The notes under the pieces were generated by a model that saw only the letters and a list, made by a program, of their open reading frames with translations, had not been told where the DNA came from and searched no databases. Both the position numbers and the translations under genes were made by a program. Source: an uncultured Spirochaetaceae bacterium (GTDB taxonomy: Bacteria; Spirochaetota; Spirochaetia; SZUA-6; RPPD01). From it: a stretch of 64,000 nucleotides of DNA. Positions within the stretch are counted from its first letter, which is position 1. The number at the start of each line of letters is the position of its first letter. Below are positions 1 through 64,000 of this stretch, piece after piece. The stretch is from the NCBI GenBank assembly GCA_964634205.1, contig CAZWKE010000015.1, positions 66 to 64,065 on the forward strand. The letters run 5' to 3'.

Positions 1-930
1 TTTTGCCGCCGGGATCTCGTTAAACTCGATTCTCACGGGCACCCGCTGGGTGGTTTTGGTGAACTCCCCGATGGAAAAGGGTGGGGGAAGAATACCCGCA
101 CCCACGCGGCTGACCGTTCCTTTGAAGGGATAGCCGGAATACGCATCTACGTTGATCTCGACGGGGGCACCCACCTTGATCCGGCTGATTTTGGTCTCCT
201 CAAAATTGGCGGTGACCCAGATGTTCGCAAGGTTGTTCAGGGTAAAGATCGTCTGTCCGGGCTGAACCACATCACCCACGGAAAATGACCGTTTGGCAAT
301 GGTACCGGAAACCGGTGCGGTAATACGGGTGTTCAGCAGCTGGGTTTCGATTACCCCAAGCTGCGCCGTGGCCGTATCCACCTGGGCCTGGGCCAGGGAA
401 AGCCGGACACGGGCGGTGTCCGCGGACTGTGACGCGTGCAGGTACTGTTCCCTCGTTGTGGCCCCCGCGTTATAGAGGCCTTTTATGCGGCGAAAGTCGT
501 CCTGCGCCCTGGTCAGCTCGATCCGGGCCAGTACCTGGTTTTGTTTGGCGTATTCGAGCGAAGCGGCCGCCTGTGCCTCCTGCGCTTTCAGATCCGCGTC
601 GTCAAGCAGCACCAGGACTTGCCCGGGTGATACCGTATCGCCTTCGGACACCGGCAGGCTTTTGATTCTTCCCAGCATCTTGGCGCTGATATTTACATGC
701 TCGCCGTCGATGGCCGCGTCATCGGTGCCGACAAAGGTAACGGCGTCGATGATCAGGTATGCCCCGACCGTGACGACCGCCAGGGCCAGCACGCCCAATA
801 CAATCGCCCCGATCATCACCGGTGCTTTACGGCCTTTGGTTTTGAACAGTGACTTTTCCTTTGTTTCTTCTATGGGGGAACCTGTTGTCTGCGGCTTGTT
901 ATTTTCCCCCGCGGTTTTTGCTTTTCTCAT
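1..930 (-). CDS. HlyD/EmrA-family membrane fusion (periplasmic adaptor) protein of an ABC efflux system; partial, C-terminus lies beyond the window start
   Basis: Minus-strand translation from ATG (complement of 928-930) gives MKRKAKTAGEN...KAPVMIGAIVLGVLALAVV, a single N-terminal TM. Coiled-coil Gln/Ala-rich stretches follow, then beta-barrel/lipoyl-like motifs (TAPVSGTIAKRSFSVGDVVQPGQ). It lies immediately downstream of the two ABC genes on the same strand. The six-frame track lists only spurious plus-strand ORFs here. Confidence 0.8.
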   Translation of the reverse strand, partial: MRKAKTAGENNKPQTTGSPIEETKEKSLFKTKGRKAPVMIGAIVLGVLALAVVTVGAYLIIDAVTFVGTDDAAIDGEHVNISAKMLGRIKSLPVSEGDTVSPGQVLVLLDDADLKAQEAQAAASLEYAKQNQVLARIELTRAQDDFRRIKGLYNAGATTREQYLHASQSADTARVRLSLAQAQVDTATAQLGVIETQLLNTRITAPVSGTIAKRSFSVGDVVQPGQTIFTLNNLANIWVTANFEETKISRIKVGAPVEINVDAYSGYPFKGTVSRVGAGILPPPFSIGEFTKTTQRVPVRIEFNEIPAAK

Positions 931-941
931 GGTATTACTCC

Positions 942-2867
942 TTAGCCGGCCACGCTGTCCTGGACATACGCGCCGGTAAACTGGCTGTTGTATAGGTCGG
1001 CGTAAAAGCCGCCGCGGGCAAGCAGTTCATCATGATTGCCCATTTCGATGATGCTCCCATTGTTCATTACCAGGATCATTTCCGCGTCACGGATGGTGGA
1101 AAGGCGGTGGGCAATTACAAAGCTCGTTCTGCCTTTCATCAACACCGCCATGGCCTTCTGGATGTACACTTCGGTCCTGGTGTCTACACTTGAGGTCGCC
1201 TCATCCAGAATAAGGATGGAGGGGTCGGAAAGAATGGCACGGGCAATGGTCAAAAGCTGTTTTTCCCCCTGTGAGATATTCGAAGCCTCTTCCGTCAGTT
1301 CCGTATCATACCCGTCCGGAAGTGCCCGGATAAAGTGATCGGCGTGCGCGGTCTTGGCGGCCTGGATAATCTGCCGCTCGGAGGCGTCGGGCCTGCCGTA
1401 GGCGATGTTTTCCTTTATAGTGCCGTTAAACAGCCATGTGTCCTGCAGGACCATACCGAACATGGTGCGCATCTGTCCGCGGCGCAGGTCGCGGATATCG
1501 ATCCCGTCCACGGTAATTTTTCCTCCCTGGATCTCGTAAAAACGCATCAGCAGGTTTACCAGGGTTGTTTTACCCGCGCCAGTGGGACCGACAATCGCGA
1601 TCATCTGACCCTGCTTCACGTCAATATTCATGTTTTCCATCAAAATGTTGTCGTCTTTATAGCCGAACCTGACCTTGTCGAAGCGCACGTCACCCCGCGG
1701 TTTGCGGATTACGAGGGCATCGGGCCGGTCGGGGATCTCCTCTTCCTCATCCAAAATCTCGAACACCCGCTCGGCACAGGCGATGGTGGACTGGAGGATG
1801 TTCGCGATATTGGCGGTTTGGGCAATGGGCATGGTAAAACGCCGCGAGTACTGGATAAACGCCTGGATATCGCCGAGGTTGAGCGCCTTTTGCGCGGCCA
1901 GGATTCCCCCGACTACGCAGATCAGGACATAGCCGAGATTATTGATAAAGTTCATCATGGGCATGATGATCCCGGATACGAACTGGGCCTTCCAGCTTGC
2001 CTTGTACAGCCGGTCATTGATCCGGTTGAACTCGGTGATGGATTTTTTCTCATGGCCGAAGGCCTTGACGATTTTATGTCCGGTGAACATTTCTTCCACG
2101 TGCCCGTTTAACTGCCCCAGGTGCTTTTGCTGGGCGGCGAAGTTCTTTTGCGACATCTTGGCGATTTTCATAGTGGCAAAAAAAGACAACGGCAGGGTGA
2201 CCAGGGTGATCAGCGTCAGCAGAGGACTGATGGTGAGCATCATGATCAGCACCCCGATGATGGTAAATACCGAGGTAATGACCTGGGTCAGGCTCTGCTG
2301 CAGGGTGGTGGAAATGGTGTCGATGTCATTGGTAACCCGACTCATGATATCCCCGTGTGCCCGCGAATCGAAGAATTTCAGGGGCAGGCGGGCCAGTTTC
2401 TTACTGACGTCGGAACGCAGGGCATAGACGATTTTCTGACTGATGCCGGCCATCTGGTACTGCTGGATATAGGTGAACAGGGAACTCAGGGCATACAGTC
2501 CGATTAAAATCAGAATGGTTCGTCCGATAAAGATAAAGTCAATCGAGGGCATGGGCTGCTTCACAAAAACCGAAACATACTTGGAAAGCAGGCCGTCGAA
2601 CAGTTTGGTGGTCACCTGACCCATAATCTTGGGGCCCACAATCGTAAAGACCGTACCCAATAGCGCGAAGACAAGAATAAGCATCAGTTTCACCGCATGG
2701 GGTCTTAGGTACAGGGTCATCCGCTTCATGGTCCCCTTGAAGTCCTTGGCCTTTTCCGCCGGCGCGCCGCCCATCATGCCGCGCATAAAGCGCGGGTTTT
2801 GTTGCCGCCTGCCGCCCAAGGCCCTGCCCTGCGGGGACGACGCCTGTGTTTGTTTTCCGTCACTCAT
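942..2867 (-). CDS. ABC transporter permease/ATP-binding protein (MsbA/MdlB-like half transporter, subunit 2 of a heterodimer)
   Basis: 641 aa. N-terminal 6-TM domain. Walker A GPTGAGKTT, ABC signature ISQGEKQLLTIARA, Walker B ILILDEAT. Overlaps the upstream ABC gene by 4 nt. Confidence 0.9.
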   Translation of the reverse strand: MSDGKQTQASSPQGRALGGRRQQNPRFMRGMMGGAPAEKAKDFKGTMKRMTLYLRPHAVKLMLILVFALLGTVFTIVGPKIMGQVTTKLFDGLLSKYVSVFVKQPMPSIDFIFIGRTILILIGLYALSSLFTYIQQYQMAGISQKIVYALRSDVSKKLARLPLKFFDSRAHGDIMSRVTNDIDTISTTLQQSLTQVITSVFTIIGVLIMMLTISPLLTLITLVTLPLSFFATMKIAKMSQKNFAAQQKHLGQLNGHVEEMFTGHKIVKAFGHEKKSITEFNRINDRLYKASWKAQFVSGIIMPMMNFINNLGYVLICVVGGILAAQKALNLGDIQAFIQYSRRFTMPIAQTANIANILQSTIACAERVFEILDEEEEIPDRPDALVIRKPRGDVRFDKVRFGYKDDNILMENMNIDVKQGQMIAIVGPTGAGKTTLVNLLMRFYEIQGGKITVDGIDIRDLRRGQMRTMFGMVLQDTWLFNGTIKENIAYGRPDASERQIIQAAKTAHADHFIRALPDGYDTELTEEASNISQGEKQLLTIARAILSDPSILILDEATSSVDTRTEVYIQKAMAVLMKGRTSFVIAHRLSTIRDAEMILVMNNGSIIEMGNHDELLARGGFYADLYNSQFTGAYVQDSVAG

Positions 2868-4594
2868 GCAATCTCCTCCTCCGAAAGCTGGGAGGCCACA
2901 ATCTCCTGATATACCTTGCAGGTTTTGTACAACTCCTTATGGGTCCCCATTCCGGCCACACGGCCCTCTTCAAGCACAATAATCCTTTCGGCGTCCATGA
3001 TGGTGGCCACCCGTTGTCCCACGATCAGTACCGTGGCGTTCGCGGTTTCACGGCGCAGGGCGGCCCGTAGTTTGGCGTCGGTTTTAAAATCCAGGGCGGA
3101 GAAACTGTCGTCAAACAGGTAGATCTCCGGTTTGCGGACCAGGGCGCGGGCGATGGAAATACGCTGTTTCTGCCCGCCGGAAACATTGGTGCCGCCCTGG
3201 GTGATATACGAATCATAGCCGTCGGGCATGTCCCGGATAAACTCCTCGGCCTGGGCAATGCGTGCAGCCTTTTTCAGCTCGGCCTCCGTCGCCTGCTCAC
3301 GGCCGTAGCGGATGTTTTCCGCGATGCTGCCGGAGAACAGTACGGCTTTCTGCGGTACCAACCCGATCTTGGCGCGCAGGTGGGAAAGGGGCAGCTCTCG
3401 TACGTCAACCCCGTCGATCAGGATACTGCCGTGCTCCACATCGTAAAAACGGGGGATAAGATTGATCAGGGTTGATTTTCCGGAACCGGTGGAGCCGATG
3501 ATCGCGGTCACCTCACCGGGGGCAGCGGAAAAGGAAATACCGGAAACCGCGGGTTCCTCGGCGCCGTGATAGCTGAAGGTCACGTCCCGAAACTCGATAT
3601 ACCCTTTCTTCCGTGTTCCCGTAAGCCGCGGCTGCGGTGGTTCCTTGATTTCGGGCTCGGTTGCCAGTACCTCGATAATCCGTTCGGCCGAAGCCTGGGC
3701 CCGCGGCAGCATGATCAGCATCAGGGCGGACATCAGCAGGGCGAACAGGATCTGCATAGCATACTGCAGGAAGGCCATCATGTCGCCGATATTCGTGGTG
3801 CCGTGGTTAATGCGGATGCTGCCGAACCAGATGATCCCGATGGTGGTAAGGTTCATCACCAGCATCATGATCGGCATAACCACGGCCATCAGTTTGTTCA
3901 CCCGGATAGAGATGGTGGTCAGGTCGAGGTTTGCCTCCCGGAAGCGCTTCTTTTCGTCGTCGATCCGGTTAAAGGCGCGGATCACCCGGATGCCGCTGAG
4001 GCGTTCGCGCATAACCATGTTTATTTTATCGATTTTTTTCTGGATAGAGCGGAACATGGGGAAGGCCTTGCCGGCGACAAGGATAATGGTGCCTACCAGG
4101 ACCGGGATGACCACGATGATTACCCATGACAGGCCGGCATCCTTTGATACCGCCATGATAATGCCGCCCACGCACATAATCGGGGCATAGATCATCATCC
4201 GCATGATAATCAGGGTCACCATCTGTACCTGGGTGACGTCATTGGTATTCCTGGTGACCAGCGACGGTTTCCCCAGTTTGTCGAATTCATGCAGGGAAAA
4301 TCTGGAAACATGGGTGAATATTTTTCGGCGGAGAATTTCTCCCAATCCCATGGAGGCGTGGGATGCCAGATAGCTGGCCAGGATCGCGCATATCGAGCCC
4401 CCCAGCGCCAGCAGCAGCATCAGGCCGCCGGTCTGCATAATGTAGTTCACATCACCGTTTGTAATACCGGTGTTTACGATATCGGACATCAGGGTGGGCA
4501 GGGCAAGGTCGGACATGGCCCGGAAAAAGACCAGCACGCAAACCGCCGCCACGGGGATTGCATATGGTTTTAAGTAACGAAACAGTCGAAGCAT
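2864..4594 (-). CDS. ABC transporter permease/ATP-binding protein (MdlA-like half transporter, subunit 1)
   Basis: 576 aa. 6-TM domain plus NBD. Walker A GSTGSGKST, signature VSGGQKQRISIARA, Walker B IYLFDDSFSALD. Confidence 0.9.
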   Translation of the reverse strand: MLRLFRYLKPYAIPVAAVCVLVFFRAMSDLALPTLMSDIVNTGITNGDVNYIMQTGGLMLLLALGGSICAILASYLASHASMGLGEILRRKIFTHVSRFSLHEFDKLGKPSLVTRNTNDVTQVQMVTLIIMRMMIYAPIMCVGGIIMAVSKDAGLSWVIIVVIPVLVGTIILVAGKAFPMFRSIQKKIDKINMVMRERLSGIRVIRAFNRIDDEKKRFREANLDLTTISIRVNKLMAVVMPIMMLVMNLTTIGIIWFGSIRINHGTTNIGDMMAFLQYAMQILFALLMSALMLIMLPRAQASAERIIEVLATEPEIKEPPQPRLTGTRKKGYIEFRDVTFSYHGAEEPAVSGISFSAAPGEVTAIIGSTGSGKSTLINLIPRFYDVEHGSILIDGVDVRELPLSHLRAKIGLVPQKAVLFSGSIAENIRYGREQATEAELKKAARIAQAEEFIRDMPDGYDSYITQGGTNVSGGQKQRISIARALVRKPEIYLFDDSFSALDFKTDAKLRAALRRETANATVLIVGQRVATIMDAERIIVLEEGRVAGMGTHKELYKTCKVYQEIVASQLSEEEIA

Positions 4595-4601
4595 ACGGCC
4601 T

Positions 4602-5978
4602 TTACCTTATTTCTTCCTGTGCCACGGCCCGTGCCAGATCGGCGGCGGCGATCTTCACATCGATCTCGTTGTTGGTCACCGCAAAGTTCGCCCGCAGCAG
4701 GGCAAGCTGTGCCCGCAGCAGATCCAGGTTGTTGGCCGAACCGGCTTTATGCCGTTCCTGTGTGACCCGCAGGTTTTCCTCGGCCTGGTCCACCATCCCT
4801 TTCACCAGGGAAAGATCAGCGCGTGCCCGCTTGAAATTGAGGATGCAGGTGCGTACGTCAAGTACCACGTTGTTTCTTTGCTTCTGCGCATCGGCCCTGA
4901 TTTTATCGAGCGTATTACTCCCCGCGCGTGTGTCCGCCAGGGTTGAGGGGAGACCACCCAGGTCGTAGCTGATAACAACACCCAGCGACCAGGTGCCGGT
5001 AAACAGCCACGGGTCGGTCTGAAAGGCCATGCGCTGATTGGGGTCGGCCAGGATATAATTCCCCGTAAGCATTACCGTCGGGTACAGACTCGCCTGGGCC
5101 AGGCGTAGACTGTGCTCGCCGGTCTCCATGCTGATTAGCGAGGCCCGGGTTTCCGGCCGCTGTTTCAGGGCGGCGGCGATCAGGTCGTTCTCATCCAGGT
5201 TTTCGTTGAAGGACGGGCCTTTTTCCCGGTCCGCTCCGGTGGAGAGGGTAAGCGACCCGGTTATATCGGCCGCGGTATTGTTTTCTCCGATAAGCGTAAG
5301 CAGGGTCAGATAGGCCCGCTTCTGCCGCGACACCGCGTCGCCCAGGTCGATCTCCGCCTGCTTTACCCGCATGTCCGCAGTCAGTACGTCCGCCTTGGTG
5401 GCCGTGCCCAACGACGCCTGTTTGTCTACCAGTTCACGATTGGTCTGCAGAAGCTCCAGATTTTTTTTCAGTGTTTCCACATTGGCGCCGGCGCGCACAC
5501 ATTCCCAGTAAGCCCGCCGTACCTCGAATACCAGGGAGCGTTTCACCATTTCCAGGGTAAGCTGTTTACCGTCCGCCTGCAGCGAGGCAATAGCGGCGCT
5601 TTCCCTGATGCGGAACCCCGCAAAGACGGGGTACTGCAGGTTGACACTGAAGGTGAAGATATTGGTAAGTGACGGCGGTATGGAAAAGGAAATCGTTCCC
5701 GGCCCCGAGGGATTGTCCACCTCCATGGAAGAGGACGGCAGATCACTTAAGTGCTGGTAGCCCGCAGACAGGGTCAGGGAGGGAAATAGTTTGAAGGAGG
5801 CCGCGTCCGCCTTGGCCTGCGCTGCCAGCCAGTCCCAGTTTGCGCTGCGGATTCCGGGATCATTGGCCAGGGCGTCGGCCACCGCCTGTTCAAGTGACAA
5901 CACACGGCCTTGCGCCGCCAGCGGGAGGGCCGTGAAAACAAAAACACTATATATGATAAAATACAATAGTTGTTTCAT
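4602..5978 (-). CDS. TolC-family outer-membrane efflux protein
   Basis: 458 aa with signal peptide MKQLLYFIIYSVFVFTALPLAAQG. Two tandem OEP repeats rich in Leu/Ala/Gln coiled coil. Operon position between marR and the ABC genes. Confidence 0.85.
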   Translation of the reverse strand: MKQLLYFIIYSVFVFTALPLAAQGRVLSLEQAVADALANDPGIRSANWDWLAAQAKADAASFKLFPSLTLSAGYQHLSDLPSSSMEVDNPSGPGTISFSIPPSLTNIFTFSVNLQYPVFAGFRIRESAAIASLQADGKQLTLEMVKRSLVFEVRRAYWECVRAGANVETLKKNLELLQTNRELVDKQASLGTATKADVLTADMRVKQAEIDLGDAVSRQKRAYLTLLTLIGENNTAADITGSLTLSTGADREKGPSFNENLDENDLIAAALKQRPETRASLISMETGEHSLRLAQASLYPTVMLTGNYILADPNQRMAFQTDPWLFTGTWSLGVVISYDLGGLPSTLADTRAGSNTLDKIRADAQKQRNNVVLDVRTCILNFKRARADLSLVKGMVDQAEENLRVTQERHKAGSANNLDLLRAQLALLRANFAVTNNEIDVKIAAADLARAVAQEEIR

Positions 5979-5991
5979 AGGTTACTCCGTT

Positions 5992-6453
5992 TTAGTTTTG
6001 CGTATGAGGATGACCATGGTCCGCCGAATATTCCTTGTCCAAAAGCTCCAACAGAAAGCGTAAGTCTCCGAGCATTCGCTCTATCCGGTCCGACGGCATG
6101 GAGAGAAATATCTGTTTCAGCCTGGATTCCATGGGTTTCATCCAGTTCCCGATAAAATTCTCCAGCGTGGGGGTCGCTGAGATAATAAAACTGCGGCGAT
6201 CCTCCGGATCCAGGCTGCGGGTCAAAAGCTCCTGGCTTTCCAACCTGTCGATGATCCCCGTCAGCGTACTGGCCGGAATACCGATCCTTTCGGCAAGTTC
6301 GGTCACTCGGCTTGTCTTGCGTTTTTTCATGCTCACCAGCACAAAAATCTCAGTCATTGAAAACCCGGCGTTCCTGAATACGTCCCCCATCATGTGCCTG
6401 ATTTTGTGGCTGATCTGGTGAAACAGTTCAAACAACTGGATTTCATAGTCCAA
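5992..6453 (-). CDS. MarR-family transcriptional regulator
   Basis: 153 aa. Winged HTH SRVTELAERIGIPASTLTGIIDRLESQELLTRSLDPEDRR. First gene of the efflux operon and divergent from osmC. Confidence 0.8.
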   Translation of the reverse strand: MDYEIQLFELFHQISHKIRHMMGDVFRNAGFSMTEIFVLVSMKKRKTSRVTELAERIGIPASTLTGIIDRLESQELLTRSLDPEDRRSFIISATPTLENFIGNWMKPMESRLKQIFLSMPSDRIERMLGDLRFLLELLDKEYSADHGHPHTQN

Positions 6454-6708
6454 GGCTTCCTCTTTTCACGGAATTGCTTCTGCCGGAATCGGCGGCGGAA
6501 AAAATTCCGAAAGCAAATATTTTGATCCCGAATATTTCGAAATCGTAATAATTGAAAAATAAATAGAGCCCCGCGGGAAGTCAAGTTTTTTTCGCATGAT
6601 CTTTGTATGAAACCGCGAGGTTTCGCGGCACCACATATTTTTTATAACCTGTTCACCCTCCGCCTGAAAGCAGATATAGTATTAAGAAAAGCCCAAGGAG
6701 GAAGTTCT

Positions 6709-7134
6709 ATGCAGCATCACACAACCGCTACTTACGCGGACGGATTGAGTTTTGATGTTGAGCTCGATAATCATCACTTCATGATTGACGGCGACGAAGA
6801 GTTCGGCGGAAAGGACAAGGGGCCCAAACCGAAAAAGCTGTTGCTCGCCGCGTTGGCCGGATGTACGGGGATGGATGTGGTTTCCATTCTGCACAAAATG
6901 AAAATGCCGTTCGACCGGTTCTGGCTTGAGGTGGGGGCGGAGGTTGACGAACAGGCCAAACCCATCGTTTATACCTCGTTTGTGGTCAGTTACTGTTTCT
7001 CCGGCAGCAACCTGGAGCCTGAGAAGATCGACAAGGCCATATCGCTTTCAAAGGAGAAGTACTGCAGTGTTTCGGCAATGTTTCGCGAGTTTGCGGAGGT
7101 GCGCACGGAGGTAAAACTCAATCCGCAGCGATAA
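6709..7134 (+). CDS. OsmC/Ohr-family peroxiredoxin-like protein
   Basis: The ATG at 6709 is preceded by AAGGAGGA. The OsmC core includes ALAGCTGMDV with the conserved Cys. The track ORF 6607-7134 is an upstream in-frame extension. Confidence 0.75.
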   Translation: MQHHTTATYADGLSFDVELDNHHFMIDGDEEFGGKDKGPKPKKLLLAALAGCTGMDVVSILHKMKMPFDRFWLEVGAEVDEQAKPIVYTSFVVSYCFSGSNLEPEKIDKAISLSKEKYCSVSAMFREFAEVRTEVKLNPQR

Positions 7135-7843
7135 TATGGGATTTCAGTAACCGGCGGTATTCTCTCCATTCAGGCATAATCGAACTTACCAGGGCCCAGT
7201 ACTTCTTTGAATGGTCCCGGTGTTTTATGTGACACAGCTCGTGTACCGCAACGTACGCCAGGATCTTCGGCGGAAACTCGCTGAGCCGCAGGTTGAAGTT
7301 GAGAATATTGGTTTTTCCGCAGCTTCCCCAGATTCGCTTTTGTTCTTTTATGCGGATACCGGCAGGGTGGAGCCCAAGCTTTTTGCCGTATTTTTTGGTT
7401 ATGCGCTCTATTTCACACAGCATATACTCTTTTAACCAGACTTTTAACGCCTTTTTAACGGTTTGCTCCCGCCGGGTGCCGGTTATGGATGAAGGGACCC
7501 TGACTAAAAAACCGTTATCATACAGAACCGCGGCTTTTTTTACCCCGTCCGCTTCCACGGCCAGGGGCACCATGGTCCCCAAAAACTGCAGTCTGGCACC
7601 GTCGACATACCGTTCGGGTTTACGTATTTTGGCCTGTTTTACCTTTTCCTTCAGTTTTTGATACGCGGCCAACACCCGCTGCTTTTTTTTCTCGATAAAA
7701 TTATCCACCATATACAATGGGGTCCCGTAGGGGATAACCACCTCCACCCCTTTTGGTCTGATAATGATATGCATATACCGCGCACGCGGGCTTTTCCGTA
7801 ATGTATACGGGATTCGTTTATTATCTACTAGTATCTCGTTCAT
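7118..7843 (-). CDS. YgjP-like (DUF45/M48-family) zinc metallopeptidase
   Basis: 241 aa. HEXXH motif VHELCHIKH near the C-terminus, typical of the YgjP/SprT-like family. Confidence 0.7.
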   Translation of the reverse strand: MNEILVDNKRIPYTLRKSPRARYMHIIIRPKGVEVVIPYGTPLYMVDNFIEKKKQRVLAAYQKLKEKVKQAKIRKPERYVDGARLQFLGTMVPLAVEADGVKKAAVLYDNGFLVRVPSSITGTRREQTVKKALKVWLKEYMLCEIERITKKYGKKLGLHPAGIRIKEQKRIWGSCGKTNILNFNLRLSEFPPKILAYVAVHELCHIKHRDHSKKYWALVSSIMPEWREYRRLLKSHIIAAD

Positions 7844-7900
7844 AAACTATGCGAATAATAGCAGATGAACGGCTTTCTTGTACAGGCTTGGTACGCGTAT

Positions 7901-8587
7901 TTAATGTTCGTCTATAACTTTCCAGTTGATGGAATAGCCGATTTTGGCCGCGAGCGCCTCCATGTCCGCGTCGGTATGGTATTTCATGGTACCCGGGCTG
8001 ACCACAATCTGCCCGTTTTCAGAGCTGAATACGGTTGCCAGGTGATGAGCGGCCTTTACCTCCTGGAGGTTGTCGCCGGATTCGTCCTTCAGGGAAATAA
8101 CACCATTGCAGTCGCAAATGTAGGTCGTATCCTTGTCCGCACGGATATAAAAAACCGTCCCGCGCACGCCCATAACGGCGACATTGGTCCTTACCTGGAA
8201 CGCATCCGCATTACTCAACCTGTTCAGGTTTTTCAGTACCGAGGCAAGACTACCCTGCGCCAAATCGAGTTTTTTTACCTGCCCCGAAAAATCAAGCGTC
8301 ACCCGGGTGTTTTCCGCTATCTTGATGATATTTTTCTTGTCAAAAACTATTTCACATTCGGAAGCCGGTCCGGTAGCCAGGGTAGCGGTGGCGGGGACAT
8401 CGTCTCCGATACTGACCTGTTTTTGGTTCATGGTAACGGTCCCTTCGATGTAGATGACCTGGCCGCTTTTCAGCGTGCCGCGTGCCGTATTACTGCCTGT
8501 TGTGGTGCCTTGTTTCTGGCAGGCTGCGAACATGGCAGCCAGTATGAAGACAAACATAACTCCCCCCGTTATTCTGAATCGGTCCAT
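7901..8587 (-). CDS. FecR-domain lipoprotein
   Basis: Start taken at MDRFRITGGVMFVFILAAMFAACQ (lipobox AAC) with an AGGAGG RBS. The FecR-like block is VAVMGVRGTVFYI. The longer track ORF to 8689 lacks an RBS. Confidence 0.55.
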   Translation of the reverse strand: MDRFRITGGVMFVFILAAMFAACQKQGTTTGSNTARGTLKSGQVIYIEGTVTMNQKQVSIGDDVPATATLATGPASECEIVFDKKNIIKIAENTRVTLDFSGQVKKLDLAQGSLASVLKNLNRLSNADAFQVRTNVAVMGVRGTVFYIRADKDTTYICDCNGVISLKDESGDNLQEVKAAHHLATVFSSENGQIVVSPGTMKYHTDADMEALAAKIGYSINWKVIDEH

Positions 8588-8780
8588 GATGATACTTCCT
8601 CCTTTTTTTGAACTGGATCCGGGTGCTTTATTTACCTGAAGGTAACAGCGCCTTAGATATAATATAATGACGTGAACCCGGGTTAGCAAGCCCGCAGCGA
8701 TTCCAAATGTAAAGATTTAGAATCGCCGGCAAGTTAATAAGTGAGTAGAACACATACCGTGAAAGGTGTATAATCACCGT

Positions 8781-11072
8781 ATGATAAAAACGCATGTTAT
8801 TGGTTTTCCGCGTATCGGCGGAAAACGCGAGTTAAAATGGGCGCTTGAAGCCTTTTGGGGCGGCGAACTCACCGAAAATGAACTCAACTATCGCGCGGTT
8901 TCCATCATGCGCCACAACTGGGTGTGCCAGAAAACGGCCGGGCTTGATTATATTACCGCCGGTGATTTTTCACTCTACGATCATGTGCTTGATATAACGG
9001 CGGCTATCGGAGCCGTTCCCCCGCGTTTCCGGCAAAACGACGCACCGACCGGCCTGGGTCTTTATTTCAGCATGGCACGCGGTGACGTAAGCCGCGGCAT
9101 ACCGGCTATGGAAATGACAAAATGGTTTGACACCAATTATCATTACCTGGTTCCCGAGTTTTACGCCGGGCAGCGCTTTAAAAAATCTTCCGCCTTTTTT
9201 GAAGATCAGGTAAAAGCGGCGCGGCGTTTCGGTCGTCCCGTAAAACTTTGTCTGTTGGGGCCGGTAAGTTATATCATGCTGGGCAAAGAGATAGACGCGT
9301 CGGTAAATCGCCTGGATTATCTTGACGCGGTTACCGATGTGTATATTGAAATTCTGCAGGCCGCCGCCAAGGACTGCGCACTTGTCCAGTTGGACGAACC
9401 GATACTGAACACGGATATCGATGCACCGGTAAAAGCCGCCCTGTCGCGGGCGTACGGAAAAATCAGTTCCCGGGTGAAGGACGTACCGCTGATGCTGGCC
9501 GCCTATTTCAGTGCCTTGGAGCCGAACCTGGATACTGCCGTTTCCCTGCCCGTCCAGGTGCTGCATGTGGACCTGTGCGCGGGTGAAAGCGATTTTGACC
9601 GGGTTCTGCAGAGCCTGCCGGACCGGATGAGTCTTTCTCTGGGAATTGTCAACGGCAGAAATATCTGGCGTACCGATATGACGCGGGCCCTCGCCATGAT
9701 CGATCGGGCGCGGGCCGTCCTGGGAAGCGGGCGGCTGCTGCTTTCCTCAAGCTGTTCACTGCTGCACGTGCCTGTAGACCTGGACCGGGAATCGGCCCTT
9801 GACCCTGTCGTAAAACAGTGGATGGCTTTTGCCGTGCAGAAATGCCGGGAGCTCAGTCGGCTTAAAAATTACGCGTTGAATGGTTTTCCGGAGGAGGCGC
9901 GCGATCGTGAAGAGAAGCTTTGGGCGGGCAGGGCCGGCCACCCTGCGCTCAATAACCGGTCGGTCAGAAAACGGATGCGGGACATTACCCCGCGTATGTT
10001 ACAGCGTGATCTGCCTTTCACCGAAAGAAATCCGCTGCAAAAGGCGGCCCTGGGATTACCGCCGCTGCCCACCACCACCATCGGATCATTCCCCCAGACG
10101 GGTGAAATCCGCAAAACACGCAGGGCACTCCGTAACGGTGCCATAACGGACGCTGACTATACGGAATTTATGCGTGAGCAGATAAAAATGATTTTGTCCT
10201 TCCAGGAAAACATCGGACTGGATGTGCTGGTGCACGGGGAGGTTGAGCGTAACGACATGGTGGAGTATTTCGGCCAGCAGCTTGACGGCTTCTGTTTTAC
10301 CGGCAACGGCTGGGTGCAGAGTTACGGCAGCCGGTGCGTAAAGCCCCCGGTCATCTACGGCGATGTTTCCCGGCCGCATCCCATGACCGTACCATGGATG
10401 GAGTATGCGCTGAAACAGACCAGAAAACCGGTTAAAGGGATGCTGACCGGACCGGTGACTATTTTGTGTTGGAGTTTTGTGCGCGATGATCTTGCGCCGG
10501 CCGATGTCTGCCGCCAGATTGCCCTGGCTGTCAGGGATGAGGCGGCGGACCTGGAAAAAAGCGGTATTTCCGTCATCCAGATCGACGAGCCGGCCTTCCG
10601 TGAGGGTATGCCCCTGCGTCGTGCGCGGCAGGATGAGTATTTAGGGTGGGCCGTGGAATGCTTTCATCTGGCAAGCTGCGGGGTGAAGGCCGAAACGCAG
10701 GTGCACACCCACATGTGCTATAGTGAGTTTAATTCGATCATCAAGTGGATTGCCGAGATGGACGCTGACGTCATCAGCATAGAGGCCAGCCGCAGCAGGA
10801 TGGAACTGCTTTCGGTATTTGATGATTTTAACTACCCCAATGAGATCGGGCCGGGTGTCTATGATATTCACAGCCCGCGGATCCCCGGGAAAGAGGAACT
10901 GAAGGAACTGATAAAAAAGGCATTGCGGTATATTCCGGCGGCAAAGCTGTGGATCAACCCGGACTGCGGCTTAAAGACCAGGACCTGGCCCCAGGTGGAA
11001 CAGGCCCTGACCAACATGGTGCGGGCGGCGGCAGAGATTCGGGCCGAAATTGACGCGGAGGCGGGTATATGA
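8781..11072 (+). CDS. metE: 5-methyltetrahydropteroyltriglutamate--homocysteine S-methyltransferase (cobalamin-independent methionine synthase)
   Basis: About 764 aa. MIKTHVIGFPRIGGKRELK N-terminus. Duplicated UroD-like halves. C-terminal zinc site motifs (HMCYSEF, DCGLKTR). Confidence 0.9.
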   Translation: MIKTHVIGFPRIGGKRELKWALEAFWGGELTENELNYRAVSIMRHNWVCQKTAGLDYITAGDFSLYDHVLDITAAIGAVPPRFRQNDAPTGLGLYFSMARGDVSRGIPAMEMTKWFDTNYHYLVPEFYAGQRFKKSSAFFEDQVKAARRFGRPVKLCLLGPVSYIMLGKEIDASVNRLDYLDAVTDVYIEILQAAAKDCALVQLDEPILNTDIDAPVKAALSRAYGKISSRVKDVPLMLAAYFSALEPNLDTAVSLPVQVLHVDLCAGESDFDRVLQSLPDRMSLSLGIVNGRNIWRTDMTRALAMIDRARAVLGSGRLLLSSSCSLLHVPVDLDRESALDPVVKQWMAFAVQKCRELSRLKNYALNGFPEEARDREEKLWAGRAGHPALNNRSVRKRMRDITPRMLQRDLPFTERNPLQKAALGLPPLPTTTIGSFPQTGEIRKTRRALRNGAITDADYTEFMREQIKMILSFQENIGLDVLVHGEVERNDMVEYFGQQLDGFCFTGNGWVQSYGSRCVKPPVIYGDVSRPHPMTVPWMEYALKQTRKPVKGMLTGPVTILCWSFVRDDLAPADVCRQIALAVRDEAADLEKSGISVIQIDEPAFREGMPLRRARQDEYLGWAVECFHLASCGVKAETQVHTHMCYSEFNSIIKWIAEMDADVISIEASRSRMELLSVFDDFNYPNEIGPGVYDIHSPRIPGKEELKELIKKALRYIPAAKLWINPDCGLKTRTWPQVEQALTNMVRAAAEIRAEIDAEAGI

Positions 11073-12456
11073 TGTCCGGTGTCGGCGAGATACGGGTCGG
11101 ACCGGGAGTACTCGGGAGTGTGCTGTGGAACTGAAATTTACTATTTTTGGGATCCCCGTACGTATTCATCTTTATTTTTTAATAATTGTCGTTTTCTTAA
11201 GCACCACCAGGATCGCCCATCCCGCGCTGATACTCTCGTGGACCATAGTGGTGGTGGTGTCGGTCATCCTGCATGAACTGGGACACGCCCTTGCCGCCCG
11301 GGCATTCGGTCACAGTCCCAGCATTGAGTTGAAGGGCATCGGAGGGGCGACCTATACGCAGAGGGATGACAGCAGGCTGTTGGAGAGCATTACTATTTCA
11401 CTGGCCGGTCCCCTGACGGGAATTATCATCGGCCTGGCCGCCCTGTGGATGGAATCAACCGTTTCGGTTTCTTCTCCTGTATTTGCCGTGATTATCGGTG
11501 ATATCGTCTGGGTGAACCTCTACTGGAGCCTGGCCAACCTGGCGCCCGTGCTGCCGCTTGACGGCGGGAATATCGTGTTGGCCTTGTTAAACCGGGTGTT
11601 CAAAAACAAGGGCAGGATGATCGCCTCAATAATCTCCTTAGGTCTGACCGTCCCGTTGATTGTCTATTGTCTTTTGCACAATTACCTATTCATCACGCTG
11701 TTGTTGGGCTTCTTTGCGGTGTATAATTTGGGGCAGTTTCGCTATTATCGCAGCAGGGGTGTTGATGCCCACAAACTCCAGGGGCTTCGGGACGGGTATG
11801 CGCTGCTGCAGACCAAAAAATATGATCAGGCCGTCGAGTTGGGGAACAGGCTGCTTGCACAAACGGAAAATCCGCGTGTCAGGGCGGATGTGCTGAATCT
11901 GCTGGGCTGGGCCTATTTTTTAAAGCAGGATTTTGACAGTGCCCTTTCCCTCTATCACGATTACCCCCCGGGGATCAAGCAGGACCAGCGGCTTTTGGCC
12001 TTTCTCTATTTTAATACCCATGATTTTGAGAAGGCGTGCCGGCATTTCCAGAATATTTTTTATGCCGCCAATGACAGGCAGGTCGCCGAATACTATATGC
12101 TTTCCCTGCTTGAGTGTGTGCGCCTGGATGAAGCCTATAAAGCGGCGGAATACGCTCATATGAATATCAGTACGCCGAGCCTGCAAAGCCTGGAAACCCT
12201 GTTGTATAAAAATGAGCAGTTTACCCGTTCTTTCCATATTGATACGTTGATTTATTCCCGTGACCGGTCCGCTGATGCCGCCTACAATGCGGCCTGCGCC
12301 CTGGCCCGCAGCGGGGATAAGAAACGGGCCTGTTTATGGTTAAAAAAGGCCCTGAAAACCGGTTTTAAAAATATCCAACACCTGCGGTCTGATCCGGATC
12401 TGGAGCCCCTGCGCTCCATGTCGTGTTTTGAAAAAATAATACGGGAAGCGGAATGA
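11050..12456 (+). CDS. M50-family (site-2-protease-like) zinc metallopeptidase fused to C-terminal TPR repeats; start uncertain (GTG at ~11125 plausible)
   Basis: HELGHALAA HExxH motif inside a TM helix. FGIPVRIH N-terminal motif typical of M50. The C-terminal ~230 aa has TPR-like helical repeats. The 5' end overlaps the metE stop. Confidence 0.7.
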   Translation: MTRRRVYDVRCRRDTGRTGSTRECAVELKFTIFGIPVRIHLYFLIIVVFLSTTRIAHPALILSWTIVVVVSVILHELGHALAARAFGHSPSIELKGIGGATYTQRDDSRLLESITISLAGPLTGIIIGLAALWMESTVSVSSPVFAVIIGDIVWVNLYWSLANLAPVLPLDGGNIVLALLNRVFKNKGRMIASIISLGLTVPLIVYCLLHNYLFITLLLGFFAVYNLGQFRYYRSRGVDAHKLQGLRDGYALLQTKKYDQAVELGNRLLAQTENPRVRADVLNLLGWAYFLKQDFDSALSLYHDYPPGIKQDQRLLAFLYFNTHDFEKACRHFQNIFYAANDRQVAEYYMLSLLECVRLDEAYKAAEYAHMNISTPSLQSLETLLYKNEQFTRSFHIDTLIYSRDRSADAAYNAACALARSGDKKRACLWLKKALKTGFKNIQHLRSDPDLEPLRSMSCFEKIIREAE

Positions 12457-14000
12457 AAAAACAGGTGGTACGGCAGCATAAGGCTATAAAAAAACTTGAA
12501 TCCCTGACGGGCTATGTACATTATACCGGACTGTTCCTTGCTTTTGCGGCCTTTATTGTAATCGGAATTCTCCTTTTTCTGATGAGTGAACATAACTATT
12601 TATTGTTCCACACCACTGCCGAGCTTTTCAGTATTATTATCGCCGCGGCCATATTCATTCTGGCCTGGAACACCAGAAACTATTCTGAAAACGCCAACCT
12701 GCTCTTTTTGGGAACCATCTACCTGTTTGTGGGGATACTCGACTTTTTTCATACCCTTACCTACAAGGGGATAAACCTGTTTGATACGGGGGTGTTCCAT
12801 GCCACTGAATTTTGGGTGGCCGCGCGCTATATGGAAAGCATCAGCCTGTTTGTTTTTATGCTTTTCTTTAACCGCTTCCGGCACCGGTTCTTTTCCCTGA
12901 TTGTGATTGCCTATACGCTCATCACCACATCATTGGTGCTCTCCATCCTGGTCTGGAAGATATTCCCGGTGTGTTATATCGATCTGCCGGGCAAGGGGCT
13001 GACCCCGTTTAAAATTATCAGTGAATATCTCATCATGGCCGTACTTGCCGTCTCGCTGGTTGTGCTGATCCTGCGCAGAAAGCAGTTCAAGGAACGCCTG
13101 CTGTTTTATTTGGTGTTATGTATCATTACCACCATAATCAGCGAGTTCTTTTTTACCCTTTATACGGACGTCTACGGGATGTGGAACTATCTCGGACATT
13201 TTTTTAAAATCATTTCTTTTTATCTGGTTTACAAGTCAATCATCCAGTTCGGTCTGCGCAATCCGTTTGAGGTTATTTTCAATGAATTAAAACAGAACGA
13301 GATCAAACTGGAACAGGCCAATACCACAAAAAACAAATTTTTTTCGATCATTGCGCATGATCTTAAAGGTCCGTTCAGCGGCATCCTGGGATTTTCCAAA
13401 CTGCTGGCCGAGAAATATGATGATATCAGTGAAGAAAACAGAAAGTATTTTGTGGGACTCATCCACAGCTCCTCGGAACAGGCCTTTAACCTGTTGGAAA
13501 ACCTGCTTCACTGGGCAAGGGTGCAGTCGAATAAACTGCAGGTAAACAAGGTCAAGGTGAATCTCGCTTCCTTGGTAAAGGATATTTTTATTTTATTTGA
13601 AAATTATGCAAAGAAAAAGGACATCGGGCTCGAGGCGGATGTCCCCGACAACATCACAATCCGGGCCGATAAATCAATGATTTTTACGGTGATCTCCAAC
13701 CTGGTAAACAACGGGATCAAATATACAAAACCCGGAGGGAGCATAACCGTTTCCGCGGAAATTTCCGAAAAGACCCTGCGGGTGAAGGTAGCCGATACGG
13801 GGGTGGGCATCGATAAAGAAAATCTTGATAAATTATTCAGAATAGATACCAGTTATAGTAAACCCGGTACGGAGCATGAAAACGGAACGGGATTGGGCCT
13901 GGTGTTATGCAAAGAGTTTGTGGAAATGCATCATGGAAAAATCCGGGCGGAGAGTACCGTCGGCAAGGGTTCCGTGTTCAGTTTCAGTATTCCGGTGTAA
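12453..14000 (+). CDS. Membrane sensor histidine kinase (multi-TM N-terminal sensor, HisKA, HATPase_c)
   Basis: About 7 predicted TM helices. H-box FFSIIAHDLKGPFSG, N-box NLVNNGIKYT, G1 DTGVGID, G2 GTGLGL. ATGA overlap with the upstream gene. Confidence 0.85.
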   Translation: MKKQVVRQHKAIKKLESLTGYVHYTGLFLAFAAFIVIGILLFLMSEHNYLLFHTTAELFSIIIAAAIFILAWNTRNYSENANLLFLGTIYLFVGILDFFHTLTYKGINLFDTGVFHATEFWVAARYMESISLFVFMLFFNRFRHRFFSLIVIAYTLITTSLVLSILVWKIFPVCYIDLPGKGLTPFKIISEYLIMAVLAVSLVVLILRRKQFKERLLFYLVLCIITTIISEFFFTLYTDVYGMWNYLGHFFKIISFYLVYKSIIQFGLRNPFEVIFNELKQNEIKLEQANTTKNKFFSIIAHDLKGPFSGILGFSKLLAEKYDDISEENRKYFVGLIHSSSEQAFNLLENLLHWARVQSNKLQVNKVKVNLASLVKDIFILFENYAKKKDIGLEADVPDNITIRADKSMIFTVISNLVNNGIKYTKPGGSITVSAEISEKTLRVKVADTGVGIDKENLDKLFRIDTSYSKPGTEHENGTGLGLVLCKEFVEMHHGKIRAESTVGKGSVFSFSIPV

Positions 14001-14019
14001 TAGTCGTCCGTTTCCGGTG

Positions 14020-14478
14020 TTATTGCAGCACCCTGATATGATATCCTTTCAACAGCCAGATCTTTTTCCCGTTATAGGTGGTGGTGGGAGATATAATCTT
14101 TGCCACTAAAATGACCGTGGAGTTTATTCCTATCTGCCGGGTACCGAACAACCGCTTGTACTCCGGTCCGCTGAACCGGATGAACGCCTGATAACTTTTT
14201 ACCTGCTCGGGACTTATCCATTCCCCTCCGGTCAAGGTCAGCTGCACGGTATAGGTGTTCGTGTTTTTGTCAAGAATGGCAATGTCGGAAATCGTCCCGC
14301 TCAGAATGATATACTTGTCGGTGGGAAGCGTGCCGCCGCGGCCCTGCTCCATAAGCTGGTTTAATGTTTTAAGGGTGATGGAAAAATCCACCTTTGCATC
14401 AAAAGCAGACCGGTCCTGGGGGAAAGCGGTCAGGCTTAATGCAAAAAGCAGAAGAGGTATAGTAATATATTTTTTCAT
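14020..14478 (-). CDS. Hypothetical secreted protein
   Basis: 152 aa. Signal peptide MKKYITIPLLLFALSLTAFPQ. No recognisable catalytic motifs. Confidence 0.5.
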   Translation of the reverse strand: MKKYITIPLLLFALSLTAFPQDRSAFDAKVDFSITLKTLNQLMEQGRGGTLPTDKYIILSGTISDIAILDKNTNTYTVQLTLTGGEWISPEQVKSYQAFIRFSGPEYKRLFGTRQIGINSTVILVAKIISPTTTYNGKKIWLLKGYHIRVLQ

Positions 14479-14561
14479 ACGGTTCCACTCCTTCCATAAA
14501 AATACTAATTGCTTTAAGGCGTTGGGTCAATAAAATTATTTTTGCCGCCTTGAGAGCTGTG

Positions 14562-15302
14562 TCAGGGAACAGATTTACTATTGCCGGTCCCGGACGTTAG
14601 AATCCCGTCTATCTGACCCAGAATTGACTCCAGGCGTGCGGCTTCTGCGTCGGACAGACCGGCGCGGCCCATGATGTCTTGAAAAAACACACCGATGTCA
14701 TGATACGGTGCCTGCTTGAAAATACCCATTTTTTTTAAAACCGCGGTGGTGGTCTTTGCCAGGGAATCTACACGTGATTTGGGGACAGGAGAAAAGGATA
14801 CGTCTTGGGCAGGTAATTCATGACGGTATAAAATATAGGTTATAATCTGTACGGCATGCGAAAGGTTTAAGGAGGGGAATAAAGGCGAAGACGGGATGTT
14901 GACGGCCACATGACAGTGGGAAAGCTCCGCATCGGAAAGTCCGTGTTTTTCAGTTCCGAACACCAGGGAAACCCTGCCGCCCGGAACGGCTGCAACACGT
15001 TCGGCAAGCTGCTCAGGAGTAAGGGTAACATACTTGCGGAACTTTCCCTGACGCCGGGTGATTCCCGCGATCAAGACCGAGTCTTGGAGCGCCTGCTTCA
15101 GGTTTGGTACCACCGTGCAGGCTTTTACAATATCCGCGGCATGGACCGCCGTAATTGCGGCGCGTTTAAAGTCAGGCCGCTTTTGTGCGATAATCTTGAG
15201 AGAGCTGATCCCCATTGTTTTCATGGCTCGAGCGGCCAGGCCGATATTCTTCTCTTCGGAAGGGTTTACCAATACTATTGTAATATTTTCCCGAATGCCC
15301 AT
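14562..15302 (-). CDS. SpoU/TrmH-family RNA 2'-O-methyltransferase (TrmJ-like)
   Basis: 246 aa. N-terminal ITIVLVNPSEEKNIGLAARAMKTMG, characteristic of TrmJ/LasT. Confidence 0.75.
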   Translation of the reverse strand: MGIRENITIVLVNPSEEKNIGLAARAMKTMGISSLKIIAQKRPDFKRAAITAVHAADIVKACTVVPNLKQALQDSVLIAGITRRQGKFRKYVTLTPEQLAERVAAVPGGRVSLVFGTEKHGLSDAELSHCHVAVNIPSSPLFPSLNLSHAVQIITYILYRHELPAQDVSFSPVPKSRVDSLAKTTTAVLKKMGIFKQAPYHDIGVFFQDIMGRAGLSDAEAARLESILGQIDGILTSGTGNSKSVP

Positions 15303-15438
15303 ACCATAAACTCCTCTATGGAAAAAACTGTAACGGGTATACCGGCTTTAGTCAAACCGCGATTTTACATTCGTTCCATATGAAAATCACCGTAGTCTAA
15401 CAGAAGGCCGATAACAGCAAATTTTTTTTTATTATTGT

Positions 15439-15466
15439 TTGACAAATATGTGAATGCTTATATAAT
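15439..15466 (+). promoter_or_regulatory. Near-consensus sigma-70 promoter (TTGACA - 16 nt - TATAAT) upstream of the STAS/YbjN/PspA genes
   Basis: The sequence tgTTGACAaatatgtgaatgcttaTATAATtaaag lies in an AT-rich 230-bp intergenic region, about 65 nt upstream of the 15533 start. Confidence 0.5.
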
Positions 15467-15532
15467 TAAAGAAGAAATCTCAAGCTATTTTCCCTCTTAA
15501 AAGTAGAGTGAGAATTATGTAAAAGGATTGAT

Positions 15533-16081
15533 ATGAACAATGAGATAATACCAGGATTTGACGATGAAAAAGATGAAAGCCTAAAAATACGTCTTCAGAA
15601 TGTAGATAATGTCGAGAACTGTCTGGTTCTGTATCTCAGTGGGTATATAGATACGTATAATTCGAACTTATTCCAGAAAAGAGTATCAAAAGCCATCGAT
15701 AAAGGTTTCATCAGACTGATATTTCATTGCGGGGGCCTTAATTATGTATCCAGTACGGGTATCGGGTCGTTTACCGCGTTTTTAAAGGCCGTAAAACCGC
15801 GCAGCGGTGATTTGGTTTTACTTGAAATCCAGCCGAAAGTATACGAGGTTTTTCAGCTGCTTGGATTTTCTCAGTTTTTTAATATCAAGGAAACGCTGGA
15901 GGACGCGGTTTCATTCTTTACACAGGCAAGCACAAAAGCCCCCAACGCCATTTTTCCGAAAATATTCAAATGCCCTATCTGTTCCAAGAAATTAAAGGCG
16001 ACCAGGGCCGGACGCTTCCGCTGTTCGGAGTGTAAGACAATCCTTGTCATTGATGACTCGGGTCAAGTATTTCTTGGGTAA
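15533..16081 (+). CDS. STAS-domain (anti-sigma-antagonist-like) protein with a C-terminal C4 zinc ribbon
   Basis: STAS-like core LVLYLSGYIDTYNSNLFQKRV...YVSSTGIGSFTAF...GDLVLLEIQPKVYEVFQLLGF. C-terminal CPICSKK...CSEC zinc ribbon. Confidence 0.6.
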   Translation: MNNEIIPGFDDEKDESLKIRLQNVDNVENCLVLYLSGYIDTYNSNLFQKRVSKAIDKGFIRLIFHCGGLNYVSSTGIGSFTAFLKAVKPRSGDLVLLEIQPKVYEVFQLLGFSQFFNIKETLEDAVSFFTQASTKAPNAIFPKIFKCPICSKKLKATRAGRFRCSECKTILVIDDSGQVFLG

Positions 16082-16118
16082 TCCGTTTTGATGTAACAAT
16101 TAAAAAATTAAGGAGGAG

Positions 16119-16511
16119 ATGATGATAAGCAAAGACAAGCTTGAAGGGTATATGATAAAACTTTCCCTCAATTTTGAAGAAATATCGGAAAACACCTGGC
16201 TGATCAACGATCTCGACAAGGGCCTGGAAAACGTTGTGGTCCTTGCCAATGACTCCGTGGTAGTAATAAGGGTCAAGGTAATGGAGGCCCCCGAGGTAAA
16301 CAGGGAGGCCTTTTTCGGTAAGTTGTTGAAATTAAACGCAACGGATATGGTTCACGGGGCCTATGCGCTGGAGGAGGACAATGTTATCATAATTGATTCA
16401 CTTGTCTCCGAAACGCTTGATTTGGAAGAGTTCCAGGCGTCGATTGACGCAATCGGGTTTGCCCTGTCTCAGCACTATGCCGTGCTTTCAAAATATAGAA
16501 AAAAGGACTAA
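16119..16511 (+). CDS. YbjN-like (T3SS-chaperone-like fold) hypothetical protein
   Basis: 130-aa acidic protein. Its alternating hydrophobic pattern resembles the YbjN/putative sensory-transduction-regulator family. Sits directly upstream of pspA. Confidence 0.45.
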   Translation: MMISKDKLEGYMIKLSLNFEEISENTWLINDLDKGLENVVVLANDSVVVIRVKVMEAPEVNREAFFGKLLKLNATDMVHGAYALEEDNVIIIDSLVSETLDLEEFQASIDAIGFALSQHYAVLSKYRKKD

Positions 16512-16524
16512 GGAGGCGATTAAT

Positions 16525-17235
16525 ATGGGTATTTTTAAACGCATGGGCGATGTTTTACGCGCCAATATAAATGATATGATAAGCAAGTCCGAAAATCCTG
16601 AAAAAATGTTAAACCAGATGGTTATGGACATGCAGGAGCATCTGATCGATTCAAAAAAGAGTGTGGCGTCCGCCATCGCGGATGAGAAGCGCCTGGAACG
16701 GCAGATGAAAGAGCAGATTGCCCAGGCCCAGGATTGGGAGAAAAAGGCCATGCTGGCGGTAAACGCGGGTAAGGATGATCTGGCAAAAGAGGCCCTCCTG
16801 CGGAAACAGGAATACGCGGGCCTGGCCACACAGTATAAAGAGCAGTGGCAGGCGCAGCATGTGTCCGTGCAAAAATTAAAAGAATCTTTACGCCTCCTGC
16901 AAAATAAAATTGAAGAGGCGCAGAGAAAGAAGAACCTGCTTATTGCCCGGGCCAAGCGGGCCGAAGCGCAGAAGCAGATACAGAAGACCATGGGTGGACT
17001 GTCCGATACTTCAGCCTTTGAGGTGTTCGACAGAATGGAGGCCAAGGTGGATCAAATCGAGGCTGAGGCCGATGCCATGCAGGAGCTGGAAGACTTCAGT
17101 GCCGATTCCGATCTTGATAAGCAGTTTAAACAGCTTGAGTCCGGAGATGCAAACGCGGATCTGATGTTGGAAGAATTGAAGCAGAAAATGGGACAAATCG
17201 AAGACAAGAGCGGAGATAAAGGCGCAGAAGCATAG
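16525..17235 (+). CDS. pspA: PspA/IM30-family envelope-stress protein
   Basis: AGGAGG RBS 9 nt upstream of the ATG. MGIFKRMGDVLRANINDMISKSENPEKMLNQ is the canonical PspA N-terminus. Coiled coil throughout. Confidence 0.85.
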   Translation: MGIFKRMGDVLRANINDMISKSENPEKMLNQMVMDMQEHLIDSKKSVASAIADEKRLERQMKEQIAQAQDWEKKAMLAVNAGKDDLAKEALLRKQEYAGLATQYKEQWQAQHVSVQKLKESLRLLQNKIEEAQRKKNLLIARAKRAEAQKQIQKTMGGLSDTSAFEVFDRMEAKVDQIEAEADAMQELEDFSADSDLDKQFKQLESGDANADLMLEELKQKMGQIEDKSGDKGAEA

Positions 17236-17338
17236 TTTTTTAATCAACCTTGTTTCACACAATCAAATTTTATTCGAGACGCTGAAACTACACAATAAAA
17301 AACAAAAACGTTATCAGTATGTTTATACCGCGAAACCC

Positions 17339-17866
17339 GTGGCGGAAAGTGAGACAGACGCCTATGTTGTGCCTGTGGAGTCGGTCCCCCTGTTGTTGAG
17401 CAGAAAGGGACTGCCGGATACCTGGCTGCCGGTCATAGCTTACGGAAAACCCGCGTCGCTTGCCAAAGCCTTTCTGGCGGGTTGTCAAGATTACCTGAAG
17501 GAGCCCTTTAACCTTATTGAACTGGAGTTCAGGTTAAACAAAATATTTACCACTGAGGATAACAGCTATCCATTGTACGGCCGGAAACTGGCACTGCAGG
17601 CCACGGAGTGTTCCACGGAAACGGACCATGTGCAGTTATCGTTGCAGGAGGGTGTTTTACTGCGGCTGCTCTTAAAGCAGCGCGGCAGAATCGTCCCCCG
17701 TGATGTATTATTCTACGCGCTGTGGGGAAAACCGCCGCGCAGGCACAGCCGCGTTGTGGACGTACATATTTCCTCACTGCGTAGAAAGCTTTCCCGGCTT
17801 TTCCCTGAGATGAAAAACGAACGCTTTATTTACAGTGCAAAGGGAAAAGGCTATATTCTGTTGTAG
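17339..17866 (+). CDS. OmpR/PhoB-type winged-helix regulator retaining only the C-terminal half (alpha4-beta5-alpha5) of a receiver domain
   Basis: GTG start. DYLKEPFNLIELEFRLNKI matches the receiver alpha4-beta5-alpha5 region. The Trans_reg_C wHTH follows (VVDVHISSLRRKL...GKGYIL). There is no room upstream for the phospho-acceptor half. Confidence 0.55.
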   Translation: MAESETDAYVVPVESVPLLLSRKGLPDTWLPVIAYGKPASLAKAFLAGCQDYLKEPFNLIELEFRLNKIFTTEDNSYPLYGRKLALQATECSTETDHVQLSLQEGVLLRLLLKQRGRIVPRDVLFYALWGKPPRRHSRVVDVHISSLRRKLSRLFPEMKNERFIYSAKGKGYILL

Positions 17867-17879
17867 AGATGAGAGAGAA

Positions 17880-18590
17880 ATGAAGATAAGCCTGACGGTT
17901 GTCATCGGTATAGGATGTTGTTTTATTTTATTTTCCCACCTATTATTGTACGCGGATGGGGCGGGTAACAGTTTTGCGGCGCAGAGAAAAAAACTCGCCT
18001 ATAATCATCTGCATGATATAGGCATACATAATCCAAAGGTGCTTGATGCCATCTATAAGGTAAAGCGCCACCTTTTCCTGCCGCGCAGGCTGTGGTCAAA
18101 GGCATATGAGGATGTTCCGCTTCCGCTTGGCAACGGCAATTTTGCGATTGAACCGTCTTTGGTGGCCTTGATCGCGGACAAACTCTCGCTGACGGGGAAT
18201 GAACGTATTCTGGTGATCGGCACCCATGAGGGGTATCTCTGCGCGGTGCTGGCCAAGCTGGCAAGGGCGGTGTTTGCCGTTGAAACGGATTACAAGGATT
18301 ACAAACAGTCCCAGGCCGGATTTTTCGCGCACCGGCTCTCGAATATCTGGGTAAGCTTCAGCTCCCGGTATTTTCAATGGAAACATGATATGACCTTCGA
18401 CCGGATTGTGGTAAACGGGGCGGTAAGTGAGCTGCCGCCGGAAATATTCGATCTGTTAAAGGACGGCGGTATTCTTATTGCGCCGGTCGGCGATCCGGCC
18501 GGGTTTCAAAAACTGGTTAAAATATCAACAAAAGGAAGCAAGCGGGAAAAACATGTTTTGGCTACGGTCATGTTTCCCCCGCTTAAGTAG
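17880..18590 (+). CDS. pcm: Protein-L-isoaspartate O-methyltransferase with an N-terminal hydrophobic segment
   Basis: VLDAIYKVKRHLFLP, AYEDVPLPLGNGNFAIEPSLVA and ILVIGTHEGYLCAVLA match the PIMT SAM-binding fold. The N-terminal segment is MKISLTVVIGIGCCFILF. Confidence 0.75.
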   Translation: MKISLTVVIGIGCCFILFSHLLLYADGAGNSFAAQRKKLAYNHLHDIGIHNPKVLDAIYKVKRHLFLPRRLWSKAYEDVPLPLGNGNFAIEPSLVALIADKLSLTGNERILVIGTHEGYLCAVLAKLARAVFAVETDYKDYKQSQAGFFAHRLSNIWVSFSSRYFQWKHDMTFDRIVVNGAVSELPPEIFDLLKDGGILIAPVGDPAGFQKLVKISTKGSKREKHVLATVMFPPLK

Positions 18591-18595
18591 AATGA

Positions 18596-19477
18596 ATGAG
18601 CACTGAGATAGTAATAATCATCGCTTTAGGCACGGCCGTGTTTCTCCTGCTTGTGGTCCTTGTCCTGCTTCTGACAAAAAGATCTTCCGGGGGGGTCACC
18701 TCCTCTTCGCTGTTCCTGAGTATCTCCCAAAGACTGGATGAGCTGGGTAAGGTGTCCGACCGGCTGCAGGAGCTGTCTCATATATTGTTTACCCCGCAAA
18801 CCCGGGGCGCCATTGGAGAGACCATGCTTGAGGAGTTGTTGAAGAATATGCTCCCCAAAGGTTCCTATGTTTTCCAGCACCAGTTTTCCAATGGGACGCG
18901 GGTGGATGCGCTGATCAAGATCGGCAACAATTATATTCCGGTTGACGCCAAATTTCCGGTACGGGGATTCAGGGACGAGCGGGAGACCGACCCGAACGGG
19001 AGCGGCGGCTCGAACGAGTTGAAACGGGTGTTTTTGAAGTATATGGCCGAGATTGCCGAGAAGTATATCCGCCCCCAGGAGCAGACCTCTCACTTTGCCC
19101 TGATGTATGTGCCTTCGGAAGCACTGTTTTATGAGGGTTTTGTAAAATACCAGGGAAATAAAGAAAAGGACCTGTTTTCCCAGGCCCTGGCTTTGCGGGT
19201 CATCCCGGTCAGTCCGTCAGGTCTTTTCCTGTATCTGCAGACCATTGCCTTCGGGGTTAAAAGTTTTGAGCTGGACAAGCATTACGATGAGCTGATCCGC
19301 CTGATCGCCGGATTGAAGAATGAGTTTTCGGCTTTTTCCCGCCTGTTTTCCACGGTGGGGACCCACCTGAAGAACATGAACAAGGCCTATGACGAGGCCC
19401 TTTCCCGCAGTAACCGCCTTGAGGTGACCATCGAACGCCTGGAAAGCCCGGGCCGGAAAAATATAACGCGCGGGTGA
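18596..19477 (+). CDS. rmuC: DNA recombination protein RmuC
   Basis: N-terminal TM, coiled coil. RmuC core IPVDAKFP plus FALMYVPSEALF. Confidence 0.75.
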   Translation: MSTEIVIIIALGTAVFLLLVVLVLLLTKRSSGGVTSSSLFLSISQRLDELGKVSDRLQELSHILFTPQTRGAIGETMLEELLKNMLPKGSYVFQHQFSNGTRVDALIKIGNNYIPVDAKFPVRGFRDERETDPNGSGGSNELKRVFLKYMAEIAEKYIRPQEQTSHFALMYVPSEALFYEGFVKYQGNKEKDLFSQALALRVIPVSPSGLFLYLQTIAFGVKSFELDKHYDELIRLIAGLKNEFSAFSRLFSTVGTHLKNMNKAYDEALSRSNRLEVTIERLESPGRKNITRG

Positions 19478-19514
19478 CATCCGGTGTGGCGCGGTTCCCT
19501 GATAAACCGGATAC

Positions 19515-20528
19515 TCAGCTTTGCAGACACGCCACGATCTCAAAAAGCGCCTTCAACGCCCTGATCCCTTCCGAAAGCGGTGAGACAAGCGGGGAAGTGC
19601 CGGCCAAAAAATCCACACAGTTTTGCACCATACCTGAAAAATATCCCGTAATCCGGGGGCGTCCTACCCCGCGCAATCGTTTCAGTGAATAAAACCCGCT
19701 GTAAAAGGGAGAGGGCGCGCGTGTATACTGCTTAAGATATCCGTTGCCGATGACGAGTTTGCCCTCCGAGCCGGTTACGGTAATTTCAAAATCGAATACC
19801 TTGCTCTGCCCATTGAACTCCAGGTACAGCAGTACATTCCGGGGCAAGTGGTAATGCAGGTTAAGTACGCGGACGGCCTTTTTCTTGTCTCTTATGATTC
19901 TGTCCGCCGCGGGGTCGGACAGGCGGGTGGAGAGCAAAAAATGCAATGTGTCCACCAAATGTGTGCCGTCATGGATAAGGGAGCAGTTGCCCGATTCAAC
20001 ACAGGTTTTTGACCAGACCGGGGCGCCGCTCCACAGGTGGGCATCGATCCGCTGCAGTGTGCCGAGCCCGCCGTTATCGATAATCCGCTTTGCCGTCAGG
20101 TAGTCCGCGGAAAAGCGCCGCTCATGGTTTACGCAGACGGGCACATGAAAGCGGGCGGCCGCTTTCCGGATTTTTTCTGCCGCCGCCGGCTCAGGAGCCA
20201 CGGGTTTTTCCAGGATGACAAGCCGGGGCTTGTACCTGATTACGGTCAGGGCCACCTCGGTATGCGCGCTTTCACTTACCGCCACCACTACCAGGTCCGG
20301 ATTTTCCGTTTGCATCAGGGTTTCCGCTGATGTGTAACAGGCGGTACGAGGGTAGTCTTTGCTCCAGGCAGTGAGTTTCTGTGGGTCGATATCACAGGCC
20401 GCGGCCAGACGGATACGCGGGTTCTTCGCCAGGGCGGCTGCATGCGAAGCGGGCTGTTCCCGTTTCTTATCTTTCTGCAGCAGATAACCGATTCTGCCGG
20501 TTCCGATGACGGCGGCTTTTAACTTCAT
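19515..20528 (-). CDS. Gfo/Idh/MocA-family NAD(P)-dependent oxidoreductase
   Basis: Rossmann motif MKLKAAVIGTGRIGY. Characteristic EKP motif (LVILEKPVA). Confidence 0.8.
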   Translation of the reverse strand: MKLKAAVIGTGRIGYLLQKDKKREQPASHAAALAKNPRIRLAAACDIDPQKLTAWSKDYPRTACYTSAETLMQTENPDLVVVAVSESAHTEVALTVIRYKPRLVILEKPVAPEPAAAEKIRKAAARFHVPVCVNHERRFSADYLTAKRIIDNGGLGTLQRIDAHLWSGAPVWSKTCVESGNCSLIHDGTHLVDTLHFLLSTRLSDPAADRIIRDKKKAVRVLNLHYHLPRNVLLYLEFNGQSKVFDFEITVTGSEGKLVIGNGYLKQYTRAPSPFYSGFYSLKRLRGVGRPRITGYFSGMVQNCVDFLAGTSPLVSPLSEGIRALKALFEIVACLQS

Positions 20529-20623
20529 AATTATATTGTCTCAAGATAGTTCGTTTAAATAAAGTGGTTTTTTAAAATTGTTTGCATTACATTTAATACC
20601 GTAACCATAAATGAGGAGGTTTT

Positions 20624-21652
20624 ATGAAACGATTAGTCTATATGGTTTTTATATTAATAATGTTCGGATTTACTCTGAGTCCACTTATGGCTCAAATTAA
20701 TTACAGTGATTTTGAAAATGATTTCCAGGCGTTTTCCGACGCCATAGCGTCAAGCCTTCCCTTTAACGCGGCCGTCGGCCTGCAGTGGTCGGACGCCTAC
20801 ATCGGAAACTTTCCGCATTTCGGGGTCGGGGCCACTCTGGGCGCCACCTTTATTCCCTGGGACGCGGCCAAGGATGTGGCCAATGAGTTTGGTATAGATT
20901 TTTCATCATTATACCCGGGACTGGTAGAAAATTTGGGAATGCCGCTCCCTGCCTGGTGTGTGGAAGGCAGAATCGGCGGATTGGGCTTTCCCTTTGATAT
21001 CGGCGTGAAGATCGGTTATCTGCCCAAAGATGCGGCCGTTCTGCTGCCCAAGGATATGACCTTCGATTACCTGCTGGTGGGTGCTGATTTTCGCTACGGT
21101 ATATTAGAGGACAGTGTTGCCACCCCTGCCCTGAGTGTGGGTGTGGGGGTGAATTATATGTCCGGGACGGTCACCTATAAAGGAGTAACCGGTGGAAATC
21201 AAATAATTAATACCGGTATAGCAGGTACACTCAATTATCTAAGATTAACCGATCCGGATGTCACCTTTTTCTGGCGGGCGTTATCAATCGATGTAAAAGC
21301 GCAATTGAGTAAAAACCTCTTGTTCATTACTCCCTATATCGGGGCGGCCGCTTCTTATTCGGTATATGCGGAGGCCGGCGGGGGGTTGAGTTCTTCCGTG
21401 CAGCATTCCGATAATAGCGGCGGCCCGTGGACCGATCTAGATTCTACTCAGATTTCCCAATTAGAATCTACCTTGGGAGCCGATGTATCCGGGACGGACA
21501 TCACCGTCACCAGCGCGGCCAACGGCTGGGGGCTGCGGGCGTTCGGCGGTGTGGCCTTCAATTTGCTTATTATCAAGATTGACCTGCATGCCATGTATAA
21601 TATCTTAAACAGTGCGCTCGGCTTTTCGGTGAACGTGCGTGCACAGTTATAA
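20624..21652 (+). CDS. Putative outer-membrane beta-barrel protein
   Basis: Signal peptide MKRLVYMVFILIMFGFTLSPLMAQ. Alternating Gly/aromatic beta-strand pattern. Followed by a strong terminator. Confidence 0.45.
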   Translation: MKRLVYMVFILIMFGFTLSPLMAQINYSDFENDFQAFSDAIASSLPFNAAVGLQWSDAYIGNFPHFGVGATLGATFIPWDAAKDVANEFGIDFSSLYPGLVENLGMPLPAWCVEGRIGGLGFPFDIGVKIGYLPKDAAVLLPKDMTFDYLLVGADFRYGILEDSVATPALSVGVGVNYMSGTVTYKGVTGGNQIINTGIAGTLNYLRLTDPDVTFFWRALSIDVKAQLSKNLLFITPYIGAAASYSVYAEAGGGLSSSVQHSDNSGGPWTDLDSTQISQLESTLGADVSGTDITVTSAANGWGLRAFGGVAFNLLIIKIDLHAMYNILNSALGFSVNVRAQL

Positions 21653-21683
21653 GCAACGCTGAAATTGAACTATCGTATGATAC

Positions 21684-21712
21684 GGGCCGCCCGCCGGGCG
21701 GCCTTTTTTTTC
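21684..21712 (+). terminator. Rho-independent terminator
   Basis: GGCCGCC-cgccg-GGCGGCC stem followed by TTTTTTTT. Confidence 0.6.
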
Positions 21713-21763
21713 GGCGCTCGGAGCACACTTGCCCCGAGAGGTTTTCCCTGGTAGGATTTCTGC

Positions 21764-22066
21764 GTGGAATTCAAGACAAGAGTGATTGAGCTGATCAAAT
21801 CCGTTCCCCGGGGCAGGGTGGCCACCTACGGGCAGATCGCCCGGATGGCGGGACATCCGCGCGGCGCCCGGTTGGTTTCGTATATACTGCATTCGCTTTC
21901 GGAAAAATATGATCTTCCCTGGCACCGTATTGTAAACCGCAAGGGCGGTATCTCACTGAAACCCGGCTACGGCTGCGAGTTACAGCGTACCATGCTTGAG
22001 GGAGAGGGGATCCGCTTTAAACCCTCCGACGAAATTGATCTGGCGAAATACGGTTGGAAAAGCTGA
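21764..22066 (+). CDS. MGMT-family DNA-binding protein lacking the alkyl-acceptor Cys (alkyltransferase-like, Atl/YbaZ type)
   Basis: 100 aa. VATYGQIARMAG...PWHRIVN, where PWHR replaces the PCHR active-site motif. Confidence 0.65.
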   Translation: MEFKTRVIELIKSVPRGRVATYGQIARMAGHPRGARLVSYILHSLSEKYDLPWHRIVNRKGGISLKPGYGCELQRTMLEGEGIRFKPSDEIDLAKYGWKS

Positions 22067-22176
22067 TTTTCCGGGACACATCGAGCTTAAGTAAAAAAGG
22101 GCTGCCTCTGCAGTGACGCCGGACAGCCCTGAGTACTCTTCCGGTTCCATTAATGATTGTATATCAAATTTTACAC

Positions 22177-23061
22177 TTAAAAATTGTCGAATGGATTGCC
22201 GTTATTATCGATGGTCCCGTTGTTGTTCCAGTGGGTTGTAGGAGGCGGAGTGATTACCGGCGGTGGTGTGTGTATCGGGTCCGGACCGGTCGGCATATGC
22301 GATGAATCGTCATTCATGAAATTATTACCGGCGTTCCGTATGGTGGAATCCTCGGTCAATTTTTTATTGACGTCCTGCAGCAGCACAAAGAGTACACACC
22401 AGGCGGCCACCTCATCCTTATGGTTCTTCAGAAACTCGTGGTCGGCTATGACATTAATTTTATTGTTGTTACTGTCGGACATATCATAATTCGCTATATA
22501 GGCCAGGACAGGGGTATCGTTATAATACAGCACATACTGCAGCCGGGATTTCAGGTTGGGAGAAAAACCCGCGGTCATCACGCTTTTGGAATAAAAATCA
22601 AAATGATAGGGCCGGCCGAAAAAATCTGCCTTGTTGGAATAACGTATGGTGACCGAACCAAACCCCAACTCAGGTTTGGAGGTCATCTCGATCATGCCTT
22701 TCTTTCCGTGACGGTCTTTGATATATACCCGAACGCTGTTTTGTTCCGTGTTGGGGACAAGTGTGTAAAGCAGTTTGCCCCGGTTTGAAAATACCTTGGC
22801 CGAAAGCACCGTATAGTTCGGATTGGGAATCCTTTGGTACTCGGCGATTTTTTCAGCCAGCTTCTGCCGGATGGGCAGGCGGTCATTCACCTCGAACGCG
22901 ATTGTGTCTATTTCAAGAATATCCTGGTTTTGGACGGTTTTTTCGGCGTTTTCCAATGTCTTGTTCCCCGGCATGGATGTGCCGATGCTCTGCATGGACA
23001 CCGCGCAGGAAAAAAAGAACGGCAGCAGACAGAAGAGTAAAAATAAATGTGTCAGTTTCAT
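22177..23061 (-). CDS. Hypothetical lipoprotein with Pro/Asn-rich C-terminal tail
   Basis: Start MKLTHLFLLFCLLPFFFSCAV (lipobox) with a GGAGGA RBS. The C-terminus is HTPPPVITPPPTTHWNNNGTIDNNGNPF. Confidence 0.5.
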   Translation of the reverse strand: MKLTHLFLLFCLLPFFFSCAVSMQSIGTSMPGNKTLENAEKTVQNQDILEIDTIAFEVNDRLPIRQKLAEKIAEYQRIPNPNYTVLSAKVFSNRGKLLYTLVPNTEQNSVRVYIKDRHGKKGMIEMTSKPELGFGSVTIRYSNKADFFGRPYHFDFYSKSVMTAGFSPNLKSRLQYVLYYNDTPVLAYIANYDMSDSNNNKINVIADHEFLKNHKDEVAAWCVLFVLLQDVNKKLTEDSTIRNAGNNFMNDDSSHMPTGPDPIHTPPPVITPPPTTHWNNNGTIDNNGNPFDNF

Positions 23062-23091
23062 GACTTCCTCCATATATTGTTGTGTTTCTAT

Positions 23092-24114
23092 TTATAATCC
23101 ATTCTTTGCGGTTTTGTTGCAGGAAAATTGCGTAATTTGTTTCAGCATTCTCATCACCAGACCCGGTCTTGCCAGCATTCTGGCGGTTCGCAAATTAAAA
23201 CCGTCATCTTCCGGGGTTTTTTTCGGCGTCTCCATGATTGCGGGCAGGCGCGAAAATACCGGTTTATGCAGAATTCGCTTAAAGCCGCGCCTGCCGATAC
23301 AGCCGCGGCCGATATGCCAGTGACGGTCATGACCGGAGCCCAACGCGGTGAGTGAGTCGTTCAGGTGAAGCAGAAAAAGCTTTTCCGGGCTGATACAGGC
23401 CGTAAACTCCCGAATCGCCTGCCGCAGGCCGCGCCGGGTGTGTATTTTATACCCCGCCTGGAACAGGTGGGCCGTGTCAAGACATATTCCGACGCGCCCG
23501 GCTGCTTCCGCCTTTTCCAATACCGCGGCCAGGTGCCGGAAACAATATCCCAGTTTCCCGCCGCCCCCGCTGGTGTTCTCCAGCAAGAGTGTTACCCCCG
23601 GTCCTGCGGCGGCCACAGAGTCCGCGCCGCCCGGTCCTGCGGCGTCGGATCCCGGGCGTGCTGCTGCCGGTTTCGTACCGGCCGACCTCGCGCCGGTCTG
23701 CCCCCCGGTGGACCCGAAACGCTCCAACACCCATTGAACGCTGCGGGCCATCAGGTCCAGGGCGGCACATTCCGTGTTGGATTTGCGTGAGCCCATGTGC
23801 ACAACGACAAAATCCGCGCCGATCAGTTCCCCGCGCCGCAGCTCCGCCAGCAGGGCTTCCCGGGACCGCTTCAGCAGTTTCCCGTCCTCGGCGCTGAGGT
23901 TCAGCAGGTAGGGCGCATGGATGACACAGGGCCGCAGGCCGTACCGGGACATACCCTCCCGGAACAAGCGGATCTCTTCTGCGGCCAACGGTTTGGTATC
24001 CCAGGAACGGGGGCTGCCGGAAAATATCTGCAGGCAGTCGCATCCCAGCTCGTGCGCCCGTTCCGGCGCCCGGTGCAGCCCCCCCTGAATCGATACATGA
24101 AATCCGAATCTCAT
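23092..24114 (-). CDS. nfo: Endonuclease IV (Nfo family AP endonuclease) with an internal Gly/Ala-rich insertion and a C-terminal extension
   Basis: Metal-site motifs IHAPYLLNL, VVVHMG, LLLEN, ICLDTAHLFQAGY, LLHLNDS and GSGHDRH align to E. coli Nfo. A roughly 38-aa low-complexity insert sits between them. Confidence 0.8.
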   Translation of the reverse strand: MRFGFHVSIQGGLHRAPERAHELGCDCLQIFSGSPRSWDTKPLAAEEIRLFREGMSRYGLRPCVIHAPYLLNLSAEDGKLLKRSREALLAELRRGELIGADFVVVHMGSRKSNTECAALDLMARSVQWVLERFGSTGGQTGARSAGTKPAAARPGSDAAGPGGADSVAAAGPGVTLLLENTSGGGGKLGYCFRHLAAVLEKAEAAGRVGICLDTAHLFQAGYKIHTRRGLRQAIREFTACISPEKLFLLHLNDSLTALGSGHDRHWHIGRGCIGRRGFKRILHKPVFSRLPAIMETPKKTPEDDGFNLRTARMLARPGLVMRMLKQITQFSCNKTAKNGL

Positions 24115-24137
24115 TTTACTCTCATGTTGCGTCTGTT

Positions 24138-25490
24138 TTACACCCCAAAAGCGAAGTGCGCTTCCTTCATTTCTTCCTGCGGGGGATTAAAGTAACCGAG
24201 CTTGACCCAGGGAAACGAGGTATGTATATGACTGATCCACTCCCGCATCCCGATGAAGGAGGGTTCCAATGCATCAAGCTCCAGTTCCTGCATATACCAG
24301 TCCGGGTCCATGTTAAGGTTGCGGGTCTGAAGCATATTGGGTTTTACCGAGCGGATAAGCATATCAAGCGCGGTTATTTCCTGTTTATGATCGGTAAAAC
24401 CGGGGAAAGCCAGGTAATTGACGGATGACCAACGCCGGTATTCGCGGGCCACGGCGAGAGATTCCACCGCGTCGGCGAAGGCATAGCCCCGCGGCCGGTA
24501 GTACGCCGTGTAATATTTTTCCTGCGCCGAGTTCAGGCTGACCCGGATACTGTCAAGGCCGGCTTTAAAGAGTGATTCCAAAGCACGGGGGAGGCTGCCG
24601 TTGGTATTGAGATTGATGATTCCCCTGTCGGTATGCCGGCGGATCTCCCTGATACTTTCGGCTATCAGGTCACTTTGAAGCAGCGGTTCTCCCTCACACC
24701 CCTGGCCGAAACTGATCACCGGCCGCGCCGCCTTTCCCAGGTGCGGGACCGTAAACTCGACAATTTCACGGACGGTCGGGGTAAAGGAGATACGCTCCTG
24801 TGAGGAAACGACCCCCGTTGTTTCGGGCTGCAGTGAGATACATCCGGCACAGCCCGCATTGCAGGCCGGGCTTGTGGGAACCGGGCACTCCCAACGTTCC
24901 AGCACAAAATTACGCGCGGCCGGACAGTCATAACAGTGAACACAGTTTTCCACCAGGTGTGCCGCCAGCCGGTTGCCGGGATAACGGCGCAGCATGCGCT
25001 CCGCCGCCTTGTTGATGCGGTCCTGCCGGAAGTTCCGCAGGTCCTGGCGTGAGTCATGATCGATTCTGGTCCCCGCCGCGTAGAACTCACCCTTGTACCA
25101 GCCCACGGCCGTATAAGCGTAAAGGGGAAGCCTTGCGGCGCCGGGCCGGGCACAGTAGGCCGGTCGGAGAAACTGCAGGTAGGCCGGGGCCATAAAGGCG
25201 GCGGCCGCCGTGACCTTTACCCCGCGGTACTGCTCGATAATGGTGAACCGCCCCAGTGATGTGTTGAAGCCCACGGCCGCCCGCCCGGGCAGCATGAACA
25301 GGTTGCTGCCGTGGGGCAGGGGAATCAGCTCCTCCTGTGCCGGGACGCGCATTTCCCCCAGGGCCATGCCGGCCATGTGCAGGTGGGGAATCTCAAACAT
25401 GTTTCCCTGGTCGTCACTGACAACCAGCAGGGGAGCTTCCATACTGCATTCGATAGTAACGGAAATGAACGGTTTTCTCAATACTCTCAT
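24138..25490 (-). CDS. Radical SAM domain protein (unknown subfamily) with an additional CxxCxxC cluster
   Basis: CNAGCAGC (Cx3Cx2C) radical SAM motif. Upstream CVHCYDC motif. 450 aa. Confidence 0.65.
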   Translation of the reverse strand: MRVLRKPFISVTIECSMEAPLLVVSDDQGNMFEIPHLHMAGMALGEMRVPAQEELIPLPHGSNLFMLPGRAAVGFNTSLGRFTIIEQYRGVKVTAAAAFMAPAYLQFLRPAYCARPGAARLPLYAYTAVGWYKGEFYAAGTRIDHDSRQDLRNFRQDRINKAAERMLRRYPGNRLAAHLVENCVHCYDCPAARNFVLERWECPVPTSPACNAGCAGCISLQPETTGVVSSQERISFTPTVREIVEFTVPHLGKAARPVISFGQGCEGEPLLQSDLIAESIREIRRHTDRGIINLNTNGSLPRALESLFKAGLDSIRVSLNSAQEKYYTAYYRPRGYAFADAVESLAVAREYRRWSSVNYLAFPGFTDHKQEITALDMLIRSVKPNMLQTRNLNMDPDWYMQELELDALEPSFIGMREWISHIHTSFPWVKLGYFNPPQEEMKEAHFAFGV

Positions 25491-25664
25491 AAACTATGCC
25501 AAAGTTTGATTGAGATGTTATTCTTCGAACATTAATACTTTTTTTCTGATGATATTTTCATTGGCTTGTGCTACACTAATGATAACAGTGGTATGCCGTG
25601 CTGCGGTCTGTTTCCCGATGCGCGGCTGACCGCCGGCGGCAGTTACGTGTAAAAAGGGGGAGAT

Positions 25665-27197
25665 ATGAAAAAAAGGTTTTGCTTCGCGGGTGCTTTATTA
25701 TTGACCGGACTGTTTCTGTTGTCCGCTTGCGGGTCCGGGGTTATAAAATCCGACCTGGGGTCGCTCTCCTGTCTGCCCGACAACTATACATCGTTTATCT
25801 ATATCAAGAACTTTCCGCATATAAAGGATGTTTTTGAGAAGTCGGAGTTCGCCGCTAAACTGAAAGATAACTATGTCTATCGGGATTTAAAGTACAAATA
25901 CTCACAGAGTATGGACCTGTTTTTTGTCAAGCTGGACTTTGATCCCGAAGCGCTGTTGGAACGGGTGAACAAAGATCTGCTGATCGGCTTTACCCCCGGC
26001 AGCTTTTTTGTGGCTGCCTCCCTGGATTATCAGTCACAGCTTGTGTATGCGCTTTTCAACCTGCTGCCCGATACCTACATCCAAAAAAGCAGGATTATGG
26101 GGCAGGAGATCAGCAGCTTTGCCCGGAACGGAAGGCAGATCTATTTCAGCTTCCAGAACAATTATCTGGTGGTAGCCGGAGACCGCAATACCATGTCCGC
26201 CCTGCTGGATTCCGACAGAAACAAAGACGTAGAGGGCAATGCATTGATAAACTCCTGTACGGATGAAGATGTTTATTTTCGCACCTCAATGCCCAAGGAT
26301 TACAACCAGTTCGATCTGCTGCCGCAGCTGGGGAAAATCTCCGTCAGGCTTAACCTGGCCACCTTTCATGCCCGGCTTGAGGCGGAACCGAAAAGCCACA
26401 GCTCATTTACCAAACCGGAAGAGGATTACCAGTATTTCCGCTTTTTAAAGTACCTTCCCCCGGATTTTACCCTGTGTTATTTTAACCGGGAATACGAAAC
26501 GGCCGCGGTCCTGCGCCAAATCTTTTCCAACTATGCCGAAGACCCCACGTATGCCTACCGGGCCGAGGAAAACATAAAAGAACTCTCCGTATTCGACAAC
26601 TTCAGCGATGGAGCCGTGTTTGCCTTTAAGACCCTGGGCTACAACCGCGGAGGTTCGGATGTGGAGCCCGGATTTGCTTTTGCCCTGCAGTTAAAAAAGA
26701 AGGTCCCGTCCTCCGGCCTGCCGTCGATATACGCCTCGGTTTTCCGTGTATTCAATTTCCTGTTCGGGTTCAGCGGTTGGGACAAGCAGGCGGGAAAAAA
26801 CTACACGGTTTATACCTGCAGAGACAATGATTTCCATATCATTGTTGCGGATCGCTTTTTCATTCTCTGCAGCAGCAAGGACATAACCGGGGACATAACC
26901 CAAAGGATCGAATCCGCCCAGGCATCGTTGTACGATACCCTGTTCGGCCGGTTCAAATCAGTAAAACAGGACAACCTGGTCTATTACATGGGAATTAATA
27001 TGAACAGCCTGGTGTCCGAGGTGGAGCCGTTTTTCTCCGATTATATCCGCGGGCGCCTGGGGATGAACAGGGGAGAGTATAATCACAGTTTCGGGGAGTT
27101 CATCAGTTTTTTGAAAGGTCGCCGACCGCTTTACATAACACTATCCAAAACCACAGACAGGGGAATGTATACGGGTGAAGTTACGTTTGTCAAATAA
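25665..27197 (+). CDS. Hypothetical lipoprotein, first gene of the alpha-2-macroglobulin cluster (possibly YfaA/DUF2138-like)
   Basis: Signal plus lipobox MKKRFCFAGALLLTGLFLLSACGSG. 510 aa. Overlaps the next gene. Confidence 0.45.
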   Translation: MKKRFCFAGALLLTGLFLLSACGSGVIKSDLGSLSCLPDNYTSFIYIKNFPHIKDVFEKSEFAAKLKDNYVYRDLKYKYSQSMDLFFVKLDFDPEALLERVNKDLLIGFTPGSFFVAASLDYQSQLVYALFNLLPDTYIQKSRIMGQEISSFARNGRQIYFSFQNNYLVVAGDRNTMSALLDSDRNKDVEGNALINSCTDEDVYFRTSMPKDYNQFDLLPQLGKISVRLNLATFHARLEAEPKSHSSFTKPEEDYQYFRFLKYLPPDFTLCYFNREYETAAVLRQIFSNYAEDPTYAYRAEENIKELSVFDNFSDGAVFAFKTLGYNRGGSDVEPGFAFALQLKKKVPSSGLPSIYASVFRVFNFLFGFSGWDKQAGKNYTVYTCRDNDFHIIVADRFFILCSSKDITGDITQRIESAQASLYDTLFGRFKSVKQDNLVYYMGINMNSLVSEVEPFFSDYIRGRLGMNRGEYNHSFGEFISFLKGRRPLYITLSKTTDRGMYTGEVTFVK

Positions 27198-28224
27198 ACG
27201 GGGAGTGTTCATATCGCTTCTCATCCTGTTTTGTCTATGTATTGTCGCTGCCGCCGGGCTGTTTTTCTCCGCCCTTGCGGACAATGCATTGATTATAAAT
27301 ACAAACGAGCGGTCGCTTCCCGCGGACCGCGGTTCGACCTGTTTTTATGCCATCAGCTATGCCAATCCCCTGCGTGCATTGTTTTTCCCCTTTAACGGAA
27401 ATTATTCACTTGAGTTCGAACAGGGGGGCGGATTGGTAACGACCGTTAAAAAGCAAGGCGGCTTTTTTATCCAAAGTACGGGCCAAAGCGGTACCGTGGT
27501 ATTCAGCGTAAATGTCGCCGGATTCAGACAGGGTTTCAACCTGCGCATCGATACGGATACCGCGGATACGGACGGCGACGGTTTTCCGGACGCGGTGGAG
27601 CTGGATTCGCCGGCGGACCGGGAAAGTTTTCGCCGCTGGTTTGTCAGTATTGCCGAAAGTCAGTTCTACGCGCCCTCGTATTCCTGGTATGACATACACC
27701 GGGACTGCGCCGGGTTGGTGGTATTTTCCTTTAAAGAGGCGCTGAAAAAGCACGGGACGGACTGGTTGAAAAATTTTCCCTACCTGGTAAAACAGGATAT
27801 CCCGGATGTGCGGAAATATCACTACCCGCGGGTGCCGCTTTTGGGAGACCGGATCTTTCGTACCGCCGGGGGAGGGTTCGCGGCGGGGGATGTAAAAAAC
27901 GGCGGTTTTGCCCCGGTTGCCGACGTAAATACCCTGATAAACCACAACCTGACGTTTATCGGCAAAGACCCCGGAGACTTTGCGGCGGGTGATATTTTGT
28001 TTTTCCTGCACACCGACAACCCGGACATGCCCTTTCATTCCATGATTTATACGGGAAGGGACGGGTGGCTGGTGTACCATACCGGCCCGTTGGACGACAA
28101 GCCGGAGGGAGAGGTGAGAAAAGTACGCCTGACGGATTTGTTGCTTCATCCGGACAGGAGTTGGGCGCCCGTGGCGGACAATCCCTGTTTTTTGGGTGCG
28201 TTTCGCTGGAATATTTTAATGTAG
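27175..28224 (+). CDS. A2M-associated secreted protein, putatively DUF1175 (YfaT/MagE-like), with an Asp-rich TSP3-like calcium-binding repeat
   Basis: GTG start overlapping the upstream gene. N-terminal TM/signal. DTDTADTDGDGFPDAVELD repeat. Position immediately 5' of the A2M gene. Confidence 0.45.
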   Translation: MKLRLSNKRGVFISLLILFCLCIVAAAGLFFSALADNALIINTNERSLPADRGSTCFYAISYANPLRALFFPFNGNYSLEFEQGGGLVTTVKKQGGFFIQSTGQSGTVVFSVNVAGFRQGFNLRIDTDTADTDGDGFPDAVELDSPADRESFRRWFVSIAESQFYAPSYSWYDIHRDCAGLVVFSFKEALKKHGTDWLKNFPYLVKQDIPDVRKYHYPRVPLLGDRIFRTAGGGFAAGDVKNGGFAPVADVNTLINHNLTFIGKDPGDFAAGDILFFLHTDNPDMPFHSMIYTGRDGWLVYHTGPLDDKPEGEVRKVRLTDLLLHPDRSWAPVADNPCFLGAFRWNILM

Positions 28225-28246
28225 CGATCATTAAGGAGGAGAAAGT

Positions 28247-31200
28247 ATGTTTACACAGAAGAAAGCCGGATTTTTGCTTTGGGTACTGTGTGTGGGCTGT
28301 ATCTTGTTTTTTAGCGGAGGCCCGCTGTTCGGCGAGCGTCCCTTTTACCTTTCCACGGACAGAAGTTTTACTCCGGGTGAAGGCATAAAAATCAGGGTTG
28401 AGTCCGCCCGCATTTCCACCCTGAAGATCAGGGTCTATAAAATAAAGGACCCCACCCAGTACTTTCTGACCCAGGATAATATCCACCGCCCCAAGGTCCG
28501 GGGGAGGTCAATGCGCTACTTTGCCCCGGAGGTTTTCAGCGGATTTGAGGACCACCTGCGCGTCTCCCTGCGGCATTGGGCCAGGCGGACCATCCCGGCG
28601 CTTAATCGCGGCAAGATCATGGAAACATACCCTGAGTTTGCGCGTAAATCGCGCGAGGGGCATTATAATCCGGAAAAGACTGTTGATTATATCAATGACG
28701 AAAACTTCAGCCTGGCACGGGAAGAGGAGTGTGTGCTGGAGGAGCGCGGCCATGACCTGAATGTCAATTATGTGTTTCTGAACAGTCTCTTACCGGGTAC
28801 CTATCTGATCGAGGGGATAAACGGGAGAAATGTGGCGTACACGGTCCTTAATATCGCGGAGTTCGGTTTTATCGTGAAAAAGGCCGGGGAGGACTGCCTT
28901 GTCTACACCGTAAACAACAAAACCGCGGAACCGTTGGCGGGGGTGGAGCTGACCGTATACAACCGTTTTAACCGCAAGGTGGGACAGCTGCGTTCGGACA
29001 ATAACGGCCTGGCCCGGGCGCGTTTGGCCGAAAATGATATATTTATCGTCGGCCGCAGCCCGCGGGGTGAGTACGCGTTTTATGATCCCAATTATTTCCC
29101 CTCCACGCTGCGCGACAATAATGTGTATATGTACACCGAACGGCCGGTGTATCGCGGCGGTGATACGGTATATTTCAAGGGAATTTACAGAAATTATAAA
29201 CAGGGCGTGTACAGCGCAACCGGCGCCGGAGAGATCGGGATGACCGTTATCGACGGCCGGGGGAACCGGGTACAGACGTTCACCGTGAACTCGGACAACC
29301 TGGGTATTTTTTCCGGAGAGTTCGCCCTGCCCAAGGACGCGGTTTCCGGGCGTTATACCCTTCTGGCGCGCATCGACGGAAAAGAGTACGAGGCTGAGTT
29401 CAAGGTGGAGTATTATAAAAAGCCGGAGTTCAAGGTAGAGGTCACCACACCGGAATCCGCCTATATCGGCGGGGCCGAACTGACCGCGAACGTCAGCGGG
29501 CTGTATTATTTCGGGGAGCCCCTGGCCGGGGCAACCGTGCATTACTCGGTCTACCGAACACGCTTTGCGGATACCCAATGGATGAACGACCAGGCCGGCG
29601 GGTTCTATGTCAGTGAGCAGGAGTATGTATACTCCCGACCGGAGTTGATCGAAAGCCGGGATGCCAGGCTTGACGGGAAAGGAAAGCTTTCGCTTCAGAT
29701 TAAAACACGCCATGAAAATGATCCCTTTACCTACCGGATTGAGGCTGCGGTTGTTTCCGACACCGGAACCAGGGTAACCGGCAGCACCCTGGTCAAGGTA
29801 TACCCTGCCGCCGTGCGCCTGGGCATCTCAACCGATAAGTTTGTGTACCTGGTGCGTGAAAAAGTGAACATAGAGGTAAGGCTGGCGGACATAAAAGGCA
29901 TGCCGCTGGCGGGCAAGGTAAAGGTGACGGCCACCTCAGGAAACCAGGTGATAGGGGACGGCTCGGTCAACACCTCCGCCAAGGGCGGGGGAGTGTTCCG
30001 GTTTTCCGCACGCAGCACGGGATTTGTGAAGGTCCTGGCCCAGGCACAGGACAAGGACGGCAATACGGTAAAAAGTGAAAAATACCTCTGGATTGGAGAA
30101 GAAGGCGCGAGTTACCAGTACAGCGGCGGGCTTATCAAGCTGGTCCTTGATAAATCCTCATATAAAACGGGCGAGCGGGCAAAGCTGCTTGTTATTTCCC
30201 CGGTGCCGGAGGTCAAATTCCTGCTGACGGTGGAGGGTGATGACATCTACAGCCATGAGGTGAAAAAACTCAGCGGCAACAGCGCTTTAATCGAGATTCC
30301 GTTATATGAAAAGTATATTCCGAATGTGTTTGTCGACGTCAGTTTTATTTTTAACAATCGCTTTTACAACAACAGCATAAAGATCAGTATTCCGCCTGAA
30401 CAACGGTTTTTAAATATCGATATTAAGCCGGAGAAAAAGGTGTATGAACCCGGGCAGACCGGCAGTATGCTGATAACGGTTACGGACAACAAGAACCGCC
30501 CGGTGGCGGGGGCGGACCTTTCCCTGTCCGTGGTGGATGAAGCCATCTACGGCATCTCCAACGAAATCGCGGTTGATATCCGGAAGTTTTTCTATCCCTT
30601 CCGGCGCAACAATGTCATGACCTGGTCTTCCATCGGGTTCAGGTTTTACGGATATGCCATGGACGTGTACAGCGAGCTTGCCCAGCGGTTTTACCGGGAC
30701 CCGACGGGGCTGGCCGCCTTCAAAGGAGGAGAGGCGGAACGCAAGGATTTTAAGGATACAATACTGTGGATCCCCTCCCTGAAAACAGACAGCCGGGGGC
30801 AGGCACGTGCCGAGGTCAAGTTTCCGGACAACATCACCCAATGGCGGGCCACGGTAGTGGGAATTACCGGGGACACCCTCGTGGGCAGGGCAACCGGGAG
30901 TGTCATCACCAAACTTGATTTTTTCACCGATATTTCCCTGCCTTCGTACCTGGATGAGAAGGACCGGTTCTCCATTTATAATAGCGTATACAACTATACG
31001 GATAAAAGCCTCAAGACAACCCTGACCATGAAAGCGGACAAGGCGGTCATAGCCGAACCGCTGCAGACCGTTACCGTGGAACCGCACAGCAGCACGCTGG
31101 TGCAATGGGACCTCACCGCCGCGGGACTGGGTGAGGCAAGCTTTACGCTGCAGGCCAATGCCGGCCGTTACAAGGACACCATCACCAAAAAAGTGACCAT

Positions 31201-32809
31201 CATCCCGCATTCCATTATGAAGGCTATCAATGTCAATGCCAAACTGGACAATCGGCACAACTCCATGAAATTTAGGATTCCGGAGAAGATGAAAAAGGGA
31301 AGTCAGACCCTGGAGGTAAACGTTTCCTATGGGTACGCTTCGGTTATCCTGGAATCGCTGGATTACCTTATAATGTATCCCTACGGCTGTGTTGAGCAGA
31401 CCACCAGCAGTTTTCTACCCAACCTGGTGGCGGTGAATGCCCTGAACAAAACCGGGCTGCATAATCCCCGTTACGAAAACCAGCTTGCCAAGAACATAGA
31501 ACACGGCCTGGCCAAGCTGTACGGGTTCCAGCTGCAGGACGGTTCCTGGGGTTGGTTCGGCGGAGGCGACAAAAACCTGTTTATGACCGCGTATGTGCTG
31601 TATGCCCTGACCCTTACCGGAAACCTGGGGTATGAGGTGGATACCGGCGTGTTGTCCCGTGGGCTTACCGCCCTGGGGAACAGGCTGGGAAATGCGCGCA
31701 ATGATACGGAAAAGGTGTACGCGCTTTATGTCCTGAGCCTGAACGCAAAAAAATATGAAAGCGTCTACTCCAGCCTGAAGAGCAGGGAAAAGGATTTGAA
31801 TCCCTACAGCCTGGCGCTGCTTGCCCTGACCGCGCTGAATTACAACAAAACCGCGGACGCACTGGACCTTGTGGGCCGGCTGAAGTACCAGGTAAAAAAG
31901 GACTCTGCCGGGAAGCTGGTGTACTGGGGAGACAGCCGCACAACCTCCTGGTATAAGGATGATGTGGAAACAACCGCCTGGGTACTGCGCGCCCTGATCA
32001 AAGTGGACCCCCGTGCGGACCTGATTCCCAGGGCCGTGGACTGGCTGTTTTTTCACAAGGACGGCAGCCGGTGGAAGTCTACGCGTGATACGGCGGCGGC
32101 AATTTTTGCCCTGTCCGATCTGCTTGCGGCCCGGGGTGAAAAAGAAAAGCAGGCCGGGTTTGACCTGAAGGTGAATAACACAAAACTGGGCAGGATCGAG
32201 TATACAAAAAACAGCTTTACCACCATGAAGCGTTTTTCGGCCGCGGAACTTGAGGGTGTCTTGCGCAAAGAGAACACGCTTTCCATTGAGGGGATCAACT
32301 CCGACCAGCCCCTGCTTGTCTCGCTTTCTTTTTCCTATTACACGGACGACAACCTGATTGCCGCGGATTCATCGGGCATCCGGATTACCCGGACATATTA
32401 TGAACTGAAGGAGAACCGCTCGTATTCGGGCAAAATAGAGTATGCCAAGGGCGAGGTGCTTTCAAGCTTTGAGACCGGTAAGAACGTCCTGGTGGAAATC
32501 GAGTTCGGATTAAACAACCGGGAGGATTATGTACTGATAGAGGATTATTTCCCCTCGGGCTGTACTCCGGTTAAGGACTTTAAACTGTCGTCAATCAGGG
32601 GATACTCCAATTCGGGACGGCCGGACTATGTTGATTTCCGTGATGACAAGGTAGCGTTCTTTTATTCGCGGGCCGGTTCTCATAAAATTTATTATGTGCT
32701 GCGTCCGGTGTTTGAGGGATCGTATGAGGTGATGCCCGCAACGGCTTCATTGATGTACTTTCCGTCTGTCAGGGGAAACTCCACCGACAGCCATGTTTCA
32801 ATTAAATAG
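28247..32809 (+). CDS. Alpha-2-macroglobulin family protein with intact thioester motif (bacterial A2M, 1520 aa)
   Basis: AAGGAGGA RBS. Signal peptide. Length and domain order typical of bacterial A2M. Thioester pentapeptide GCVEQ at about nt 31385-31399, with the characteristic downstream YALY/WGW region. Confidence 0.85.
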   Translation: MFTQKKAGFLLWVLCVGCILFFSGGPLFGERPFYLSTDRSFTPGEGIKIRVESARISTLKIRVYKIKDPTQYFLTQDNIHRPKVRGRSMRYFAPEVFSGFEDHLRVSLRHWARRTIPALNRGKIMETYPEFARKSREGHYNPEKTVDYINDENFSLAREEECVLEERGHDLNVNYVFLNSLLPGTYLIEGINGRNVAYTVLNIAEFGFIVKKAGEDCLVYTVNNKTAEPLAGVELTVYNRFNRKVGQLRSDNNGLARARLAENDIFIVGRSPRGEYAFYDPNYFPSTLRDNNVYMYTERPVYRGGDTVYFKGIYRNYKQGVYSATGAGEIGMTVIDGRGNRVQTFTVNSDNLGIFSGEFALPKDAVSGRYTLLARIDGKEYEAEFKVEYYKKPEFKVEVTTPESAYIGGAELTANVSGLYYFGEPLAGATVHYSVYRTRFADTQWMNDQAGGFYVSEQEYVYSRPELIESRDARLDGKGKLSLQIKTRHENDPFTYRIEAAVVSDTGTRVTGSTLVKVYPAAVRLGISTDKFVYLVREKVNIEVRLADIKGMPLAGKVKVTATSGNQVIGDGSVNTSAKGGGVFRFSARSTGFVKVLAQAQDKDGNTVKSEKYLWIGEEGASYQYSGGLIKLVLDKSSYKTGERAKLLVISPVPEVKFLLTVEGDDIYSHEVKKLSGNSALIEIPLYEKYIPNVFVDVSFIFNNRFYNNSIKISIPPEQRFLNIDIKPEKKVYEPGQTGSMLITVTDNKNRPVAGADLSLSVVDEAIYGISNEIAVDIRKFFYPFRRNNVMTWSSIGFRFYGYAMDVYSELAQRFYRDPTGLAAFKGGEAERKDFKDTILWIPSLKTDSRGQARAEVKFPDNITQWRATVVGITGDTLVGRATGSVITKLDFFTDISLPSYLDEKDRFSIYNSVYNYTDKSLKTTLTMKADKAVIAEPLQTVTVEPHSSTLVQWDLTAAGLGEASFTLQANAGRYKDTITKKVTIIPHSIMKAINVNAKLDNRHNSMKFRIPEKMKKGSQTLEVNVSYGYASVILESLDYLIMYPYGCVEQTTSSFLPNLVAVNALNKTGLHNPRYENQLAKNIEHGLAKLYGFQLQDGSWGWFGGGDKNLFMTAYVLYALTLTGNLGYEVDTGVLSRGLTALGNRLGNARNDTEKVYALYVLSLNAKKYESVYSSLKSREKDLNPYSLALLALTALNYNKTADALDLVGRLKYQVKKDSAGKLVYWGDSRTTSWYKDDVETTAWVLRALIKVDPRADLIPRAVDWLFFHKDGSRWKSTRDTAAAIFALSDLLAARGEKEKQAGFDLKVNNTKLGRIEYTKNSFTTMKRFSAAELEGVLRKENTLSIEGINSDQPLLVSLSFSYYTDDNLIAADSSGIRITRTYYELKENRSYSGKIEYAKGEVLSSFETGKNVLVEIEFGLNNREDYVLIEDYFPSGCTPVKDFKLSSIRGYSNSGRPDYVDFRDDKVAFFYSRAGSHKIYYVLRPVFEGSYEVMPATASLMYFPSVRGNSTDSHVSIK

Positions 32810-32821
32810 AAGGGGGCGGAT

Positions 32822-33496
32822 ATGAAGAAGATATGTTTGGGGTTGTTTTTACTGCTGTTTGCCGGGACCGTGACGTTGTGTGCCGATTATCTCCGTATTC
32901 TTTCACCGCGCGGCGGTTGGACCGATCAGCGCGTAATTACCATTTCCGGAGAGACGGACGCCCATGTGGACGCGGTCCGGGTGGTGTACAACAGTATTCC
33001 CCTGCGGCTGCCCGTACGAAGCGGGAGGTTCAGCCGCAATTTCGTCACCGCCCCGGGGCTGAACTCCATTTACGCGGAGGCCGAGTTCAAGGGGAAGGTA
33101 CTCTCGGATAATGTGTCCTTTTACGCGGAGGTACCCTCGAAGGCCATGAAGATCGTGATTATGTGGGACACGGACAAGACCGATGTGGATCTGCATGTGA
33201 AGGAGCCCACCGGTGAAGAGTGCTATTACGCCAATCCCCATACCAAGATCGGCGGGGCCCTGGATGTCGATATTACCACGGGGTACGGCCCCGAGGTGTA
33301 TACCCTGGCTTCGGCCACCAAGGGTACGTACAAGATCAGCGTTTACTACTACTCGGACCGCGGCAATCCCCAGACCCAGGTCAAGGTCTATGTGGTGCTG
33401 TATGAAGGCACTCCGAACGAGCGTATTCAGGAGTTCGAGACCATGCTGACCAAGACCGGGGTGGAAGTATATATCGATGCGGTCACGCTTGAATAA
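32822..33496 (+). CDS. Secreted protein, putatively DUF2135 (YfaP/MagA-like) A2M accessory protein
   Basis: Signal peptide. Conserved-looking block IVIMWDTDKTDVDLHVKEPTGEECYYANP...GGALDVDITTGYGPEVY. Confidence 0.45.
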   Translation: MKKICLGLFLLLFAGTVTLCADYLRILSPRGGWTDQRVITISGETDAHVDAVRVVYNSIPLRLPVRSGRFSRNFVTAPGLNSIYAEAEFKGKVLSDNVSFYAEVPSKAMKIVIMWDTDKTDVDLHVKEPTGEECYYANPHTKIGGALDVDITTGYGPEVYTLASATKGTYKISVYYYSDRGNPQTQVKVYVVLYEGTPNERIQEFETMLTKTGVEVYIDAVTLE

Positions 33497-34238
33497 GAAA
33501 GCACGCACGGCCTTACCCCTGCTCTTGCTGGGCCTGGTGCTTGCGGTGTCGCTTACGGGAGGTTCGTTTTCACGGGGGCGGTTTTATCTTCATGGAGACG
33601 GGTTTAGCGCGGATGAGGCCGGCCTGGTTATGGACACCCTGGAAAATGCGGAGCGGTTGTTAAGCGGTATCTATAATTATATTCCTGCTGAAAATCTGGA
33701 CATTATTGTGTTGTCCGGGGTATGGGAAATGAAAACTTCGTTTGGTGTAGGCCCCTGGGTGGGGGCGTATTATACCGGCTTTAAAACCTACCTGCAGCCC
33801 ATAGCGACCCTGAAAAAGCGCGAAGTACTTGCCAGGGTCCTGTTTATTGAGTACGCCCATTACTATCTGGACTCTTACACAAATCGGACCTGTCCGGCCT
33901 GGTTTAATGAGCTGTGCTCGTATTACCTTTTTCGCCTGTATACCGGTGCCCCGCCGGTTCCGGCCGCGCCGGCGGCCGGAGTTTCCTTCAGGCGCTATGC
34001 TGATTTTATCGATCTCTCCGCGAACATGAGGGATTATGACCGGCTGGAGTCATTTTACTATTACGCGGTGCGCTTTGTGCTGTTCTTACAGGAACGGCAC
34101 AGGCTGAACGCCTGCCTGGACCTGGTAAAAGCCATGCACCGCGGCATCTCGTTCAAGGATGCGGTAACACAGGCCGCGGGAAAATCCCCGGCCCGGTTGT
34201 TTGAAGAGGAGTTTTTGGCATGGCCCGCGGCAAAATAA
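33477..34238 (+). CDS. Hypothetical secreted protein in the A2M cluster
   Basis: 253 aa. Signal peptide MRSRLNKKARTALPLLLLGLVLAVS. Overlaps both neighbours. Confidence 0.45.
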   Translation: MRSRLNKKARTALPLLLLGLVLAVSLTGGSFSRGRFYLHGDGFSADEAGLVMDTLENAERLLSGIYNYIPAENLDIIVLSGVWEMKTSFGVGPWVGAYYTGFKTYLQPIATLKKREVLARVLFIEYAHYYLDSYTNRTCPAWFNELCSYYLFRLYTGAPPVPAAPAAGVSFRRYADFIDLSANMRDYDRLESFYYYAVRFVLFLQERHRLNACLDLVKAMHRGISFKDAVTQAAGKSPARLFEEEFLAWPAAK

Positions 34239-35185
34239 GCCCCGGCCTGCGTGCCGTAGTGCTGCTGGGGATGGCCTGCCTGGGATTTTTCGGACCGGAT
34301 GCCGTGGGGGCAAAGCGGGCAGCTGCCGAAAACAATACCGCCAGCAGTATGAGCGCGGTCTTACGGGACCTGGAGCGGCGCTATGGTGAGTTCGGCTGTA
34401 TTATCACCAATCCGCAGACCGGTGAGGTCCTGCTGATCTATAATGAGCCGCTGATTTCGCGCCGGCCCCTGTGCCCCGGATCACTGCTGAAGCCGTTCGG
34501 CCTGTTGGCCCTGGCCCGGTCCGCCTCCGTAGACCCGAAAACGGAAATTGTCTGTAAGGGCAAAACCCGGGGCGAGATCTCCTGCTGGCTGCAGGAAGGC
34601 CACGGCAGGATCAATCTGACCCAGGCCCTGGCCTATTCATGTAATTATTATTTTTATTATTTTTTTAAAGACCGCCTGCAAAAAGACGACTATGCATGGG
34701 TTCTTAAAAGTTTCGGCCTGCCCCCACTGCCCGGAATAACGGGTATGAGTAAGCAGGATTTTTATAAGGCGGCGGTCGGCCTTGACAGCGAATTGATGAT
34801 CACCCCCTTGCAGATGATCTATGCCTATAATGCGTTGTTCAACGGCGGAAAACTTTTCAATCCGGGGGGTGAGCGGACCCGCAGGATTTACGTTCCCGAT
34901 GACGTGCGGGACATCCTTGCCGGGGGAATGCGCGAATGCGCCCTCTACGGCACGGGAAAAAAAATCTATAAAAACAACCCGGGGATGGATATAATCATAA
35001 AAACCGGTACCGGGGCCAGCGTGAACATGGGAACCGAGGTATGGTATAAAAAGACCCGCTGGGTGGTGGTCCTGTCTCCGGGGCTTGATCCGGTATTCAG
35101 TATGCTGGTGGTCATGGAAAAGAAGGAATCGGAGGATATCCATGAGCTGACGATCGAACTGCTGCGTCAGCTTACCACCCGCTAA
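34220..35185 (+). CDS. Penicillin-binding-protein transpeptidase / class-D beta-lactamase-fold protein (standalone, secreted)
   Basis: SxxK (PGSLLKPF), SxN (YSCN) and KTG (IIKTGTG) motifs in the correct order and spacing. Signal peptide. Confidence 0.6.
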   Translation: MARGKISPGLRAVVLLGMACLGFFGPDAVGAKRAAAENNTASSMSAVLRDLERRYGEFGCIITNPQTGEVLLIYNEPLISRRPLCPGSLLKPFGLLALARSASVDPKTEIVCKGKTRGEISCWLQEGHGRINLTQALAYSCNYYFYYFFKDRLQKDDYAWVLKSFGLPPLPGITGMSKQDFYKAAVGLDSELMITPLQMIYAYNALFNGGKLFNPGGERTRRIYVPDDVRDILAGGMRECALYGTGKKIYKNNPGMDIIIKTGTGASVNMGTEVWYKKTRWVVVLSPGLDPVFSMLVVMEKKESEDIHELTIELLRQLTTR

Positions 35186-35223
35186 AACACGGGGATTATC
35201 CGCCGGCGGAGGGCGCGAGACGG

Positions 35224-36432
35224 TTGAGGAGTAAAAGGGTGCGCAGGATTTTTTTTCTGCTTGTTATGATAGGGACTGTTTGTGGAGTATCCGCCCAGGA
35301 CGGGTCCGACCTGGCCCGGGTGAATCTCAGCGGCTATGCCTATGTCCCTGAGTTTACGCTGACCTTTTCCCCGGGCTCACGCATAAACATCGACGGACGG
35401 CGGGTCTCCATGAGAAGCTGCCGCATTCTGCCCGCGCAAAAATCGCTGGTTACCGAAAAAAGCGGGCGCCTGATCTTTGAGCTGGTAACTATTCGACCCG
35501 CCAACGGTGATGTCACCGGGTTTACCACCCCGGTGGGTACGCAGCAGTTCAGGGGGCGTATTGAAATAAGGGCCGCCGATGAGGGGATTCTCATCATCAA
35601 CACCCTGCCCGTGCGGGACTACCTGGCTTCCGTACTGGGCGGTGAGATGGGAGAGAACTTCCGGGACGAGGCGCTGAAGGCCCAGGCCGTGGCCATCCGC
35701 AGTTACTACTACGCCAAGCGGCGGCTGAACCGGCGGCAGGCTTTTGATGTCAGTAATACCGACGGAGTGGACATGGTCTACCGCGGCAGCGGATTTGCCA
35801 CTGATAAAATGTATGAGATCATGAAACAGACCGCGGGCCTGTTTTTGGTCGGTCCGGACGAAAGGCCCGCCCTGGCCCTGTTCCATTCCACTTCGGGCGG
35901 CCTGATTCTCAAGGACAAGGTGTTTACCTCTGATTTTTACAACCCGCCGCAGGAGCCCGTGCTCCGCAAAGACACGGACGAAAAAGGCCGTCCCCTGGCC
36001 TCCTCTTCCCCGTACTTCACCTTTGACATTACCTTAAGCGGGGAGCAGTTGATCCGCGCGCTGTACCCGGTGGTCCGGCTCTCCCGGCTTACGGACATCA
36101 GGCTGCGCTATTTCCCGGGCACCGCATGTGTGGATTTTATCGGCCTGATCGACCAGGACGGCAATACCCACTGGATAAAGGGCTTCAACTTTGTTTCGCT
36201 GGTACAGCAGCATATTACCCTGGGCCTGGGGTCCATCGATTTCAGCGTACAGAAACAGGGGGGCCGTTTTCGCTTTACCGGCAGGGGATTCGGCCACCAA
36301 TGCGGTATGAGCCAGTACAGCGCGGAAAAACTGGCACAGGGTGGGTACGGCTTCAAACAGATTTTACGGCGCTATTACCCGCAGTATAAGCTGGTAGCTA
36401 TTCCGGCGGCTTCCGCACTGCTGCGCAAATAA
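35224..36432 (+). CDS. SpoIID/LytB-domain protein (peptidoglycan lytic enzyme / amidase activator family)
   Basis: EALKAQAVAIRSYYY, FHSTSGG and GRGFGHQCGMSQYSAEKLAQGG are hallmark SpoIID motifs. Signal peptide. Confidence 0.75.
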   Translation: MRSKRVRRIFFLLVMIGTVCGVSAQDGSDLARVNLSGYAYVPEFTLTFSPGSRINIDGRRVSMRSCRILPAQKSLVTEKSGRLIFELVTIRPANGDVTGFTTPVGTQQFRGRIEIRAADEGILIINTLPVRDYLASVLGGEMGENFRDEALKAQAVAIRSYYYAKRRLNRRQAFDVSNTDGVDMVYRGSGFATDKMYEIMKQTAGLFLVGPDERPALALFHSTSGGLILKDKVFTSDFYNPPQEPVLRKDTDEKGRPLASSSPYFTFDITLSGEQLIRALYPVVRLSRLTDIRLRYFPGTACVDFIGLIDQDGNTHWIKGFNFVSLVQQHITLGLGSIDFSVQKQGGRFRFTGRGFGHQCGMSQYSAEKLAQGGYGFKQILRRYYPQYKLVAIPAASALLRK

Positions 36433-36507
36433 GAAACCAAATGTAAAGAATAGTAGACATTCGGGAAATTCCTTAATATATTATAATTAATATATTAAGG
36501 AGAGCGT

Positions 36508-37059
36508 ATGAAACAATATTTATTGGCGTTTTTTTTTGCAAGTCTTCTTATCGTGGGAGCGTGCAGCTCCGCCAAGGAAAATACTTCGGTGACGGCACAG
36601 GCGACCGAGAGTAAGGGGGATCCCGATATGAGTAAAGCCGCGTTAAAGCAAAGGCTTACGCCTTTGCAGTACCATGTCACACAAGAAAACGGCACGGAAC
36701 GGCCCTTTATCAACAGGTACTGGAATAATGATGAACCCGGTATTTATGTGGATATTGTGTCCGGCGAGCCGCTGTTCAGTTCCCTGGACAAGTTCCATTC
36801 CGGTACGGGGTGGCCCAGCTTTACCAAGCCCCTGGTACCGGGCAATATCGTAGAGAAAACCGATTCCAGCAGTTTTATGGTCCGTACCGAGGTACGCAGT
36901 AAGCACGCCGATTCACATTTGGGACACGTATTCGATGACGGGCCGGCGCCCACGGGCCTGCGCTACTGTATAAACTCCGCGGCCCTGCGCTTTATTCCGG
37001 CGGCCGACCTGGAGAAAGAGGGCTACGGACAGTTTGCCAAGCTGTTTGCGAAGAAGTAA
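36508..37059 (+). CDS. msrB: Peptide-methionine (R)-S-oxide reductase MsrB, lipoprotein form
   Basis: Lipobox [24 protein letters not shown] and RYCINSAAL are the SelR catalytic motifs. Confidence 0.85.
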
Positions 37060-37065
37060 GGTCTG

Positions 37066-38454
37066 TTAAAACTCGGCGCTGGTGTAGGCCCGGGGAAAGG
37101 GAATGACATCGCGGATGTTCTGCATGCCCGTGATGAACTGTACCAGGCGTTCCAGGCCCAGGCCGAACCCCGAGTGGGGAACCGAGCCGTATTTACGCAG
37201 CTCCAGGTACCACCAGTAGTCCTTTTCGTTCAGTCCGAGCTCCCGGAGCCGCGCCAGTAGTCTGTTATAGTCCGCCTCACGCTCACTGCCCCCGATGATT
37301 TCTCCGATCTTGGGAACCAACACGTCCATGGCACGAACGGTTTTGTTGTCCTGGTTAATTTTCATGTAAAAGGCTTTTATCTCTTTGGGGTAATCGGTGA
37401 TGATTACGGGATTGTTATAAACCTGCTCGGTCAGGTACTTTTCGTGCTCGGACTGCAGGTCTATGCCCCACTTTACGGGAAACTCGAAATCCACGCCGGC
37501 CTTTTCCAGCTCGGTTACGGCTTGTGTATAGGTAATACGGGTGAAGGTGGAGTTCACGATGTTTTCCAGGGTCTCCAGGCGTCCTTTCTCAATCCATTTG
37601 TTGAAGAACTCCATGTCGGGCGCGCACTGTTTCAGCACGGAGGAAATGATGTATTTCAAAAACTCCTCGGCCGTGTCCATGTTCAGGTTGATGTCGCAGA
37701 AGGCCATCTCCGGCTCCACCATCCAAAACTCGGCCAGGTGCCGGCTTGTCAGTGAGTGCTCGGCGCGAAAGGTGGGGCCGAAGGTGTAGATGTTCCCCAG
37801 GGCACAGGCGTAGATCTCGCCCTCAAGCTGTCCGCTGACCGTGAGGTAGGTCTTTTTGCCGAAAAAATCCTTGCTGAAATCCACGTTCCCGGCCTCAAGC
37901 GGCGGTTTTTCCATGGGCAGGGTGGTAACCTGGAACATCCGGCCCGCGCCCTCACAGTCGCTGGCAGTGATGATGGGGGTGTGGATATATAAAAAACCGC
38001 GCTCCTGAAAAAAACGGTGAATGGCGAAGCTTAAGGCGTTCCTGACCCTGGTTACGGCGCCGAAGGTGTTGGTGCGCGGCCGCAGGTGGGCGATCTCGCG
38101 CAGGTACTCAAAGGAATGGTGCTTCTTCTGCAGGGGGTACTCATCGGCCGGGGACCTGCCCAGCATGGTGATACTTTCCGCGGCCAGCTCCATGTCCTGT
38201 TTGCCTCCGGGGGAAGCCTTGAGTGTGCCCCGGGCCTCGATACCGGCGCCCGTGGTCAGGTCGGGTATCAGCCGGGCCAGGGCGGGATTTGATTTATCGA
38301 TAAACACCTGCAGGTTGGTAATGATCGAACCGTCGTTAAGCTCAATAAAGCAGAAGCTCTTGGAATCCCGTGAAGTGCGGATCCAGCCGTACACCCGCAG
38401 GTCGGTATTAAGCGGCTTTTGGTCCAGGATGTCTTTGATGCGCATGGTCTGCAT
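37066..38454 (-). CDS. asnS: Asparagine--tRNA ligase
   Basis: 462 aa. N-terminal OB anticodon-binding domain. Class II motifs FRAEHSLTSRHLAEFWMVEPE and GFGLGLERL. Confidence 0.9.
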   Translation of the reverse strand: MQTMRIKDILDQKPLNTDLRVYGWIRTSRDSKSFCFIELNDGSIITNLQVFIDKSNPALARLIPDLTTGAGIEARGTLKASPGGKQDMELAAESITMLGRSPADEYPLQKKHHSFEYLREIAHLRPRTNTFGAVTRVRNALSFAIHRFFQERGFLYIHTPIITASDCEGAGRMFQVTTLPMEKPPLEAGNVDFSKDFFGKKTYLTVSGQLEGEIYACALGNIYTFGPTFRAEHSLTSRHLAEFWMVEPEMAFCDINLNMDTAEEFLKYIISSVLKQCAPDMEFFNKWIEKGRLETLENIVNSTFTRITYTQAVTELEKAGVDFEFPVKWGIDLQSEHEKYLTEQVYNNPVIITDYPKEIKAFYMKINQDNKTVRAMDVLVPKIGEIIGGSEREADYNRLLARLRELGLNEKDYWWYLELRKYGSVPHSGFGLGLERLVQFITGMQNIRDVIPFPRAYTSAEF

Positions 38455-38466
38455 GGCTGTTCCTCC

Positions 38467-39702
38467 TTAAAACAGGTACAGCGGGTGCGAGTCAGGGTTC
38501 TTGCCGAAAAAAGTGATGTCGTCAACCTTGCCTACTTTTTCCCCGCGCAGCAGGGCGAACAGGGTTCGTTCCACCCCGATGCCGCCGCCCATGGTTTCCG
38601 GGAACAGCGGGCTGCCGTCCTCGTCCTTTAAAGAAGTAAAATATAGAAAAGGCCCATACCCGCCCAGGCTTTCGATGTTTTCGATATTCCCGTCTTTTAT
38701 CACCGGTCTCACTCCGAGTACGCGATTGTCCAGAATCCTCTCTACAATGGGCTCAAACAGCCACTCACGGATGGCGCCCGAGAGGATCTCCCTGGCCGGA
38801 GTCTGTTTTCCCGTTTTGGCGTTAATGCTTTTGGCAATAATATCGAAGTTAAAGATGGAAGACGAGTCTACCTTGGCGAGGTCTATTGTACTCCCGTCCT
38901 CGAACAAATACGGAAATACCAGATCATAGTTTTCCCGGAACAGGCCCGTGATCCAGAAGAACTGGGAGGGGGTCTCCCGGCCGCAGTGCTCCTCATATGC
39001 TTTAGCCCCGTACTTTTGCACGCTCTTGTCCTTGGCAAAGCGGGGAAAGGGTATCTGCGGTACCTCCACGGCGATCCCCAGGTTTTTCAGATTTTCCGCG
39101 CACTTTGTAACCAGTGCCTCCATGGCGGCGGCCAGCATGCGCTCAAAAAAGTTAATCACCCGGTCAAAATCCTCGCGCAGAATTCCGGTGACCATCTTCG
39201 GTTTGTGGTAGTAATCTTCCAACGTTACGTACCGGTTGCGGCGCAGCTCCACGTCTATCTGAGAAAAGTCCGCCAAATACTTGCCCCTCTGGATGTTGTT
39301 GGGGCTTTCCAGCTCCAGCCTGATGTTGGGGGAGTCCACGTAGATGCCTTTGATCTTTTTATTGGCGCAGGCCATGAACTTGCTGTAGATCATGCTGTGT
39401 GTGGTAACATAGGTGTGTCCCTTGTAGGCAATTGTCGGCGTGTGTTCGATGTCATGTGCCAGGGGATCGGTAAGGATACTGAGCATGACCTTTTCGATGT
39501 TATGCAGCCCCTCGGCCGCCAAAAAATCCGTGCATGCCTGTACCAGCGCTGTGCGTACGGCCATAACATGGTACATCTCGTCCGAGATCCATTTTTTGCA
39601 GTAGTTCCGGCGGATAAACTCTTCCAGGCTGCTGCCTTCCTGTTTTAGCGCCGCCTGAAAGTTGCCCAGGCTCTGTCCGATGGTTTTCATACTGTCTTCC
39701 AT
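38467..39702 (-). CDS. Class II aminoacyl-tRNA-synthetase-like catalytic-domain protein lacking an anticodon-binding domain (AsnRS paralogue; AsnA-type asparagine synthetase or amino-acid ligase candidate)
   Basis: 411 aa. Motif 2-like IRLELESPNNIQRGKYLADFSQIDVEL. Motif 3 GGGIGVERTLFALL. No OB fold. Lies 13 nt from asnS on the same strand. Confidence 0.6.
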   Translation of the reverse strand: MEDSMKTIGQSLGNFQAALKQEGSSLEEFIRRNYCKKWISDEMYHVMAVRTALVQACTDFLAAEGLHNIEKVMLSILTDPLAHDIEHTPTIAYKGHTYVTTHSMIYSKFMACANKKIKGIYVDSPNIRLELESPNNIQRGKYLADFSQIDVELRRNRYVTLEDYYHKPKMVTGILREDFDRVINFFERMLAAAMEALVTKCAENLKNLGIAVEVPQIPFPRFAKDKSVQKYGAKAYEEHCGRETPSQFFWITGLFRENYDLVFPYLFEDGSTIDLAKVDSSSIFNFDIIAKSINAKTGKQTPAREILSGAIREWLFEPIVERILDNRVLGVRPVIKDGNIENIESLGGYGPFLYFTSLKDEDGSPLFPETMGGGIGVERTLFALLRGEKVGKVDDITFFGKNPDSHPLYLF

Positions 39703-39969
39703 AACGGCCTGCTCCTATTTCGGTTATAAATTTATCAATAATTTATTCTCCTGAAAGGAGATATAAGAAAAAAAATCACAAGCTTCGCAGCACTACATAA
39801 GAATTACCATAGAACACGGGGAAAGTCAAATAATAAAAAAGCGGCCGCTGTTTTTTCATAACGTATGATACCTTTTACCGTAAAATTTGTTTTAATTAAT
39901 GCAACAAAATGGGCGGCGATACATCATAAAAGGAGAGTGCCGGTAACTTCGGTCTTGAAGGAGTAATTT

Positions 39970-40959
39970 ATGTTGGATAAACAAACCCATTATACAATAG
40001 AAGAATTAAAGGCGCTGTTGAATTATTATATTGATAACAACGGTGCAATTCTGGGTAAAACATACTTCAAAAAGCATTTGTACAAAGGAAACAAACTGCT
40101 TCCACCGGGGATGGACAGCATCGGCCGGTTTTTGAATGATTTTGTGTATAATTGACGGAAACCCCGGCATGAGGGAATTTGGTTTGGCGATTCGGCCCGA
40201 ACTGGTATATAATTACCTATTACGGAACTGCAGAAATACACCGTTTTTGGGGGAAAACAGTCTGAAGATATCGTTAAAAATATACAGAGCCTCCGTACGG
40301 ATGTACTGCCGGCAAAGAATAATTTTATCGAGATCACCCCGGCCGATCCCCTGCGGCCCGGCAGCCGTTATATGGTGCGTTTTAATTACACGGACGGCAG
40401 CATCAGTTACAACTTTTTTACCGCGCCCTTAAACCCGGCCGAAACCGTAATCGGAGGCTTTGTCGGGAAGTTGCGCCGCAGTTTCGACCTGCGCGATCCT
40501 GATTTTGACGTGCGGGCGGCGCTAAAACTGGGGAAGAAAAAAGGGGAGCTGGAGGTGAAAAAAATCCGCGGGCAAAAGGTGGTGCTTGATAAAAAGTACT
40601 GCTTTTCCGTGGCCGTGCCCGAGGGCCGGGAGGTCGGCATGCAGAGGGACTGGCAGGAGATTCTTCTGAAGAGATCCTACTCCAGCATCAGCCTGTTTTT
40701 ATACGCCAAGGGCCGTGAGGACACCGCGCAGACCGTGATGCGGAACCTCGGCAAAAATGTCAAATACAAGCTGCTGGGGAAGACCGTGGTACACGGCAGC
40801 GAACTAAATGGCTATCGGGCGGAGTACGCATGGAAATACGACAATAAGGTGATTCATTACTATTGTGTTTTCGGGGATTATGCCCTGGGTATCTACGGGT
40901 ACGGGGTTACGGACGCCGAGATGCGCCGGGTATTCGAATCGTTTAAACGTACCGATTAA
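39970..40959 (+). pseudogene. Possible disrupted gene: a 61-aa ORF (39970-40155) and a 195-aa ORF (40372-40959) share a frame, separated by TGA and TAA stops
   Basis: Both ORFs are in frame 1. Sense-looking translation continues through 40213-40371 with no canonical start before the ATG at 40372. AT-rich context. Confidence 0.3.
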
Positions 40960-41049
40960 CGCCCCCCCGGAAAGAAAACCGGGCCTCCGCTTGACCTGTG
41001 GTATTACAATGTATTATATTAATACAAAGTATTACCGAGGATAGATACC

Positions 41050-41334
41050 ATGACGGAACATAAAAAAGAAGAGGTGATTACCTTCAAGGTGGACGAGTCC
41101 CTGGCCAAAGTGCTGAAGGGCATTCCCAACCGCAGCGAGTTTATCCGCAGCGCGGTATTAAACGCGCTGGACAACAGTTGCCCGTTGTGCCGCGGTTTGG
41201 GTACCTTTACCCCGGACCAATGGCGGCATTGGGAGGCGTTCAGCCGCGAACACCCGCTTGAAGAATGCGGGGACTGCCACTCCATGCATCTGGTGTGCAG
41301 GCATGAGCAGGAGGATACGCATGATAAGCGTTAA
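41050..41334 (+). CDS. Ribbon-helix-helix (CopG/NikR-N-like) regulator with C-terminal Cys4/His metal-binding tail
   Basis: RHH strand-helix-helix VITFKVDESLAKVLKGIPNRSEFIRSAVLNAL. C-terminal CPLCRG...CGDCHSMHLVCRHE. The stop overlaps the znuA start. Confidence 0.6.
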   Translation: MTEHKKEEVITFKVDESLAKVLKGIPNRSEFIRSAVLNALDNSCPLCRGLGTFTPDQWRHWEAFSREHPLEECGDCHSMHLVCRHEQEDTHDKR

Positions 41335-42220
41335 ACATCTTGCCGCCGTGTTTTTTATTGCCCTGCTCCTGCTTTTTTCCTGTGAAAGGGAGCGGTCGTC
41401 ACACAAGCCCCGGGTTGTGGTCGGCATTATGCCCCAGAAGTATCTCCTGGAGCGACTCGGCGGCGAATATCTTGATATAAGCGTATTGGTGCAGCCCGGG
41501 GAAAGCCCCCATACCTTCATCATCACGCCCCGCCAGGCAGACAGTCTTATCAGTGCCGGGGCCTTTTTTGTCAGCGGACTGGAGTTTGAGGATATACTCC
41601 TGACAAAACTCAGGTCACAGCTGCAGGGTGTACTGATCGTGAATACCGCACGCGATATTACCCTGCGTACCTTTCGCCGGCCGGTCGGGGAACAGGCCGT
41701 CAATGTGGACACGCGCGATCACGGTATTACAGATCCGCACACCTGGCTTAATCCGCTGTTTTTTATCACCCAGGCCCGGGCCATGCGTGACGCCTTGTGT
41801 GAGCTGGATCCACAGCACGCGTCCGCGTATAAACAAAACTTTAAGATTCTGGCCGATGAACTGCGGGACCTGGACAAACGAATAAGAGTACTGCTGGAAC
41901 CGGTTCGGGGCAGGGTGCTGTTGGTCTTCCACCCGGCTTTCGGTTATTTTGCCGATGCCTACGGCCTTGTCCAGGCAGCCGTAGAAGCCGAGGGGAAGGC
42001 GGCGGGTTCCTGGGATATGGAAAAAACCATTGAGTTTATTAAAAACAACAATATCAGGGTTCTTTTCACCCAACCGCAGGACCCCGGGTCCCATGTAAGT
42101 GCTTTGGCCGACGCCTTGAAATTACAGGTTGTGGTCCTTGATCCTTTGGCGTTTGATTATGAAAAAAACCTGCTTGCCATGGCGGATAAAATAAAACAGG
42201 CCCTGGAACAGGGGCGCTGA
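41321..42220 (+). CDS. znuA: Zinc/manganese ABC transporter substrate-binding lipoprotein (ZnuA/TroA family)
   Basis: Lipobox LLLLFSCE. Metal-coordinating His/Glu motifs (ESPHTF, DPHTWLNP). Start at M22 of the track ORF, with a GCAGGAGGA RBS. Confidence 0.8.
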   Translation: MISVKHLAAVFFIALLLLFSCERERSSHKPRVVVGIMPQKYLLERLGGEYLDISVLVQPGESPHTFIITPRQADSLISAGAFFVSGLEFEDILLTKLRSQLQGVLIVNTARDITLRTFRRPVGEQAVNVDTRDHGITDPHTWLNPLFFITQARAMRDALCELDPQHASAYKQNFKILADELRDLDKRIRVLLEPVRGRVLLVFHPAFGYFADAYGLVQAAVEAEGKAAGSWDMEKTIEFIKNNNIRVLFTQPQDPGSHVSALADALKLQVVVLDPLAFDYEKNLLAMADKIKQALEQGR

Positions 42221-42235
42221 AAAATAAGAACGGGT

Positions 42236-42988
42236 ATGAAAGAACAGATCGCGGTAGCGTTTGAAAAGGTAAGTTTCTCTTATAACAACCATCTGCTGTT
42301 TAAAGCGGTGGACCTTGCGGTGGAGGAGGGCGGTTTCGTTTCGGTGATCGGCCCCAATGGGGGGGGGAAGACTACTTTACTGAGGCTGATCCTGGGACTG
42401 CTGAAACCGCGGAGCGGCCGCATCCGGGTATTCGGGGAACACCCGAAGAATGCGCGTACCCGCATCGGGTATGTGGCCCAGTATTCCAGTTTTGACGAGC
42501 TTTTCCCCGTCACCGCCCTGGAGGTGGTGCTGATGGGAAGGATGGGGAACAGTCTTACGGGGAGTTATAACCGGCGGGACAGGCAGAAAGCGCTGGACAG
42601 CCTGGCTGAGGTCGGCCTGGCAAAGGCCGGGAGTATCGCTTTTTCCGAGCTTTCCGGCGGGCAAAGACAGCGGGTGCTCATAGCCAGGGCACTGGTAACC
42701 GAGCCCCGCCTGCTGCTGCTGGATGAGCCGAACTCCAATATCGATGTGGCCGTGGAGCGCAAGTTTGTCAACGTGCTGGAGGAACTGCACCGGAAAATGA
42801 CCATCATTATGGTTACCCATGATGTAGGTTTTGCCTCGCATTTGGTGCGGAACGTGATTTGTGTCAATAAAACACTCGCGGTTCATCCCACCAGCGGCCT
42901 GACAACCGAGGTGATCAATGATATGTACGGCCACAGAATGAATATTATTCAGCACGACAAAATATGTACCCCGGAGGAAGATGAGTGA
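42236..42988 (+). CDS. znuC: Zinc ABC transporter ATP-binding protein
   Basis: Walker A GPNGGGKTT, signature LSGGQRQRV, Walker B LLLLDEP. Confidence 0.85.
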   Translation: MKEQIAVAFEKVSFSYNNHLLFKAVDLAVEEGGFVSVIGPNGGGKTTLLRLILGLLKPRSGRIRVFGEHPKNARTRIGYVAQYSSFDELFPVTALEVVLMGRMGNSLTGSYNRRDRQKALDSLAEVGLAKAGSIAFSELSGGQRQRVLIARALVTEPRLLLLDEPNSNIDVAVERKFVNVLEELHRKMTIIMVTHDVGFASHLVRNVICVNKTLAVHPTSGLTTEVINDMYGHRMNIIQHDKICTPEEDE

Positions 42989-43845
42989 TCCTGGACGTAC
43001 TGTACGCGCTGTCGCCGTTTAAAAATCCGCTGATGACCCACGCGTTTATCGCCGCGATACTGTCCAGCATCTGTTTCGGGATTGTGGGCAGCTTTGTTGT
43101 GGTCAAGCGCATCAGCTCCATCGCCGGTTCTATTGCGCATTCATCTCTGGGCGGTATCGGCCTGGCGCTTTTTTTACAGTATAACCTGGGCATACTCTGG
43201 TTTTCTCCCCTGCTGGGCGCCCTGTTTTCCGCTTTGGTTTCGGCCCTGATCATCGGCCTGGTCAGCCTGTTTGCCTCACAGCGCGAGGACACGGTTATCG
43301 GTGTGGTATGGGCGGTGGGCATGGCAATCGGGCTGCTCTTTGTCACCCAAACCAAGCGGTACACCGATGCCATGAGTTACCTGTTCGGTGAAATCCTTTT
43401 TATTTCTCCTTCCGAGCTGTTGATCATAGTGGCGCTCGACGCCGTGATCATCAGTTTGTGTATGATATTCTACAATAAACTTCTGGCCGTCAGCTTTGAC
43501 CAGGAGTTTGCAAAACTCCGGGGGGTGCGGGTTGAGCTGTATTACCTGCTGTTACTGTTTCTGACCGCCCTTACCATTGTGTTGATGGCCATGATCGTCG
43601 GTATTTTGCTCGTGATTGCCCTACTCATTATCCCACAGGCCATTGCCGGGATGTTTTCCAAAAAACTGTGGCAGATGATGCTTGTTTCCACCCTGTTCTG
43701 TCTGGCCTTTACCACAGCCGGCCTCTATGTCAGTTATATCTATAATCTGTACGCCGGGCCCACCATTATTCTCTGTGCCGGGGGTGTTTACCTTCTGCTC
43801 TTGCTTTTCACCGTGTTTCGAAATAAACTGTTTCGGTCGGTGTAA
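42985..43845 (+). CDS. znuB: Zinc ABC transporter permease (ABC-3 family)
   Basis: 286 aa, 8-9 TM. 4-nt ATGA overlap with znuC. Confidence 0.85.
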   Translation: MILDVLYALSPFKNPLMTHAFIAAILSSICFGIVGSFVVVKRISSIAGSIAHSSLGGIGLALFLQYNLGILWFSPLLGALFSALVSALIIGLVSLFASQREDTVIGVVWAVGMAIGLLFVTQTKRYTDAMSYLFGEILFISPSELLIIVALDAVIISLCMIFYNKLLAVSFDQEFAKLRGVRVELYYLLLLFLTALTIVLMAMIVGILLVIALLIIPQAIAGMFSKKLWQMMLVSTLFCLAFTTAGLYVSYIYNLYAGPTIILCAGGVYLLLLLFTVFRNKLFRSV

Positions 43846-43876
43846 CTACGGACAATTTTGTGATATACTAGAACTT

Positions 43877-44536
43877 GTGAAGCGAACAATAACTGCCGTC
43901 ATTACCGTATGCCTTCTGATAACGGGGATACTCACCCTGGGGTACCTCTATGCCGTCGAGGCGGTGCATCCGGTTTACCGGGACGTCCCCAGTTCCGCGG
44001 AGCTGCCCTTTGACTCACGCTATAACCTGTTACAGACCTTCAATAATTGCGGCCCTTATAACTGCGCTATTGTGGTCCATGTGCTTACGGGCAGGAAGGT
44101 AAATGTGAAGGATTTTGTCAGAAAAATGGAGTGGCGGCTTCCCAATAAAACCACGCTTCCCTGGGGGCTGGAAAAAATACTTAATGAATACGGCGTAAAA
44201 ACGGAAGTGCCTTTTTTGGTCTTTTTTTCACCCGAACACCGCCTGGATTACCTCCGCGCGCAGCTTGCCCATGGCAAGCCGGTCATCCTTTTGGGATTAA
44301 AAAAGGGGATCGGGCATTATCTTACGCTGCTGGGATACAGCGGCAGTTTTTTCTATGTATACGATTCATGGCACGCAAAAAATCCCTTAAGAACCGGACA
44401 TTATACCTACGATGATAATGGTTCACTGCCGGGGAACATGACGCTTTCCGCGGATCAAATCCTGGACTTCTGGAAAGGCAGTGAAAAGTTTCTCTTTTTT
44501 GCCTGGTATGCCCTGGTGGCAGGGCCCGCTTCTTAA
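43877..44536 (+). CDS. Membrane-anchored papain-like cysteine peptidase (Peptidase_C39-like domain protein)
   Basis: GTG start after the znuB stop. N-terminal TM. Gln...Cys block LLQTFNNCGPYNCAIVVHVL and His block GIGHYLTLLGY as in C39-like peptidases. Confidence 0.5.
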   Translation: MKRTITAVITVCLLITGILTLGYLYAVEAVHPVYRDVPSSAELPFDSRYNLLQTFNNCGPYNCAIVVHVLTGRKVNVKDFVRKMEWRLPNKTTLPWGLEKILNEYGVKTEVPFLVFFSPEHRLDYLRAQLAHGKPVILLGLKKGIGHYLTLLGYSGSFFYVYDSWHAKNPLRTGHYTYDDNGSLPGNMTLSADQILDFWKGSEKFLFFAWYALVAGPAS

Positions 44537-44537
44537 G

Positions 44538-44705
44538 ATTTCCTGGGAATGACACTCAACTCACGTTTTTGGCCGGCGTGAATTACCTTCATGATAATAC
44601 GCTGCCCCGGTTTCCAGCGCGCCAGAATACGGTGGATATCATCTACCGTGCCGACCTCATATTCATCCAATCCATAAATAAGGTCGCCGCCGGTTGACGT
44701 GAGGG
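44538..44705 (-). pseudogene. Remnant encoding the C-terminal part of a PDZ domain (HtrA/periplasmic-protease-like); no start codon or upstream domain
   Basis: Minus-strand translation TSTGGDLIYGLDEYEVGTVDDIHRILARWKPGQRIIMKVIHAGQKRELSVIPRKS* is PDZ-like. It is preceded directly by an in-frame TAA. Confidence 0.3.
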
Positions 44706-44761
44706 AATAAAGAATTATTTACACTTGCAATTCTCCGCCTTTTTTGTCTAGAGTAGTAGCT

Positions 44762-44956
44762 ATGAACTGTCAGAATCAGAAACAAAACCAGGCACAGTGT
44801 AACTGTACCTACGAGGGCTGCCCGCGGTACGGTGTGTGTTGTGAGTGCATTACCTATCACCGCAGGATGAATGAGCTTCCGGCCTGTTATTTTAATAAAG
44901 AAGAAGAGCGGACCTATAACCGCAGTATCAGCTATTTTATCCGAAACCGGAGTTAG
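44762..44956 (+). CDS. Small cysteine-rich protein (8 Cys in 35 residues), unknown function
   Basis: MNCQNQKQNQAQCNCTYEGCPRYGVCCECITYHRRMNELPACYF... from the ATG at 44762. The track ORF starts at an upstream TTG. Confidence 0.4.
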   Translation: MNCQNQKQNQAQCNCTYEGCPRYGVCCECITYHRRMNELPACYFNKEEERTYNRSISYFIRNRS

Positions 44957-45837
44957 GCTTTTTCGGTATCGGTATCCGTGGCCACGGCCGGCTTCCCGCC
45001 GGCTGCGGGTGTAACCGCCGCGGAGGCTGTCTCCCGCTTAAAAAACCAGGATGCCGCGTCTTGCATAATCTGGGAAAGCATGAGTGCTTCTATATTATGT
45101 TTCCTGGTTTTCTCCAGTATTTTATTCCATCTGCCTTCCGAGTATTCTGCTTTTAAGCTGCGGACGGTCCGGGTTACCTGCTCTTTGACCTCCGGATCCC
45201 GCGCCGAATACGAGTCCAGCAGGTAGAGCGTCAAAACCAGGAGCACGATATCCTTGGTAATGTGTAACACTGAAATCAGGGTGTTTTTGCCGTCTTCCTC
45301 TTTGTTCTGCTGCAGCAGGGAAAAGGCGTAGTTCCATCGTATCCAGTCCCGGTGATGCGTACCGGCCATCTCCAGCAGGGAGTTGAAAAATGATTCGGCC
45401 TCTTCCGGATTATCGGAAAGCAGGTAGGGCAGGCTGAACTGGATGGAATACTTCTGAATGCGTGTGGGGCTTTTGTCCCGCAGGTGCTTCTCCAACTTCT
45501 TGATTTCTTCCAGGTTTGAAGTGACAATATAAGAGTTTATCAGGATCTTGATATAACTGCTCCTGGTGGAGCCCTTGTTGTATATGTTGTTTTCAAGAAA
45601 GCTGATCAACCCCTTCCAGTCTTCCCTTTCCAAATATGAGTAAAAACGCAGGTTCAGGAGAAAATAGATGTTAAAAACCGAGAGGAACACCAGAAAAACA
45701 ATTATGATGAGTAGATTCTGTCTGGCAACAAGCAGAAAACTCTCTTCTCCCATAAAAAAAAGCGGGGCAAAAAAAATCAAGATAAATGATAAGATCAGGA
45801 CAAGGTTAAAGGTGATAAAAAGCGCTTTAAATTTCAT
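44953..45837 (-). CDS. Hypothetical membrane protein (2 N-terminal TM helices plus helical cytoplasmic domain)
   Basis: 294 aa. Hydrophobic N-terminus FITFNLVLILSFILIFFAPLFF, a second TM, then a charged helical region. Confidence 0.45.
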   Translation of the reverse strand: MKFKALFITFNLVLILSFILIFFAPLFFMGEESFLLVARQNLLIIIVFLVFLSVFNIYFLLNLRFYSYLEREDWKGLISFLENNIYNKGSTRSSYIKILINSYIVTSNLEEIKKLEKHLRDKSPTRIQKYSIQFSLPYLLSDNPEEAESFFNSLLEMAGTHHRDWIRWNYAFSLLQQNKEEDGKNTLISVLHITKDIVLLVLTLYLLDSYSARDPEVKEQVTRTVRSLKAEYSEGRWNKILEKTRKHNIEALMLSQIMQDAASWFFKRETASAAVTPAAGGKPAVATDTDTEKA

Positions 45838-45904
45838 TGAACATCCTCTATACTAAGGGGTAATGTTATAATATAATCACACCCAGGTCAACAGGAGCCG
45901 GAGA

Positions 45905-47071
45905 ATGAAAAGTATCAGCGTAGACAACCTGTCACCGAACTCTTATTTCAGCGAACCCGTTTTTCTGGATAATAAATATATCCTGCTCTCGCCTGATGTT
46001 CCGGTGGACGATTCCCTGATACAGCGGCTTAAGAAATGGAATATCGAAAAGATACACACCGCCGGCGTCTATATCGGCAAGTCGGAGTATACCACCACCG
46101 CGGACAAAGAGACAATCGAGTTCAACCTTGAACAGGACGTAAAGAACCAGACAGCGCAGGAAGAGACCGTAAAATTTTATTTTGACCTGCTGACGTTCTG
46201 TAAGGACATGTTCGCGGAATATACCCAGAAGAACCAGATAAACATCGAAATTATCAGTGAAAAAATCAAAGGTGCCATCGAACAAATAAAGCAGCACCGG
46301 GATCTGATCCTTAAATTCCACGAGTTAAAGTATCCCACCGAAAATTACCTTTATAATCACAGCGTGAATACGGCATTGCTCTCGCTTGCCATCGGTTCCA
46401 TCCTGAAAATGCCGCCCCACAAACTGATTGAGTTGGGGATCGCCGCGTTACTGCACGATATCGGTATGATTAAACTTCCCCCCCAGGTGTATTTAAAAAG
46501 CGGGCCGCTTGAGCCGCAGGAAAAAAAGACCATCATGGCCCATACCATTCTTGGGTATAAGATTTTAAAAGGCTTTTCCGTGGCCGAGAACATTGCATTG
46601 ACCGCTATCGAACACCACGAACGCCTGGACGGCAGCGGATATCCCCGCGCGTTAAAAGGCGAAAATGCCGTCTCCATATACGGCCGTATTGTGGCCGTGG
46701 CCTGTTCTTTCGACGGCTGTACCTCCGACCGCCCCTATAAGGAGGGAATGGAGGGGTATAAAGGGATTGTGGACCTGATAAAAACCAACAAACACCGTTA
46801 TGATGAAAACGTGCTGAAAGCCCTGATTTTTGCCATATCGCTTTATCCGATCGGTACCACGGTACTGCTTTCCGATCACGCCGTCGGTGTGGTGGTAAAA
46901 ACAAACCCCAAAAATCCCAAGTGTCCGATTGTCCGCGTTCTCATAGACAAAGGCGGCAAACGTCTGACCGAACCCGTACTGATCCAGACATCGGAGGAGT
47001 CGGTCGGCATTTCAATCTGGCGTGTGCTGGAAGATTATGAGAAACCAAAATTGGAAAGTGATAAAGTATAG
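45905..47071 (+). CDS. HD-GYP domain cyclic-di-GMP phosphodiesterase
   Basis: HD motif LLHDIGMIKLP. HHERLDGSGYP GYP motif. The N-terminal ~170 aa is shared with the paralogue at 60105. Confidence 0.85.
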   Translation: MKSISVDNLSPNSYFSEPVFLDNKYILLSPDVPVDDSLIQRLKKWNIEKIHTAGVYIGKSEYTTTADKETIEFNLEQDVKNQTAQEETVKFYFDLLTFCKDMFAEYTQKNQINIEIISEKIKGAIEQIKQHRDLILKFHELKYPTENYLYNHSVNTALLSLAIGSILKMPPHKLIELGIAALLHDIGMIKLPPQVYLKSGPLEPQEKKTIMAHTILGYKILKGFSVAENIALTAIEHHERLDGSGYPRALKGENAVSIYGRIVAVACSFDGCTSDRPYKEGMEGYKGIVDLIKTNKHRYDENVLKALIFAISLYPIGTTVLLSDHAVGVVVKTNPKNPKCPIVRVLIDKGGKRLTEPVLIQTSEESVGISIWRVLEDYEKPKLESDKV

Positions 47072-47102
47072 AACGTAGAGGACCCCCCGCAAAGGTATTA
47101 AT

Positions 47103-48761
47103 ATGAAAATCAGTGTAGTGCTTCCCTCGGGTAAAGAAACCATTGTTGACGCCGGGACAACAACCGAACAGATCTTGTCCGCTCCCGAGTTTGCGGATGA
47201 CCGGCCGTCCATTATTGCCGCCTTGGTGAACAATGAGATCGTCAGCCTGTCGTATAATCCGGAGGTAAACTGTTCGTTTCAGCCCATCCTGCTGCATTCA
47301 CGGGACGGCATGATCATTTACCGCCGCTCGCTCTGTTATCTGCTGGCCAATGCCGGGAAACGCCTGTTTAAGAAAAGAAGGCTTGTCATCGGGCACTCCC
47401 TGGGTAAGGGATATTACTTTTACTTTGACGGAATGGACAGTGTGCCCGAGGAGGATCTGTATAAACTGCATGAAGAAATGCGCAGGATTGTCGCTTTGGA
47501 CCTGCCGATTACCCGGTATAAGATGTCATATACCGAGGCCCTGGCTTATTTTAAAGAGAACAATCAACCGGACACGGTGCTCCTGATAAAAAACAGCAAC
47601 GCGCCCAGGGTGCCGGTAAACCGCTGTGGTGATTTTATCGATATCTCCCATGGTCCGCTGATACCCCGGACCGGAATGTTGGATATTTTTCAGATTAAGA
47701 ATTATCCTCCCGGATTCATTCTGCGCTATCCCCCCCTGGCTTCGCCCGGCCGCATCAAACCGTTTGAAGATAATCCCATTTTGTTTTCTGTTTACCAGGA
47801 GTACAAACATTGGGGCAAGATATTAAAAATCAACTGTATCGGGCTTTTGAATGAGAAGATAAAGGCCGGGGAGATAAAGGAGTTTATTGAGATTGCGGAA
47901 GCCCTGCATAACAGCAAAATCGTGGAGATAGCCGAAAGCATTCGCCGCAAGAACGGCGGCGGGAACCTTGTGTTGATTGCCGGTCCTTCTTCCTCGGGCA
48001 AAACCACCTTTATGAAGAAACTGTCCATACAGTTAAAGGTGTTCGGGATTACGCCCGTGGCTATTTCGATCGACGATTATTTTCTTCCGCGTGAGCAGAC
48101 CCCGCGGGACAAGCACGGGAACTATAATTTTGAAACCCTGGAAGCGGTGAATGTTGATCTGTTGAATACCCACTTAAACCAGCTTTTGGACGGAAAGCAG
48201 GTGCTGATTCCCATTTATGATTTTACGGCAGGGAAGCCCAAGACGCAGGGAAAAAAGGTAAAACTTGATGAAAATTCAATCGTCATTCTGGAAGGGATCC
48301 ACGGCCTCAACGACAACCTGACCCCGCGTATCAGCGTGGACAAAAAGATAAAGATCTACGTATCCGCACTGACCCAGCTGAACCTGGATGATCATAACCG
48401 CATCCCCACCACCGACGTGCGCCTGCTGCGGAGAATGGTACGGGACTACCGGTTCCGCGGGCACAGTGCCCTGACCACATTCAAGATGTGGCCGTCGGTA
48501 CGCCGCGGCGAAGATAAATATATCTTTCCCTTTCAAAACAATGCGGACATGGCTTTTAATTCCAGCCTGGATTATGAGCTTGCCGTGTTAAAGGTGTATG
48601 CCGAGCCCCTGCTGAAAACAATCGAGCCGTCACACCGGGAATACAGTGAGGTGAAACGCATGCTGGCCTTTCTGGAGAATGTGATTCCCGTGCCCGCGCT
48701 TTGGGTGCCCCCCCAATCGATTTTACGGGAGTTTATCGGAGAGAGCAGCTTTTCCTACTAA
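47103..48761 (+). CDS. Uridine/cytidine kinase-family nucleoside kinase with N-terminal TGS-like domain
   Basis: P-loop LIAGPSSSGKTTFMKKL. Udk motifs AISIDDYFLPRE, YNFETLEAVNVDLL, PIYDFTAGK. Confidence 0.7.
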   Translation: MKISVVLPSGKETIVDAGTTTEQILSAPEFADDRPSIIAALVNNEIVSLSYNPEVNCSFQPILLHSRDGMIIYRRSLCYLLANAGKRLFKKRRLVIGHSLGKGYYFYFDGMDSVPEEDLYKLHEEMRRIVALDLPITRYKMSYTEALAYFKENNQPDTVLLIKNSNAPRVPVNRCGDFIDISHGPLIPRTGMLDIFQIKNYPPGFILRYPPLASPGRIKPFEDNPILFSVYQEYKHWGKILKINCIGLLNEKIKAGEIKEFIEIAEALHNSKIVEIAESIRRKNGGGNLVLIAGPSSSGKTTFMKKLSIQLKVFGITPVAISIDDYFLPREQTPRDKHGNYNFETLEAVNVDLLNTHLNQLLDGKQVLIPIYDFTAGKPKTQGKKVKLDENSIVILEGIHGLNDNLTPRISVDKKIKIYVSALTQLNLDDHNRIPTTDVRLLRRMVRDYRFRGHSALTTFKMWPSVRRGEDKYIFPFQNNADMAFNSSLDYELAVLKVYAEPLLKTIEPSHREYSEVKRMLAFLENVIPVPALWVPPQSILREFIGESSFSY

Positions 48762-49123
48762 ATGATGATGGACTCGGATTTCATAATGGTTTTTTCTATC
48801 ATGGAGATGAACTCCTTGTCGGGTTTAAGAAACATCAGTCCGAATCCGCTGTCCGCGGAGTCCTTGTCCGGCCCGAAAATCCTGGCCGATCGCACCACCC
48901 GTACCTGGCCTTCGTAATAACGCCTGCCGTGGTCATCCACAAGGATATCAAGCTCTTCTCCAAGCTCAAACAGGGAAAGGTCCTCGGTGGAGATAAAAAT
49001 CCCCCCCAGTGACAGATTGGTGGTCCTGAATTCCATAATGGAAAACACGTTATCCGGTGTGGCCTTCTTTATGATAGTCGTTAAATTGTACTGTCGCCTG
49101 TCGGCTCTGCGTTTTTCAACCAT
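48758..49123 (-). CDS. PilZ-domain protein (c-di-GMP receptor)
   Basis: RRADRRQY and NLSLGGIFIST match the PilZ RxxxR / DxSxxG motifs. Confidence 0.7.
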   Translation of the reverse strand: MVEKRRADRRQYNLTTIIKKATPDNVFSIMEFRTTNLSLGGIFISTEDLSLFELGEELDILVDDHGRRYYEGQVRVVRSARIFGPDKDSADSGFGLMFLKPDKEFISMIEKTIMKSESIII

Positions 49124-49181
49124 GGGAAAAATCTCTACTACTGACTAGTATATGCAATGAAATATGCTCTGTAAAGAATAA

Positions 49182-49419
49182 TTAGTGGTACGAAGCCTGC
49201 GCCTAAGTTATGGAATTCAGATATAGGCATATTGCGGCACATAATGCTTCTCCGGGTAAGGGGTAAACACCTTTTTCAACCAAAGATCGTCAAGGAAGCC
49301 CCACAAAAAGCTAAGTTTGGGAAATCCTGTCGATTCGATTTTGGATGGTGTTTCGGTTCAACTTAATACAGACAAAAGGTATGTTTTGCTTTGTTTAGGC
49401 GCAGGCTTTGTGCCACTAA
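49182..49419 (+). ncRNA. Candidate structured RNA or MITE: 188 nt bracketed by a perfect 25-bp long-range helix (with 2 G-U pairs on the plus strand)
   Basis: 49182-49206 (ttagtggtacgaagcctgcgcctaa) pairs base-for-base with 49395-49419 (ttaggcgcaggctttgtgccactaa). Both non-Watson-Crick positions are G-U on the plus-strand transcript and C-A on the minus strand. Intergenic between pilZ and the ykgJ-like gene. Confidence 0.35.
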
Positions 49420-49721
49420 CCACCTTTTATCGTGGGAAGGAACCGCCGCCAGGGGCGGTATTTTTTTACATACCCGCAGCTTTCCGGGAGATAGCGGGAG
49501 AATAATGCGTGAAACATGGTAACCTTTTCACAGTTTTTACAGATAATAAATCTTTCATTGTATACGGAACATGTTTTTTGATCGATATTTAAAAAATCGC
49601 ACGGTTTGTCCAGGTTGATGGTGACGGACAGCCCGTGGTGCTCTTTTTCATAACAGCAGATCCCGCAGCGTAAGCATAATTCTTCCCAGGCCTGCCGCTT
49701 TTTTGCAAAGAACCCGCTCAT
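49416..49721 (-). CDS. YkgJ-family (CxxCxxCC) putative Fe-S/zinc cluster protein
   Basis: CLRCGICC motif plus further Cys (CSVYNERFIICKNC). 101 aa. Confidence 0.6.
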   Translation of the reverse strand: MSGFFAKKRQAWEELCLRCGICCYEKEHHGLSVTINLDKPCDFLNIDQKTCSVYNERFIICKNCEKVTMFHALFSRYLPESCGYVKKYRPWRRFLPTIKGG

Positions 49722-50416
49722 GGCGTATCGGCTTCTTTTTTCAGGAGTCTTTTATTGAGTATCAAAAATGTCAGAGGGACCGATATCCCCACAATTATGA
49801 GAAGAATAGCCCAGAACAGGATGAATTTGGAAAATAAAATGACAAAATAGTAGATAAACGCGCAAAACACAATAATGGCCCCCGCGTAAAGGCTGAAGCG
49901 CATTTTGTGTTTTTGTACGGAAAACAGGTACACCGCCAGAAATGACAACCCTATGCTGAGTACCAGGAACACCGGATGAAATCCTATCTCGGGCTGCAGC
50001 ATACTCATCCAGATCCAGAGGCTCAATCCATACAGTGAACCCGCAGGCAGTAATGCCCACCACTGCGCCCTTTGCAGAAGAAAAATGATCAGAAAGGTCG
50101 TGCCGAAGCCGAAGGACAGGAGCGCCGCCGCCAGGGTGCCGATTATTTCGGCAAAGCCGAAAATAAGAATAACAATGCCGAAGCTGAAGGACACGCCGGC
50201 AGGGATAATAAACCAGAACAGCCCGCCGCCCCTGCCCTGAAAAAAGGCAAACACGATCCCGGTGACAAATAAAAGGATCCCAATTACCCTTTCGGTGGCC
50301 TGACCGACCGGGGGGATGATGCTGAAGTTCGTCAGGAGAAAGAATATACCGCTTAAGATCAGGGCCGTGCCCACAAAACCTGTTCGCCAGAAAAAGAAAT
50401 TATCATTCGCTTTCAT
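49718..50416 (-). CDS. Hypothetical polytopic membrane protein
   Basis: Start taken at MKANDNFFFWRTGFVGTALIL. At least 7 TM helices. ATGA overlap with the ykgJ-like gene. Confidence 0.45.
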   Translation of the reverse strand: MKANDNFFFWRTGFVGTALILSGIFFLLTNFSIIPPVGQATERVIGILLFVTGIVFAFFQGRGGGLFWFIIPAGVSFSFGIVILIFGFAEIIGTLAAALLSFGFGTTFLIIFLLQRAQWWALLPAGSLYGLSLWIWMSMLQPEIGFHPVFLVLSIGLSFLAVYLFSVQKHKMRFSLYAGAIIVFCAFIYYFVILFSKFILFWAILLIIVGISVPLTFLILNKRLLKKEADTP

Positions 50417-50498
50417 TCTACATATCACTATACCACTTTGTTTTTTTTTATGATAGGGTAGAGAACAAATATTCCGTTGGGTGGACAAAGGAGCGGTG

Positions 50499-51404
50499 AT
50501 GGATGTGTTTAAAGGGGTGATTGTCGGAGTTGTCGGATTTTTCATCTGTATTTTTCTATTGGCGATTAGTATGGTGTATGTGGTTGATGTCACGATCGGT
50601 GACGCGGATTTTATGGTGCGTAATGCGGCGGCCGTCGATTACAGCCTGCTGCTGGAAGATATTATGCGGGGGGCCCAACCCAACGAACTGCCGGAAAATT
50701 TTTTGAACGGCAAGGCGGGTGAAATAAACCGCTCGGTCCGTGGGTTTGTCGCCAGGATCATCCAATCGGTGTATGGATACCTTGACGGGAAGATCGGGCC
50801 CGAAGAGATCAAGGTCCCGCTCTGGCAGCTGTTCGATGAGCTGCGGCCCTTGCTGGCTGAAGCGGAATATAATTCGCTGCGGAAACAGGGACAAAACGTA
50901 CCTAAAAAGAGCTTTGATAAAAGATTCGACATCATCTGGAGGGAGCTGATGAGTGAAATCCCCGATACGCTGGAGTTCGATGAAAAATCTCTTACGCCGG
51001 AAGACCTGCGCACCCTGTATGGAATTCGCGACGGGTACCGGAATTTTCATTACGCCTATCTGGGTTTTATCCTGTTTTGTGTGGTGTTCTGCGCAATCAT
51101 CTTTTTTGTGGACCGCAATATACCGCTTTCACTTCGGCATGTGGGCATAATGCTGGTGATAACGGGCCTGCTGCAGGTCCTGCTTATCATTTTACTGCAC
51201 AACATGGGAACCTGGACGTTTGTGCTGGACAAAATCCCCAAGTACCTTAAAAGTTATGAGGGGGTTCTGCTGGCCGCGCTGGGAGACTCATTTTTCCTGA
51301 CCACGATACTCTACCTGGTAACAGGCGGTGTGTTTATCGGCGCGTCCGTGTTCTTGCCGCGGATTTTCCCCCCGCCTGAATCAGAAGAAAAGCTCCAGCC
51401 GTAA
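50499..51404 (+). CDS. Hypothetical membrane protein
   Basis: AAGGAG RBS. N-terminal TM, ~170-aa soluble region, then 3 C-terminal TM helices. Confidence 0.45.
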   Translation: MDVFKGVIVGVVGFFICIFLLAISMVYVVDVTIGDADFMVRNAAAVDYSLLLEDIMRGAQPNELPENFLNGKAGEINRSVRGFVARIIQSVYGYLDGKIGPEEIKVPLWQLFDELRPLLAEAEYNSLRKQGQNVPKKSFDKRFDIIWRELMSEIPDTLEFDEKSLTPEDLRTLYGIRDGYRNFHYAYLGFILFCVVFCAIIFFVDRNIPLSLRHVGIMLVITGLLQVLLIILLHNMGTWTFVLDKIPKYLKSYEGVLLAALGDSFFLTTILYLVTGGVFIGASVFLPRIFPPPESEEKLQP

Positions 51405-53969
51405 CGGCAGAACGTGCTTTTTCAGCGTCAGTTCGCACCAGTTATCAGAGTCCTGCCGGGAGCCGGGCGCAGGGGATCTGCCCTGTACGGTGATTTTTTT
51501 CAACGGGGCGCGAAGCGTTTTTGTATAAATCCTCAGACAAACTTCTTTGAATGCGGAGAGTTCCGGTTTCAGCCTGCCCGCAATGCGGGTGATCGAGAGG
51601 GAAAGCTTTCCCCGGCCGGATTGTCCTTCAATTCTCAGGAGTGAGAAGTCGCCGTCAAGATATTTCAGGGTCTGCCCGTCATCGATATACCAGTGCCCCC
51701 GTATCCGCTCTGCCGGGTATACCTGTAATATCGGTGTCTGTTTCAGGGCCTCCTCCGTTACCTCTCCGGGGACGCAGACCGGGATTACGGCCCCGGTACG
51801 GACAAACAGGGGGATTTTGTCCGGCGGGGTCTCCACGATAATACCGGTTCCGCCCTGATACGGAGCGGATCCGGGCCAGGCCAGCCAGTCGCTTCCGGCG
51901 GGCAGGTAGACGCGGCGCCGCGCGGCGCCGGCCGTTAATACCGGGCAGACCATGAGGTCGGGACCGATCATAAACTGACCGGCCGCCGTCTCCTCCTGCA
52001 GACAGGCCGGGTCGTCCGGAAACTCCAGGAACAGCGGGCGCATCAACGGGAGCCCCTCCTCGCAGGCCTGGCGCAGAGAGGTATAAAAATAGGGAAGCAG
52101 GCGGTAGCGCAGTTTCAGGGCCTCCGTGCACAGGCGTTGGATTCTTTCCGGGAAATACCAGAGTTCACGGGGAGGTGTGGCATGCGAGGAGTGGTTGCGG
52201 CAGAAGGGATAAAACGCTCCCAACTGCATCCAGCGCAAAAAAAGCTCCGGGGTGGGTTTACCCCAGAATCCGCCGATATCCGGACCCACCAGCACCTGGC
52301 CCGAAAGTCCCATATTCAGGAGCATGGGCACGGACATGCGCAGGTGTGACCACTTGCTTTTGTTGTCTCCGGTCCAGCTTGAGGCGTAGCGCTGGATGCC
52401 GGCAAAGGCCGAGCGCGTGAACAGGAAATTGCGCAGCCCTCCCCGCAGGCGGGCAAGGCCCCGGGAGGTAGCCCGGGCCATCAGCAGGCCGTAGCAGTTG
52501 TGCACCGTACGGTGGGGCAGGGGGCCCTGCGGTTTTTGGGACGCGTGCATAACATCGCCCGGCATGGTACGGAGCGGGGTAAACAGGGACGGCTCATTCA
52601 TATCGATCCAAAACCCGTCGATGCCGTGTTTCACGTACTCCTGATAAAGGGAACCCCACCATTCCCGTACTTGCTCCGAGGTATAATCCGGAAAGGCCGC
52701 GTCGCCCGGCCAGACCGGCGCGTGAAACACCGAGCCGTCCTGCCTGGTACAGAAGAACCCCCGGCTTACCCCCCGGGCATACACCTCCCACTGCGGGTCC
52801 GCCTTCAGGCCCGGGTCGGACATGATCACAACCTTAAAGCGTTTTTCATGCAGGGCCTTGATCGCGGCCGTCGGATCAGGGAAACGCTCCCGGTTCCAGG
52901 TAAAGGAGCGGTACCCGTTCATGTGCCCGATATCGATATGCAGGGTATCGCAGGGGATCCCGTGTTCCCGGAAGCCCCGGGCAATGGAGAGCAGGCGGGC
53001 GGCGGATTCATTCTCTTCCCAGCGTGAATGATGGTGGCCCAAAACCCAGCGCGGGGGCAGGGGGTACCTGCCGCAGAGCAGGGTAAAGTTGCGTAACACC
53101 TCTTTCAGACCCGGACCGGCTATCACGTAGTAACAGAGCGGGCCCTCTTCGGCCGCGTAAAAAGCGGGCCGCGGGGTCTTTCCCGGGGCCTGATGCTTGG
53201 CCTGATGCGGGCCCTTTCGCGGCGCTTTTCGCAAGCCGCTCCCCGCCGGCAGGATGAACCGGCTGAAGTGGGGGTTGTCGAAAAACAGGGCATGGGAAAA
53301 CCCGTCTCTGCGTATACAGATCTGCAGGGGGCAGGACTGCCACATGGGGTCCGAACGCGGGCCCAAATCCGAATTGTCCGTGTTCCACATGGAAAGGCGT
53401 TGCCCGTTTTTAAAAAGCCCTCCGGTCTTTTCCCCGAATCCGCAATAATATTCTCCCTCCGGCGCCTGCTTTTCACAACCGACCCAGTGACGGCGGAAAA
53501 ACGGGGCCCGCGGCTCACGGTGCAGCAAGCGGCCGCCCAGGCGGAACTCCAGGGTCGCCGTGCCGGTATGAAAAAGGGCCTCCAGCCCCGGTTCGTCCTT
53601 GCCGCCTTTCCGGTTTTGGATAAAAAGGGTATTCTCATCCTGCTTCTGTACCGTCAGTTCATCTGACCCCGTAAGTTCGATGCTCCAGGTCAGGTAATCC
53701 TTCTTGGGAAACGGATCGGTGACCCCGGACGCAGCGGCGGGGCCGTTCACCATGACCCTCCAGATTCCGGGGGTAAGGCAGTGCAGGCTGATGTCCGCGT
53801 TCGCGCATTCAAGCGCAACCGTGGATTTGTCCTTGTCGAACCGAAATCCCTTATAGCCGCGGACCCGTGTGCCCCCGCGGGGTACACGCCGCCGGTTTAA
53901 GAGCGGCTGCAGGACATTAGATACTATTTTTTGCTTGAAAACTTCCGAAAGCCGGGAAAGTAAGTTCAT
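51381..53969 (-). CDS. Glycoside hydrolase family 31 (alpha-glucosidase/alpha-xylosidase)
   Basis: 862 aa. Catalytic-nucleophile motif GFWIDMNEPS. The acid/base region follows. Confidence 0.85.
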   Translation of the reverse strand: MNLLSRLSEVFKQKIVSNVLQPLLNRRRVPRGGTRVRGYKGFRFDKDKSTVALECANADISLHCLTPGIWRVMVNGPAAASGVTDPFPKKDYLTWSIELTGSDELTVQKQDENTLFIQNRKGGKDEPGLEALFHTGTATLEFRLGGRLLHREPRAPFFRRHWVGCEKQAPEGEYYCGFGEKTGGLFKNGQRLSMWNTDNSDLGPRSDPMWQSCPLQICIRRDGFSHALFFDNPHFSRFILPAGSGLRKAPRKGPHQAKHQAPGKTPRPAFYAAEEGPLCYYVIAGPGLKEVLRNFTLLCGRYPLPPRWVLGHHHSRWEENESAARLLSIARGFREHGIPCDTLHIDIGHMNGYRSFTWNRERFPDPTAAIKALHEKRFKVVIMSDPGLKADPQWEVYARGVSRGFFCTRQDGSVFHAPVWPGDAAFPDYTSEQVREWWGSLYQEYVKHGIDGFWIDMNEPSLFTPLRTMPGDVMHASQKPQGPLPHRTVHNCYGLLMARATSRGLARLRGGLRNFLFTRSAFAGIQRYASSWTGDNKSKWSHLRMSVPMLLNMGLSGQVLVGPDIGGFWGKPTPELFLRWMQLGAFYPFCRNHSSHATPPRELWYFPERIQRLCTEALKLRYRLLPYFYTSLRQACEEGLPLMRPLFLEFPDDPACLQEETAAGQFMIGPDLMVCPVLTAGAARRRVYLPAGSDWLAWPGSAPYQGGTGIIVETPPDKIPLFVRTGAVIPVCVPGEVTEEALKQTPILQVYPAERIRGHWYIDDGQTLKYLDGDFSLLRIEGQSGRGKLSLSITRIAGRLKPELSAFKEVCLRIYTKTLRAPLKKITVQGRSPAPGSRQDSDNWCELTLKKHVLPLRLELFF

Positions 53970-56197
53970 GCCTCACCTTTGGCTTTGTGCGCCCCCTCTT
54001 TTACCTGTTTGGATGGGTAGCGCATAAAAATAAACACGCCCAGGATGCCGATGATGCTGACAAAGATGCATGAAATGCGCACACCCAGCGGATTGGCGAT
54101 GTCCTTCCCGAACACCGAGTAAAAAAACGACATCAGCGCGAACGCGATCCCCAGGTTTAACTTCATAAAAAATCCGTGTACCCCGAAGTAGATGCCCTCA
54201 CGGCGTTCTCCCGTGATTTTATAATCATAGTCGCACAGGTCGGAAATAAATACATTGGGGATGATCAGCAGCACGGCCACGGAAAAGCCGAACAGGGCAA
54301 AGATGATCAATGTCCAGATAAGCGGCCCGATATTGACAAAGTTCACCCATTTCCCATTTGTAAAATGGGATACGCCGGTATGCGTGCCGAACCAGATATC
54401 ATGTTCCCCGCTGATCACCACGGCCGACACATAATCGTTTACCAGCCCTTGTGCGGTGGTATAGGTTTGCCATACGGATCCGTTGAAAAACGAGACGCCG
54501 TCCTTGGTCCCGGCATACAATCCCCCGTCGGGAGCGGCGGTAAGGGATGTTATGCGGTCGTTCACCAGGCCGTCCGCCTTTTTAACGGTGGTCCAGGTCC
54601 CGTTTTTGTAGCGGGAAAGGCCCACCTTGGTGCCGCACCAGAGTGAACCGTCCGTACCGGCCGCCAGCGCGGTGATCAGATTGTCCGCCAACCCGTCATT
54701 CACGGTAAAAGACCGCCAGGTCCCGCCGGAAAAGCGGGAGAGTCCCCGCTCGGTGCCGATCCAGACCGTACCCGTTTCATCAACCGTCAGCGCGGTAATT
54801 TGGTCGGCAATCAGGCCGCTTTGTTCATTATAACGCGCCCAGTTGTCCCCGTTATAGGAGGCCAGCCCGGTTTTTGTTCCCACCCAGACGGTCCCGTCCG
54901 GGGCCGCGGCCAGCGCGGTGACGGTACTCTCCGCCAGATCGCGGTCCGTGTTTCCCGCTGACCAGGCGCCGTCTTTATACACCGAAATGCCGGTTTTGGT
55001 GCCGAACCAAACGCCGCCGTCCGGTCCGCGTACCGATGACGTGATACTGTTGTCGGTCAGTCCGGAATCGCTGGTGTAATACCGCCAGTTTGTTCCGTCG
55101 AATGACGATACGCCGCGTGCCGTGCCGAACCAGGCCGTCCCATTATCAACGGTGACCGCGGTCACGTAATTGCAGGTGATACCGTCCGGGTTGCTGCCCA
55201 GGCCGGTGAAGGAAATCAGCACGGAGAAAAAGGCGAACAGGGCCATGCCGCTCATCATCACCTTCTTTTTCCCGATTTTACGGGACAAAAACAGGGCCAG
55301 GGGAAAGAACAGGGCCGCGCCCACAAAGATGATGATGGAGGCCAGGCCGATGGTTTCCTCGTTCATTACCATCATGGTTTCCCCGATATGGTTTACCGAA
55401 CCGCGGATTGTATTGAACATGAACCAGAAACACATGTTCGTCAGCAGAAAGATAATAAACGGTTTGTTTTTCAGGGTCAGTTTCAGCGATTCAAAAAAGG
55501 GTATGGCACAGGGCTTGGCGTTGGAATATTTCTTTTCGTTTACCGCGAATACGGCCATATAAACAAGTACGGCCCCCACGGCGCACAAAATGACGGCCAT
55601 CATCTGAAAGGCGCTGACGGGGTTGGAGGTTTTCAAAAATGTATCGTAGAGCATGGGGCCGCCGATCATAACCAGGCCCGCGCCGATAAGCGCAAAATAC
55701 CCCTGGGCGGTGGTAATGTTCAACCGCTCCTTCTCTGAATGCCCCAGCTCCGGAATCAGCGCAATATAGGGCGCCACGTACATCGTATAGAACAGGAAAT
55801 ACAGGCCGAATACCAGGGCCATGTAAATGACATTCAGGTAGGTGGTAAACTGAAACGGGGGAAAGAAGATCAGGGCGGTACAGGCCGCCAAAGGAAGCCC
55901 GCTGATCACCAGAAAAAACCTGCGCCGCCCCAGGGGAGAGCGGGACCGGTCCGACCAGGCGGCCACCGGAGGATCGGTGACGGCATCCACAATCCTGCCG
56001 AACACCATCAGAAGCCCCAGGACGGGGATGACCCCCCAGATCAGCTCCGGTACGAATTGGATCATTCCTTCTTCGATATTTTCGGCGGTAGGCAGAAAGA
56101 ACTTGGCGGAATAGAACAACAGCATGGTGTCGAACAGGGCATGCCCCGCCGTAGAAAGGTTATAAAGAAAAAGACGCGGTCCTTTAAAACGCTCCAT
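53966..56197 (-). CDS. MFS glycoside-pentoside-hexuronide (GPH/MelB-like) cation symporter with a ~300-aa two-component-regulator-propeller (Reg_prop) beta-propeller inserted between TM9 and TM10
   Basis: ATG at 56197 with a GGGAGG RBS. TM1-9 are GPH-like. Six and a half ~41-aa repeats of the form W[FVIC]GT..G[LIV]S.[FY]..G.W follow. Then 3 more TM helices. ATGA overlap with the GH31 gene. Confidence 0.75.
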   Translation of the reverse strand: MERFKGPRLFLYNLSTAGHALFDTMLLFYSAKFFLPTAENIEEGMIQFVPELIWGVIPVLGLLMVFGRIVDAVTDPPVAAWSDRSRSPLGRRRFFLVISGLPLAACTALIFFPPFQFTTYLNVIYMALVFGLYFLFYTMYVAPYIALIPELGHSEKERLNITTAQGYFALIGAGLVMIGGPMLYDTFLKTSNPVSAFQMMAVILCAVGAVLVYMAVFAVNEKKYSNAKPCAIPFFESLKLTLKNKPFIIFLLTNMCFWFMFNTIRGSVNHIGETMMVMNEETIGLASIIIFVGAALFFPLALFLSRKIGKKKVMMSGMALFAFFSVLISFTGLGSNPDGITCNYVTAVTVDNGTAWFGTARGVSSFDGTNWRYYTSDSGLTDNSITSSVRGPDGGVWFGTKTGISVYKDGAWSAGNTDRDLAESTVTALAAAPDGTVWVGTKTGLASYNGDNWARYNEQSGLIADQITALTVDETGTVWIGTERGLSRFSGGTWRSFTVNDGLADNLITALAAGTDGSLWCGTKVGLSRYKNGTWTTVKKADGLVNDRITSLTAAPDGGLYAGTKDGVSFFNGSVWQTYTTAQGLVNDYVSAVVISGEHDIWFGTHTGVSHFTNGKWVNFVNIGPLIWTLIIFALFGFSVAVLLIIPNVFISDLCDYDYKITGERREGIYFGVHGFFMKLNLGIAFALMSFFYSVFGKDIANPLGVRISCIFVSIIGILGVFIFMRYPSKQVKEGAHKAKGEA

Positions 56198-56303
56198 GGT
56201 ATGACCTCCCAACACAGCATAGAGGGAATCACTGAAAGAATCAAGCCAATTTTGGGGTTGCCCAGAAACGTTTTACATTATAGAATGTACCGTATAACAT
56301 AAA

Positions 56304-56375
56304 GCCAGAATAGCTCAGGGGTAGAGCAACGCTCTCGTAAAGCGTGGGTCGTGGGTTCAATTCCCACTTCTGGCT
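56304..56375 (+). tRNA. tRNA-Thr (anticodon CGU)
   Basis: Cloverleaf: acceptor GCCAGAA/TTCTGGC. Anticodon loop CTCGTAA. T-arm GTGGGTTCAATTCCCAC. No encoded CCA. Confidence 0.85.
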
Positions 56376-56408
56376 TTCCCCCAAAACATCATAACGGAGA
56401 CTTGAAAC

Positions 56409-56810
56409 ATGCAAAGGATTATGTGGCTTAAATACAAAGGCAAGAAAGTCTTATTTGCCGATTATTCCGGTGCTCCCGTCCGGGAAATCCTGGAATTATT
56501 TGATAAATTCAATAAATTCGTGGCGGGCTTGAACGAAAAAATATTGGTGCTGACGGATTTCAACAACATTAAGATCGATAAAATCATCATCCAGCGGTTA
56601 AAGGACGCTGATTCCAAAATGTCGGCCAAAAAATTCAAGAAGGCCGCGGTTCTGGGAATAGAGGGCGTAAAAAAGACCCTCCTGAACTTCTATAATGCCG
56701 CCACCGGAAGCAAGGTAAAGGCCTGCACCAATAAACAGGAAGCATTGGACTGGCTGGTTAAATCCGTAGGCAAGTCAGACCTGGCGGATGAAAGCTTTCT
56801 TGAGCAATAG
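56409..56810 (+). CDS. Hypothetical protein, possibly STAS/SpoIIAA-like fold
   Basis: 133 aa. Alternating beta/alpha pattern KVLFADYSGAP...ILVLTDFNNIK...AAVLGIEGVKK. No catalytic motifs. Confidence 0.35.
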   Translation: MQRIMWLKYKGKKVLFADYSGAPVREILELFDKFNKFVAGLNEKILVLTDFNNIKIDKIIIQRLKDADSKMSAKKFKKAAVLGIEGVKKTLLNFYNAATGSKVKACTNKQEALDWLVKSVGKSDLADESFLEQ

Positions 56811-56832
56811 CGAGCGGGCAGGGGCGGCCCGG

Positions 56833-57477
56833 TTATTCTTTGGATTTTCTGCGGCTTTTGACAAAGCGGTCGAAATCATTGATGTTTCTGATGACGATGC
56901 GGTCGTTGTACAACTCCACGCGGTGCTGCTGTGAGAAGTGGTTGATTACGTTTCTGCATTCCGCGGGCTGGATTCCCGCCCAGTGGGCGATGTCGTCCAC
57001 CGTGGCTTTGAACTCTATGGTATCGTTCTCTCTGTCGGCCGGCAGTTCTTTTTCGGCGAGCATCAGAAAAACATCCGCCACCTTGGCCTGGGTATCATCA
57101 AGAGTAAGAATCATAAAGCGGCGTTTCTGGTCATAAATGCGTTTGATGAACAGTTTCATCAGTTTCAGGGCGATCTGCGGGTTACCGCGCATCAGGATCT
57201 CAAAGTTGGCGCGGTTGAACTCCAGGGCCTGTACCCGGTCCATGGCAATGGCCGTGGCCGAGCGGGGGGCCTCCTCCAGAATGGCCATCTCTCCGAAGAT
57301 TTCACCGGGATTGAGAATATCCAGGGTCTTTTCGATATTTCCGATAATCTTGACGATCTTTACCCTGCCGGATTGGATCAGGTAGAAGTTATCACCCGGT
57401 TCGTACTCGCAGAAGATGATGCTGCCCTTGGGAAAGCCCTTGCTGAAACGCTGGAACATCTGGTCAAAAGAACTCAT
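56833..57477 (-). CDS. Crp/Fnr-family transcriptional regulator
   Basis: cNMP-binding GEIFGEMAILEEAPRSATAIA. C-terminal HTH. Confidence 0.8.
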   Translation of the reverse strand: MSSFDQMFQRFSKGFPKGSIIFCEYEPGDNFYLIQSGRVKIVKIIGNIEKTLDILNPGEIFGEMAILEEAPRSATAIAMDRVQALEFNRANFEILMRGNPQIALKLMKLFIKRIYDQKRRFMILTLDDTQAKVADVFLMLAEKELPADRENDTIEFKATVDDIAHWAGIQPAECRNVINHFSQQHRVELYNDRIVIRNINDFDRFVKSRRKSKE

Positions 57478-58487
57478 ACCTTCTCTCCTTCCAGTTTCCG
57501 CAGCGCCTTGCGTGCTTTCTGATACAGACTCTCGGTCTCGGGCGTAAGGGCCAGCACCTTTTTGAAGATGCTGATCGCCTTGTCACCATTGTTCATCGCG
57601 TTATGTGAGCTGGCGATAAAATAGAGGGCGTCCTTTACATCCGGGTGTTTGGGGTACTTCTGGATCCAGGTGGTAAAAAGCCGTATGCAGTTGTCGTATT
57701 TTTTTACATAGAACAGGCAGCGCCCCATCTCGTACTGTGATTTGGAAATGTACTCCTCATCATTCGATGAGTTGACGATCGCCTTGAATTCGTTATAGGC
57801 GTCATCGTATTTCTCCTGGCTGATCAGGCTGACCGCCTTATAGTAGGTTTGGGCCACGTCGGAGAGCTGCTTTGTTTCCTGCGGTTTTCCCGCGGGCGCC
57901 GGCTGTGCGGCCTGGGGTGCCGCATCCGGACCTTTTCCCTGGCCGTACCGGTTTAAATAGCTTTCGGCCGTTTCAATATTTTTGATGGCGTCCGAGGCCC
58001 GTGAACCCGATGGGTAATACACCAGGTAGCGTTTAAAGGCGTAGATGGCCTGGTCGTAGGCCTTGTTGGAAAGATAATACTCCCCGATACTGAACAGCCC
58101 CTTTTCGGGATTGATGTGTTCTTCGGCATGGATAAGGTTCTGTACCTGTTTTTGAATGCGGCGCAGCTGGTTGGAAAATACCTTCAGCATCTTTAAGACC
58201 ACGCGGCCGTGTTTGCCGACAAGCTGTTCGAACTCCGGCACGGAAAAGGCAACCACGGTGGAATCGGCCAGCACCACCGCCGTCTCCTCGCGTCTGAACC
58301 TGCCCAGGGCGGATTTTACGCCGAAAAACTCACCGGTCTTTACCAGGTCGTGGATCTCCTGTCCGGTTTCAATATCCTCGTAATTCAGGCTGACCTTGCC
58401 GGCATTGAGAATGAATACCTTGTCACCGATATCTCCCTGAAAATAGATAATGGAATTGGCTTTATAGAACACGGACTTTGGCGACAC
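57474..58487 (-). CDS. Cyclic-nucleotide-binding domain protein with C-terminal TPR repeats
   Basis: N-terminal cNMP-binding FFGVKSALGRFRREETAVVLADSTV. Then 3-4 TPR-like repeats (AYDQAIYAFKRYLVYYP...). ATGA overlap with crp. Confidence 0.65.
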   Translation of the reverse strand: MSPKSVFYKANSIIYFQGDIGDKVFILNAGKVSLNYEDIETGQEIHDLVKTGEFFGVKSALGRFRREETAVVLADSTVVAFSVPEFEQLVGKHGRVVLKMLKVFSNQLRRIQKQVQNLIHAEEHINPEKGLFSIGEYYLSNKAYDQAIYAFKRYLVYYPSGSRASDAIKNIETAESYLNRYGQGKGPDAAPQAAQPAPAGKPQETKQLSDVAQTYYKAVSLISQEKYDDAYNEFKAIVNSSNDEEYISKSQYEMGRCLFYVKKYDNCIRLFTTWIQKYPKHPDVKDALYFIASSHNAMNNGDKAISIFKKVLALTPETESLYQKARKALRKLEGEKV

Positions 58488-58530
58488 TCTTTTACAAACC
58501 CCTTACATAATACTATATGTTATCATTATA

Positions 58531-59763
58531 CTAGAGGTCAAGGGGCATAAATTCAAGCACTTTTTTGTACCCGACCGCCTTGCGTATTTTCTTCAACAGG
58601 TTTACCGGATCTCCCTTGACCAGCATTTCCTGACCCCCCACCCGTATGCGCGTGTAATCGACCTCCTGCAGTTTGAAGAACTCCTCCATGTCAGTGGAGC
58701 CCAGGACCGGTTTTCCCTCGGTTACAAGCAGCGCGATGTGATGCAGTTCGGTCTGCAGCAATGACTCATAGGGATCATCGTGCTGTGCCTTGATCACCAG
58801 GATGTCGGCGTATTTCCCGGCTTCCAGCGTCCCCAGGTCCTTCTCGATTTTCAGCGCAGCCGCCGGGTTTACGGTGACCATATCGGTCAGCAGCGCGTCC
58901 GGAATATCCTCGCCGTACATTGTGCGATAGATCCGTTTGGCAAACCTCATTTCTTCAAGCAGGTTCAACGAACCGGTGGCCGTGGAATCCGTGCCCAGTG
59001 AAACATTGATTCCGGTCTGCAATATCTTTTTTATTTTACAGGTCAGGTTGTACATAAAGACGTTCGACGCCGGGCACCACACGATGTTGCAGCCGGCCTT
59101 TTTGGTTTTCTTTATGTCCTGTTCGGAAAAGCCGATGCAGTGGATGTTCAGGTTGTACTTGTCGTACGCGTTATGACTTTCCAGAAGCTCCACCCCGCCC
59201 TGGTAATCCGCGTCGAACCCTTCTTCCAGGTGCACAATAAAGGGGCAGTTTTCTTTTTTGGCCCTGGTATGTTCTTCCGTGATACTGTCGCCCCAGTGCA
59301 GCGAATGTGAACTGGCCTCATGGTACAGGGTGTATTTGGAAATCACGCGGATGGGGAGCTTGGGAATATAGAGGTCGTTGATTTTATGCGGATAATGGTC
59401 CTGTACGGTGGTGGCGCCGGAAAAAAGGTTTTTGTACGCCCCCAGGAAATAGCAGTCTTCCTCGGAGATCTTTGCCCGTTCCTTGACCACGGAGGAGACA
59501 CGCAGGTCGGTCTCCCAGTCGTGACACTTGGTGTAAAAGGTTCCGTCGGGCGGGCCGATTTTGGGCAGGTAATCCCCCCTCAGGTGATCGTGCACATTAA
59601 TCAACGCGGGGAAGATAAACGTATCGTCCGGCAGGGTGATATGGTGTTCCGCCTGTGTCCCGATATCTTCGATATGTTTGTTATTGATTTTTATTATGCC
59701 CTTATTTATGACTTTTTTAGGTGTAATTAAGGCATTTCCCTTTAATGAATATTTTTCCAGCAT
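58531..59763 (-). CDS. Amidohydrolase-family metal-dependent hydrolase (deaminase/chlorohydrolase-like)
   Basis: N-terminal metal motif LINVHDHL. HxH plus downstream His/Asp ligands. 410 aa. Confidence 0.7.
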   Translation of the reverse strand: MLEKYSLKGNALITPKKVINKGIIKINNKHIEDIGTQAEHHITLPDDTFIFPALINVHDHLRGDYLPKIGPPDGTFYTKCHDWETDLRVSSVVKERAKISEEDCYFLGAYKNLFSGATTVQDHYPHKINDLYIPKLPIRVISKYTLYHEASSHSLHWGDSITEEHTRAKKENCPFIVHLEEGFDADYQGGVELLESHNAYDKYNLNIHCIGFSEQDIKKTKKAGCNIVWCPASNVFMYNLTCKIKKILQTGINVSLGTDSTATGSLNLLEEMRFAKRIYRTMYGEDIPDALLTDMVTVNPAAALKIEKDLGTLEAGKYADILVIKAQHDDPYESLLQTELHHIALLVTEGKPVLGSTDMEEFFKLQEVDYTRIRVGGQEMLVKGDPVNLLKKIRKAVGYKKVLEFMPLDL

Positions 59764-60104
59764 TCATTCACCTTTCAGCTCATCATCAGTCTAAAACGTT
59801 TTCACGTAATTATTATCGGAATATGTATTATATCCTACATACAATAAAATCAATATTATAAATATACAATAAAATCGTGGAATTTCTCAATAAATTTACC
59901 GGTACATTTTTTTATACCCGGGGTGGTGTACCTTGGTGACAAAAAGTTATACTTTTGTATACTATTATTTTTTCCGCGCAATCATACCTTGGAAGGTCCT
60001 GTTTTATAATTCCATACAATATATAAACTTACATAAATGCCTGATAAGTGGCATGCTTTTTGCTAATTAATAGATGAAGAATATTATACAATGAGGTGAA
60101 TACA

Positions 60105-61271
60105 ATGAATGTGGTGGAAAAAAACAAAAAAAACACAATTTTGCAGATTAATGTTGATAACCTCAGCCCGGGAATGAAATTCAGCGAGGCGGTATACTTT
60201 GCGGACAACTGCATGTTTTTACCACCCGGACTGCCGGTAAGAGAAAAAGACATAAGGAAACTGAAGAAGATGTCCATTACGAACGTGTATACCGCGGGCG
60301 GACTGGTGGAGCATAACGCGGTTTTTGTAAACAGGAGAAAAAGCCTGGAGGTATCGTACATCCAGCAGGGTGAAAAAGAATGCCTAAAGATTTACAACGC
60401 TATCTTTAAGAAGATGTGCAACATATTCCATAACCTGGCACACCGGGAGCCCGTTGATCCCCGCTCCATCGATAACGTCATCAACGAACTGTATATGATC
60501 GTCAAACACGACGCCAATCACATGGTACAGCTAATTCTGAATATCGATAACAGCAGCGATGATCTTGTGTTAAGCTCGATCAACTGCGCCATTATCTCGA
60601 TGGTAACGGGATTTGGGCTGAAGCTTTCGGGCCATAAAATAATCCAACTGGCAACCGGGGCCCTGCTGCACGATGTAGGCATGCTGCGCATTCCCGCGCA
60701 AATTCTTGGGAAGCAGAACAAGCTTTCCGCCAGAGAGACCGAGCTTGTTAAAACACATACGCTCCATTCATATAATATTATTTTCAAGGAACTGCATTAC
60801 GCCCAGGAGATTGCCCAGACCGGCCTGTACCATCACGAACACTGGGACGGCAAGGGATACCCCAAAAAGCTGCAGGGGCATAAAATTCCGGTCTACGCCA
60901 TGATTGTGGCCGTGGTGGATTCATTCGTGGCCATGATCAACAAGCGGCCGTACCGAAAACACATCCTGGGATACGACGCCGTCAAAAGTATTATGCGGGA
61001 TACGTTTACCCGGTTTAACTCCGAGATCGTCAAGGTATTTCTCAAAAGCATCGGTATCTACCCGGTGGGCAGCATGGTCTTGTTGAACGACTACCGCATC
61101 GGCAGGGTGATCGACGTTCAGGTGGGCTCCCCCTTACGGCCCAAGCTGGAGATTGTGGTTGATGAGATCGGCAGGAAACTGTCCGCTCCCCAGGTCCTGG
61201 ACCTGATGACCAACGATCGGGTATACATTTTAAAACCTCTTGATGCGCGAAAAGTGGTAAACTCCTGGTAA
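60105..61271 (+). CDS. HD-GYP domain cyclic-di-GMP phosphodiesterase (paralogue of 45905-47071)
   Basis: LLHDVGMLRIP and HHEHWDGKGYP. The N-terminal domain aligns with the first HD-GYP protein. ATG at 60105 with GAGGTG upstream. Confidence 0.85.
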   Translation: MNVVEKNKKNTILQINVDNLSPGMKFSEAVYFADNCMFLPPGLPVREKDIRKLKKMSITNVYTAGGLVEHNAVFVNRRKSLEVSYIQQGEKECLKIYNAIFKKMCNIFHNLAHREPVDPRSIDNVINELYMIVKHDANHMVQLILNIDNSSDDLVLSSINCAIISMVTGFGLKLSGHKIIQLATGALLHDVGMLRIPAQILGKQNKLSARETELVKTHTLHSYNIIFKELHYAQEIAQTGLYHHEHWDGKGYPKKLQGHKIPVYAMIVAVVDSFVAMINKRPYRKHILGYDAVKSIMRDTFTRFNSEIVKVFLKSIGIYPVGSMVLLNDYRIGRVIDVQVGSPLRPKLEIVVDEIGRKLSAPQVLDLMTNDRVYILKPLDARKVVNSW

Positions 61272-61390
61272 AACAAAGCAATATATTATGGTTTAACAAG
61301 GCCCCCGGTTCCTCCTTACGAGGGCCTTGTCTTATGTTATTCAACAATTGACAGTATGCGGCGCTTTTAGTACTATTTTATTAGAGGACA

Positions 61391-61894
61391 ATGGAAGCAA
61401 AGACAAAATTACATATTGTTACCCTCGGAGACCCGCTGTTAAACGAGAAATCGCTGGGTATCGACGATTTCAGTAATGGCCTGCATGACCTGGTGCGGGA
61501 TATGTTTCAGTGCATGTATAACGGCAAGGGAGTGGGGCTGGCGGCCGTACAGGTGGGAAAACTCCTGCGGGTGTTTATTACCCACCTGCCCAAGGACGAG
61601 CCCCGGGTATTCGTAAATCCCGAGATCATTACCACCTCCATCAACGAAAACACGTACGAAGAGGGCTGTTTAAGCATTCCCGCGGTTTATTCCGATGTCA
61701 AAAGGCCGTCAACCGTCAAGGTGCAGGCTATGGATCTGAAAGGAAAATACTTTACCCTGGACGCTGACGAGTTTTTGGCGCGGGTGGTGCAGCATGAGCT
61801 GGATCACCTGGAAGGGGTCCTCTTTGTCGACAGGGTTTCAAAAAACAAAAAAAAGCAGCTGTTAAAAACATATCAAAGGAAAGCAAACGCATAA
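61391..61894 (+). CDS. def: Peptide deformylase
   Basis: GVGLAAVQVG, EGCLSIP and HELDHLEG motifs. Confidence 0.9.
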   Translation: MEAKTKLHIVTLGDPLLNEKSLGIDDFSNGLHDLVRDMFQCMYNGKGVGLAAVQVGKLLRVFITHLPKDEPRVFVNPEIITTSINENTYEEGCLSIPAVYSDVKRPSTVKVQAMDLKGKYFTLDADEFLARVVQHELDHLEGVLFVDRVSKNKKKQLLKTYQRKANA

Positions 61895-62835
61895 TGCGCC
61901 TTGTATTCGCGGGTACTCCTCAGTTTGCGGTTCCTTCGCTTCATGCGGCAGTAAAGGAGCATGAGGTCTGCGCCGTGCTGACCGCGCCCGACCGCGCGGC
62001 GGGAAGGGGCAAAAAAGTGAGCTCCTCCGCCGTAAAACAGGCCGCGGCGGAACTGGGGACAGCCGTGCTTCAGCCCGAAAGGTTCGATGAAGCCTTTATT
62101 TCACGGATAAGAGAGCTGGGTCCCGAGCTGCTGGTGGTGGCGGCCTACGGGGTGATCTTCAAAAAAGCGTTTCTTGACGTGTTTCCCCTGGGCGCCGTAA
62201 ACGTGCACCCTTCGCTCCTGCCGCGCTTTCGGGGGCCTTCGCCCATTCCGGCGGCAATCCTGGCCGGGGATGCCGAAACCGGGGTTACCATCCAGCGCCT
62301 GGCGCTGAAAATGGACAGCGGCGATATTCTGGCGCAGGAGCGCCGTCCCCTTACCGGAAAGGAAACCACGGCCGGGCTGACCCCGGAACTGTCTGTTATG
62401 GGGGCAAAGCTGCTGCAAGACGTACTGACGGCGCTGGCAAACCGTACGGCGACCCCGCGCCCGCAGGATGAGGAGAATGCCTCTTACTGCAAATTGGTGC
62501 ATAAGGAAGACGGCCGTATAGACTGGAGCAAAGGCGCCGCTTACATCGGCCGTATGATGCGGGCATATGATCCGTGGCCCGGTGCATTTACCACGTATAA
62601 TGGAACAATCCTGTTTCTCCGGAGCGGCTATACGCATCCGCAGCCGATTTTCGACGCGGAAAACGCTCCCGGAACGGTTTTGGGAGTAGACAAACAGCAT
62701 GGAATTCTGATACACACTAATAATGGTGTTTTATGTGTGCAGAGCTTGCAGCTTCAGTTTAAAAAGCCCTGTTTGTGGAGGGATTTCTTGAACGGCCATA
62801 AGGATTTTATTGGAACGATACTTGGAGGAAGTTGA
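61894..62835 (+). CDS. fmt: Methionyl-tRNA formyltransferase
   Basis: MRLVFAGTPQFAVPSL N-terminus. NVHPSLLPRFRG formyltransferase motif. Adjacent to def. Confidence 0.9.
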   Translation: MRLVFAGTPQFAVPSLHAAVKEHEVCAVLTAPDRAAGRGKKVSSSAVKQAAAELGTAVLQPERFDEAFISRIRELGPELLVVAAYGVIFKKAFLDVFPLGAVNVHPSLLPRFRGPSPIPAAILAGDAETGVTIQRLALKMDSGDILAQERRPLTGKETTAGLTPELSVMGAKLLQDVLTALANRTATPRPQDEENASYCKLVHKEDGRIDWSKGAAYIGRMMRAYDPWPGAFTTYNGTILFLRSGYTHPQPIFDAENAPGTVLGVDKQHGILIHTNNGVLCVQSLQLQFKKPCLWRDFLNGHKDFIGTILGGS

Positions 62836-63869
62836 TGTTTTCATTATTCGATAAGATTAAACAGATCATACCCGGCGCTGCGGACGCCCCCGAAACAAGG
62901 GATTTTAAGGTAGGGGTGTTCCTGCTGTCGGGACTTTTGGTGCTTATTCTGCTGGTGGGATTTTTTGCCTTCTTTATTGTGTTCCAGGGCGGACACATCA
63001 CCACGGTTCCGGACCTTATGGGTAAAGACCTGGTAACGGGTCTGAAAATGCTGCAGGCAAAAAACCTGATTGCCGAGGTGGACGATAAGTTCACCGACGC
63101 GCCGGAAGACAAGGGCAAGATTGTCAGCCAGGACCCGGCGTACCGTACCGAGGTGCGTGAGGGCCAGGTGATCAAACTGATGGTGAGCAAGGGGGCCCCC
63201 GTAGACCGCGTGGGCAACTACATCGGCAAGACCCTGACCCAGGTAAAGGCCATATTGAATACACAGTTTGCCACTTCGGACAAGCAACTGATAACGATTA
63301 TCGACAGCCTGATCTCGTACAAGAATGACCCATCTGCCGCCGGCACCGTGCTTGCCCAGAAACCGGAACCGGACACCCCCCTGACCGACGAGCCGGTCAA
63401 GCTTGAGCTTGTAATCAGCAAGGGACCGGGAAAGAAAATGATAACGATCAGCAAGTACGTGGGAAAGAACTTCATGCAGGTGGTAAATGAGCTGAACCAG
63501 GCCGGCATCCCCTATATTTTTCTCGTTAAGAACGCATCCGGCGCCGAACAACAGGGTGTGGTGATCTCTCAGAGTCCGGCCGCGGGCAAAAGCGTTCCCG
63601 AGGGCTTGATCCTGGACCTGACGATGACCAAGCCCGCCAATGTTCCGTCCGGCAACGTCTTCGGGGTATTCCAGGCCCAGGTCCCCAACTTCGATACCAT
63701 GAGCAAGGTTGAGGTGGTGGCCGTATCCGGCCAATCACGCACCGTATTGATGTCCATGATGCATCCCGGCGGCAGCATTTCCATTCCCTATATTCTGGAT
63801 AAAGACAGCGAGATTTCGTTATATGTAAACGGTGACAGAATAGTAAAAAAGGCTGTAGCGCCGTATTAG
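62832..63869 (+). CDS. PASTA-domain membrane protein (single TM plus tandem extracellular PASTA repeats)
   Basis: TM GVFLLSGLLVLILLVGFFAFFIV. Then repeated VPDLMGKDL...G.V..Q.P PASTA modules. Confidence 0.65.
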   Translation: MMFSLFDKIKQIIPGAADAPETRDFKVGVFLLSGLLVLILLVGFFAFFIVFQGGHITTVPDLMGKDLVTGLKMLQAKNLIAEVDDKFTDAPEDKGKIVSQDPAYRTEVREGQVIKLMVSKGAPVDRVGNYIGKTLTQVKAILNTQFATSDKQLITIIDSLISYKNDPSAAGTVLAQKPEPDTPLTDEPVKLELVISKGPGKKMITISKYVGKNFMQVVNELNQAGIPYIFLVKNASGAEQQGVVISQSPAAGKSVPEGLILDLTMTKPANVPSGNVFGVFQAQVPNFDTMSKVEVVAVSGQSRTVLMSMMHPGGSISIPYILDKDSEISLYVNGDRIVKKAVAPY

Positions 63870-63895
63870 ATTTTACGATATACTTTATGTAACCT

Positions 63896-63967
63896 GCGAG
63901 CGTCGTATAATGGTTATTACCCGAGCTTCCCAAGCTCGTGACGAGGGTTCGATTCCCTTCGCTCGCT
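63896..63967 (+). tRNA. tRNA-Gly (anticodon CCC)
   Basis: GCGAGCG acceptor. Anticodon loop TTCCCAA. T-arm GAGGGTTCGATTCCCTT. Near-identical to the E. coli tRNA-Gly(CCC) core. Confidence 0.85.
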
Positions 63968-64000
63968 AAAAAAAAGACCCCAGGCCCAGCGCCGGGGGTT

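Follow-up and report, generated by a model that had tools for sequence, protein, structure and literature searches.

Bacteria of the class Spirochaetia carry an operon of four genes behind a strong sigma-70 promoter, and we propose, at a probability of roughly 45%, that its small proteins act as a sequestration relay leading to a transcriptional regulator. The genes encode a STAS-domain protein with a C-terminal zinc ribbon (here called STAS-ZnR), a CesT-like protein, a member of the PspA/IM30 family, and a winged-helix regulator of the OmpR/PhoB family. The operon was analyzed in a window of 64,000 nt, which is the whole stretch of DNA under study, and all coordinates are counted from its first letter. 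Gene content, order, and spacing, the promoter, the folds, the conserved serine of STAS-ZnR, and the conservation across orders were all established directly. The physical contacts between the products, the phosphorylation of that serine (Ser74), and the direction of control are what we infer.

The promoter lies on the + strand at positions 15439 to 15466 and consists of TTGACA (15439 to 15444), a 16-nt spacer, and TATAAT (15461 to 15466), a 12/12 match with a T-rich tract immediately upstream. Across both strands of the 64-kb window, no other site matches at 11/12 or better, and ∼0.016 perfect TTGACA-N16-TATAAT matches would be expected in the window from base composition. An exact TTGACA was found no more than 200 nt upstream of the STAS-ZnR orthologue in 76/79 loci (chance expectation, ∼4% of loci), and the -35/-10 score upstream of the orthologue was at least 10/12 in 79/82 loci. 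Judged by these motifs, the conserved promoter of the operon is of the sigma-70 type, which bears out the consensus promoter claimed in an earlier reading of this DNA made without database searches (the sequence-only reading). An Rfam search of the region for a regulatory RNA in the 5′ untranslated region gave no matches.

The first gene (15533 to 16081, + strand) encodes the 182-aa STAS-ZnR, which comprises a conserved N-terminal PGFDDEKD peptide (aa 1 to 16), the STAS domain (aa 17 to 130), a variable linker (aa 131 to 141), and the zinc ribbon (aa 142 to 182). The product scored 77.8 bits against Pfam STAS (PF01740; cut-off, 22.6) and 63.6 bits against the NCBIfam model for anti-sigma factor antagonists (TIGR00377; cut-off, 53.45). 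The best Foldseek matches of its AlphaFold model (pLDDT 93.8) were SpoIIAA (1tid/1til; TM 0.89 to 0.90, rmsd 1.3 Å) and RsbV (6m36), with TM values of 0.89 to 0.91 over the SpoIIAA and RsbV folds. The STAS assignment of the sequence-only reading is thus upheld by HMMs and by fold. In the HMMER alignment, the window motif vSStGiG lies opposite mDSSGLG of SpoIIAA and mDSTGLG of RsbV, and Ser74 is aligned with the phosphorylated serine of both proteins. This residue opens helix 2; its conservation is at least 90% over the family and complete in spirochaetes, in which the surrounding loop and helix show no variation. Sequence and model together indicate that the STAS domain is of the SpoIIAA/RsbV partner-switching type.

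The resemblance to SpoIIAA-SpoIIAB and RsbV-RsbW covers the STAS fold, the position of Ser74, and the invariance of the loop and helix around it. Unlike those pairs, STAS-ZnR has no adjacent gene for a kinase/anti-sigma factor, a phosphatase, or a sigma factor; it also carries an extra C4 zinc ribbon and the N-terminal peptide, and it is operonic with PspA. Pfam scans were run on 49 of the window's ORFs, of which 47 have at least 110 aa; these include all long non-overlapping ones. No HATPase_c_2/RsbW-type kinase was found among them, in agreement with the earlier statement that such a partner is lacking nearby, and no SpoIIE/PP2C phosphatase was found either. Among 111 flanking ORFs taken from 14 relatives, the 25 Pfam families met most often likewise included neither a kinase nor a phosphatase.

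The C-terminal module of STAS-ZnR (15956 to 16078, + strand; pI ∼9.6) carries the motif CPxC-x13-CxxC, whose four cysteines (Cys147, Cys150, Cys164, and Cys167) are invariant in 28 diverse family members, down to 36% identity. AlphaFold models this part as four short strands with pLDDT above 90. The module is predicted to be a C4 zinc ribbon with two CxxC knuckles on beta-hairpins, as had been read from the letters. Pfam zinc-ribbon models stayed under their cut-off (20.7 versus 25.4), so no subfamily was assigned. A search with the module for a specific subfamily or a solved homologue returned only generic and nonsignificant similarity (TFIIE-alpha, L37ae, and Rpb12; E of at least 0.03).

The second gene (16122 to 16511, + strand) encodes an acidic protein of 129 aa (pI 4.6) with the type III secretion system (T3SS)-chaperone/YbjN fold; a start at the ATG at 16119 is possible and would give 130 aa. 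An identical 129-aa protein is already on record (P0278). The product belongs to the CesT_Tir_1 family (PF22550; 85.7 bits versus a cut-off of 27). Foldseek matches of its structure model (pLDDT 88) include 2plg, SicP, YbjN (6vu7; TM 0.67 to 0.70), AmyR, ExsC (3kxy), and CesT (CesT-CsrA, 5z38), and its nearest structures include sequestering regulators such as ExsC, CesT bound to CsrA, AmyR, YbjN, and PA14_16140. Because the model matches both YbjN-family and T3SS-chaperone structures, the earlier label of a small acidic YbjN-like protein is right at the level of the fold, as it is for acidity. It does not extend to membership in Pfam YbjN, against which the protein scored 17.6 bits (PF10722; cut-off, 22). 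Some homologues of 57 to 77% identity bear a precomputed PF10722 match, and one homologue is named “YbjN domain-containing” by NCBI.

Partner-switching relays with T3SS-chaperone-fold proteins and non-sigma outputs are known from the Pseudomonas ExsA-ExsD-ExsC-ExsE cascade and from CesT sequestering CsrA. Like these, the window operon encodes an acidic chaperone-fold protein of small size alongside a transcription factor and other small binding proteins. It differs in having no type III secretion genes and in having a regulator of the OmpR type rather than the AraC type.

The third gene (16525 to 17235, + strand) encodes a PspA/IM30 protein of 236 aa. The identification as PspA made in the sequence-only reading is confirmed by PF04012, which covers residues 2 to 221 with 194.3 bits (cut-off, 33.9). 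The score against the proteobacterial PspA equivalog model (TIGR02977) was 164.7 bits, under the cut-off of 242.95, and the window protein is therefore a family member and not an E. coli-type orthologue. A C-terminal tail motif, which we take to be present in E. coli PspA also, was found in loci with and without the CesT-like gene. No discriminating columns emerged for any PspA feature that would track the presence of that gene.

In E. coli, PspA switches partners, with PspF and PspB/C as the alternatives. The window system is similar to PspF-PspABC in having PspA as its presumed effector. In contrast to it, the window has a sigma-70 promoter, no sigma-54 promoter, no PspF, and no PspC or PspB among the tested ORFs. 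None of the 49 scanned ORFs encodes PspC or a Sigma54_activat/PspF protein, which supports that part of the claimed absence of PspB, PspC, and PspF. Nearly all of these ORFs are at least 110 aa long, a size cut that a PspB of ∼75 aa would have escaped.

The sequence-only reading had delimited a three-gene operon. Its STAS-CesT-PspA core holds, but a co-directional fourth gene (17339 to 17866, + strand) was overlooked. Its product is a winged-helix regulator of the OmpR/PhoB family, and the receiver of this protein is degenerate and shortened at the N terminus. The length is 175 aa in the window, as it is for two of the three closest relatives, and mostly ∼200 to 230 aa elsewhere. The DNA-binding domain is recognized by Pfam Trans_reg_C (PF00486; 59.5 bits versus 26.2). 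The receiver model PF00072 gave no match on the window protein, and NCBIfam response-regulator models match it only from profile position ∼85 onward. Precomputed Pfam annotation of four orthologous loci (Winmispira thermophila, two strains; L092, L093, and L094) lists Trans_reg_C only. In the family alignment, the acceptor Asp is missing and D-h-h-h-h-P is present, and DYLKEPW replaces DYLxKPF; the window protein is without the N-terminal half of the receiver. From this alignment, the domain is a pseudo-receiver, predicted to be phosphorylation-dead. Since neither the acceptor Asp nor the conserved Lys is present, the regulator would have to be controlled otherwise than by phosphorylation, and it is the obvious candidate for the transcriptional output of the cluster. 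Loci of the Treponematales type carry a doubled TTGAC motif, spaced by 11 bp, which is a candidate binding site for it.

The genes are tightly spaced, as had been claimed, with 37 to 40 nt between the STAS-ZnR and CesT-like genes and 13 nt between the CesT-like gene and pspA; an AGGAGG site lies in each of these gaps. Conservation of the gene order in relatives had been named earlier as a check, and the order STAS-ZnR, CesT-like (where present), PspA, and regulator was found in at least three orders of Spirochaetia (the sampled loci span Winmispirales, Treponematales, and Spirochaetales). When loci were collected through STAS-ZnR, PspA was directly downstream in 61/70 spirochaete genome loci; the CesT-like gene intervenes in 49 of these but not in the other 12. 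An independent sample collected through the CesT-like gene had STAS-ZnR directly upstream in 46/49 loci and PspA directly downstream in 66/67. The linkage is kept in 87 to 94% of loci. The regulator follows PspA in 53/70 loci and follows STAS-ZnR directly in 8 more, and two loci (L093 and L120) have CesT-PspA-regulator without STAS-ZnR. In Winmispira thermophila, 12 nt separate the STAS-ZnR gene from pspA, whose end is overlapped by the regulator gene. Spirochaeta cellobiosiphila is, like Winmispira thermophila, a carrier that can be cultured.

Part of this arrangement has been described before. The CesT/Tir-PspA dyad is reported as a unit in many operon contexts (Ravi et al. 2024, mSystems, PMC11237479), among them band-7/flotillin, AAA+ ATPases, YqiJ/YuaF, polyamine-metabolism genes, and YjfL; STAS is nowhere mentioned in that paper or its supplement. 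The window conforms to the dyad, with a CesT_Tir_1 gene directly 5′ of pspA on the same strand. Unlike the described dyads, it sits between the STAS-ZnR gene and the gene for a pseudo-receiver OmpR-type regulator. Two large comparative Psp studies and further literature searches yielded no link between STAS and PspA, and searches for a link of STAS-zinc-ribbon proteins or spirochaetes with Psp gave nothing relevant. We have found no earlier report of STAS-ZnR as a partner of PspA, and to this extent the suggestion of an undescribed STAS-based control of PspA survives; its CesT-PspA part was already described (Ravi et al. 2024), and STAS-ZnR outlasts PspA at some loci. Lineage-specific regulators of Psp systems include Bacillus LiaIH-LiaFSR and Mycobacterium ClgR-PspA-PspM-PspN (PMC11237479, PMC9239133). 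The spirochaete operon is similar to these in encoding a PspA homologue together with a dedicated DNA-binding regulator and lineage-specific small partners. It differs from them in its OmpR-type regulator with a dead receiver, in the lack of a cognate kinase in the conserved cluster, and in its partners, since STAS-ZnR and the CesT-like protein are soluble proteins of the cytoplasm rather than membrane proteins.

In the relay that we propose, PspA would be the membrane-binding effector and the CesT-like protein its dedicated chaperone or sequestering partner, as in the dyad. STAS-ZnR would be a serine-phosphorylatable switch, with its kinase and phosphatase presumably encoded elsewhere. Together, the small proteins may form a protein-sequestration (partner-switching) relay that couples PspA, or the state of the membrane, to the pseudo-receiver regulator. 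Such a relay would fill the place that PspF/PspBC, LiaFSR, or ClgR/PspMN has in other Psp systems. In its favor we count the conserved gene order and promoter, the match of the STAS fold and of Ser74 to SpoIIAA and RsbV, the sequestering regulators among the structures nearest to the CesT-like model, the dead receiver, and the apparently secondary nature of PspA loss. In addition, one distant STAS-ZnR relative is encoded in tandem triplets immediately behind a gene for a HATPase_c_2 kinase, a tie between the family and kinases of the RsbW type. Several observations count against the relay: in eight of the 70 loci the regulator directly follows STAS-ZnR with no PspA, two other loci (L093 and L120) have CesT-PspA-regulator but no STAS-ZnR, the flanking genes share the synteny, no kinase or phosphatase was found within the 64-kb window, and a 12/12 promoter needs no activator. 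A further proposal, which we regard as unlikely, is that STAS-ZnR is an abundant serine-phosphorylated switch that swaps PspA (or the CesT-like chaperone) for the pseudo-receiver regulator and so founds a new mode of Psp regulation. The zinc ribbon and the STAS face would then make the alternate contacts, and neither sigma-54 nor PspB/C nor a two-component kinase would be needed for membrane stress sensed by PspA to reach transcription. The near-invariance of STAS-ZnR across orders would, in this case, reflect several simultaneous binding surfaces.

Could STAS-ZnR instead have a core function without PspA, with a mobile CesT/Tir-PspA dyad sitting in its operon? We consider this a serious possibility, though not one that we expect to prove right. 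Such a function might be that of an antagonist of a conserved RsbW-like anti-sigma factor/kinase or of a binder of another highly conserved machine, and the dyad would be expressed highly and constitutively because the STAS-ZnR/regulator operon around it is strongly expressed. The conservation of STAS-ZnR speaks for this explanation and is counted against the relay. The median identity to the window is 80% for STAS-ZnR, a level that holds at ∼80% across spirochaete orders, and 93/182 residues are invariant among 71 spirochaete sequences; the proposed partners are far less conserved, with PspA at 63%, the CesT-like protein at 53%, and the regulator at 35%. In loci where the regulator follows STAS-ZnR without PspA, pairwise identity is 95% in the ribbon and 88% in the STAS domain. 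No relaxed constraint on the ribbon was seen where the adjacent PspA was lost, which gives no support to the idea that the ribbon exists only to bind PspA. Because STAS-ZnR is equally constrained at these loci, its role may be wider than the control of PspA or may not be control of PspA at all.

More distant members of the family also favor a function apart from PspA. None of five contexts examined for relatives of 35 to 60% identity includes PspA, and the PspA link is specific to the spirochaete clade of ∼80% identity. The many operon contexts known for the CesT/Tir-PspA dyad (PMC11237479) point the same way. Against a core function without PspA stand the linkage in 87 to 94% of loci, its extent over at least three orders, and the near-zero gaps. 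The absence of PspA, moreover, looks secondary, since in locus L034 a PspA remnant of 56 aa persists between STAS-ZnR and the regulator, and genomes without PspA at the locus may encode it elsewhere.

An explanation to which we give little credence is that the four genes have no functional connection and are neighbors by inherited synteny, merely co-transcribed. Upstream of the operon on the − strand lie genes for a SpoU-family RNA methyltransferase (14562 to 15302; Pfam SpoU_methylase, 88.9 bits), which is divergent and probably outside the system, and for a divergent 152-aa protein with a signal-peptide-like N terminus (up152; 14020 to 14478) that matches no Pfam or NCBIfam family. Of 82 genome loci, 43 have SpoU upstream and 48 have up152 upstream; up152 is also present in most of those metagenome loci whose sequence extends far enough in that direction. 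As these opposite-strand genes and an upstream sigma-54 activator are syntenic across the class, the gene-order signal is partly one of general synteny, and slow genome rearrangement explains part of the conservation. However, downstream synteny is lost, with PCMT and RmuC following the cluster in the three closest relatives only, while the four co-directional genes are still together, tightly spaced or overlapping. Moreover, all four products are of classes that bind other proteins or DNA.

Least probable is a PspF-like system in which the syntenic sigma-54 activator (REC-AAA+) regulates the PspA genes and STAS-ZnR is incidental. A Sigma54_activat protein is indeed encoded upstream on the same strand in 10/14 relatives sampled, as well as in Winmispira thermophila and most metagenome loci reaching far enough, and it lies directly upstream of CesT-PspA-regulator in L093 and L120. 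However, it is usually set apart from the operon by a minus-strand gene, the promoter that is conserved belongs to the sigma-70 type, and the window has no activator gene. A tblastn search of the window with the activator of a relative found nothing. No -24/-12 promoter with up to two mismatches occurs between positions 4562 and 21552, and a stricter + strand scan of 14500 to 17400 was also negative. The scan of the genome loci, a set that excludes the metagenome loci such as L093 and L120, gave one match of at least 10/11, in L074, far downstream of the operon. Sigma-54/PspF control was therefore rejected for the window.

Membrane repair by PspA/IM30/ESCRT-III proteins occurs in every domain of life, but the control of these proteins is understood in few lineages. 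Among the spirochaetes are major pathogens, the envelope of these bacteria is unusual, and to our knowledge their Psp biology is essentially unstudied. With this operon, a defined set of four small soluble proteins is at hand that is widely conserved and whose pairwise contacts are directly testable. The operon also brings out STAS-ZnR as an exceptionally conserved protein of unassigned role, with at least 557 matches when a single genome was scanned for each species. Should the relay prove true, the regulatory logic of Psp systems would gain a new form, and partner switching would gain a new output that is not a sigma factor. A STAS-ZnR whose core function does not involve PspA would still be a conserved and probably abundant regulator of spirochaetes.

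A sigma-70-type promoter (TTGACA at 15439-15444, a 16-nt spacer, and TATAAT at 15461-15466) matches the consensus at 12/12 positions; no other site in the 64-kb window, both strands included, reaches 11/12, and base composition predicts ~0.016 perfect matches. The three ORFs downstream run in the same direction with short gaps and AGGAGG sites, so that both the consensus promoter and the tightly spaced trio described in the sequence-only reading are present. Across related loci, an exact TTGACA lies ≤200 nt 5′ of the gene for STAS-ZnR, the first product of the operon, in 76 of 79 cases (chance expectation, ~4%); of 82 upstream regions, 79 score ≥10/12 for −35 and −10 combined, and the −35 consensus extends to tTTGACAa. 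Fifteen Treponematales-type loci (e.g., L057, L066, and L079) carry two −35/−10 pairs offset by 11 bp; here, at about −85 to −40 relative to the STAS start codon, the motif TTGACAnnnnnTTGAC precedes two −10-like hexamers. This doubled motif could be two promoter-like pairs or a direct repeat that forms a candidate OmpR-type site.

STAS-ZnR (ORF1; 15533-16081; 182 aa) was found to combine a STAS domain with a C-terminal C4 zinc ribbon, as had been proposed. It scored 77.8 bits against Pfam STAS (cut-off, 22.6) and 63.6 against the NCBIfam "anti-sigma factor antagonist" model (cut-off, 53.45). Its AlphaFold model (pLDDT 93.8) has two domains and a low-confidence linker at residues 131-140, and the nearest solved structures are SpoIIAA (1tid/1til; TM 0.89-0.90, rmsd 1.3 Å) and RsbV, with which ORF1 has the STAS fold in common; HMMER aligned Ser74 to their phosphorylated serine. 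The last 40 residues hold CPxC-x13-CxxC, whose four cysteines are invariant in 28 family members with identity down to 36%; the similarity of this module to zinc ribbons is generic only.

The second product (ORF2; 16119/16122-16511, two possible starts), encoded in the same direction as STAS-ZnR and directly before pspA, had been called an acidic YbjN-like protein. It is acidic (pI 4.6), but its YbjN Pfam score of 17.6 falls under the cut-off of 22, and it is a strong member of CesT_Tir_1 (85.7 bits), hence CesT-like here. Because its model (pLDDT 88) matches structures that include the T3SS class I chaperones SicP, SycT, ExsC, and CesT and likewise the YbjN-family structures YbjN, AmyR, and 2plg, the earlier name is fair at the fold level. 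The third gene (16525-17235), co-directional with ORF2, encodes a full-length PspA/IM30 (194 bits), as predicted. PspA C termini in L013, L017, L018, L022, L031, L039, L061, and L069 contain a low-complexity insert of 30-60 aa, after which the C-terminal LxxLKxKL motif occurs a second time; this feature is uncorrelated with whether the CesT-like gene is present.

A fourth co-directional gene (17339-17866), omitted from the original three-gene account, encodes an OmpR-family winged-helix regulator (Trans_reg_C, 59.5 bits) and starts with GTG 103 nt after the pspA stop. Response-regulator models align to it from ~profile position 85 onward only. When aligned with 15 orthologues, the phospho-acceptor Asp position is unoccupied and the Lys of the conserved KPF is replaced (DYLKEPW). 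Most orthologues are ~200-230 aa long, some overlapping the end of pspA; in the window and two of the three closest relatives, the regulator is shortened to 175-181 aa, with its N-terminal part missing. Judged from its sequence, the regulator is atypical and independent of phosphorylation.

Neighborhood conservation had been named both as a check and as a refutation test, and gene order proved to be kept across at least three orders, with sampled loci spanning Winmispirales, Treponematales, and Spirochaetales. Among 70 non-redundant loci with ≥2.3 kb downstream of STAS-ZnR, this gene is followed by CesT, PspA, and the regulator in 41, by PspA and the regulator in 12, by CesT and PspA in 8, by the regulator only in 8, and by none of these in 1. 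One regulator-only locus (L034) holds a 56-aa PspA remnant (6672-6839) between STAS-ZnR and the regulator; PspA loss therefore looks secondary. A second, independent sample taken from the CesT-like gene side revealed STAS-ZnR directly 5′ in 46 of the 49 loci with enough upstream sequence and PspA directly 3′ in 66/67. L093 and L120 are without STAS-ZnR and have a REC-sigma-54 activator in its place. In L094 (3448-3989) and L154 (1-449), two matches, overlapping or adjacent, stand in place of one STAS-ZnR gene; a frameshift or an assembly error could explain the split. The divergent upstream neighbor of the operon (14020-14478, − strand) encodes a 152-aa protein that has a signal-peptide-like N terminus, falls in no Pfam or NCBIfam family, and is conserved across the class.

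Compared with the window, STAS-ZnR has a median identity of 80%, PspA 63%, the CesT-like protein 53%, and the regulator 35%; the neighboring SpoU has 42%. Of the 182 positions, 93 do not change among 71 STAS-ZnR sequences from spirochaetes; these comprise the entire loop and helix around Ser74, residues 99-116, and most of the zinc ribbon, among others, and variation is confined to the linker. No relaxation was seen in the 8 loci where adjacent PspA is absent (zinc-ribbon pairwise identity, 95%), and the constraint therefore extends beyond the partners in the operon, or these genomes may carry PspA at another site. The sequence-only reading had suggested an undescribed STAS control of PspA. 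This idea is partly supported: the conserved linkage and the lack of a prior report in our searches favor it, but, given the constraint that persists without adjacent PspA, control of PspA may be only one part of the role of STAS-ZnR, or no part. The main alternative, possible though we would not bet on it, is that the core role of STAS-ZnR is PspA independent and that the CesT-PspA dyad is merely co-expressed with it.

A large protein collection contained >2,500 STAS-ZnR relatives, the best 120 at 78-90% identity, and all of these with a source name were labeled spirochaete; a one-genome-per-species scan yielded at least 557, the best 80 all Spirochaetota. Among 1.84 billion cluster representatives, 182 clusters matched at E ≤1e-30, and the ~180-aa architecture is common to most of the best 150. 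No PspA was present in five contexts of relatives with 35-60% identity, so the PspA link is specific to the spirochaete clade. In L086 (2252-5552) and L087 (1626-5199), three tandem 183-aa paralogues with 37% identity to the window directly follow an HATPase_c_2 (RsbW-type) kinase gene (product, 465-556 aa), which ties the family as a whole to RsbW-type kinases.

In Pfam scans of 49 ORFs of the window, nearly all of ≥110 aa, neither an RsbW-type kinase nor a PP2C phosphatase turned up, and neither PspC nor a sigma-54 activator, in line with the reported absence of RsbW-type kinase, PspC, and PspF. In a census of 111 flanking ORFs from 14 relatives, the 25 commonest Pfam families include no kinase or phosphatase, and a sigma-54 activator flanks the cluster in 10/14. 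In most related loci, the activator (REC + AAA+, about 375-450 aa) lies ~3 kb 5′ of the STAS gene (e.g., L013:3335-4465 and L043:3273-4466); in L093 (2753-3958) and L120 (3746-4918), it is directly upstream of CesT-PspA-regulator. Since it is upstream in metagenome loci too, it represents general synteny. PspF-like control of the window operon is not supported, because the activator is missing from the window and scans of the window and of the genome loci found no −24/−12 promoter.

Where relatives have the activator, the window has a MASE3-HisKA-HATPase_c histidine kinase gene (12453-14000, + strand), common only to the closest relatives L006, L008, and partly L007. It overlaps the end of an M50-peptidase/TPR gene (11050-12456), which overlaps the end of metE (8766-11072). 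Elsewhere, a bacterial alpha-2-macroglobulin cluster (27175-35185, + strand) includes a 1520-aa A2M-family protein, DUF1175, DUF2135, a family-less ORF, and a transpeptidase-domain protein. Two class II aminoacyl-tRNA-synthetase-like genes adjoin at 37066-39702 (− strand); the second (38467-39702) gives no more than a weak tRNA-synt_2 match, which suggests a divergent paralogue. A 749-aa ORF (53966-56215, − strand) next to a GH31 glycosidase gene joins an MFS_2 sugar-transporter domain to C-terminal "two-component regulator propeller" (Reg_prop) repeats, an unusual fusion.

The CesT-PspA pair of the window is an instance of the CesT/Tir-PspA dyad described, with many other PspA partners, by Ravi et al. 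(2024; PMC11237479), whose text and supplement do not mention STAS. For spirochaetes, Popp et al. (2022; PMC9239133) noted that regulatory genes lie close to pspA, with no mention of STAS. In further literature searches, no paper linked STAS to PspA or to a zinc ribbon, and we could find no description of this partner in a PspA operon. The best-supported reading is that the locus is a conserved spirochaete Psp-type operon. E. coli PspA itself acts by sequestering a partner. This precedent, and the placement of three of the four proteins in partner-sequestering classes, favor a partner-switching relay formed by the four products, to which we assign a probability of roughly 0.45. Ser74 phosphorylation, every contact within the relay, and which way control runs are inferred. 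In such a relay, STAS-ZnR would be a phosphorylatable switch protein, the CesT-like protein a chaperone or sequestering partner of PspA, the pseudo-receiver OmpR-type protein the DNA-binding output, and PspA the effector.

Follow-up and report, generated by a model that had tools for sequence, protein, structure and literature searches.

A spirochaetal alpha-2-macroglobulin locus that probably represents a complete Mag/Yfa-type system with a retained thioester motif and a MagE/YfaQ divided among three secreted proteins

Introduction

The window analysed here, a stretch of 64,000 nucleotides from an uncultured Spirochaetaceae bacterium, contains an alpha-2-macroglobulin (A2M) gene with a thioester motif, packed together with genes for presumed envelope proteins. 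The question raised by this locus is to which of the known A2M systems it belongs. The definition of type II A2Ms includes the lack of the CxEQ thioester (PMC5764988, PMC3735191), and the initial annotation had proposed that the locus mixes the partner sets of the type I (YfhM) and YfaS/MagD systems and swaps their peptidoglycan partner for a transpeptidase-fold protein plus a SpoIID protein. How type II macroglobulins and their Mag partners act is a question that bears on this locus and on its many relatives: MagD traps protease in vitro and forms complexes with MagA, MagB and MagF (PMC5764988), and the mag operon protects Pseudomonas aeruginosa from peptidoglycan-targeting T6SS effectors by a mechanism that was called unknown (PMC12663445).

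Results

Seven tightly packed genes (O1 to O7) occupy positions 25665-36432 of the + strand, with successive spacings of -23, +22, +12, -20, -19 and +38 nt; the co-directional ORFs first described were recovered with exact coordinates. At the N-terminus of each of the seven proteins a basic stretch leads into a hydrophobic segment, in agreement with the signal peptides annotated before, and all are predicted to be exported. The divergent intergenic region 5' of O1 (25491-25664, + strand), bounded upstream by a radical SAM gene on the - strand (24138-25490), is where the promoter of the cluster probably lies, and it contains one sigma-70-like site at 25510-25539. The promoter scan as a whole gave no clear excess of sites (15 against 8.5 +/- 3.2 in shuffles), and the terminator scan was uninformative. 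Judging from spacing and conservation only, O1 to O7 may well be co-transcribed.

A Pfam scan of each ORF upheld the domain calls of the initial annotation, with O1 and O5 giving no match. The product of O1 (25665-27197, + strand, 510 aa) is the lipoprotein that had been expected, with the lipobox LSAC and Cys22. DUF3352 is matched by seven of the 18 members of its family, and in hhalign comparisons the O1 and YfaA families align over about 450 collinear columns (probability 88-91%, E 1e-6 to 3.5e-6; control pairs, E 0.17-0.7). As O1 also lies directly upstream of the MagC gene, in the same position as yfaA, profile-profile comparison and gene position, the only bases for this assignment, suggest that it is a remote MagB/YfaA relative of the DUF2138/DUF3352 superfamily. 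The DUF1175 assignment of O2 (27175-28224, + strand, 349 aa) proved correct (Pfam DUF1175/MagC, 2.8e-61). This protein matches the sequence of the MagC crystal structure (PDB 7bk8, 1.5e-19) and YfaT (phmmer, 5e-27), and it possesses residues C178, H288 and H302; the DCAG motif, H288 and the YHTG motif are invariant in the alignment. By these matches O2 is a MagC/YfaT homologue (DUF1175, NlpC/P60-like), with a hydrophobic N-terminal anchor and an extension of 125 aa. Likewise, O4 (32822-33496, + strand, 224 aa) matches Pfam DUF2135, as had been annotated (27.1 bits, cut-off 22), and E. coli YfaP (phmmer, 1e-29, 92 bits), and on that evidence it is a YfaP/MagA/MagF homologue.

The A2M itself, O3 (28247-32809, + strand, 1520 aa), has the Pfam domains MG2, A2M_BRD, A2M, TED and bMG10. 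The thioester motif that had been noted in it is GCVEQ, at residues 1047-1051 (31385-31399, + strand), and GC[VT]EQ is found in all 119 full-length O3 homologues. At the aligned site the sequence is GGVIN in E. coli YfaS and GCLEQ in YfhM. In phmmer comparisons O3 scores 262 bits against YfaS and 78 bits against YfhM, and in a distance tree the distance between O3 and YfaS is smaller than that between YfaS and YfhM. Thus, going by sequence, O3 is a YfaS/MagD-clade A2M with an intact thioester motif. Its N-terminus, MFTQKKAGFLLWVLCVGCILFF, contains cysteines without a canonical lipobox, and spirochaete lipoboxes are loose.

The three remaining genes were compared with YfaQ/MagE (DUF2300), although none of their products matched Pfam DUF2300 at E <= 10. 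O6 (34220-35185, + strand, 321 aa), annotated before as a protein of penicillin-binding protein (PBP)/beta-lactamase fold, matches Pfam Transpeptidase (8.6e-26) and has, in this order, the motifs S88-x-x-K91, S140-C-N142 and K261-T-G263; 27 of 27 family members retain all three. It is closer to class B PBP2 (TIGR03423, 3.6e-20, 72 bits; PDB 8yjx, 7e-8) than to class A PBPs (18 bits), and Pfam detects no glycosyltransferase domain in it and no Transgly domain in any ORF of the cluster. Hence O6 is a predicted stand-alone secreted transpeptidase domain of class-B-like PBP type. O7 (35224-36432, + strand, 402 aa) matches Pfam SpoIID (2.4e-17) and TIGR02669 (2.3e-35, 122.8 bits, cut-off 83.3), in line with the SpoIID/LytB protein initially described. 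Among the SpoIID structures 4rwr, 5i1t and 5txu the best match is 4.6e-14; 5i1t and 5txu cover the entire domain, O7 residues 128-390 being aligned to 5i1t. The catalytic Glu141 is conserved throughout the family (20 of 20 members), and O7 is probably a SpoIID/LytB-type lytic transglycosylase-like protein.

Both families are related to YfaQ. The hhalign comparison with the YfaQ family gave a probability of 89-93% for the O6 family (E 2e-6 to 2e-7, best 2.4e-7) and of 96.8% for the O7 family (E 3e-10), unrelated control pairs falling at E 0.03-0.7. YfaQ itself matches Pfam SpoIID above threshold, and its AlphaFold2 model (pLDDT 81) resembles beta-lactamase and PBP transpeptidase folds in a fold search (E 4e-6). 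It has been reported that YfaQ has a transpeptidase-like N-terminal domain and a SpoIID-like C-terminal domain (bioRxiv 10.1101/2025.02.11.637708). Taken together, profile-profile comparison, Pfam, the fold search and this one 2025 preprint point to O6 and O7 as the counterparts of the N- and C-terminal halves of YfaQ/MagE.

The assignment of O5 (33477-34238, + strand, 253 aa) is more tentative. Its family matches Peptidase_MA_2 below the gathering score (best 8.5e-6, 26.1 bits against 32.4), and a weak alignment of the family profile with the ColG peptidase domain (E 0.064) spans both motifs. The consensus of the family, HExxH...WxxEG, includes the invariant residues E125 and E145, and distant members have this form. 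In the window the sequence reads IEYAH...WFNELCS, so that E145 is kept and the HExxH of the gluzincin zinc-ligand pattern (HExxH plus a downstream Glu) is degenerate (I124-E-Y-A-H128). The match of O5 to the YfaQ C-terminus is weak when taken alone (E 7.5e-4, probability 25%), and a single-sequence AlphaFold2 model was unusable (pLDDT 40). In Acidobacteriota, O5 is fused C-terminal to SpoIID. We regard O5 as a putative secreted gluzincin-like (Peptidase_MA_2/collagenase-like) domain protein.

The neighbourhood comparison across phyla that had been suggested with the initial annotation was informative. Relatives whose A2Ms are 71% and 49% identical to O3 have the identical seven genes, with the same order and overlaps, and in the latter the flanking genes are unrelated; the arrangement is therefore not due to chance. 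Six more Spirochaetota genomes, in which some of the loci end at contig edges, contain the same six or seven gene families, and in two of these the order of O6 and O7 is reversed. Counted over all phyla, the genes are found together in five or more, where their flanks differ, and single-protein fusions of O6-O7-O5, O7-O5 and O6-O7 occur in other phyla. In Acidobacteriota the transpeptidase, SpoIID and the fifth protein form one polypeptide, ordered as the domains of YfaQ itself, and such O6-O7-O5 fusion proteins align with the YfaQ family over about 500 collinear columns (E 1.9e-6). In a census centred on MagC, 54 loci extended 9 kb or more downstream of that gene, and among these O6 was found in 34, O7 in 30 and O5 in 31. 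The CxEQ motif is present in 48 of 48 full-length A2Ms of MagC-linked loci, from at least eight phyla, and for this reason the loss of the thioester looks like a derived, proteobacterial state.

Discussion

The locus is probably a complete Mag/Yfa-type ("type II operon") A2M system, which differs from the studied proteobacterial examples in that CxEQ is kept and MagE/YfaQ is present as three secreted proteins. It has the same families, in nearly the same order, as magABCDEF of P. aeruginosa and yfaA-yfaT-yfaS-yfaQ-yfaP of E. coli, the gene order corresponding to magBCDEF and, apart from the position of yfaP, to that of E. coli: a candidate DUF2138-like protein, DUF1175/MagC, a YfaS/MagD-clade A2M, DUF2135, and transpeptidase-like plus SpoIID-like content as in DUF2300/YfaQ/MagE. 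In both cases the products are exported (as a prediction here), and the overall role at the periplasm and peptidoglycan is probably the same. In this correspondence O1 would be the MagB/YfaA-like membrane-tethered partner, O2 MagC/YfaT, O3 the MagD/YfaS-clade A2M and O4 MagA/F/YfaP, and O5, O6 and O7 would supply the MagE/YfaQ parts, as a gluzincin-like protein with a degenerate zinc site, a PBP2-like transpeptidase and a SpoIID-like lytic transglycosylase.

Several differences from the Mag/Yfa systems are evident. At the thioester site O3 keeps GCVEQ, whereas YfaS has GGVIN and MagD is reported to have no cysteines (PMC3735191). The content of MagE/YfaQ is spread over three genes instead of one, and there is one DUF2135 gene as opposed to two in Pseudomonas. 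O1, only remotely similar to DUF2138, is a lipoprotein, while its Mag/Yfa counterpart is anchored by a transmembrane helix. O6 keeps SxxK, SxN and KTG, in contrast to the YfaQ family, in which SxxK is present, SxN is replaced by S-C-G and KTG is not conserved. Conversely, HExxH is degenerate in O5 and invariant, as HEYLH, in YfaQ.

The initial idea of a module combining a periplasmic protease trap with cell-wall functions is supported, and a periplasmic trap and peptidoglycan-maintenance complex is the likely function. The cluster proteins would assemble in the periplasm on O1 tethered to the inner membrane; an incoming hydrolase would cleave the bait region of O3 and be captured covalently through the thioester; and O2, O6 and O7 would bind, trim and re-crosslink peptidoglycan at the damaged site. 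O6 and O7 keep all their catalytic motifs; the zinc site of O5 is degenerate. For O7, a related known system is the SpoIID/SpoIIP/SpoIIM engulfment machinery of Firmicutes: O7 aligns with the entire catalytic domain of SpoIID and retains the catalytic Glu, and both are paired with peptide-cleaving partners. However, there is no sporulation context here and the host is a diderm spirochaete, the partners of O7 are MagC-like, PBP-like and gluzincin-like as opposed to the SpoIIP amidase, and O7 has an additional N-terminal region of about 120 aa, with unassigned fold, which is absent from SpoIID.

It is also conceivable, though rather improbable, that the locus primarily encodes a machine for peptidoglycan remodelling or morphogenesis, in which the A2M would serve the wall enzymes O2, O6 and O7 as a scaffold or regulator and would not trap foreign hydrolases. 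Deletion of yfaQ makes E. coli cells wider, and the mutant groups with those affected in peptidoglycan remodelling (bioRxiv 10.1101/2025.02.11.637708); homologues of wall enzymes with intact catalytic motifs make up three of the seven proteins; and some MagC homologues are encountered where no A2M can be detected. Yet each of the 48 linked full-length A2Ms retains the bait-region domain together with the thioester domain and CxEQ, which argues for selection on trapping chemistry, and MagD both traps protease in vitro (PMC5764988) and protects against injected peptidoglycan hydrolases (PMC12663445).

Much less survives of the proposal of a hybrid system, with a YfhM-type thioester A2M, Mag accessory genes and a transpeptidase plus SpoIID replacing PBP1C, which now seems very unlikely. 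As in the type I systems of E. coli and Salmonella (YfhM; ECAM, Sa-A2M) with PBP1C, the A2M has a CxEQ thioester and a bait-region domain and is associated with a protein of penicillin-binding fold. Nevertheless, O3 is far nearer to YfaS than to YfhM, is about 130 residues shorter than the latter and has no canonical lipobox. An adjacent pbpC, encoding a bifunctional class A PBP with glycosyltransferase, is absent, the class-B-like O6 having only 321 aa, and five additional Mag-type partners are present. O6 and O7 are homologous to the two halves of YfaQ/MagE, the fifth canonical Mag/Yfa partner, which the initial annotation had omitted, so the claims that both partner sets are mixed and that the peptidoglycan partner is swapped are not supported. 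Moreover, outside the studied Proteobacteria every MagC-linked A2M has the thioester, which thus looks ancestral rather than imported. Since O3 is YfaS-like, PBP1C is missing and O6 and O7 correspond to the YfaQ halves, the partners are those of an ordinary Mag system in unfused form, and only the retained thioester resembles type I. Finally, an accidental neighbourhood of unrelated envelope genes, with which the uninformative promoter and terminator scans would be compatible, can practically be dismissed given the short spacings, the overlaps kept in relatives, the persistence of the genes together across phyla with differing flanks and their fusion in several combinations.

The Mag/Yfa-type reading allows a further and decidedly tentative interpretation, that the locus is close to an ancestral state of the Mag system, an anti-effector immunity module with a thioester A2M and three catalytically competent partners, namely a PBP2-like transpeptidase, a SpoIID-like glycan-strand cleaver and a gluzincin active in many lineages. 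The MagE/YfaQ of gamma- and beta-proteobacteria would then be a compacted fusion of the three parts with an invariant HExxH, a motif of which we found no mention in the literature accessible here, and the loss of the thioester would be late and lineage-specific. If this is true, a widespread immunity module of diderms would capture injected peptidoglycan hydrolases or proteases covalently and repair the wall at that place. The published division of A2Ms appears to reflect which Proteobacteria were studied, and one can view MagE/YfaQ as separate enzymes fused together. There are natural versions with trap chemistry and active-site motifs of the wall enzymes all intact on separate polypeptides, so that thioester capture, transpeptidase acylation and glycan cleavage could each be tested alone.

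Organization and domain content of the cluster

The seven plus-strand genes at positions 25665-36432, O1 to O7, constitute a Mag/Yfa-type operon that has retained the thioester of its alpha-2-macroglobulin (A2M, O3) and in which MagE is unfused. Both features look unreported, as neither was described in the literature that we searched, which excludes the original survey of 2004. The ORFs are separated by -23, +22, +12, -20, -19 and +38 nt, bearing out the cluster proposed in the initial annotation, and its domain assignments were all confirmed with Pfam and NCBIfam. O2 carries DUF1175 (2.8e-61), a Pfam family now called MagC, and O4 carries DUF2135 (27.1 bits, cut-off 22), while O3 contains MG2, bait-region, A2M, TED and bMG10 domains and the thioester motif GCVEQ at residues 1047-1051 (DNA 31385-31399). 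O6 has a penicillin-binding protein (PBP) transpeptidase domain (8.6e-26) with S88xxK91, S140-C-N142 and K261-T-G263, and O7 is a SpoIID protein (Pfam 2.4e-17; TIGR02669 2.3e-35). The Pfam scan of O1 and O5 gave no match, NCBIfam provided no equivalog-level name for the cluster proteins, and none of the seven matched a PADLOC defence model. In line with the signal peptides noticed initially, all seven N-termini show a basic stretch and then a hydrophobic segment, with an LSAC lipobox in O1; judging from these sequences, O1-O7 are predicted to be exported.

A radical SAM gene lies upstream on the opposite strand (24138-25490). On the other side, 75 nt 3' of O7, a plus-strand gene (36508-37059) encodes an MsrB (SelR, 1.9e-48) whose signal is of the lipoprotein type (...LLIVGACSS); it may repair methionine sulfoxide in the periplasm in connection with the Mag system, or be a mere neighbor. 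A promoter-like site is located by this gene (36454-36482), and in comparison locus L001 a SelR gene (20153-20686) is also near the cluster. Next come, on the minus strand, a convergent class II aminoacyl-tRNA-synthetase-like gene (37066-38454) and, in tandem, a second, shorter one (38467-39702) that matches tRNA-synt_2 weakly (1.5e-6). The promoter consensus was found at 15 sites versus 8.5 +/- 3.2 in shuffled sequences, which is not decisive, the terminator consensus occurred at shuffle level, and an Rfam scan of 24000-38000 returned nothing. The G+C content is 0.45-0.49 at 12001-18000 and 44001-50000 and 0.51-0.57 around the cluster.

The A2M and its partners are of the Mag/Yfa type

Bacterial A2Ms are divided into two classes, a description that, according to later citing papers, reportedly goes back to Budd et al. 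in 2004. [quoted passage not shown] The Mag/Yfa systems have in E. coli the order yfaA-yfaT-yfaS-yfaQ-yfaP. Taking the COG numbers of the Mag proteins from PMC3735191 and matching them ourselves to the E. coli DUF families, MagA and MagF (COG4676) correspond to YfaP (DUF2135), MagB (COG4685) to YfaA (DUF2138), MagC (COG3234) to YfaT (DUF1175), MagD (COG2373) to the A2M YfaS and MagE (COG5445) to YfaQ (DUF2300).

With the yfa and yfhM loci of E. coli K-12 as references, O3 scored 262 bits in phmmer against YfaS (the 1372-aa ORF of the K-12 pseudogene) and 78 bits against the type I protein YfhM; O2 scored 84 bits against YfaT and O4 92 bits against YfaP. Moreover, O2 matched the MagC structure PDB 7bk8 (1.5e-19), and in a rough distance tree YfaS grouped with the MagC-linked A2Ms (distance 0.84-0.85) and not with YfhM (0.95). 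Thus, O3 and at least two of its partners are Mag/Yfa-type, and the thioester is the sole type I-like trait of the locus. The site reads GCVEQ in O3, GGVIN in YfaS and GCLEQ in YfhM. Each of the 119 full-length A2M homologues retrieved by protein search carries it as GC[VT]EQ, and among the MagC-centred loci CxEQ is present in 48/48 full-length A2Ms adjacent to MagC. O3 is 98% identical to a protein of a Spirochaetia metagenome-assembled genome. In a PDB sequence search its scores for human alpha-2-macroglobulin (7voo, 117 bits) and CD109 (99 bits) both exceeded that for YfhM.

Pairwise BLASTP and phmmer gave no significant match between E. coli YfaA or YfaQ and any of O1, O5, O6 and O7; these relations were resolved only by profile-profile comparison. 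Seven of 18 O1-family proteins match DUF3352, and all 18 are encoded upstream of MagC. The O1 and YfaA (DUF2138) family alignments matched over about 450 collinear columns (prob 88-91%, E 1e-6 to 3.5e-6), a relation significant only with the YfaA family alignment and not with a single YfaA sequence (E 0.036). These profiles suggest, with moderate confidence, that O1 is the counterpart of MagB/YfaA, from which it differs in being a lipoprotein, MagB having a transmembrane helix.

O6 and O7 correspond to the two halves of YfaQ/MagE

E. coli YfaQ, annotated as "tandem DUF2300", matches Pfam SpoIID at residues 312-374 (27 bits, threshold 23), and SpoIID (PF08486) is among the precomputed Pfam matches for most of its 120 best relatives. 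When the YfaQ family alignment was compared with those of the O6 and O7 families, restricted to single-domain members by a length filter, YfaQ 1-363 matched O6 (prob 93%, E 2.4e-7) and YfaQ 240-509 matched O7 (prob 96.8%, E 3e-10), versus E 0.03-0.7 and prob <=1.6% for eleven unrelated control pairs. An AlphaFold2 model of YfaQ (pLDDT 81) matched PBP transpeptidase domains and class A and D beta-lactamases (E about 4e-6). The same two-part description of YfaQ was reached by HHpred and structure prediction in a 2025 preprint, in which yfaQ deletion was linked to wider cells and peptidoglycan-remodelling mutants (bioRxiv 10.1101/2025.02.11.637708). A tblastn search of plasmids with YfaQ found enterobacterial copies alone, without added diversity.

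The initial annotation had regarded the locus as a mix of both partner sets, with O6 and O7 substituting for the PBP1C of type I systems. This is wrong, since O3, O2 and O4 are Mag/Yfa-type, O6 and O7 are homologous to the halves of YfaQ, and no ORF of the cluster has a glycosyltransferase domain. Moreover, O6 is class-B-like, with 72 bits for TIGR03423 (PBP2), the class A model scoring 18 bits, and a match to PBP2 in the PDB (8yjx, 7e-8). A Cys-x-Gly...Cys-Trp...GHG insertion considered as a special bond between O6 and YfaQ was discarded because PBP2 (8yjx) has it too. SxxK, S-C-N and KTG are kept in 27/27 O6 relatives, whereas the YfaQ family keeps SxxK, has an invariant S-C-G for SxN and lacks a conserved KTG. 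The catalytic Glu of SpoIID is present in 20/20 O7 relatives, and the Cys of the MagC DCAG motif and two His are invariant.

O5 and gene fusions

MagC relatives were sought in one genome per GTDB species, giving 80 loci from many phyla, which were annotated with custom HMMs, those for O5, O6 and O7 being built from length-filtered single-domain members. In five Acidobacteriota loci O6-O7-O5 form one protein of 800-1000 aa (L036 16644-19388, L037 16683-19730, L041 9712-12375, L046 16261-18714 and L083 8659-11115), which adjoins MagC and a thioester A2M, except that in L083 no adjacent A2M was detected. In acidobacterial L049 the three parts, in this order, are divided between two ORFs that overlap, apparently a fusion broken by a frameshift. 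Five other loci have an O7-O5 fusion, with a separate O6 alongside in four and a contig edge in the fifth, and in a genome with the label Clostridia O6 and O7 are fused, with O5 encoded separately after them. About 500 columns of the YfaQ family alignment are collinear with the triple fusion (YfaQ 13-548 versus 64-822 of 883; prob 89.7%, E 1.9e-6).

Relatives of O5 gave repeated sub-threshold matches to Peptidase_MA_2 (best 8.5e-6), and the family consensus is HExxH...P.W..EGLA, with two invariant Glu. The O5 profile aligned, though weakly (E 0.064), with the ColG collagenase peptidase domain across both zinc-ligand motifs. A single-sequence AlphaFold2 model of O5 reached only pLDDT 40. The O5 of the window and closely related spirochaete proteins have another residue in place of the first His of HExxH (IEYAH/TEYAH), which makes zinc binding doubtful. 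In the YfaQ family HEYLH (520-524) is invariant, with D535, E536 and E540 after it; in the literature that we searched, YfaQ is described only as two-part. The match of this region to the O5 motif (E 7.5e-4, prob 25%) is only suggestive of a relationship. In the E. coli yfa locus (L004, yfaQ at 6149-7798, minus strand), residues 520-540 resemble a minimal gluzincin motif.

Proposed mechanism

The structure of MagC has been solved (PDB 7bk8), and the FEBS Letters paper behind it is said to present MagC as an NlpC/P60-like peptidoglycan binder. MagD, which MagB stabilises, traps a protease (PMC5764988), and the mag operon gives protection from two T6SS effectors that target peptidoglycan, VgrG3 and Tae1 (PMC12663445). 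Considering the trapping by MagD, the MagC structure and the T6SS protection together, we propose a periplasmic complex that would be tethered by O1, in which O3 would capture intruding hydrolases, here covalently via the thioester, and O2, O6 and O7 would process and re-crosslink damaged peptidoglycan.

Conservation of the locus

The same seven genes, with the same order and short overlaps, occur in relatives whose A2Ms are 71% and 49% identical to O3. In the latter neither flank is related to the surroundings of the cluster in the window, so the seven genes travel together as one block. A KSB1 genome has MagC-A2M with an O1-like and a SpoIID gene nearby; between these two, at L003 5692-6616, are a TIR-domain gene and an NTase/HepT toxin-antitoxin pair. 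Among the 54 loci whose sequence extends downstream of MagC by >=9 kb, A2M was found in 46, O6 in 34, O5 in 31, O7 in 30, O4 in 19 and O1 in 17, in a sample of the best 80 MagC relatives by similarity to O2 in which Gammaproteobacteria are under-represented.

By phmmer, no A2M was found near the MagC homologue in L013, L021, L026, L038, L047, L073 and L084; directly downstream of it there is a 1102-aa ORF in L013 and an 868-aa ORF in L073. In two Thermodesulfobacteriota/delta loci (L015 10880-15559 and L032 11276-15928) the MagC-linked A2M is encoded as two ORFs of about 1065 and 484 aa without CxEQ, and O6 and O5 are present while O7 and O4 are missing. Finally, O2 has a 125-aa N-terminal extension followed by a thrombospondin-type-3-like acidic motif, DTDGDGFPDAVELD (residues 131-144, window 27565-27606), which is missing from E. 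coli YfaT and conserved in non-proteobacterial MagC homologues.

Follow-up and report, generated by a model that had tools for sequence, protein, structure and literature searches.

What does a class II aminoacyl-tRNA synthetase-like protein without an anticodon domain do when it is encoded directly beside a canonical asparaginyl-tRNA synthetase (AsnRS)? The question is raised by gene X, which precedes asnS in the window (the whole 64-kb stretch of DNA that was analysed), and for which the sequence-only reading of this DNA had offered three options: an archaeal-type asparagine synthetase A (AsnA), an amino acid:carrier ligase of the PoxA type, or a newly duplicated synthetase in the course of divergence. 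The genes and signals of the locus are as follows.

37066..38454, minus strand: asnS, 462 aa, canonical AsnRS with an OB anticodon domain and a class II core.
38455..38466, minus strand: junction between gene X and asnS, 12 nt (GGAGGAACAGCC), with the Shine-Dalgarno sequence for asnS.
38467..39702, minus strand: gene X, a 411-aa anticodon-domain-less class II synthetase-like protein, examined here as an ORF and by Pfam/NCBIfam, homologue, hhalign and Foldseek comparisons.
39712..39715, minus strand: ribosome-binding site of gene X, GGAG, 9 nt 5' of the ATG.
39801..39829, minus strand: candidate sigma-70-type promoter, TTGACT, a 17-nt spacer containing TG, TAATTC.

The 411-aa open reading frame is present as originally described; it begins with an ATG, and its 1008 detectable homologues identify it as a real gene. 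The best 120 of these 1008 share 63–100% identity with it, are nearly all exactly 411 aa long, come almost entirely from Spirochaetota MAGs and are annotated as 'hypothetical protein', 'amino acid--tRNA ligase-related protein' or 'aspartyl/asparaginyl-tRNA synthetase'. A protein look-up also placed the gene X protein on a 3-kb duplicate contig. In Pfam, residues 33–253 match the class II (D/K/N) core model PF00152 only weakly, at 27.9 bits, and the OB anticodon domain PF01336 is not found. In an AlphaFold2 model (mean pLDDT 78.6, pTM 0.82) residues 1–63 are all helical, whereas an OB fold consists of beta strands, and the protein thus lacks an N-terminal OB fold, in agreement with what had been claimed for it.

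The neighbouring gene scores 632–672 bits against the NCBIfam asnS equivalogs, above their cut-offs, and so is the genuine same-strand asnS that it had been taken for. The gap between the two genes, previously given as 13 nt, is in fact 12 nt (TAA-GGAGGAACAGCC-ATG); the junction reads TAA-GGAGGA-ACAGCC-ATG, with the Shine-Dalgarno sequence abutting the stop codon of gene X and no terminator within the 12 nt. Given this Shine-Dalgarno sequence right after the stop codon, and no terminator, we regard gene X and asnS as one operon. Upstream of gene X, the sigma-70-type promoter candidate is the sole element kept in close relatives (alignment with loci L005, L006, L007 and L009). No regulatory RNA was found there: Rfam at gathering thresholds returned two tRNAs only for the whole window, a permissive scan of 39600–40100 gave only a chance miRNA match, and the sole small ORF upstream has no run of Asn codons by eye. 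Other genes in the window encode an alpha-2-macroglobulin, a PBP, SpoIID, MsrB and a likely Zn ABC transporter; local BLAST detected no nitrogen-assimilation, gatCAB or aspS genes in the 64 kb.

Taken together, NCBIfam, hhalign, neighbour-joining (NJ) tree and Foldseek results place gene X inside the lineage of AsnRS-like asparagine synthetases (AS-AR) and not as a recent copy of asnS; judged from its sequence, it is a derived subfamily within that lineage. Its top NCBIfam match is the archaeal-type 'asparagine synthetase A' model NF005054, at 121.7 bits against a cut-off of 309, and no asnS model is matched. None of the curated AS-AR models (NF005052/53/54/55) reaches its cut-off, which we count against the AsnA reading. 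NF005054 is also the top match of the most divergent family members (102–147 bits including gene X, cut-off 309), with the match spanning the full length of the model in divergent members P0124 and P0126, and gene X and these members barely match the AsnRS and AspRS models. In hhalign comparisons gene X aligns with bona fide AS-AR proteins at E 3.9e-54 (gene X residues 32–408, 29% identity), with AspRS at E 2.8e-5 and with the neighbouring AsnRS family at E 0.004, while AS-AR and AsnRS align with each other at E 6e-43; with E. coli-type AsnA no more than 30 columns align, around motif 3 (E 0.0018). A bootstrapped NJ tree of 309 columns recovers gene X as monophyletic (100/100) and unites it with AS-AR (99/100), AS-AR being paraphyletic with respect to gene X.

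Structural and wider database comparisons lead to the same relatives. The top PDB sequence matches are 1NNH and 3P8T, and a Foldseek search of the PDB with the gene X model returned archaeal AspRS (1B8A), Pyrococcus AS-AR (3REU, 3RL6, 3P8T, 1NNH) and AsnRS, the AS-AR match having 21% identity and a target-normalised TM score of 0.69. When 1.84 billion cluster representatives (50% identity) were searched with a profile, only 157 matched, of which about six are full-length gene X-family clusters; the next tier consists of proteins of ~300 aa, and those tested score 300–395 bits against the NCBIfam AsnA models, at or above the cut-offs. The identity between gene X and AS-AR, ~27–29%, is a further point against the AsnA reading.

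Whether the active site is intact was judged from a 40-sequence alignment of the family (mean column identity 78%) and from a residue table of four families (gene X, AS-AR, AsnRS and AspRS). The motifs, and the segments in which gene X exceeds AS-AR, are located as follows.

39247..39321, minus strand, codons 128–152: motif 2, R128-L-E130 ... K141-Y142-L-A-D145-F146-S-Q148-I-D150-V-E152; its loop exceeds that of AS-AR in length and carries the gene X-specific R139, Y142 and D145.
38566..38589, minus strand, codons 372–379: motif 3, GGGIGVER, in which R379 is the motif 3 arginine.
39610..39702, minus strand, codons 1–31: helical extension at the N terminus, which archaeal AS-AR lacks.
39175..39237, minus strand, codons 156–176: insertion 1 relative to AS-AR, from the alignment.
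38809..38910, minus strand, codons 265–298: insertion 2 relative to AS-AR, in two segments (265–284 and 290–298).
38668..38715, minus strand, codons 330–345: insertion 3 relative to AS-AR, from the alignment.
Residues 359–364, minus strand: a further insertion relative to AS-AR, from the alignment.

The universal class II residues for ATP, Mg and the adenylate are all retained, and R128, E130, F146, E152, D287, E305, G309, R312, G372/G374/G376, E378 and R379 are invariant in the gene X family, as are Q148, D150 and G372–G374 in the 40 homologues. Motifs 2 and 3 had been described as resembling those of AsnRS and AspRS; both are invariant among the 40 homologues and align with their counterparts in archaeal AsnA, AsnRS and AspRS, and neither of their arginines (R128 and R379) is lost on alignment. 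Residues that gene X shares with AS-AR alone are D79 (in TDPL), M104, I105, Q148, R256-E257, D260, N285 and S308, and the aspartate-pocket signatures D79-P-L, S103-M-I, K108, Q148, D150, E152, S308-G309, R312 and E313 are invariant in gene X and conserved in AS-AR. K108 aligns with a Lys in both AS-AR and AspRS, at a position where AsnRS has Gly, while R312 is retained in all four families; by comparison with Lys198 and Arg489 of E. coli AspRS, we take the pair to hold the side-chain carboxylate of aspartate. With the class II residues, those shared with AS-AR and the Lys/Arg pair all in place, the active site looks, as far as the sequence can tell, competent and aspartate-binding, with a motif 2 loop that is partly remodelled.

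Two features of this anatomy are counted against the AsnA reading, namely the gene X-specific invariant changes relative to AS-AR (R139, D145, N258 and H102) and an extra length of ~117 residues that are strictly conserved. In addition, Y142 replaces the His of class IIb enzymes, a position at which the two nearest short-form relatives also have Tyr. The N-terminal extension has its own family-invariant residues (E2, K6, I8, F15, Q16, A18, G23 and I30), and residue 32 of gene X aligns to residue 18 of AS-AR. The protein had been called atypically large for an AsnA with an N-terminal addition of ~60 aa: large it is, but the extension amounts to ~31 aa and the remainder of the excess lies in internal insertions. 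Oligomerisation, regulation or partner binding are possible roles of this helix and of the insertions.

A scan with one genome per species found 250 stretches encoding gene X, in Spirochaetota, Thermodesulfobacteriota and other lineages labelled 'Deltaproteobacteria', Cloacimonadota, Planctomycetota and Fibrobacterota. The Cloacimonadota carriers include complete 1.5-Mb chromosomes; OY762943.1 and OY762940.1 are complete chromosomes from this phylum, and one Spirochaetota carrier is the 4.8-Mb contig CAVSFD010000002.1. The best 80 of the 250 carriers are MAGs or SAGs with proteins 57–91% identical to gene X, every carrier encountered is an uncultured MAG or SAG, and conservation across phyla is 57–61%. 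Our literature search found no paper on a long bacterial form of AS-AR, and the gene X family forms an unnamed bacterial branch; in the enzyme family to which it belongs, the members that have a solved structure or a name are archaeal.

Genomic context differs between the window's own clade and other phyla. In the spirochaete clade (loci at ≥63% identity; 44 informative, non-redundant loci with the window included), asnS lies downstream of gene X on the same strand, at a distance of 9–459 nt, in 36 of the 44 loci, and the two proteins have diverged to a similar extent (~66% identity for gene X and ~67% for AsnRS), a point in favour of the AsnA reading. Four loci of this clade have gene X beside a GatC-GatB fusion and a fusion of GatA with non-discriminating AspRS (ND-AspRS), and in two loci it lies beside Amt and PII, one of them with GS-III as well. 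In L031, L039 and L040 gene X adjoins genes of the tRNA-dependent Asn pathway (GatCAB/ND-AspRS) with no asnS in view; a synthetase making free asparagine would be hard to explain there if these genomes were without AsnRS.

In other phyla asnS adjoins gene X in only 1 of 36 loci, and nitrogen-assimilation genes (Amt, PII, GS-I/III, GltB/GltD, GDH, NrpR, GlnD, GAF-ANTAR) are present in 18 of 33, lying no more than three genes from gene X in 16. Typical gene orders outside the spirochaetes are amt-glnB-GS-X-gltB-gltD, X-nrpR-gdh, and GS-I directly upstream of gene X, often as GS-X-GltB. Sigma-54 -24/-12 boxes occur 67–123 nt upstream of gene X in four loci, ~four-fold over background, and all four good cases are outside the window's clade; the NrpR operator (GGAA-N6-TTCC) was found upstream of gene X in none of the loci searched. 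One divergent member lies among genes for a thrA-like aspartokinase/homoserine dehydrogenase, thrB and thrC, and P0126 is followed directly by a type I asparaginase/GatD-like gene, an arrangement seen in one lineage only. In L078 gene X has glnA on one side and a genuine AsnB-family gene on the other, so a pathway gap is not what it fills in every case. This AsnB was the only one found by tblastn with E. coli AsnA and AsnB against the window and 1.44 Mb of loci, which gave no AsnA and are too little sequence to judge pathway complementarity. Besides asnS, no neighbouring family recurs in more than 16 loci.

These observations favour the first of the three options. The E value of 3.9e-54 against AS-AR, the 99/100 bootstrap value, the common signature residues and the asparagine and ammonia contexts all point to an archaeal-type AsnA, and gene X is most likely the long bacterial form of the AsnRS-like enzyme. 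As to what it does, we think it probable that it is an asparagine synthetase of the AS-AR type, an aspartate-ammonia ligase that depends on ammonia and needs no tRNA, a prediction made by analogy with the characterised archaeal enzymes; its substrates and chemistry we infer from homology, AS-AR placement, active-site residues, operon structure and contexts. By this analogy the class II active site would bind ATP-Mg and L-aspartate and form aspartyl-adenylate, which ammonia would then attack to release L-asparagine, AMP and PPi. Expression would start from the sigma-70-type promoter (TTGACT-17-TAATTC, 39829–39801) of a two-gene operon with asnS, and the asparagine produced would be used by the adjacently encoded AsnRS to charge tRNA-Asn. 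Co-transcription and translational linkage with asnS are what suggest that this asparagine would be consumed by the AsnRS next door. The pairing agrees with the rule that genomes with a gene for ammonia-dependent AsnA are ones that use AsnRS (PMC2330236), and also with a co-regulated asparagine synthetase/asnS pair in L. bulgaricus, as reported in a title in the reference list of PMC3412718. The capacity of AspRS/AsnRS-like cores to act as asparagine synthetases has been reviewed (PMC9437257).

The same residues and contexts could be read in another way. Gene X may have kept AS-AR-like adenylation while its insertions and motif 2 loop became adapted to a new nucleophile or amide donor, to a new product, or to a complex with, or regulation by, AsnRS or PII; in one example of such an amide route, ammonia would come from a glutaminase acting as partner, for instance the asparaginase/GatD-like protein encoded next door. 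The family-specific invariant residues (R139, D145, N258, H102 and also W314), the strictly conserved extra ~117 residues, the unusually high 57–61% conservation across phyla, the asparaginase/GatD-like gene downstream of P0126, the PII genes near gene X in several loci and the scores far below the curated AsnA cut-offs all speak for a role of this kind. However, the ATP- and aspartate-binding residues shared by AS-AR are all kept, no partner is universally linked (asnS is the largest recurrent neighbour, and in one clade only), and the asparaginase neighbour is confined to a single lineage. We therefore regard this departure from plain asparagine synthesis as unlikely on balance. The corresponding picture of a nitrogen-status-coupled or partner-dependent enzyme, fed with ammonia by a partner amidase, docking to AsnRS to channel asparagine or using some other acceptor, is in our view similarly doubtful.

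Considerably less probable is that gene X is a non-catalytic paralogue of the HisZ kind, serving as a regulatory or structural partner subunit of AsnRS or as a sensor of Asp, Asn or ATP in nitrogen control. The operon with asnS, the nitrogen-regulator genes nearby in other phyla and the strong surface-wide conservation would suit such a protein, but its catalytic class II residues are invariant across ~70 sequences, which is not expected of a purely regulatory paralogue, and the linkage with asnS is confined to one clade.

The second option of the sequence-only reading, a PoxA/EpmA-like or amino acid:carrier-protein ligase that would activate an amino acid and pass it on to an acceptor protein, is very improbable. 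What speaks for it is the overall build of gene X, a class II core that lacks an anticodon domain, but there is no EpmA/GenX match (TIGR00462, NF006828) at E ≤ 1, gene X nests in AS-AR and not among LysRS or SerRS lineages, and the annotated recurrent neighbour families of gene X include no EF-P, EpmB or carrier protein. A carrier-protein ligase with a core of the SerRS/AlaRS type was considered separately and rejected, the core of gene X being of the class IIb Asp/Asn type.

The third option, a recent asnS duplicate that has shed the anticodon domain and is in the course of decay or divergence, has same-strand adjacency to asnS in its favour but can be dismissed as refuted, since gene X aligns with AsnRS at only E 0.004 and ~19% identity, falls nearer to and within AS-AR in the NJ tree, and belongs to an old, length-invariant family found in ~250 species of at least five phyla.

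If gene X is indeed an ammonia-dependent asparagine synthetase, asparagine would be made in ~250 uncultured species, spread over at least five phyla, by an enzyme that annotation pipelines mislabel, and metabolic reconstructions of the carrier MAGs would wrongly give asparagine auxotrophy or a second AsnRS. A curated HMM for the gene X subfamily, which has no curated model, would correct the annotation. Structural work on the lineage of AsnRS-derived asparagine synthetases has so far dealt with Pyrococcus; the lineage would gain a bacterial form, distinct and longer, that is tied to one of two partners, asnS or the nitrogen-assimilation operon (Amt-PII-GS-GOGAT). It would also be one more example of an amino acid whose biosynthesis arose from its own synthetase. 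Were the partner-dependent reading true, gene X would represent a functionally new class II synthetase paralogue in bacterial GS-GOGAT operons. The finding bears mainly on how uncultured lineages are annotated and their metabolism reconstructed, and on how amino-acid biosynthesis evolved from synthetases.

Among known systems, EpmA/PoxA/GenX (the LysRS-like EF-P lysyl ligase) is likewise an anticodon-domain-less class II paralogue but belongs to a different lineage. AsnRS shares with gene X the class IIb core fold (Foldseek probability 1.0) and the motif 2 and 3 arginines, and differs in its OB anticodon domain, in the ~19% identity and in having Gly where gene X has Lys108. E. coli-type AsnA (AspRS-like, PF03590) resembles gene X as a class II core recruited for ammonia-dependent asparagine synthesis, with the same predicted reaction (PMC9437257), but is an independent lineage: gene X has no Pfam AsnA match at E ≤ 1, and PDB entry 4LNS is matched at E 0.8. 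The closest likeness is to AS-AR of Pyrococcus (1NNH, 3P8T/3REU/3RL6; NF005052-NF005055), which has the same class II core without an anticodon domain, presumably catalyses the same reaction (Asp + NH3 + ATP -> Asn), and has in common with gene X the signatures TDPL, SMIxxK, SPNIRLE, F.Q.D.E, RE.YD, N.D, E..SG..RE, GxGIGxER and a terminal F.K.P. Gene X departs from the compact architecture of these proteins (411 aa compared to ~290–320 aa), and whereas AS-AR is archaeal, gene X is bacterial and is found in asnS operons or nitrogen-assimilation clusters.

Some Spirochaetota MAGs carry an apparent covalently fused transamidosome. A 963-aa gene combines GatA (TIGR00132, 554 bits) and a non-discriminating AspRS (NF003483, 536 bits) in a single fusion, and its partner gene is a 590-aa GatC-GatB fusion. 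At three of the fetched loci (L031, L039 and L040) both fusion genes adjoin the relative of our 411-aa AS-AR-type gene, in divergent orientation, and at L012 they are the second and third ORFs on its upstream side. No description of a GatA-AspRS fusion emerged from a literature search. The sites are:

L012:6244-9135, minus strand, fusion gene
L031:4374-6146, minus strand, fusion gene, with an adjoining ORF of about 963 aa
L039 and L040, fusion genes

Only at L078, among the fetched loci, does the long AS-AR-type gene adjoin an AsnB-family gene, a glutamine-hydrolysing asparagine synthase of 660 aa (TIGR01536, 516 bits) lying 3' of it in this order:

L078:571-4350, GS-I, long AS-AR-type gene, asparagine synthase

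The most divergent full-length member of the family, P0126 (420 aa), lies directly 5' of a gene of the type I asparaginase family (TIGR00519, 285 bits). This neighbour is GatD-like as well (about 240 bits); its role could be catabolic, or it could serve as an ammonia-donor subunit:

L087:3347-5775 and L088:216-2644, P0126 and asparaginase-family gene

At four non-spirochaete loci (L051, L074, L077 and L080) good sigma-54 -24/-12 boxes (e.g. TGGCACAATGGTTGCT) lie 67–123 nt 5' of the long gene, and such boxes occur upstream of it in non-spirochaete loci at about 4-fold over background. These boxes suggest NtrC-type nitrogen control of the gene at these non-spirochaete loci, and not in the spirochaete clade to which the window belongs.

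The GRY motif is already present in the nearest short-form relatives in the tree, both of 310–320 aa:

L090/L091:749-1681, P0222
L089, P0202

P0222 is flanked by an SNase gene and a ubiquitin-hydrolase (UCH) gene, neighbours that hint at an origin of eukaryote-like or giant-virus type.

Elsewhere in the window, the following lie near the long gene; the cluster, SpoIID and MsrB are unrelated to the finding described here:

27175-35185, cluster of DUF1175, bacterial alpha-2-macroglobulin (1520 aa), DUF2135 protein and penicillin-binding-protein transpeptidase
35224-36432, SpoIID, after the cluster
36508-37059, MsrB, after SpoIID
39970-40155, plus strand, ORF of 61 aa, divergent from the long gene and carrying a good Shine-Dalgarno site

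The 61-aa ORF had no family match, and is also gene-called on an independent short contig (L085:1217-1402).

Within the family, two representatives of 50%-identity clusters (P0121 and P0128) contain internal frameshifted stretches, probably assembly errors, and swell the family's apparent diversity. The search of cluster representatives returned P0185 (417 aa), an AS-AR with about 110 aa extra at its N-terminal side, and P0223 (443 aa). The latter scores above the cut-off of the NCBIfam 'asparagine synthetase A' model NF005052 (391 vs 368 bits); its alignment to the ND-AspRS model begins at residue 17, and it therefore seems to retain an N-terminal anticodon-domain-like region. Both may represent additional architectural variants, or annotation conflicts, within the AS-AR family.

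Follow-up and report, generated by a model that had tools for sequence, protein, structure and literature searches.

The 238-nt segment at positions 49182-49419 of the window, i.e. of the whole 64-kb stretch of DNA that was analysed, is very probably a DDE-type insertion sequence (IS) that internal deletions have reduced to a non-autonomous remnant. In other words, it is an ordinary mobile-element remnant, and it is new (mildly) only in the poorly annotated IS family to which its parent belongs. The remnant proper is 232 bp long (49185-49416) and the sense strand of its transposase fragments is the minus strand of the window. It consists of three colinear blocks that are 98-100% identical to full-length copies of the IS found on other contigs (L009, L006, L010, L011 and L012). 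According to the history that we propose, the parent IS would have entered the stop codon (TAA) of a ykgJ-like gene at its TA, 8 bp upstream of the -35 hexamer of pilZ. Two internal deletions would then have followed in the lineage of the window, with loss of the start codon and of every putative catalytic residue of the transposase, while both ends were kept. The long helix of the segment would then be nothing more than the two transposase-binding ends of the element facing each other.

The segment is bounded by an inverted repeat whose 25-nt arms (49182-49206 and 49395-49419) are 188 nt apart. The arms are 92% complementary (23 of 25 positions) according to the repeat search, and the two mismatches, which were checked by hand, are left T8 against right G18 and left G11 against right T15. 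Both of them are G-U on the plus strand and C-A on the minus strand; the inverted repeat described in an earlier note on this DNA, including the G-U character of both mismatches on the plus strand, is thus borne out by the search as well as by the hand check. Since inverted repeats of 25 nt with at most two mismatches and within 500 nt of each other are expected only 8e-5 times in 64 kb, and no shuffled window yielded two matches to the arm, the repeat is not a product of chance. Neither the arm nor the subterminal sequence was found a second time in the 64-kb window.

The biologically meaningful arms are somewhat shorter, i.e. they are terminal inverted repeats (TIRs) of 22 bp that match at 20 of 22 positions. 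The left repeat (IRL, 49395-49416) reads GTGGCACAAAGCCTGCGCCTAA on the minus strand, adjoins the ykgJ-like gene and does not differ from the IRL of the same-site full-length copies. The right repeat (IRR, 49185-49206, plus strand), recognized by the repeat search and by comparison of IS ends, reads GTGGTACGAAGCCTGCGCCTAA inward and adjoins pilZ. In each 25-nt arm, the three outermost nucleotides represent the TA flank and one base of a palindromic TTAA target. It is conspicuous that TA flanks both sides of all eight elements compared, which belong to five IS species and include distant relatives with 40-44% identical proteins (L024, L028, L036 and L037), and that the TIR begins directly after TA in each of the eight. 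The third base outward is usually T...A in the family, and it is T...C in L013; because this base varies, we take the TIR proper to be 22 bp and the flank to be a TA duplication, typically within TTAA. A duplication of 3 bp (TTA) or 4 bp (TTAA) was considered and rejected, as the left and right triplets, TTA and TAA (TTA and TAC in L013), are not direct repeats. In the window, the TA flank on the IRL side lies at 49417-49418; the one on the IRR side, which comparison of the family elements identifies as the second copy of the target-site duplication, lies at 49183-49184.

A look-up by identical PilZ protein gave eight contigs from estuarine/sediment-type metagenomes and one NCBI MAG. In most of these, the short element is the one seen in the window. 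Three contigs, L006 (GCA_037381525.1, 'Spirochaetia bacterium'), L009 and L012, have about 1 kb more between the ykgJ-like gene and pilZ, and here we find a 1.25-kb element that has the same 25-nt repeats and encodes a 372-aa ORF. The flanks of the same-site full-length copies in L006 and L009 are 97.8-99.4% identical to the window, therefore these two contigs represent strains of the window's species. The full-length IS, located at 986-2234 of L006 and at 1406-2654 of L009, is 1243 bp long, is flanked by TA, and has 22-bp TIRs and one transposase gene of 372 aa.

The remnant was aligned with the full-length IS using blastn, with the IS numbered from the T of TTAGTGG, so that its full length is counted as 1249. 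All three blocks align to the minus strand. Block 1 (IS nt 1-57, window 49419-49363, 100% identity) comprises the IRL with its flank and the left subterminal sequence (49363-49394), which is part of the 5' untranslated region of the transposase gene. Block 2 (IS nt 362-403, window 49362-49321, 100%) is a 42-nt island of transposase coding sequence from the HTH region, covering approximately codons 90-104 (aa 90-104 according to tblastn). In block 3 (IS nt 1104-1249, window 49327-49182, 97.9%), the part other than the IRR (49207-49327, IS nt 1104-1224) carries the 36 C-terminal codons of the transposase (aa 337-372) with their stop codon, and also the right subterminal sequence.

The window element is, according to this alignment, the full-length IS minus two internal pieces of about 304 and 700 bp. 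The deletion of about 304 bp removes the transposase start codon, and its junction has no obvious homology. The deletion of about 700 bp lies between direct repeats of 7-9 nt (GGATTTC), with GGATTTCGC present twice in the intact copy; the 7-nt microhomology GGATTTC that is common to blocks 2 and 3 marks this second junction at 49321-49327 on the minus strand. Of the 372 residues of the transposase only aa 90-104 and 337-372 are detectable in the window. The start codon (IS nt 96) and D126, D216 and D262, i.e. all of the conserved acidic residues, are deleted from the remnant. The statement of the earlier note that no ORF explains the conservation of the segment is incorrect, as the interior is composed of transposase gene fragments and untranslated ends. 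The interior is conserved because it shares a recent common ancestry with the 1.25-kb IS.

The insertion site itself is informative. The host gene, a 101-aa ykgJ-like (CxxCxxCC) gene, occupies 49416-49721 on the minus strand (PF03692, E 7e-4, which is below the cut-off). With the IS present, its stop codon is TAG (49416-49418, minus strand), in which TA comes from the flank and G is the first base of the IS. If the element is removed together with one TA, the sequence reads ...GGT GGT TAA TTATTC..., i.e. the gene ends at an in-frame TAA and the protein is again 101 aa long; the reconstructed empty-site junction is GGTGGTTAATTATTC. An actual empty site is found in L019, a Spirochaetaceae MAG with 79% identity in the neighbouring PRK-family kinase; it has the same gene order, a ykgJ-like gene of 100 aa, no element, and 76 nt from the stop of that gene to the ATG of pilZ. 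The length of the ykgJ-like protein is thus unaltered by the insertion (101 aa, against 100 aa at the empty site). Were TA a part of the IS, with no duplication, the ykgJ-like ORF would be 15 codons longer and would run through the pilZ promoter. Judging from the reconstruction of the stop codon and from the 79%-identical empty site, TA appears to be a true target duplication rather than a terminal dinucleotide of the element. When the 101-aa ykgJ-like protein was looked up in order to find an empty site within the same species, all sites returned were occupied or truncated.

On the other side of the element, a promoter-like site of pilZ (TTTACA-17 nt-TATACT, 49147-49175, minus strand, 10 of 12 matches) is left untouched, and 8 bp separate its -35 hexamer from the TA flank. 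The same hexamers and the same spacing are kept in L019 (about 6046-6074). Neither gene was damaged by the insertion, since the stop codon was rebuilt as TAG and the promoter-like site of pilZ is intact, and the insertion probably persisted for the reason that it was near-neutral.

Copies of the IS are also found at other places. Two contigs (L010 and L011) carry full-length copies that are 99.8-99.9% identical to the pilZ-site copy and have unrelated flanks, and an 80%-identical relative lies between other genes in L013. Moreover, there are solo left-end remnants with no right end in L017 (636-688, 53 nt) and L016 (4316-4349, 34 nt). These near-identical copies at other sites, the relative in L013 and the solo ends tell us that the IS is or was mobile, and the full-length, doubly deleted and solo-end states are all represented. 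We note that the solo end in L016 is followed by a tandem repeat of about 35 nt, GGTCAGTGCCTGCCGGA(G/T)ATTTTTTACCTGCCCC.

The short form, on the other hand, was seen at only one locus across all samples and is identical in at least eight of them. The same deletion junctions were not seen at another site among 37 loci. A scan with the TIR pattern gave no matches in genome contigs and none in viral contigs. In metagenome contigs, an incomplete collection in which known carriers were missed, the scan gave five matches, three of which are chance hits to an unrelated gene and two are solo ends. A tblastn search against plasmids gave no matches either, and an exact protein look-up of the 44-aa ORF inside the remnant for other copies returned no record. 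It may also be mentioned that several independent assemblies break in or at the left end of the element (L003-L005 start there and L031-L033 end there), which is consistent with IS ends being repeated elsewhere in those populations.

How, then, did the short form come to lie at this site, and does it do anything there? The earlier note had mentioned, as its second choice, a miniature inverted-repeat element upstream of pilZ. This was essentially right as to the nature of the segment, which has the ends of an IS, TA flanks and no coding capacity; the many copies that such an element leads one to expect were not found, and the short form was seen at one site only. A true mobilised MITE, i.e. a multi-copy 232-bp form that is spread by the transposase of intact copies and that arrived here by transposition, is therefore unlikely in our opinion. 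Such an origin would agree with the fact that the remnant retains everything needed in cis (both 22-bp TIRs, the TA flanks and a small size, under the limit of about 600 bp for elements of this kind), that intact and near-identical transposase genes are present in the same populations, and that the assemblies named above break at the ends of the element as they would at a repeated sequence. However, the breaks are equally well explained by the multi-copy full-length IS, the window has no second copy, none of the other loci among the 37 has the same junctions, and the very TA at which the remnant lies is taken up by full-length copies in sister strains whose flanks are 98-99% identical. Because the long form sits at the same TA in the sister strains, deletion in place is the simplest history, and we infer that the insertion came first and the deletions followed at the site. 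With its ends and flanks retained, the remnant may still be open to mobilisation in trans by the intact copies. In Neisseria and in pneumococci, the Correia elements and RUP (the latter linked to IS630-Spn1) are IS-derived MITEs with a TA duplication, and elements of this type are present in tens to hundreds of copies per genome. The remnant resembles them in several respects: they are approximately 100-250 bp long, have TIRs of about 20-26 bp and TA flanks, lie in intergenic regions near promoters, have no coding capacity and bear the ends of an autonomous IS. It differs from them in that the short form is found at one site, where it visibly derives from a full-length copy, and in that the transposase of its parent is not a member of IS630 by sequence.

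The preferred reading of the earlier note was a structured regulatory RNA, 6S-like or other, transcribed from the plus strand and closed by the 25-bp helix. The size of about 190-240 nt and a long helix that joins the 5' and 3' ends are indeed features shared with 6S RNA and other long-helix RNAs. Both mismatches of the stem are G-U on the plus strand, the whole segment folds on this strand with a z-score of -5.1, and a terminator-like hairpin with a T-run (49442-49468, plus strand) follows 23 nt downstream of the element. Nevertheless, we consider an RNA of this kind extremely improbable. The Rfam scan suggested in the earlier note was carried out, and it gave no relevant match; even at E<=10 there was nothing relevant over 48500-50100, with noise elsewhere, and the only matches at the gathering threshold in the 64-kb window are two tRNA genes (56304-56375 and 63896-63967, plus strand). 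In other words, the remnant has no covariance-model match. Folding likewise gave no lasting support: the strong signal of the whole segment is present on the minus strand too (z -4.4), and the interior without the arms (49207-49394) has z-scores of +0.79 on the plus and -0.29 on the minus strand, i.e. it folds no better than shuffled sequences and has no internal structure above the background. Moreover, the interior is debris of the transposase coding sequence, 98-100% identical to the IS, and it is not conserved outside the IS family. As for conservation and covariation in relatives, the 79%-identical relative L019 has nothing at this place, sister strains hold 1.25 kb between the same arms, and the short copies are identical so that there is no covariation to count. 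The G-U positions themselves vary. Arm position 8 (GTGG[C/T]AC) is T in L011 and C in L006, in either case on both arms, and the A of the IRL at arm position 11 (AC[A/G]AAG) is seen only in copies at the pilZ site. Since IS copies differ at positions 8 and 11 of the arm, the two 'G-U' pairs represent ordinary transitions of the TIRs, and the proposal of the earlier note that they point to an RNA antisense to pilZ and the ykgJ-like gene finds no support. One could still argue that, across the family, six of seven independent IRL/IRR mismatches are of the G-U type on the strand antisense to the transposase; this bias is not significant (two-sided binomial p ~0.13). The terminator-like hairpin lies within the ykgJ-like coding sequence and is not kept in L019. 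Co-option of the remnant by its neighbours seems to us slightly less remote, and still very improbable. In this case a hairpin of 22-25 bp in minus-strand read-through from the ykgJ-like gene to pilZ would serve as a processing site, a terminator or an insulator that uncouples pilZ. The position of the element between two co-oriented genes, the identity of the short form in at least eight samples and the fact that pilZ keeps a conserved promoter of its own just downstream of the element would be in line with such a role. On the other hand, there is no sign of selection, the samples show the identity of members of a single population, sister strains carry the full-length form at this site with no apparent harm, and the minus strand has no T-run after the hairpin. 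A remnant of an IS, deleted in place, thus remains by far our preferred reading of the segment.

A few observations on the surroundings and the ends of the remnant should be added. The hairpin downstream of the element, ACCGCC-GCCAGG-GGCGGT (49442-49459) followed by T7 on the plus strand, is antisense to the 3' end of the ykgJ-like gene, and no plus-strand gene ends there; that some plus-strand transcript ends at 49442-49468 is conceivable. In the region 48900-49800 the only promoter-like site on the plus strand is at 49216-49245, inside the element (9 of 12 matches), and none was found upstream of the arm at 49182.

The six of seven IRL/IRR mismatches mentioned above have C in the IRL against T in the IRR, or A against G, and two distant species (L024 and L037) share such a C/T difference at TIR position 13 (GAAsC[C/T]TG). 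The direction of the mismatches more likely reflects a small asymmetry between IRL and IRR than RNA pairing; it may correspond to a functional left/right asymmetry of the ends, or to chance. Both TIRs also contain an inward-facing motif that resembles the -24/-12 elements of sigma-54 promoters (TGGTAC/TGGCAC-N5-CTGC, 9 of 10 positions), at 49186-49200 on the plus and at 49401-49415 on the minus strand, and the one in the IRL would face the transposase gene in the intact IS. A sigma-54 promoter as a conserved feature of the family was rejected on the grounds that the TIRs of L024, L028 and L036 do not have the GG-N10-GC spacing; the motif is probably coincidental, and the transposase-binding core GAAsCyTG is the likelier source of it.

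The classification of the parent transposase is less straightforward. The 372-aa protein (MEJ2664449.1) has no Pfam domain above threshold, and phmmer found no match to PDB chain sequences at E<=1. The NCBIfam IS1 model NF033558 gives 37.2 bits (cut-off 100), with an alignment limited to the N-terminal 100 residues; the ISL3 model of NCBIfam gives 27 bits, restricted to the N-terminal zinc finger and HTH. NCBIfam IS1 matches are found in 34 of 36 family members, whereas the IS630, DDE_3 and HTH_Tnp_IS630 models of NCBIfam and Pfam have no match at E<=0.1 in the 36. A profile of 118 homologues compared with E. coli IS1 InsA gave an hhalign probability of 92.5% (E 4.8e-7). The catalytic part compared with InsB gave E 0.11, and here the TD...(D/E)R...R-x-S-x-x-F motifs line up, which is suggestive.

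The AlphaFold (AF2) model calculated from the 118-sequence alignment has a pLDDT of 93 and a pTM of 0.92. Its best fold matches in the PDB according to Foldseek are the transposase of ISCth4 (IS256 family, 1e-4), retroviral integrases (6e-4 to 6e-3) and Mos1/Metnase (0.02), and on account of these matches we assign an RNase-H-like DDE core to the protein. D126 and D216 show no variation in the family, and D262 almost none. D126 is located in strand 1 (123-132), D216 ends the strand 211-216, i.e. it lies after strand 4, and D262 is in the helix 256-268; these three residues are the putative catalytic ones.

The parent IS was compared with two known groups. With IS1 it shares the InsA-like zinc finger and HTH of the N-terminus as well as the RNase-H-like core. 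It differs from IS1 by its length (1243 bp against 768 bp), by one uninterrupted ORF of 372 aa in place of insA/insB with a frameshift, and by a score with NF033558 that is far below the cut-off. The target duplication of IS1 is 8-9 bp according to the ISfinder description, whereas the flanks here are the 2-bp TA in 8 of 8 elements. With IS630/Tc1/mariner it has in common the TA flanks on every element, a length of 1.2-1.3 kb, a single ORF of about 370 aa and weak fold matches to Mos1 and Metnase (E ~0.02). Unlike members of that group, it has an N-terminal zinc finger and no match to IS630/DDE_3 models, and the spacing between the second and the third acidic residue is 46 (D216-D262) or 59 (D216-E275), not 34-35.

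At least 765 homologues were found, nearly all of them on contigs of 1.2-2 kb, and such short contigs are the signature of a repeat that breaks assemblies. The named homologues come from Spirochaetia (Rectinema, Marispirochaeta and Spirochaetaceae MAGs) and are called 'hypothetical' in the NCBI annotation. In the literature we found no named IS family that combines an IS1-like zinc finger/HTH, an RNase-H-like core and TA flanks. We tentatively suggest, as a possibility somewhat short of a probable one, that the parent IS represents an unclassified, Spirochaetia-wide group with an IS1-type head, a divergent RNase-H-like core (probably D-D-D/E) and an IS630/mariner-like target (TA, TTAA-like). 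Such a group would be invisible to Pfam, NCBIfam and PGAP, and the 232-bp remnant would be its first recognized MITE-like derivative, mobilisable in trans.

The value of the result is mostly negative, in that a false ncRNA candidate is removed: a decayed IS can mimic a long closing helix, complete with G-U pairs. The locus nevertheless offers a clean case, and one that can be dated, of an IS decaying in a population of uncultured Spirochaetia, and a case of an insertion into a stop codon that rebuilt the stop codon. Finally, it draws attention to a transposase family of several hundred members that annotation pipelines call hypothetical and that fragments the metagenome assemblies of spirochaetes.
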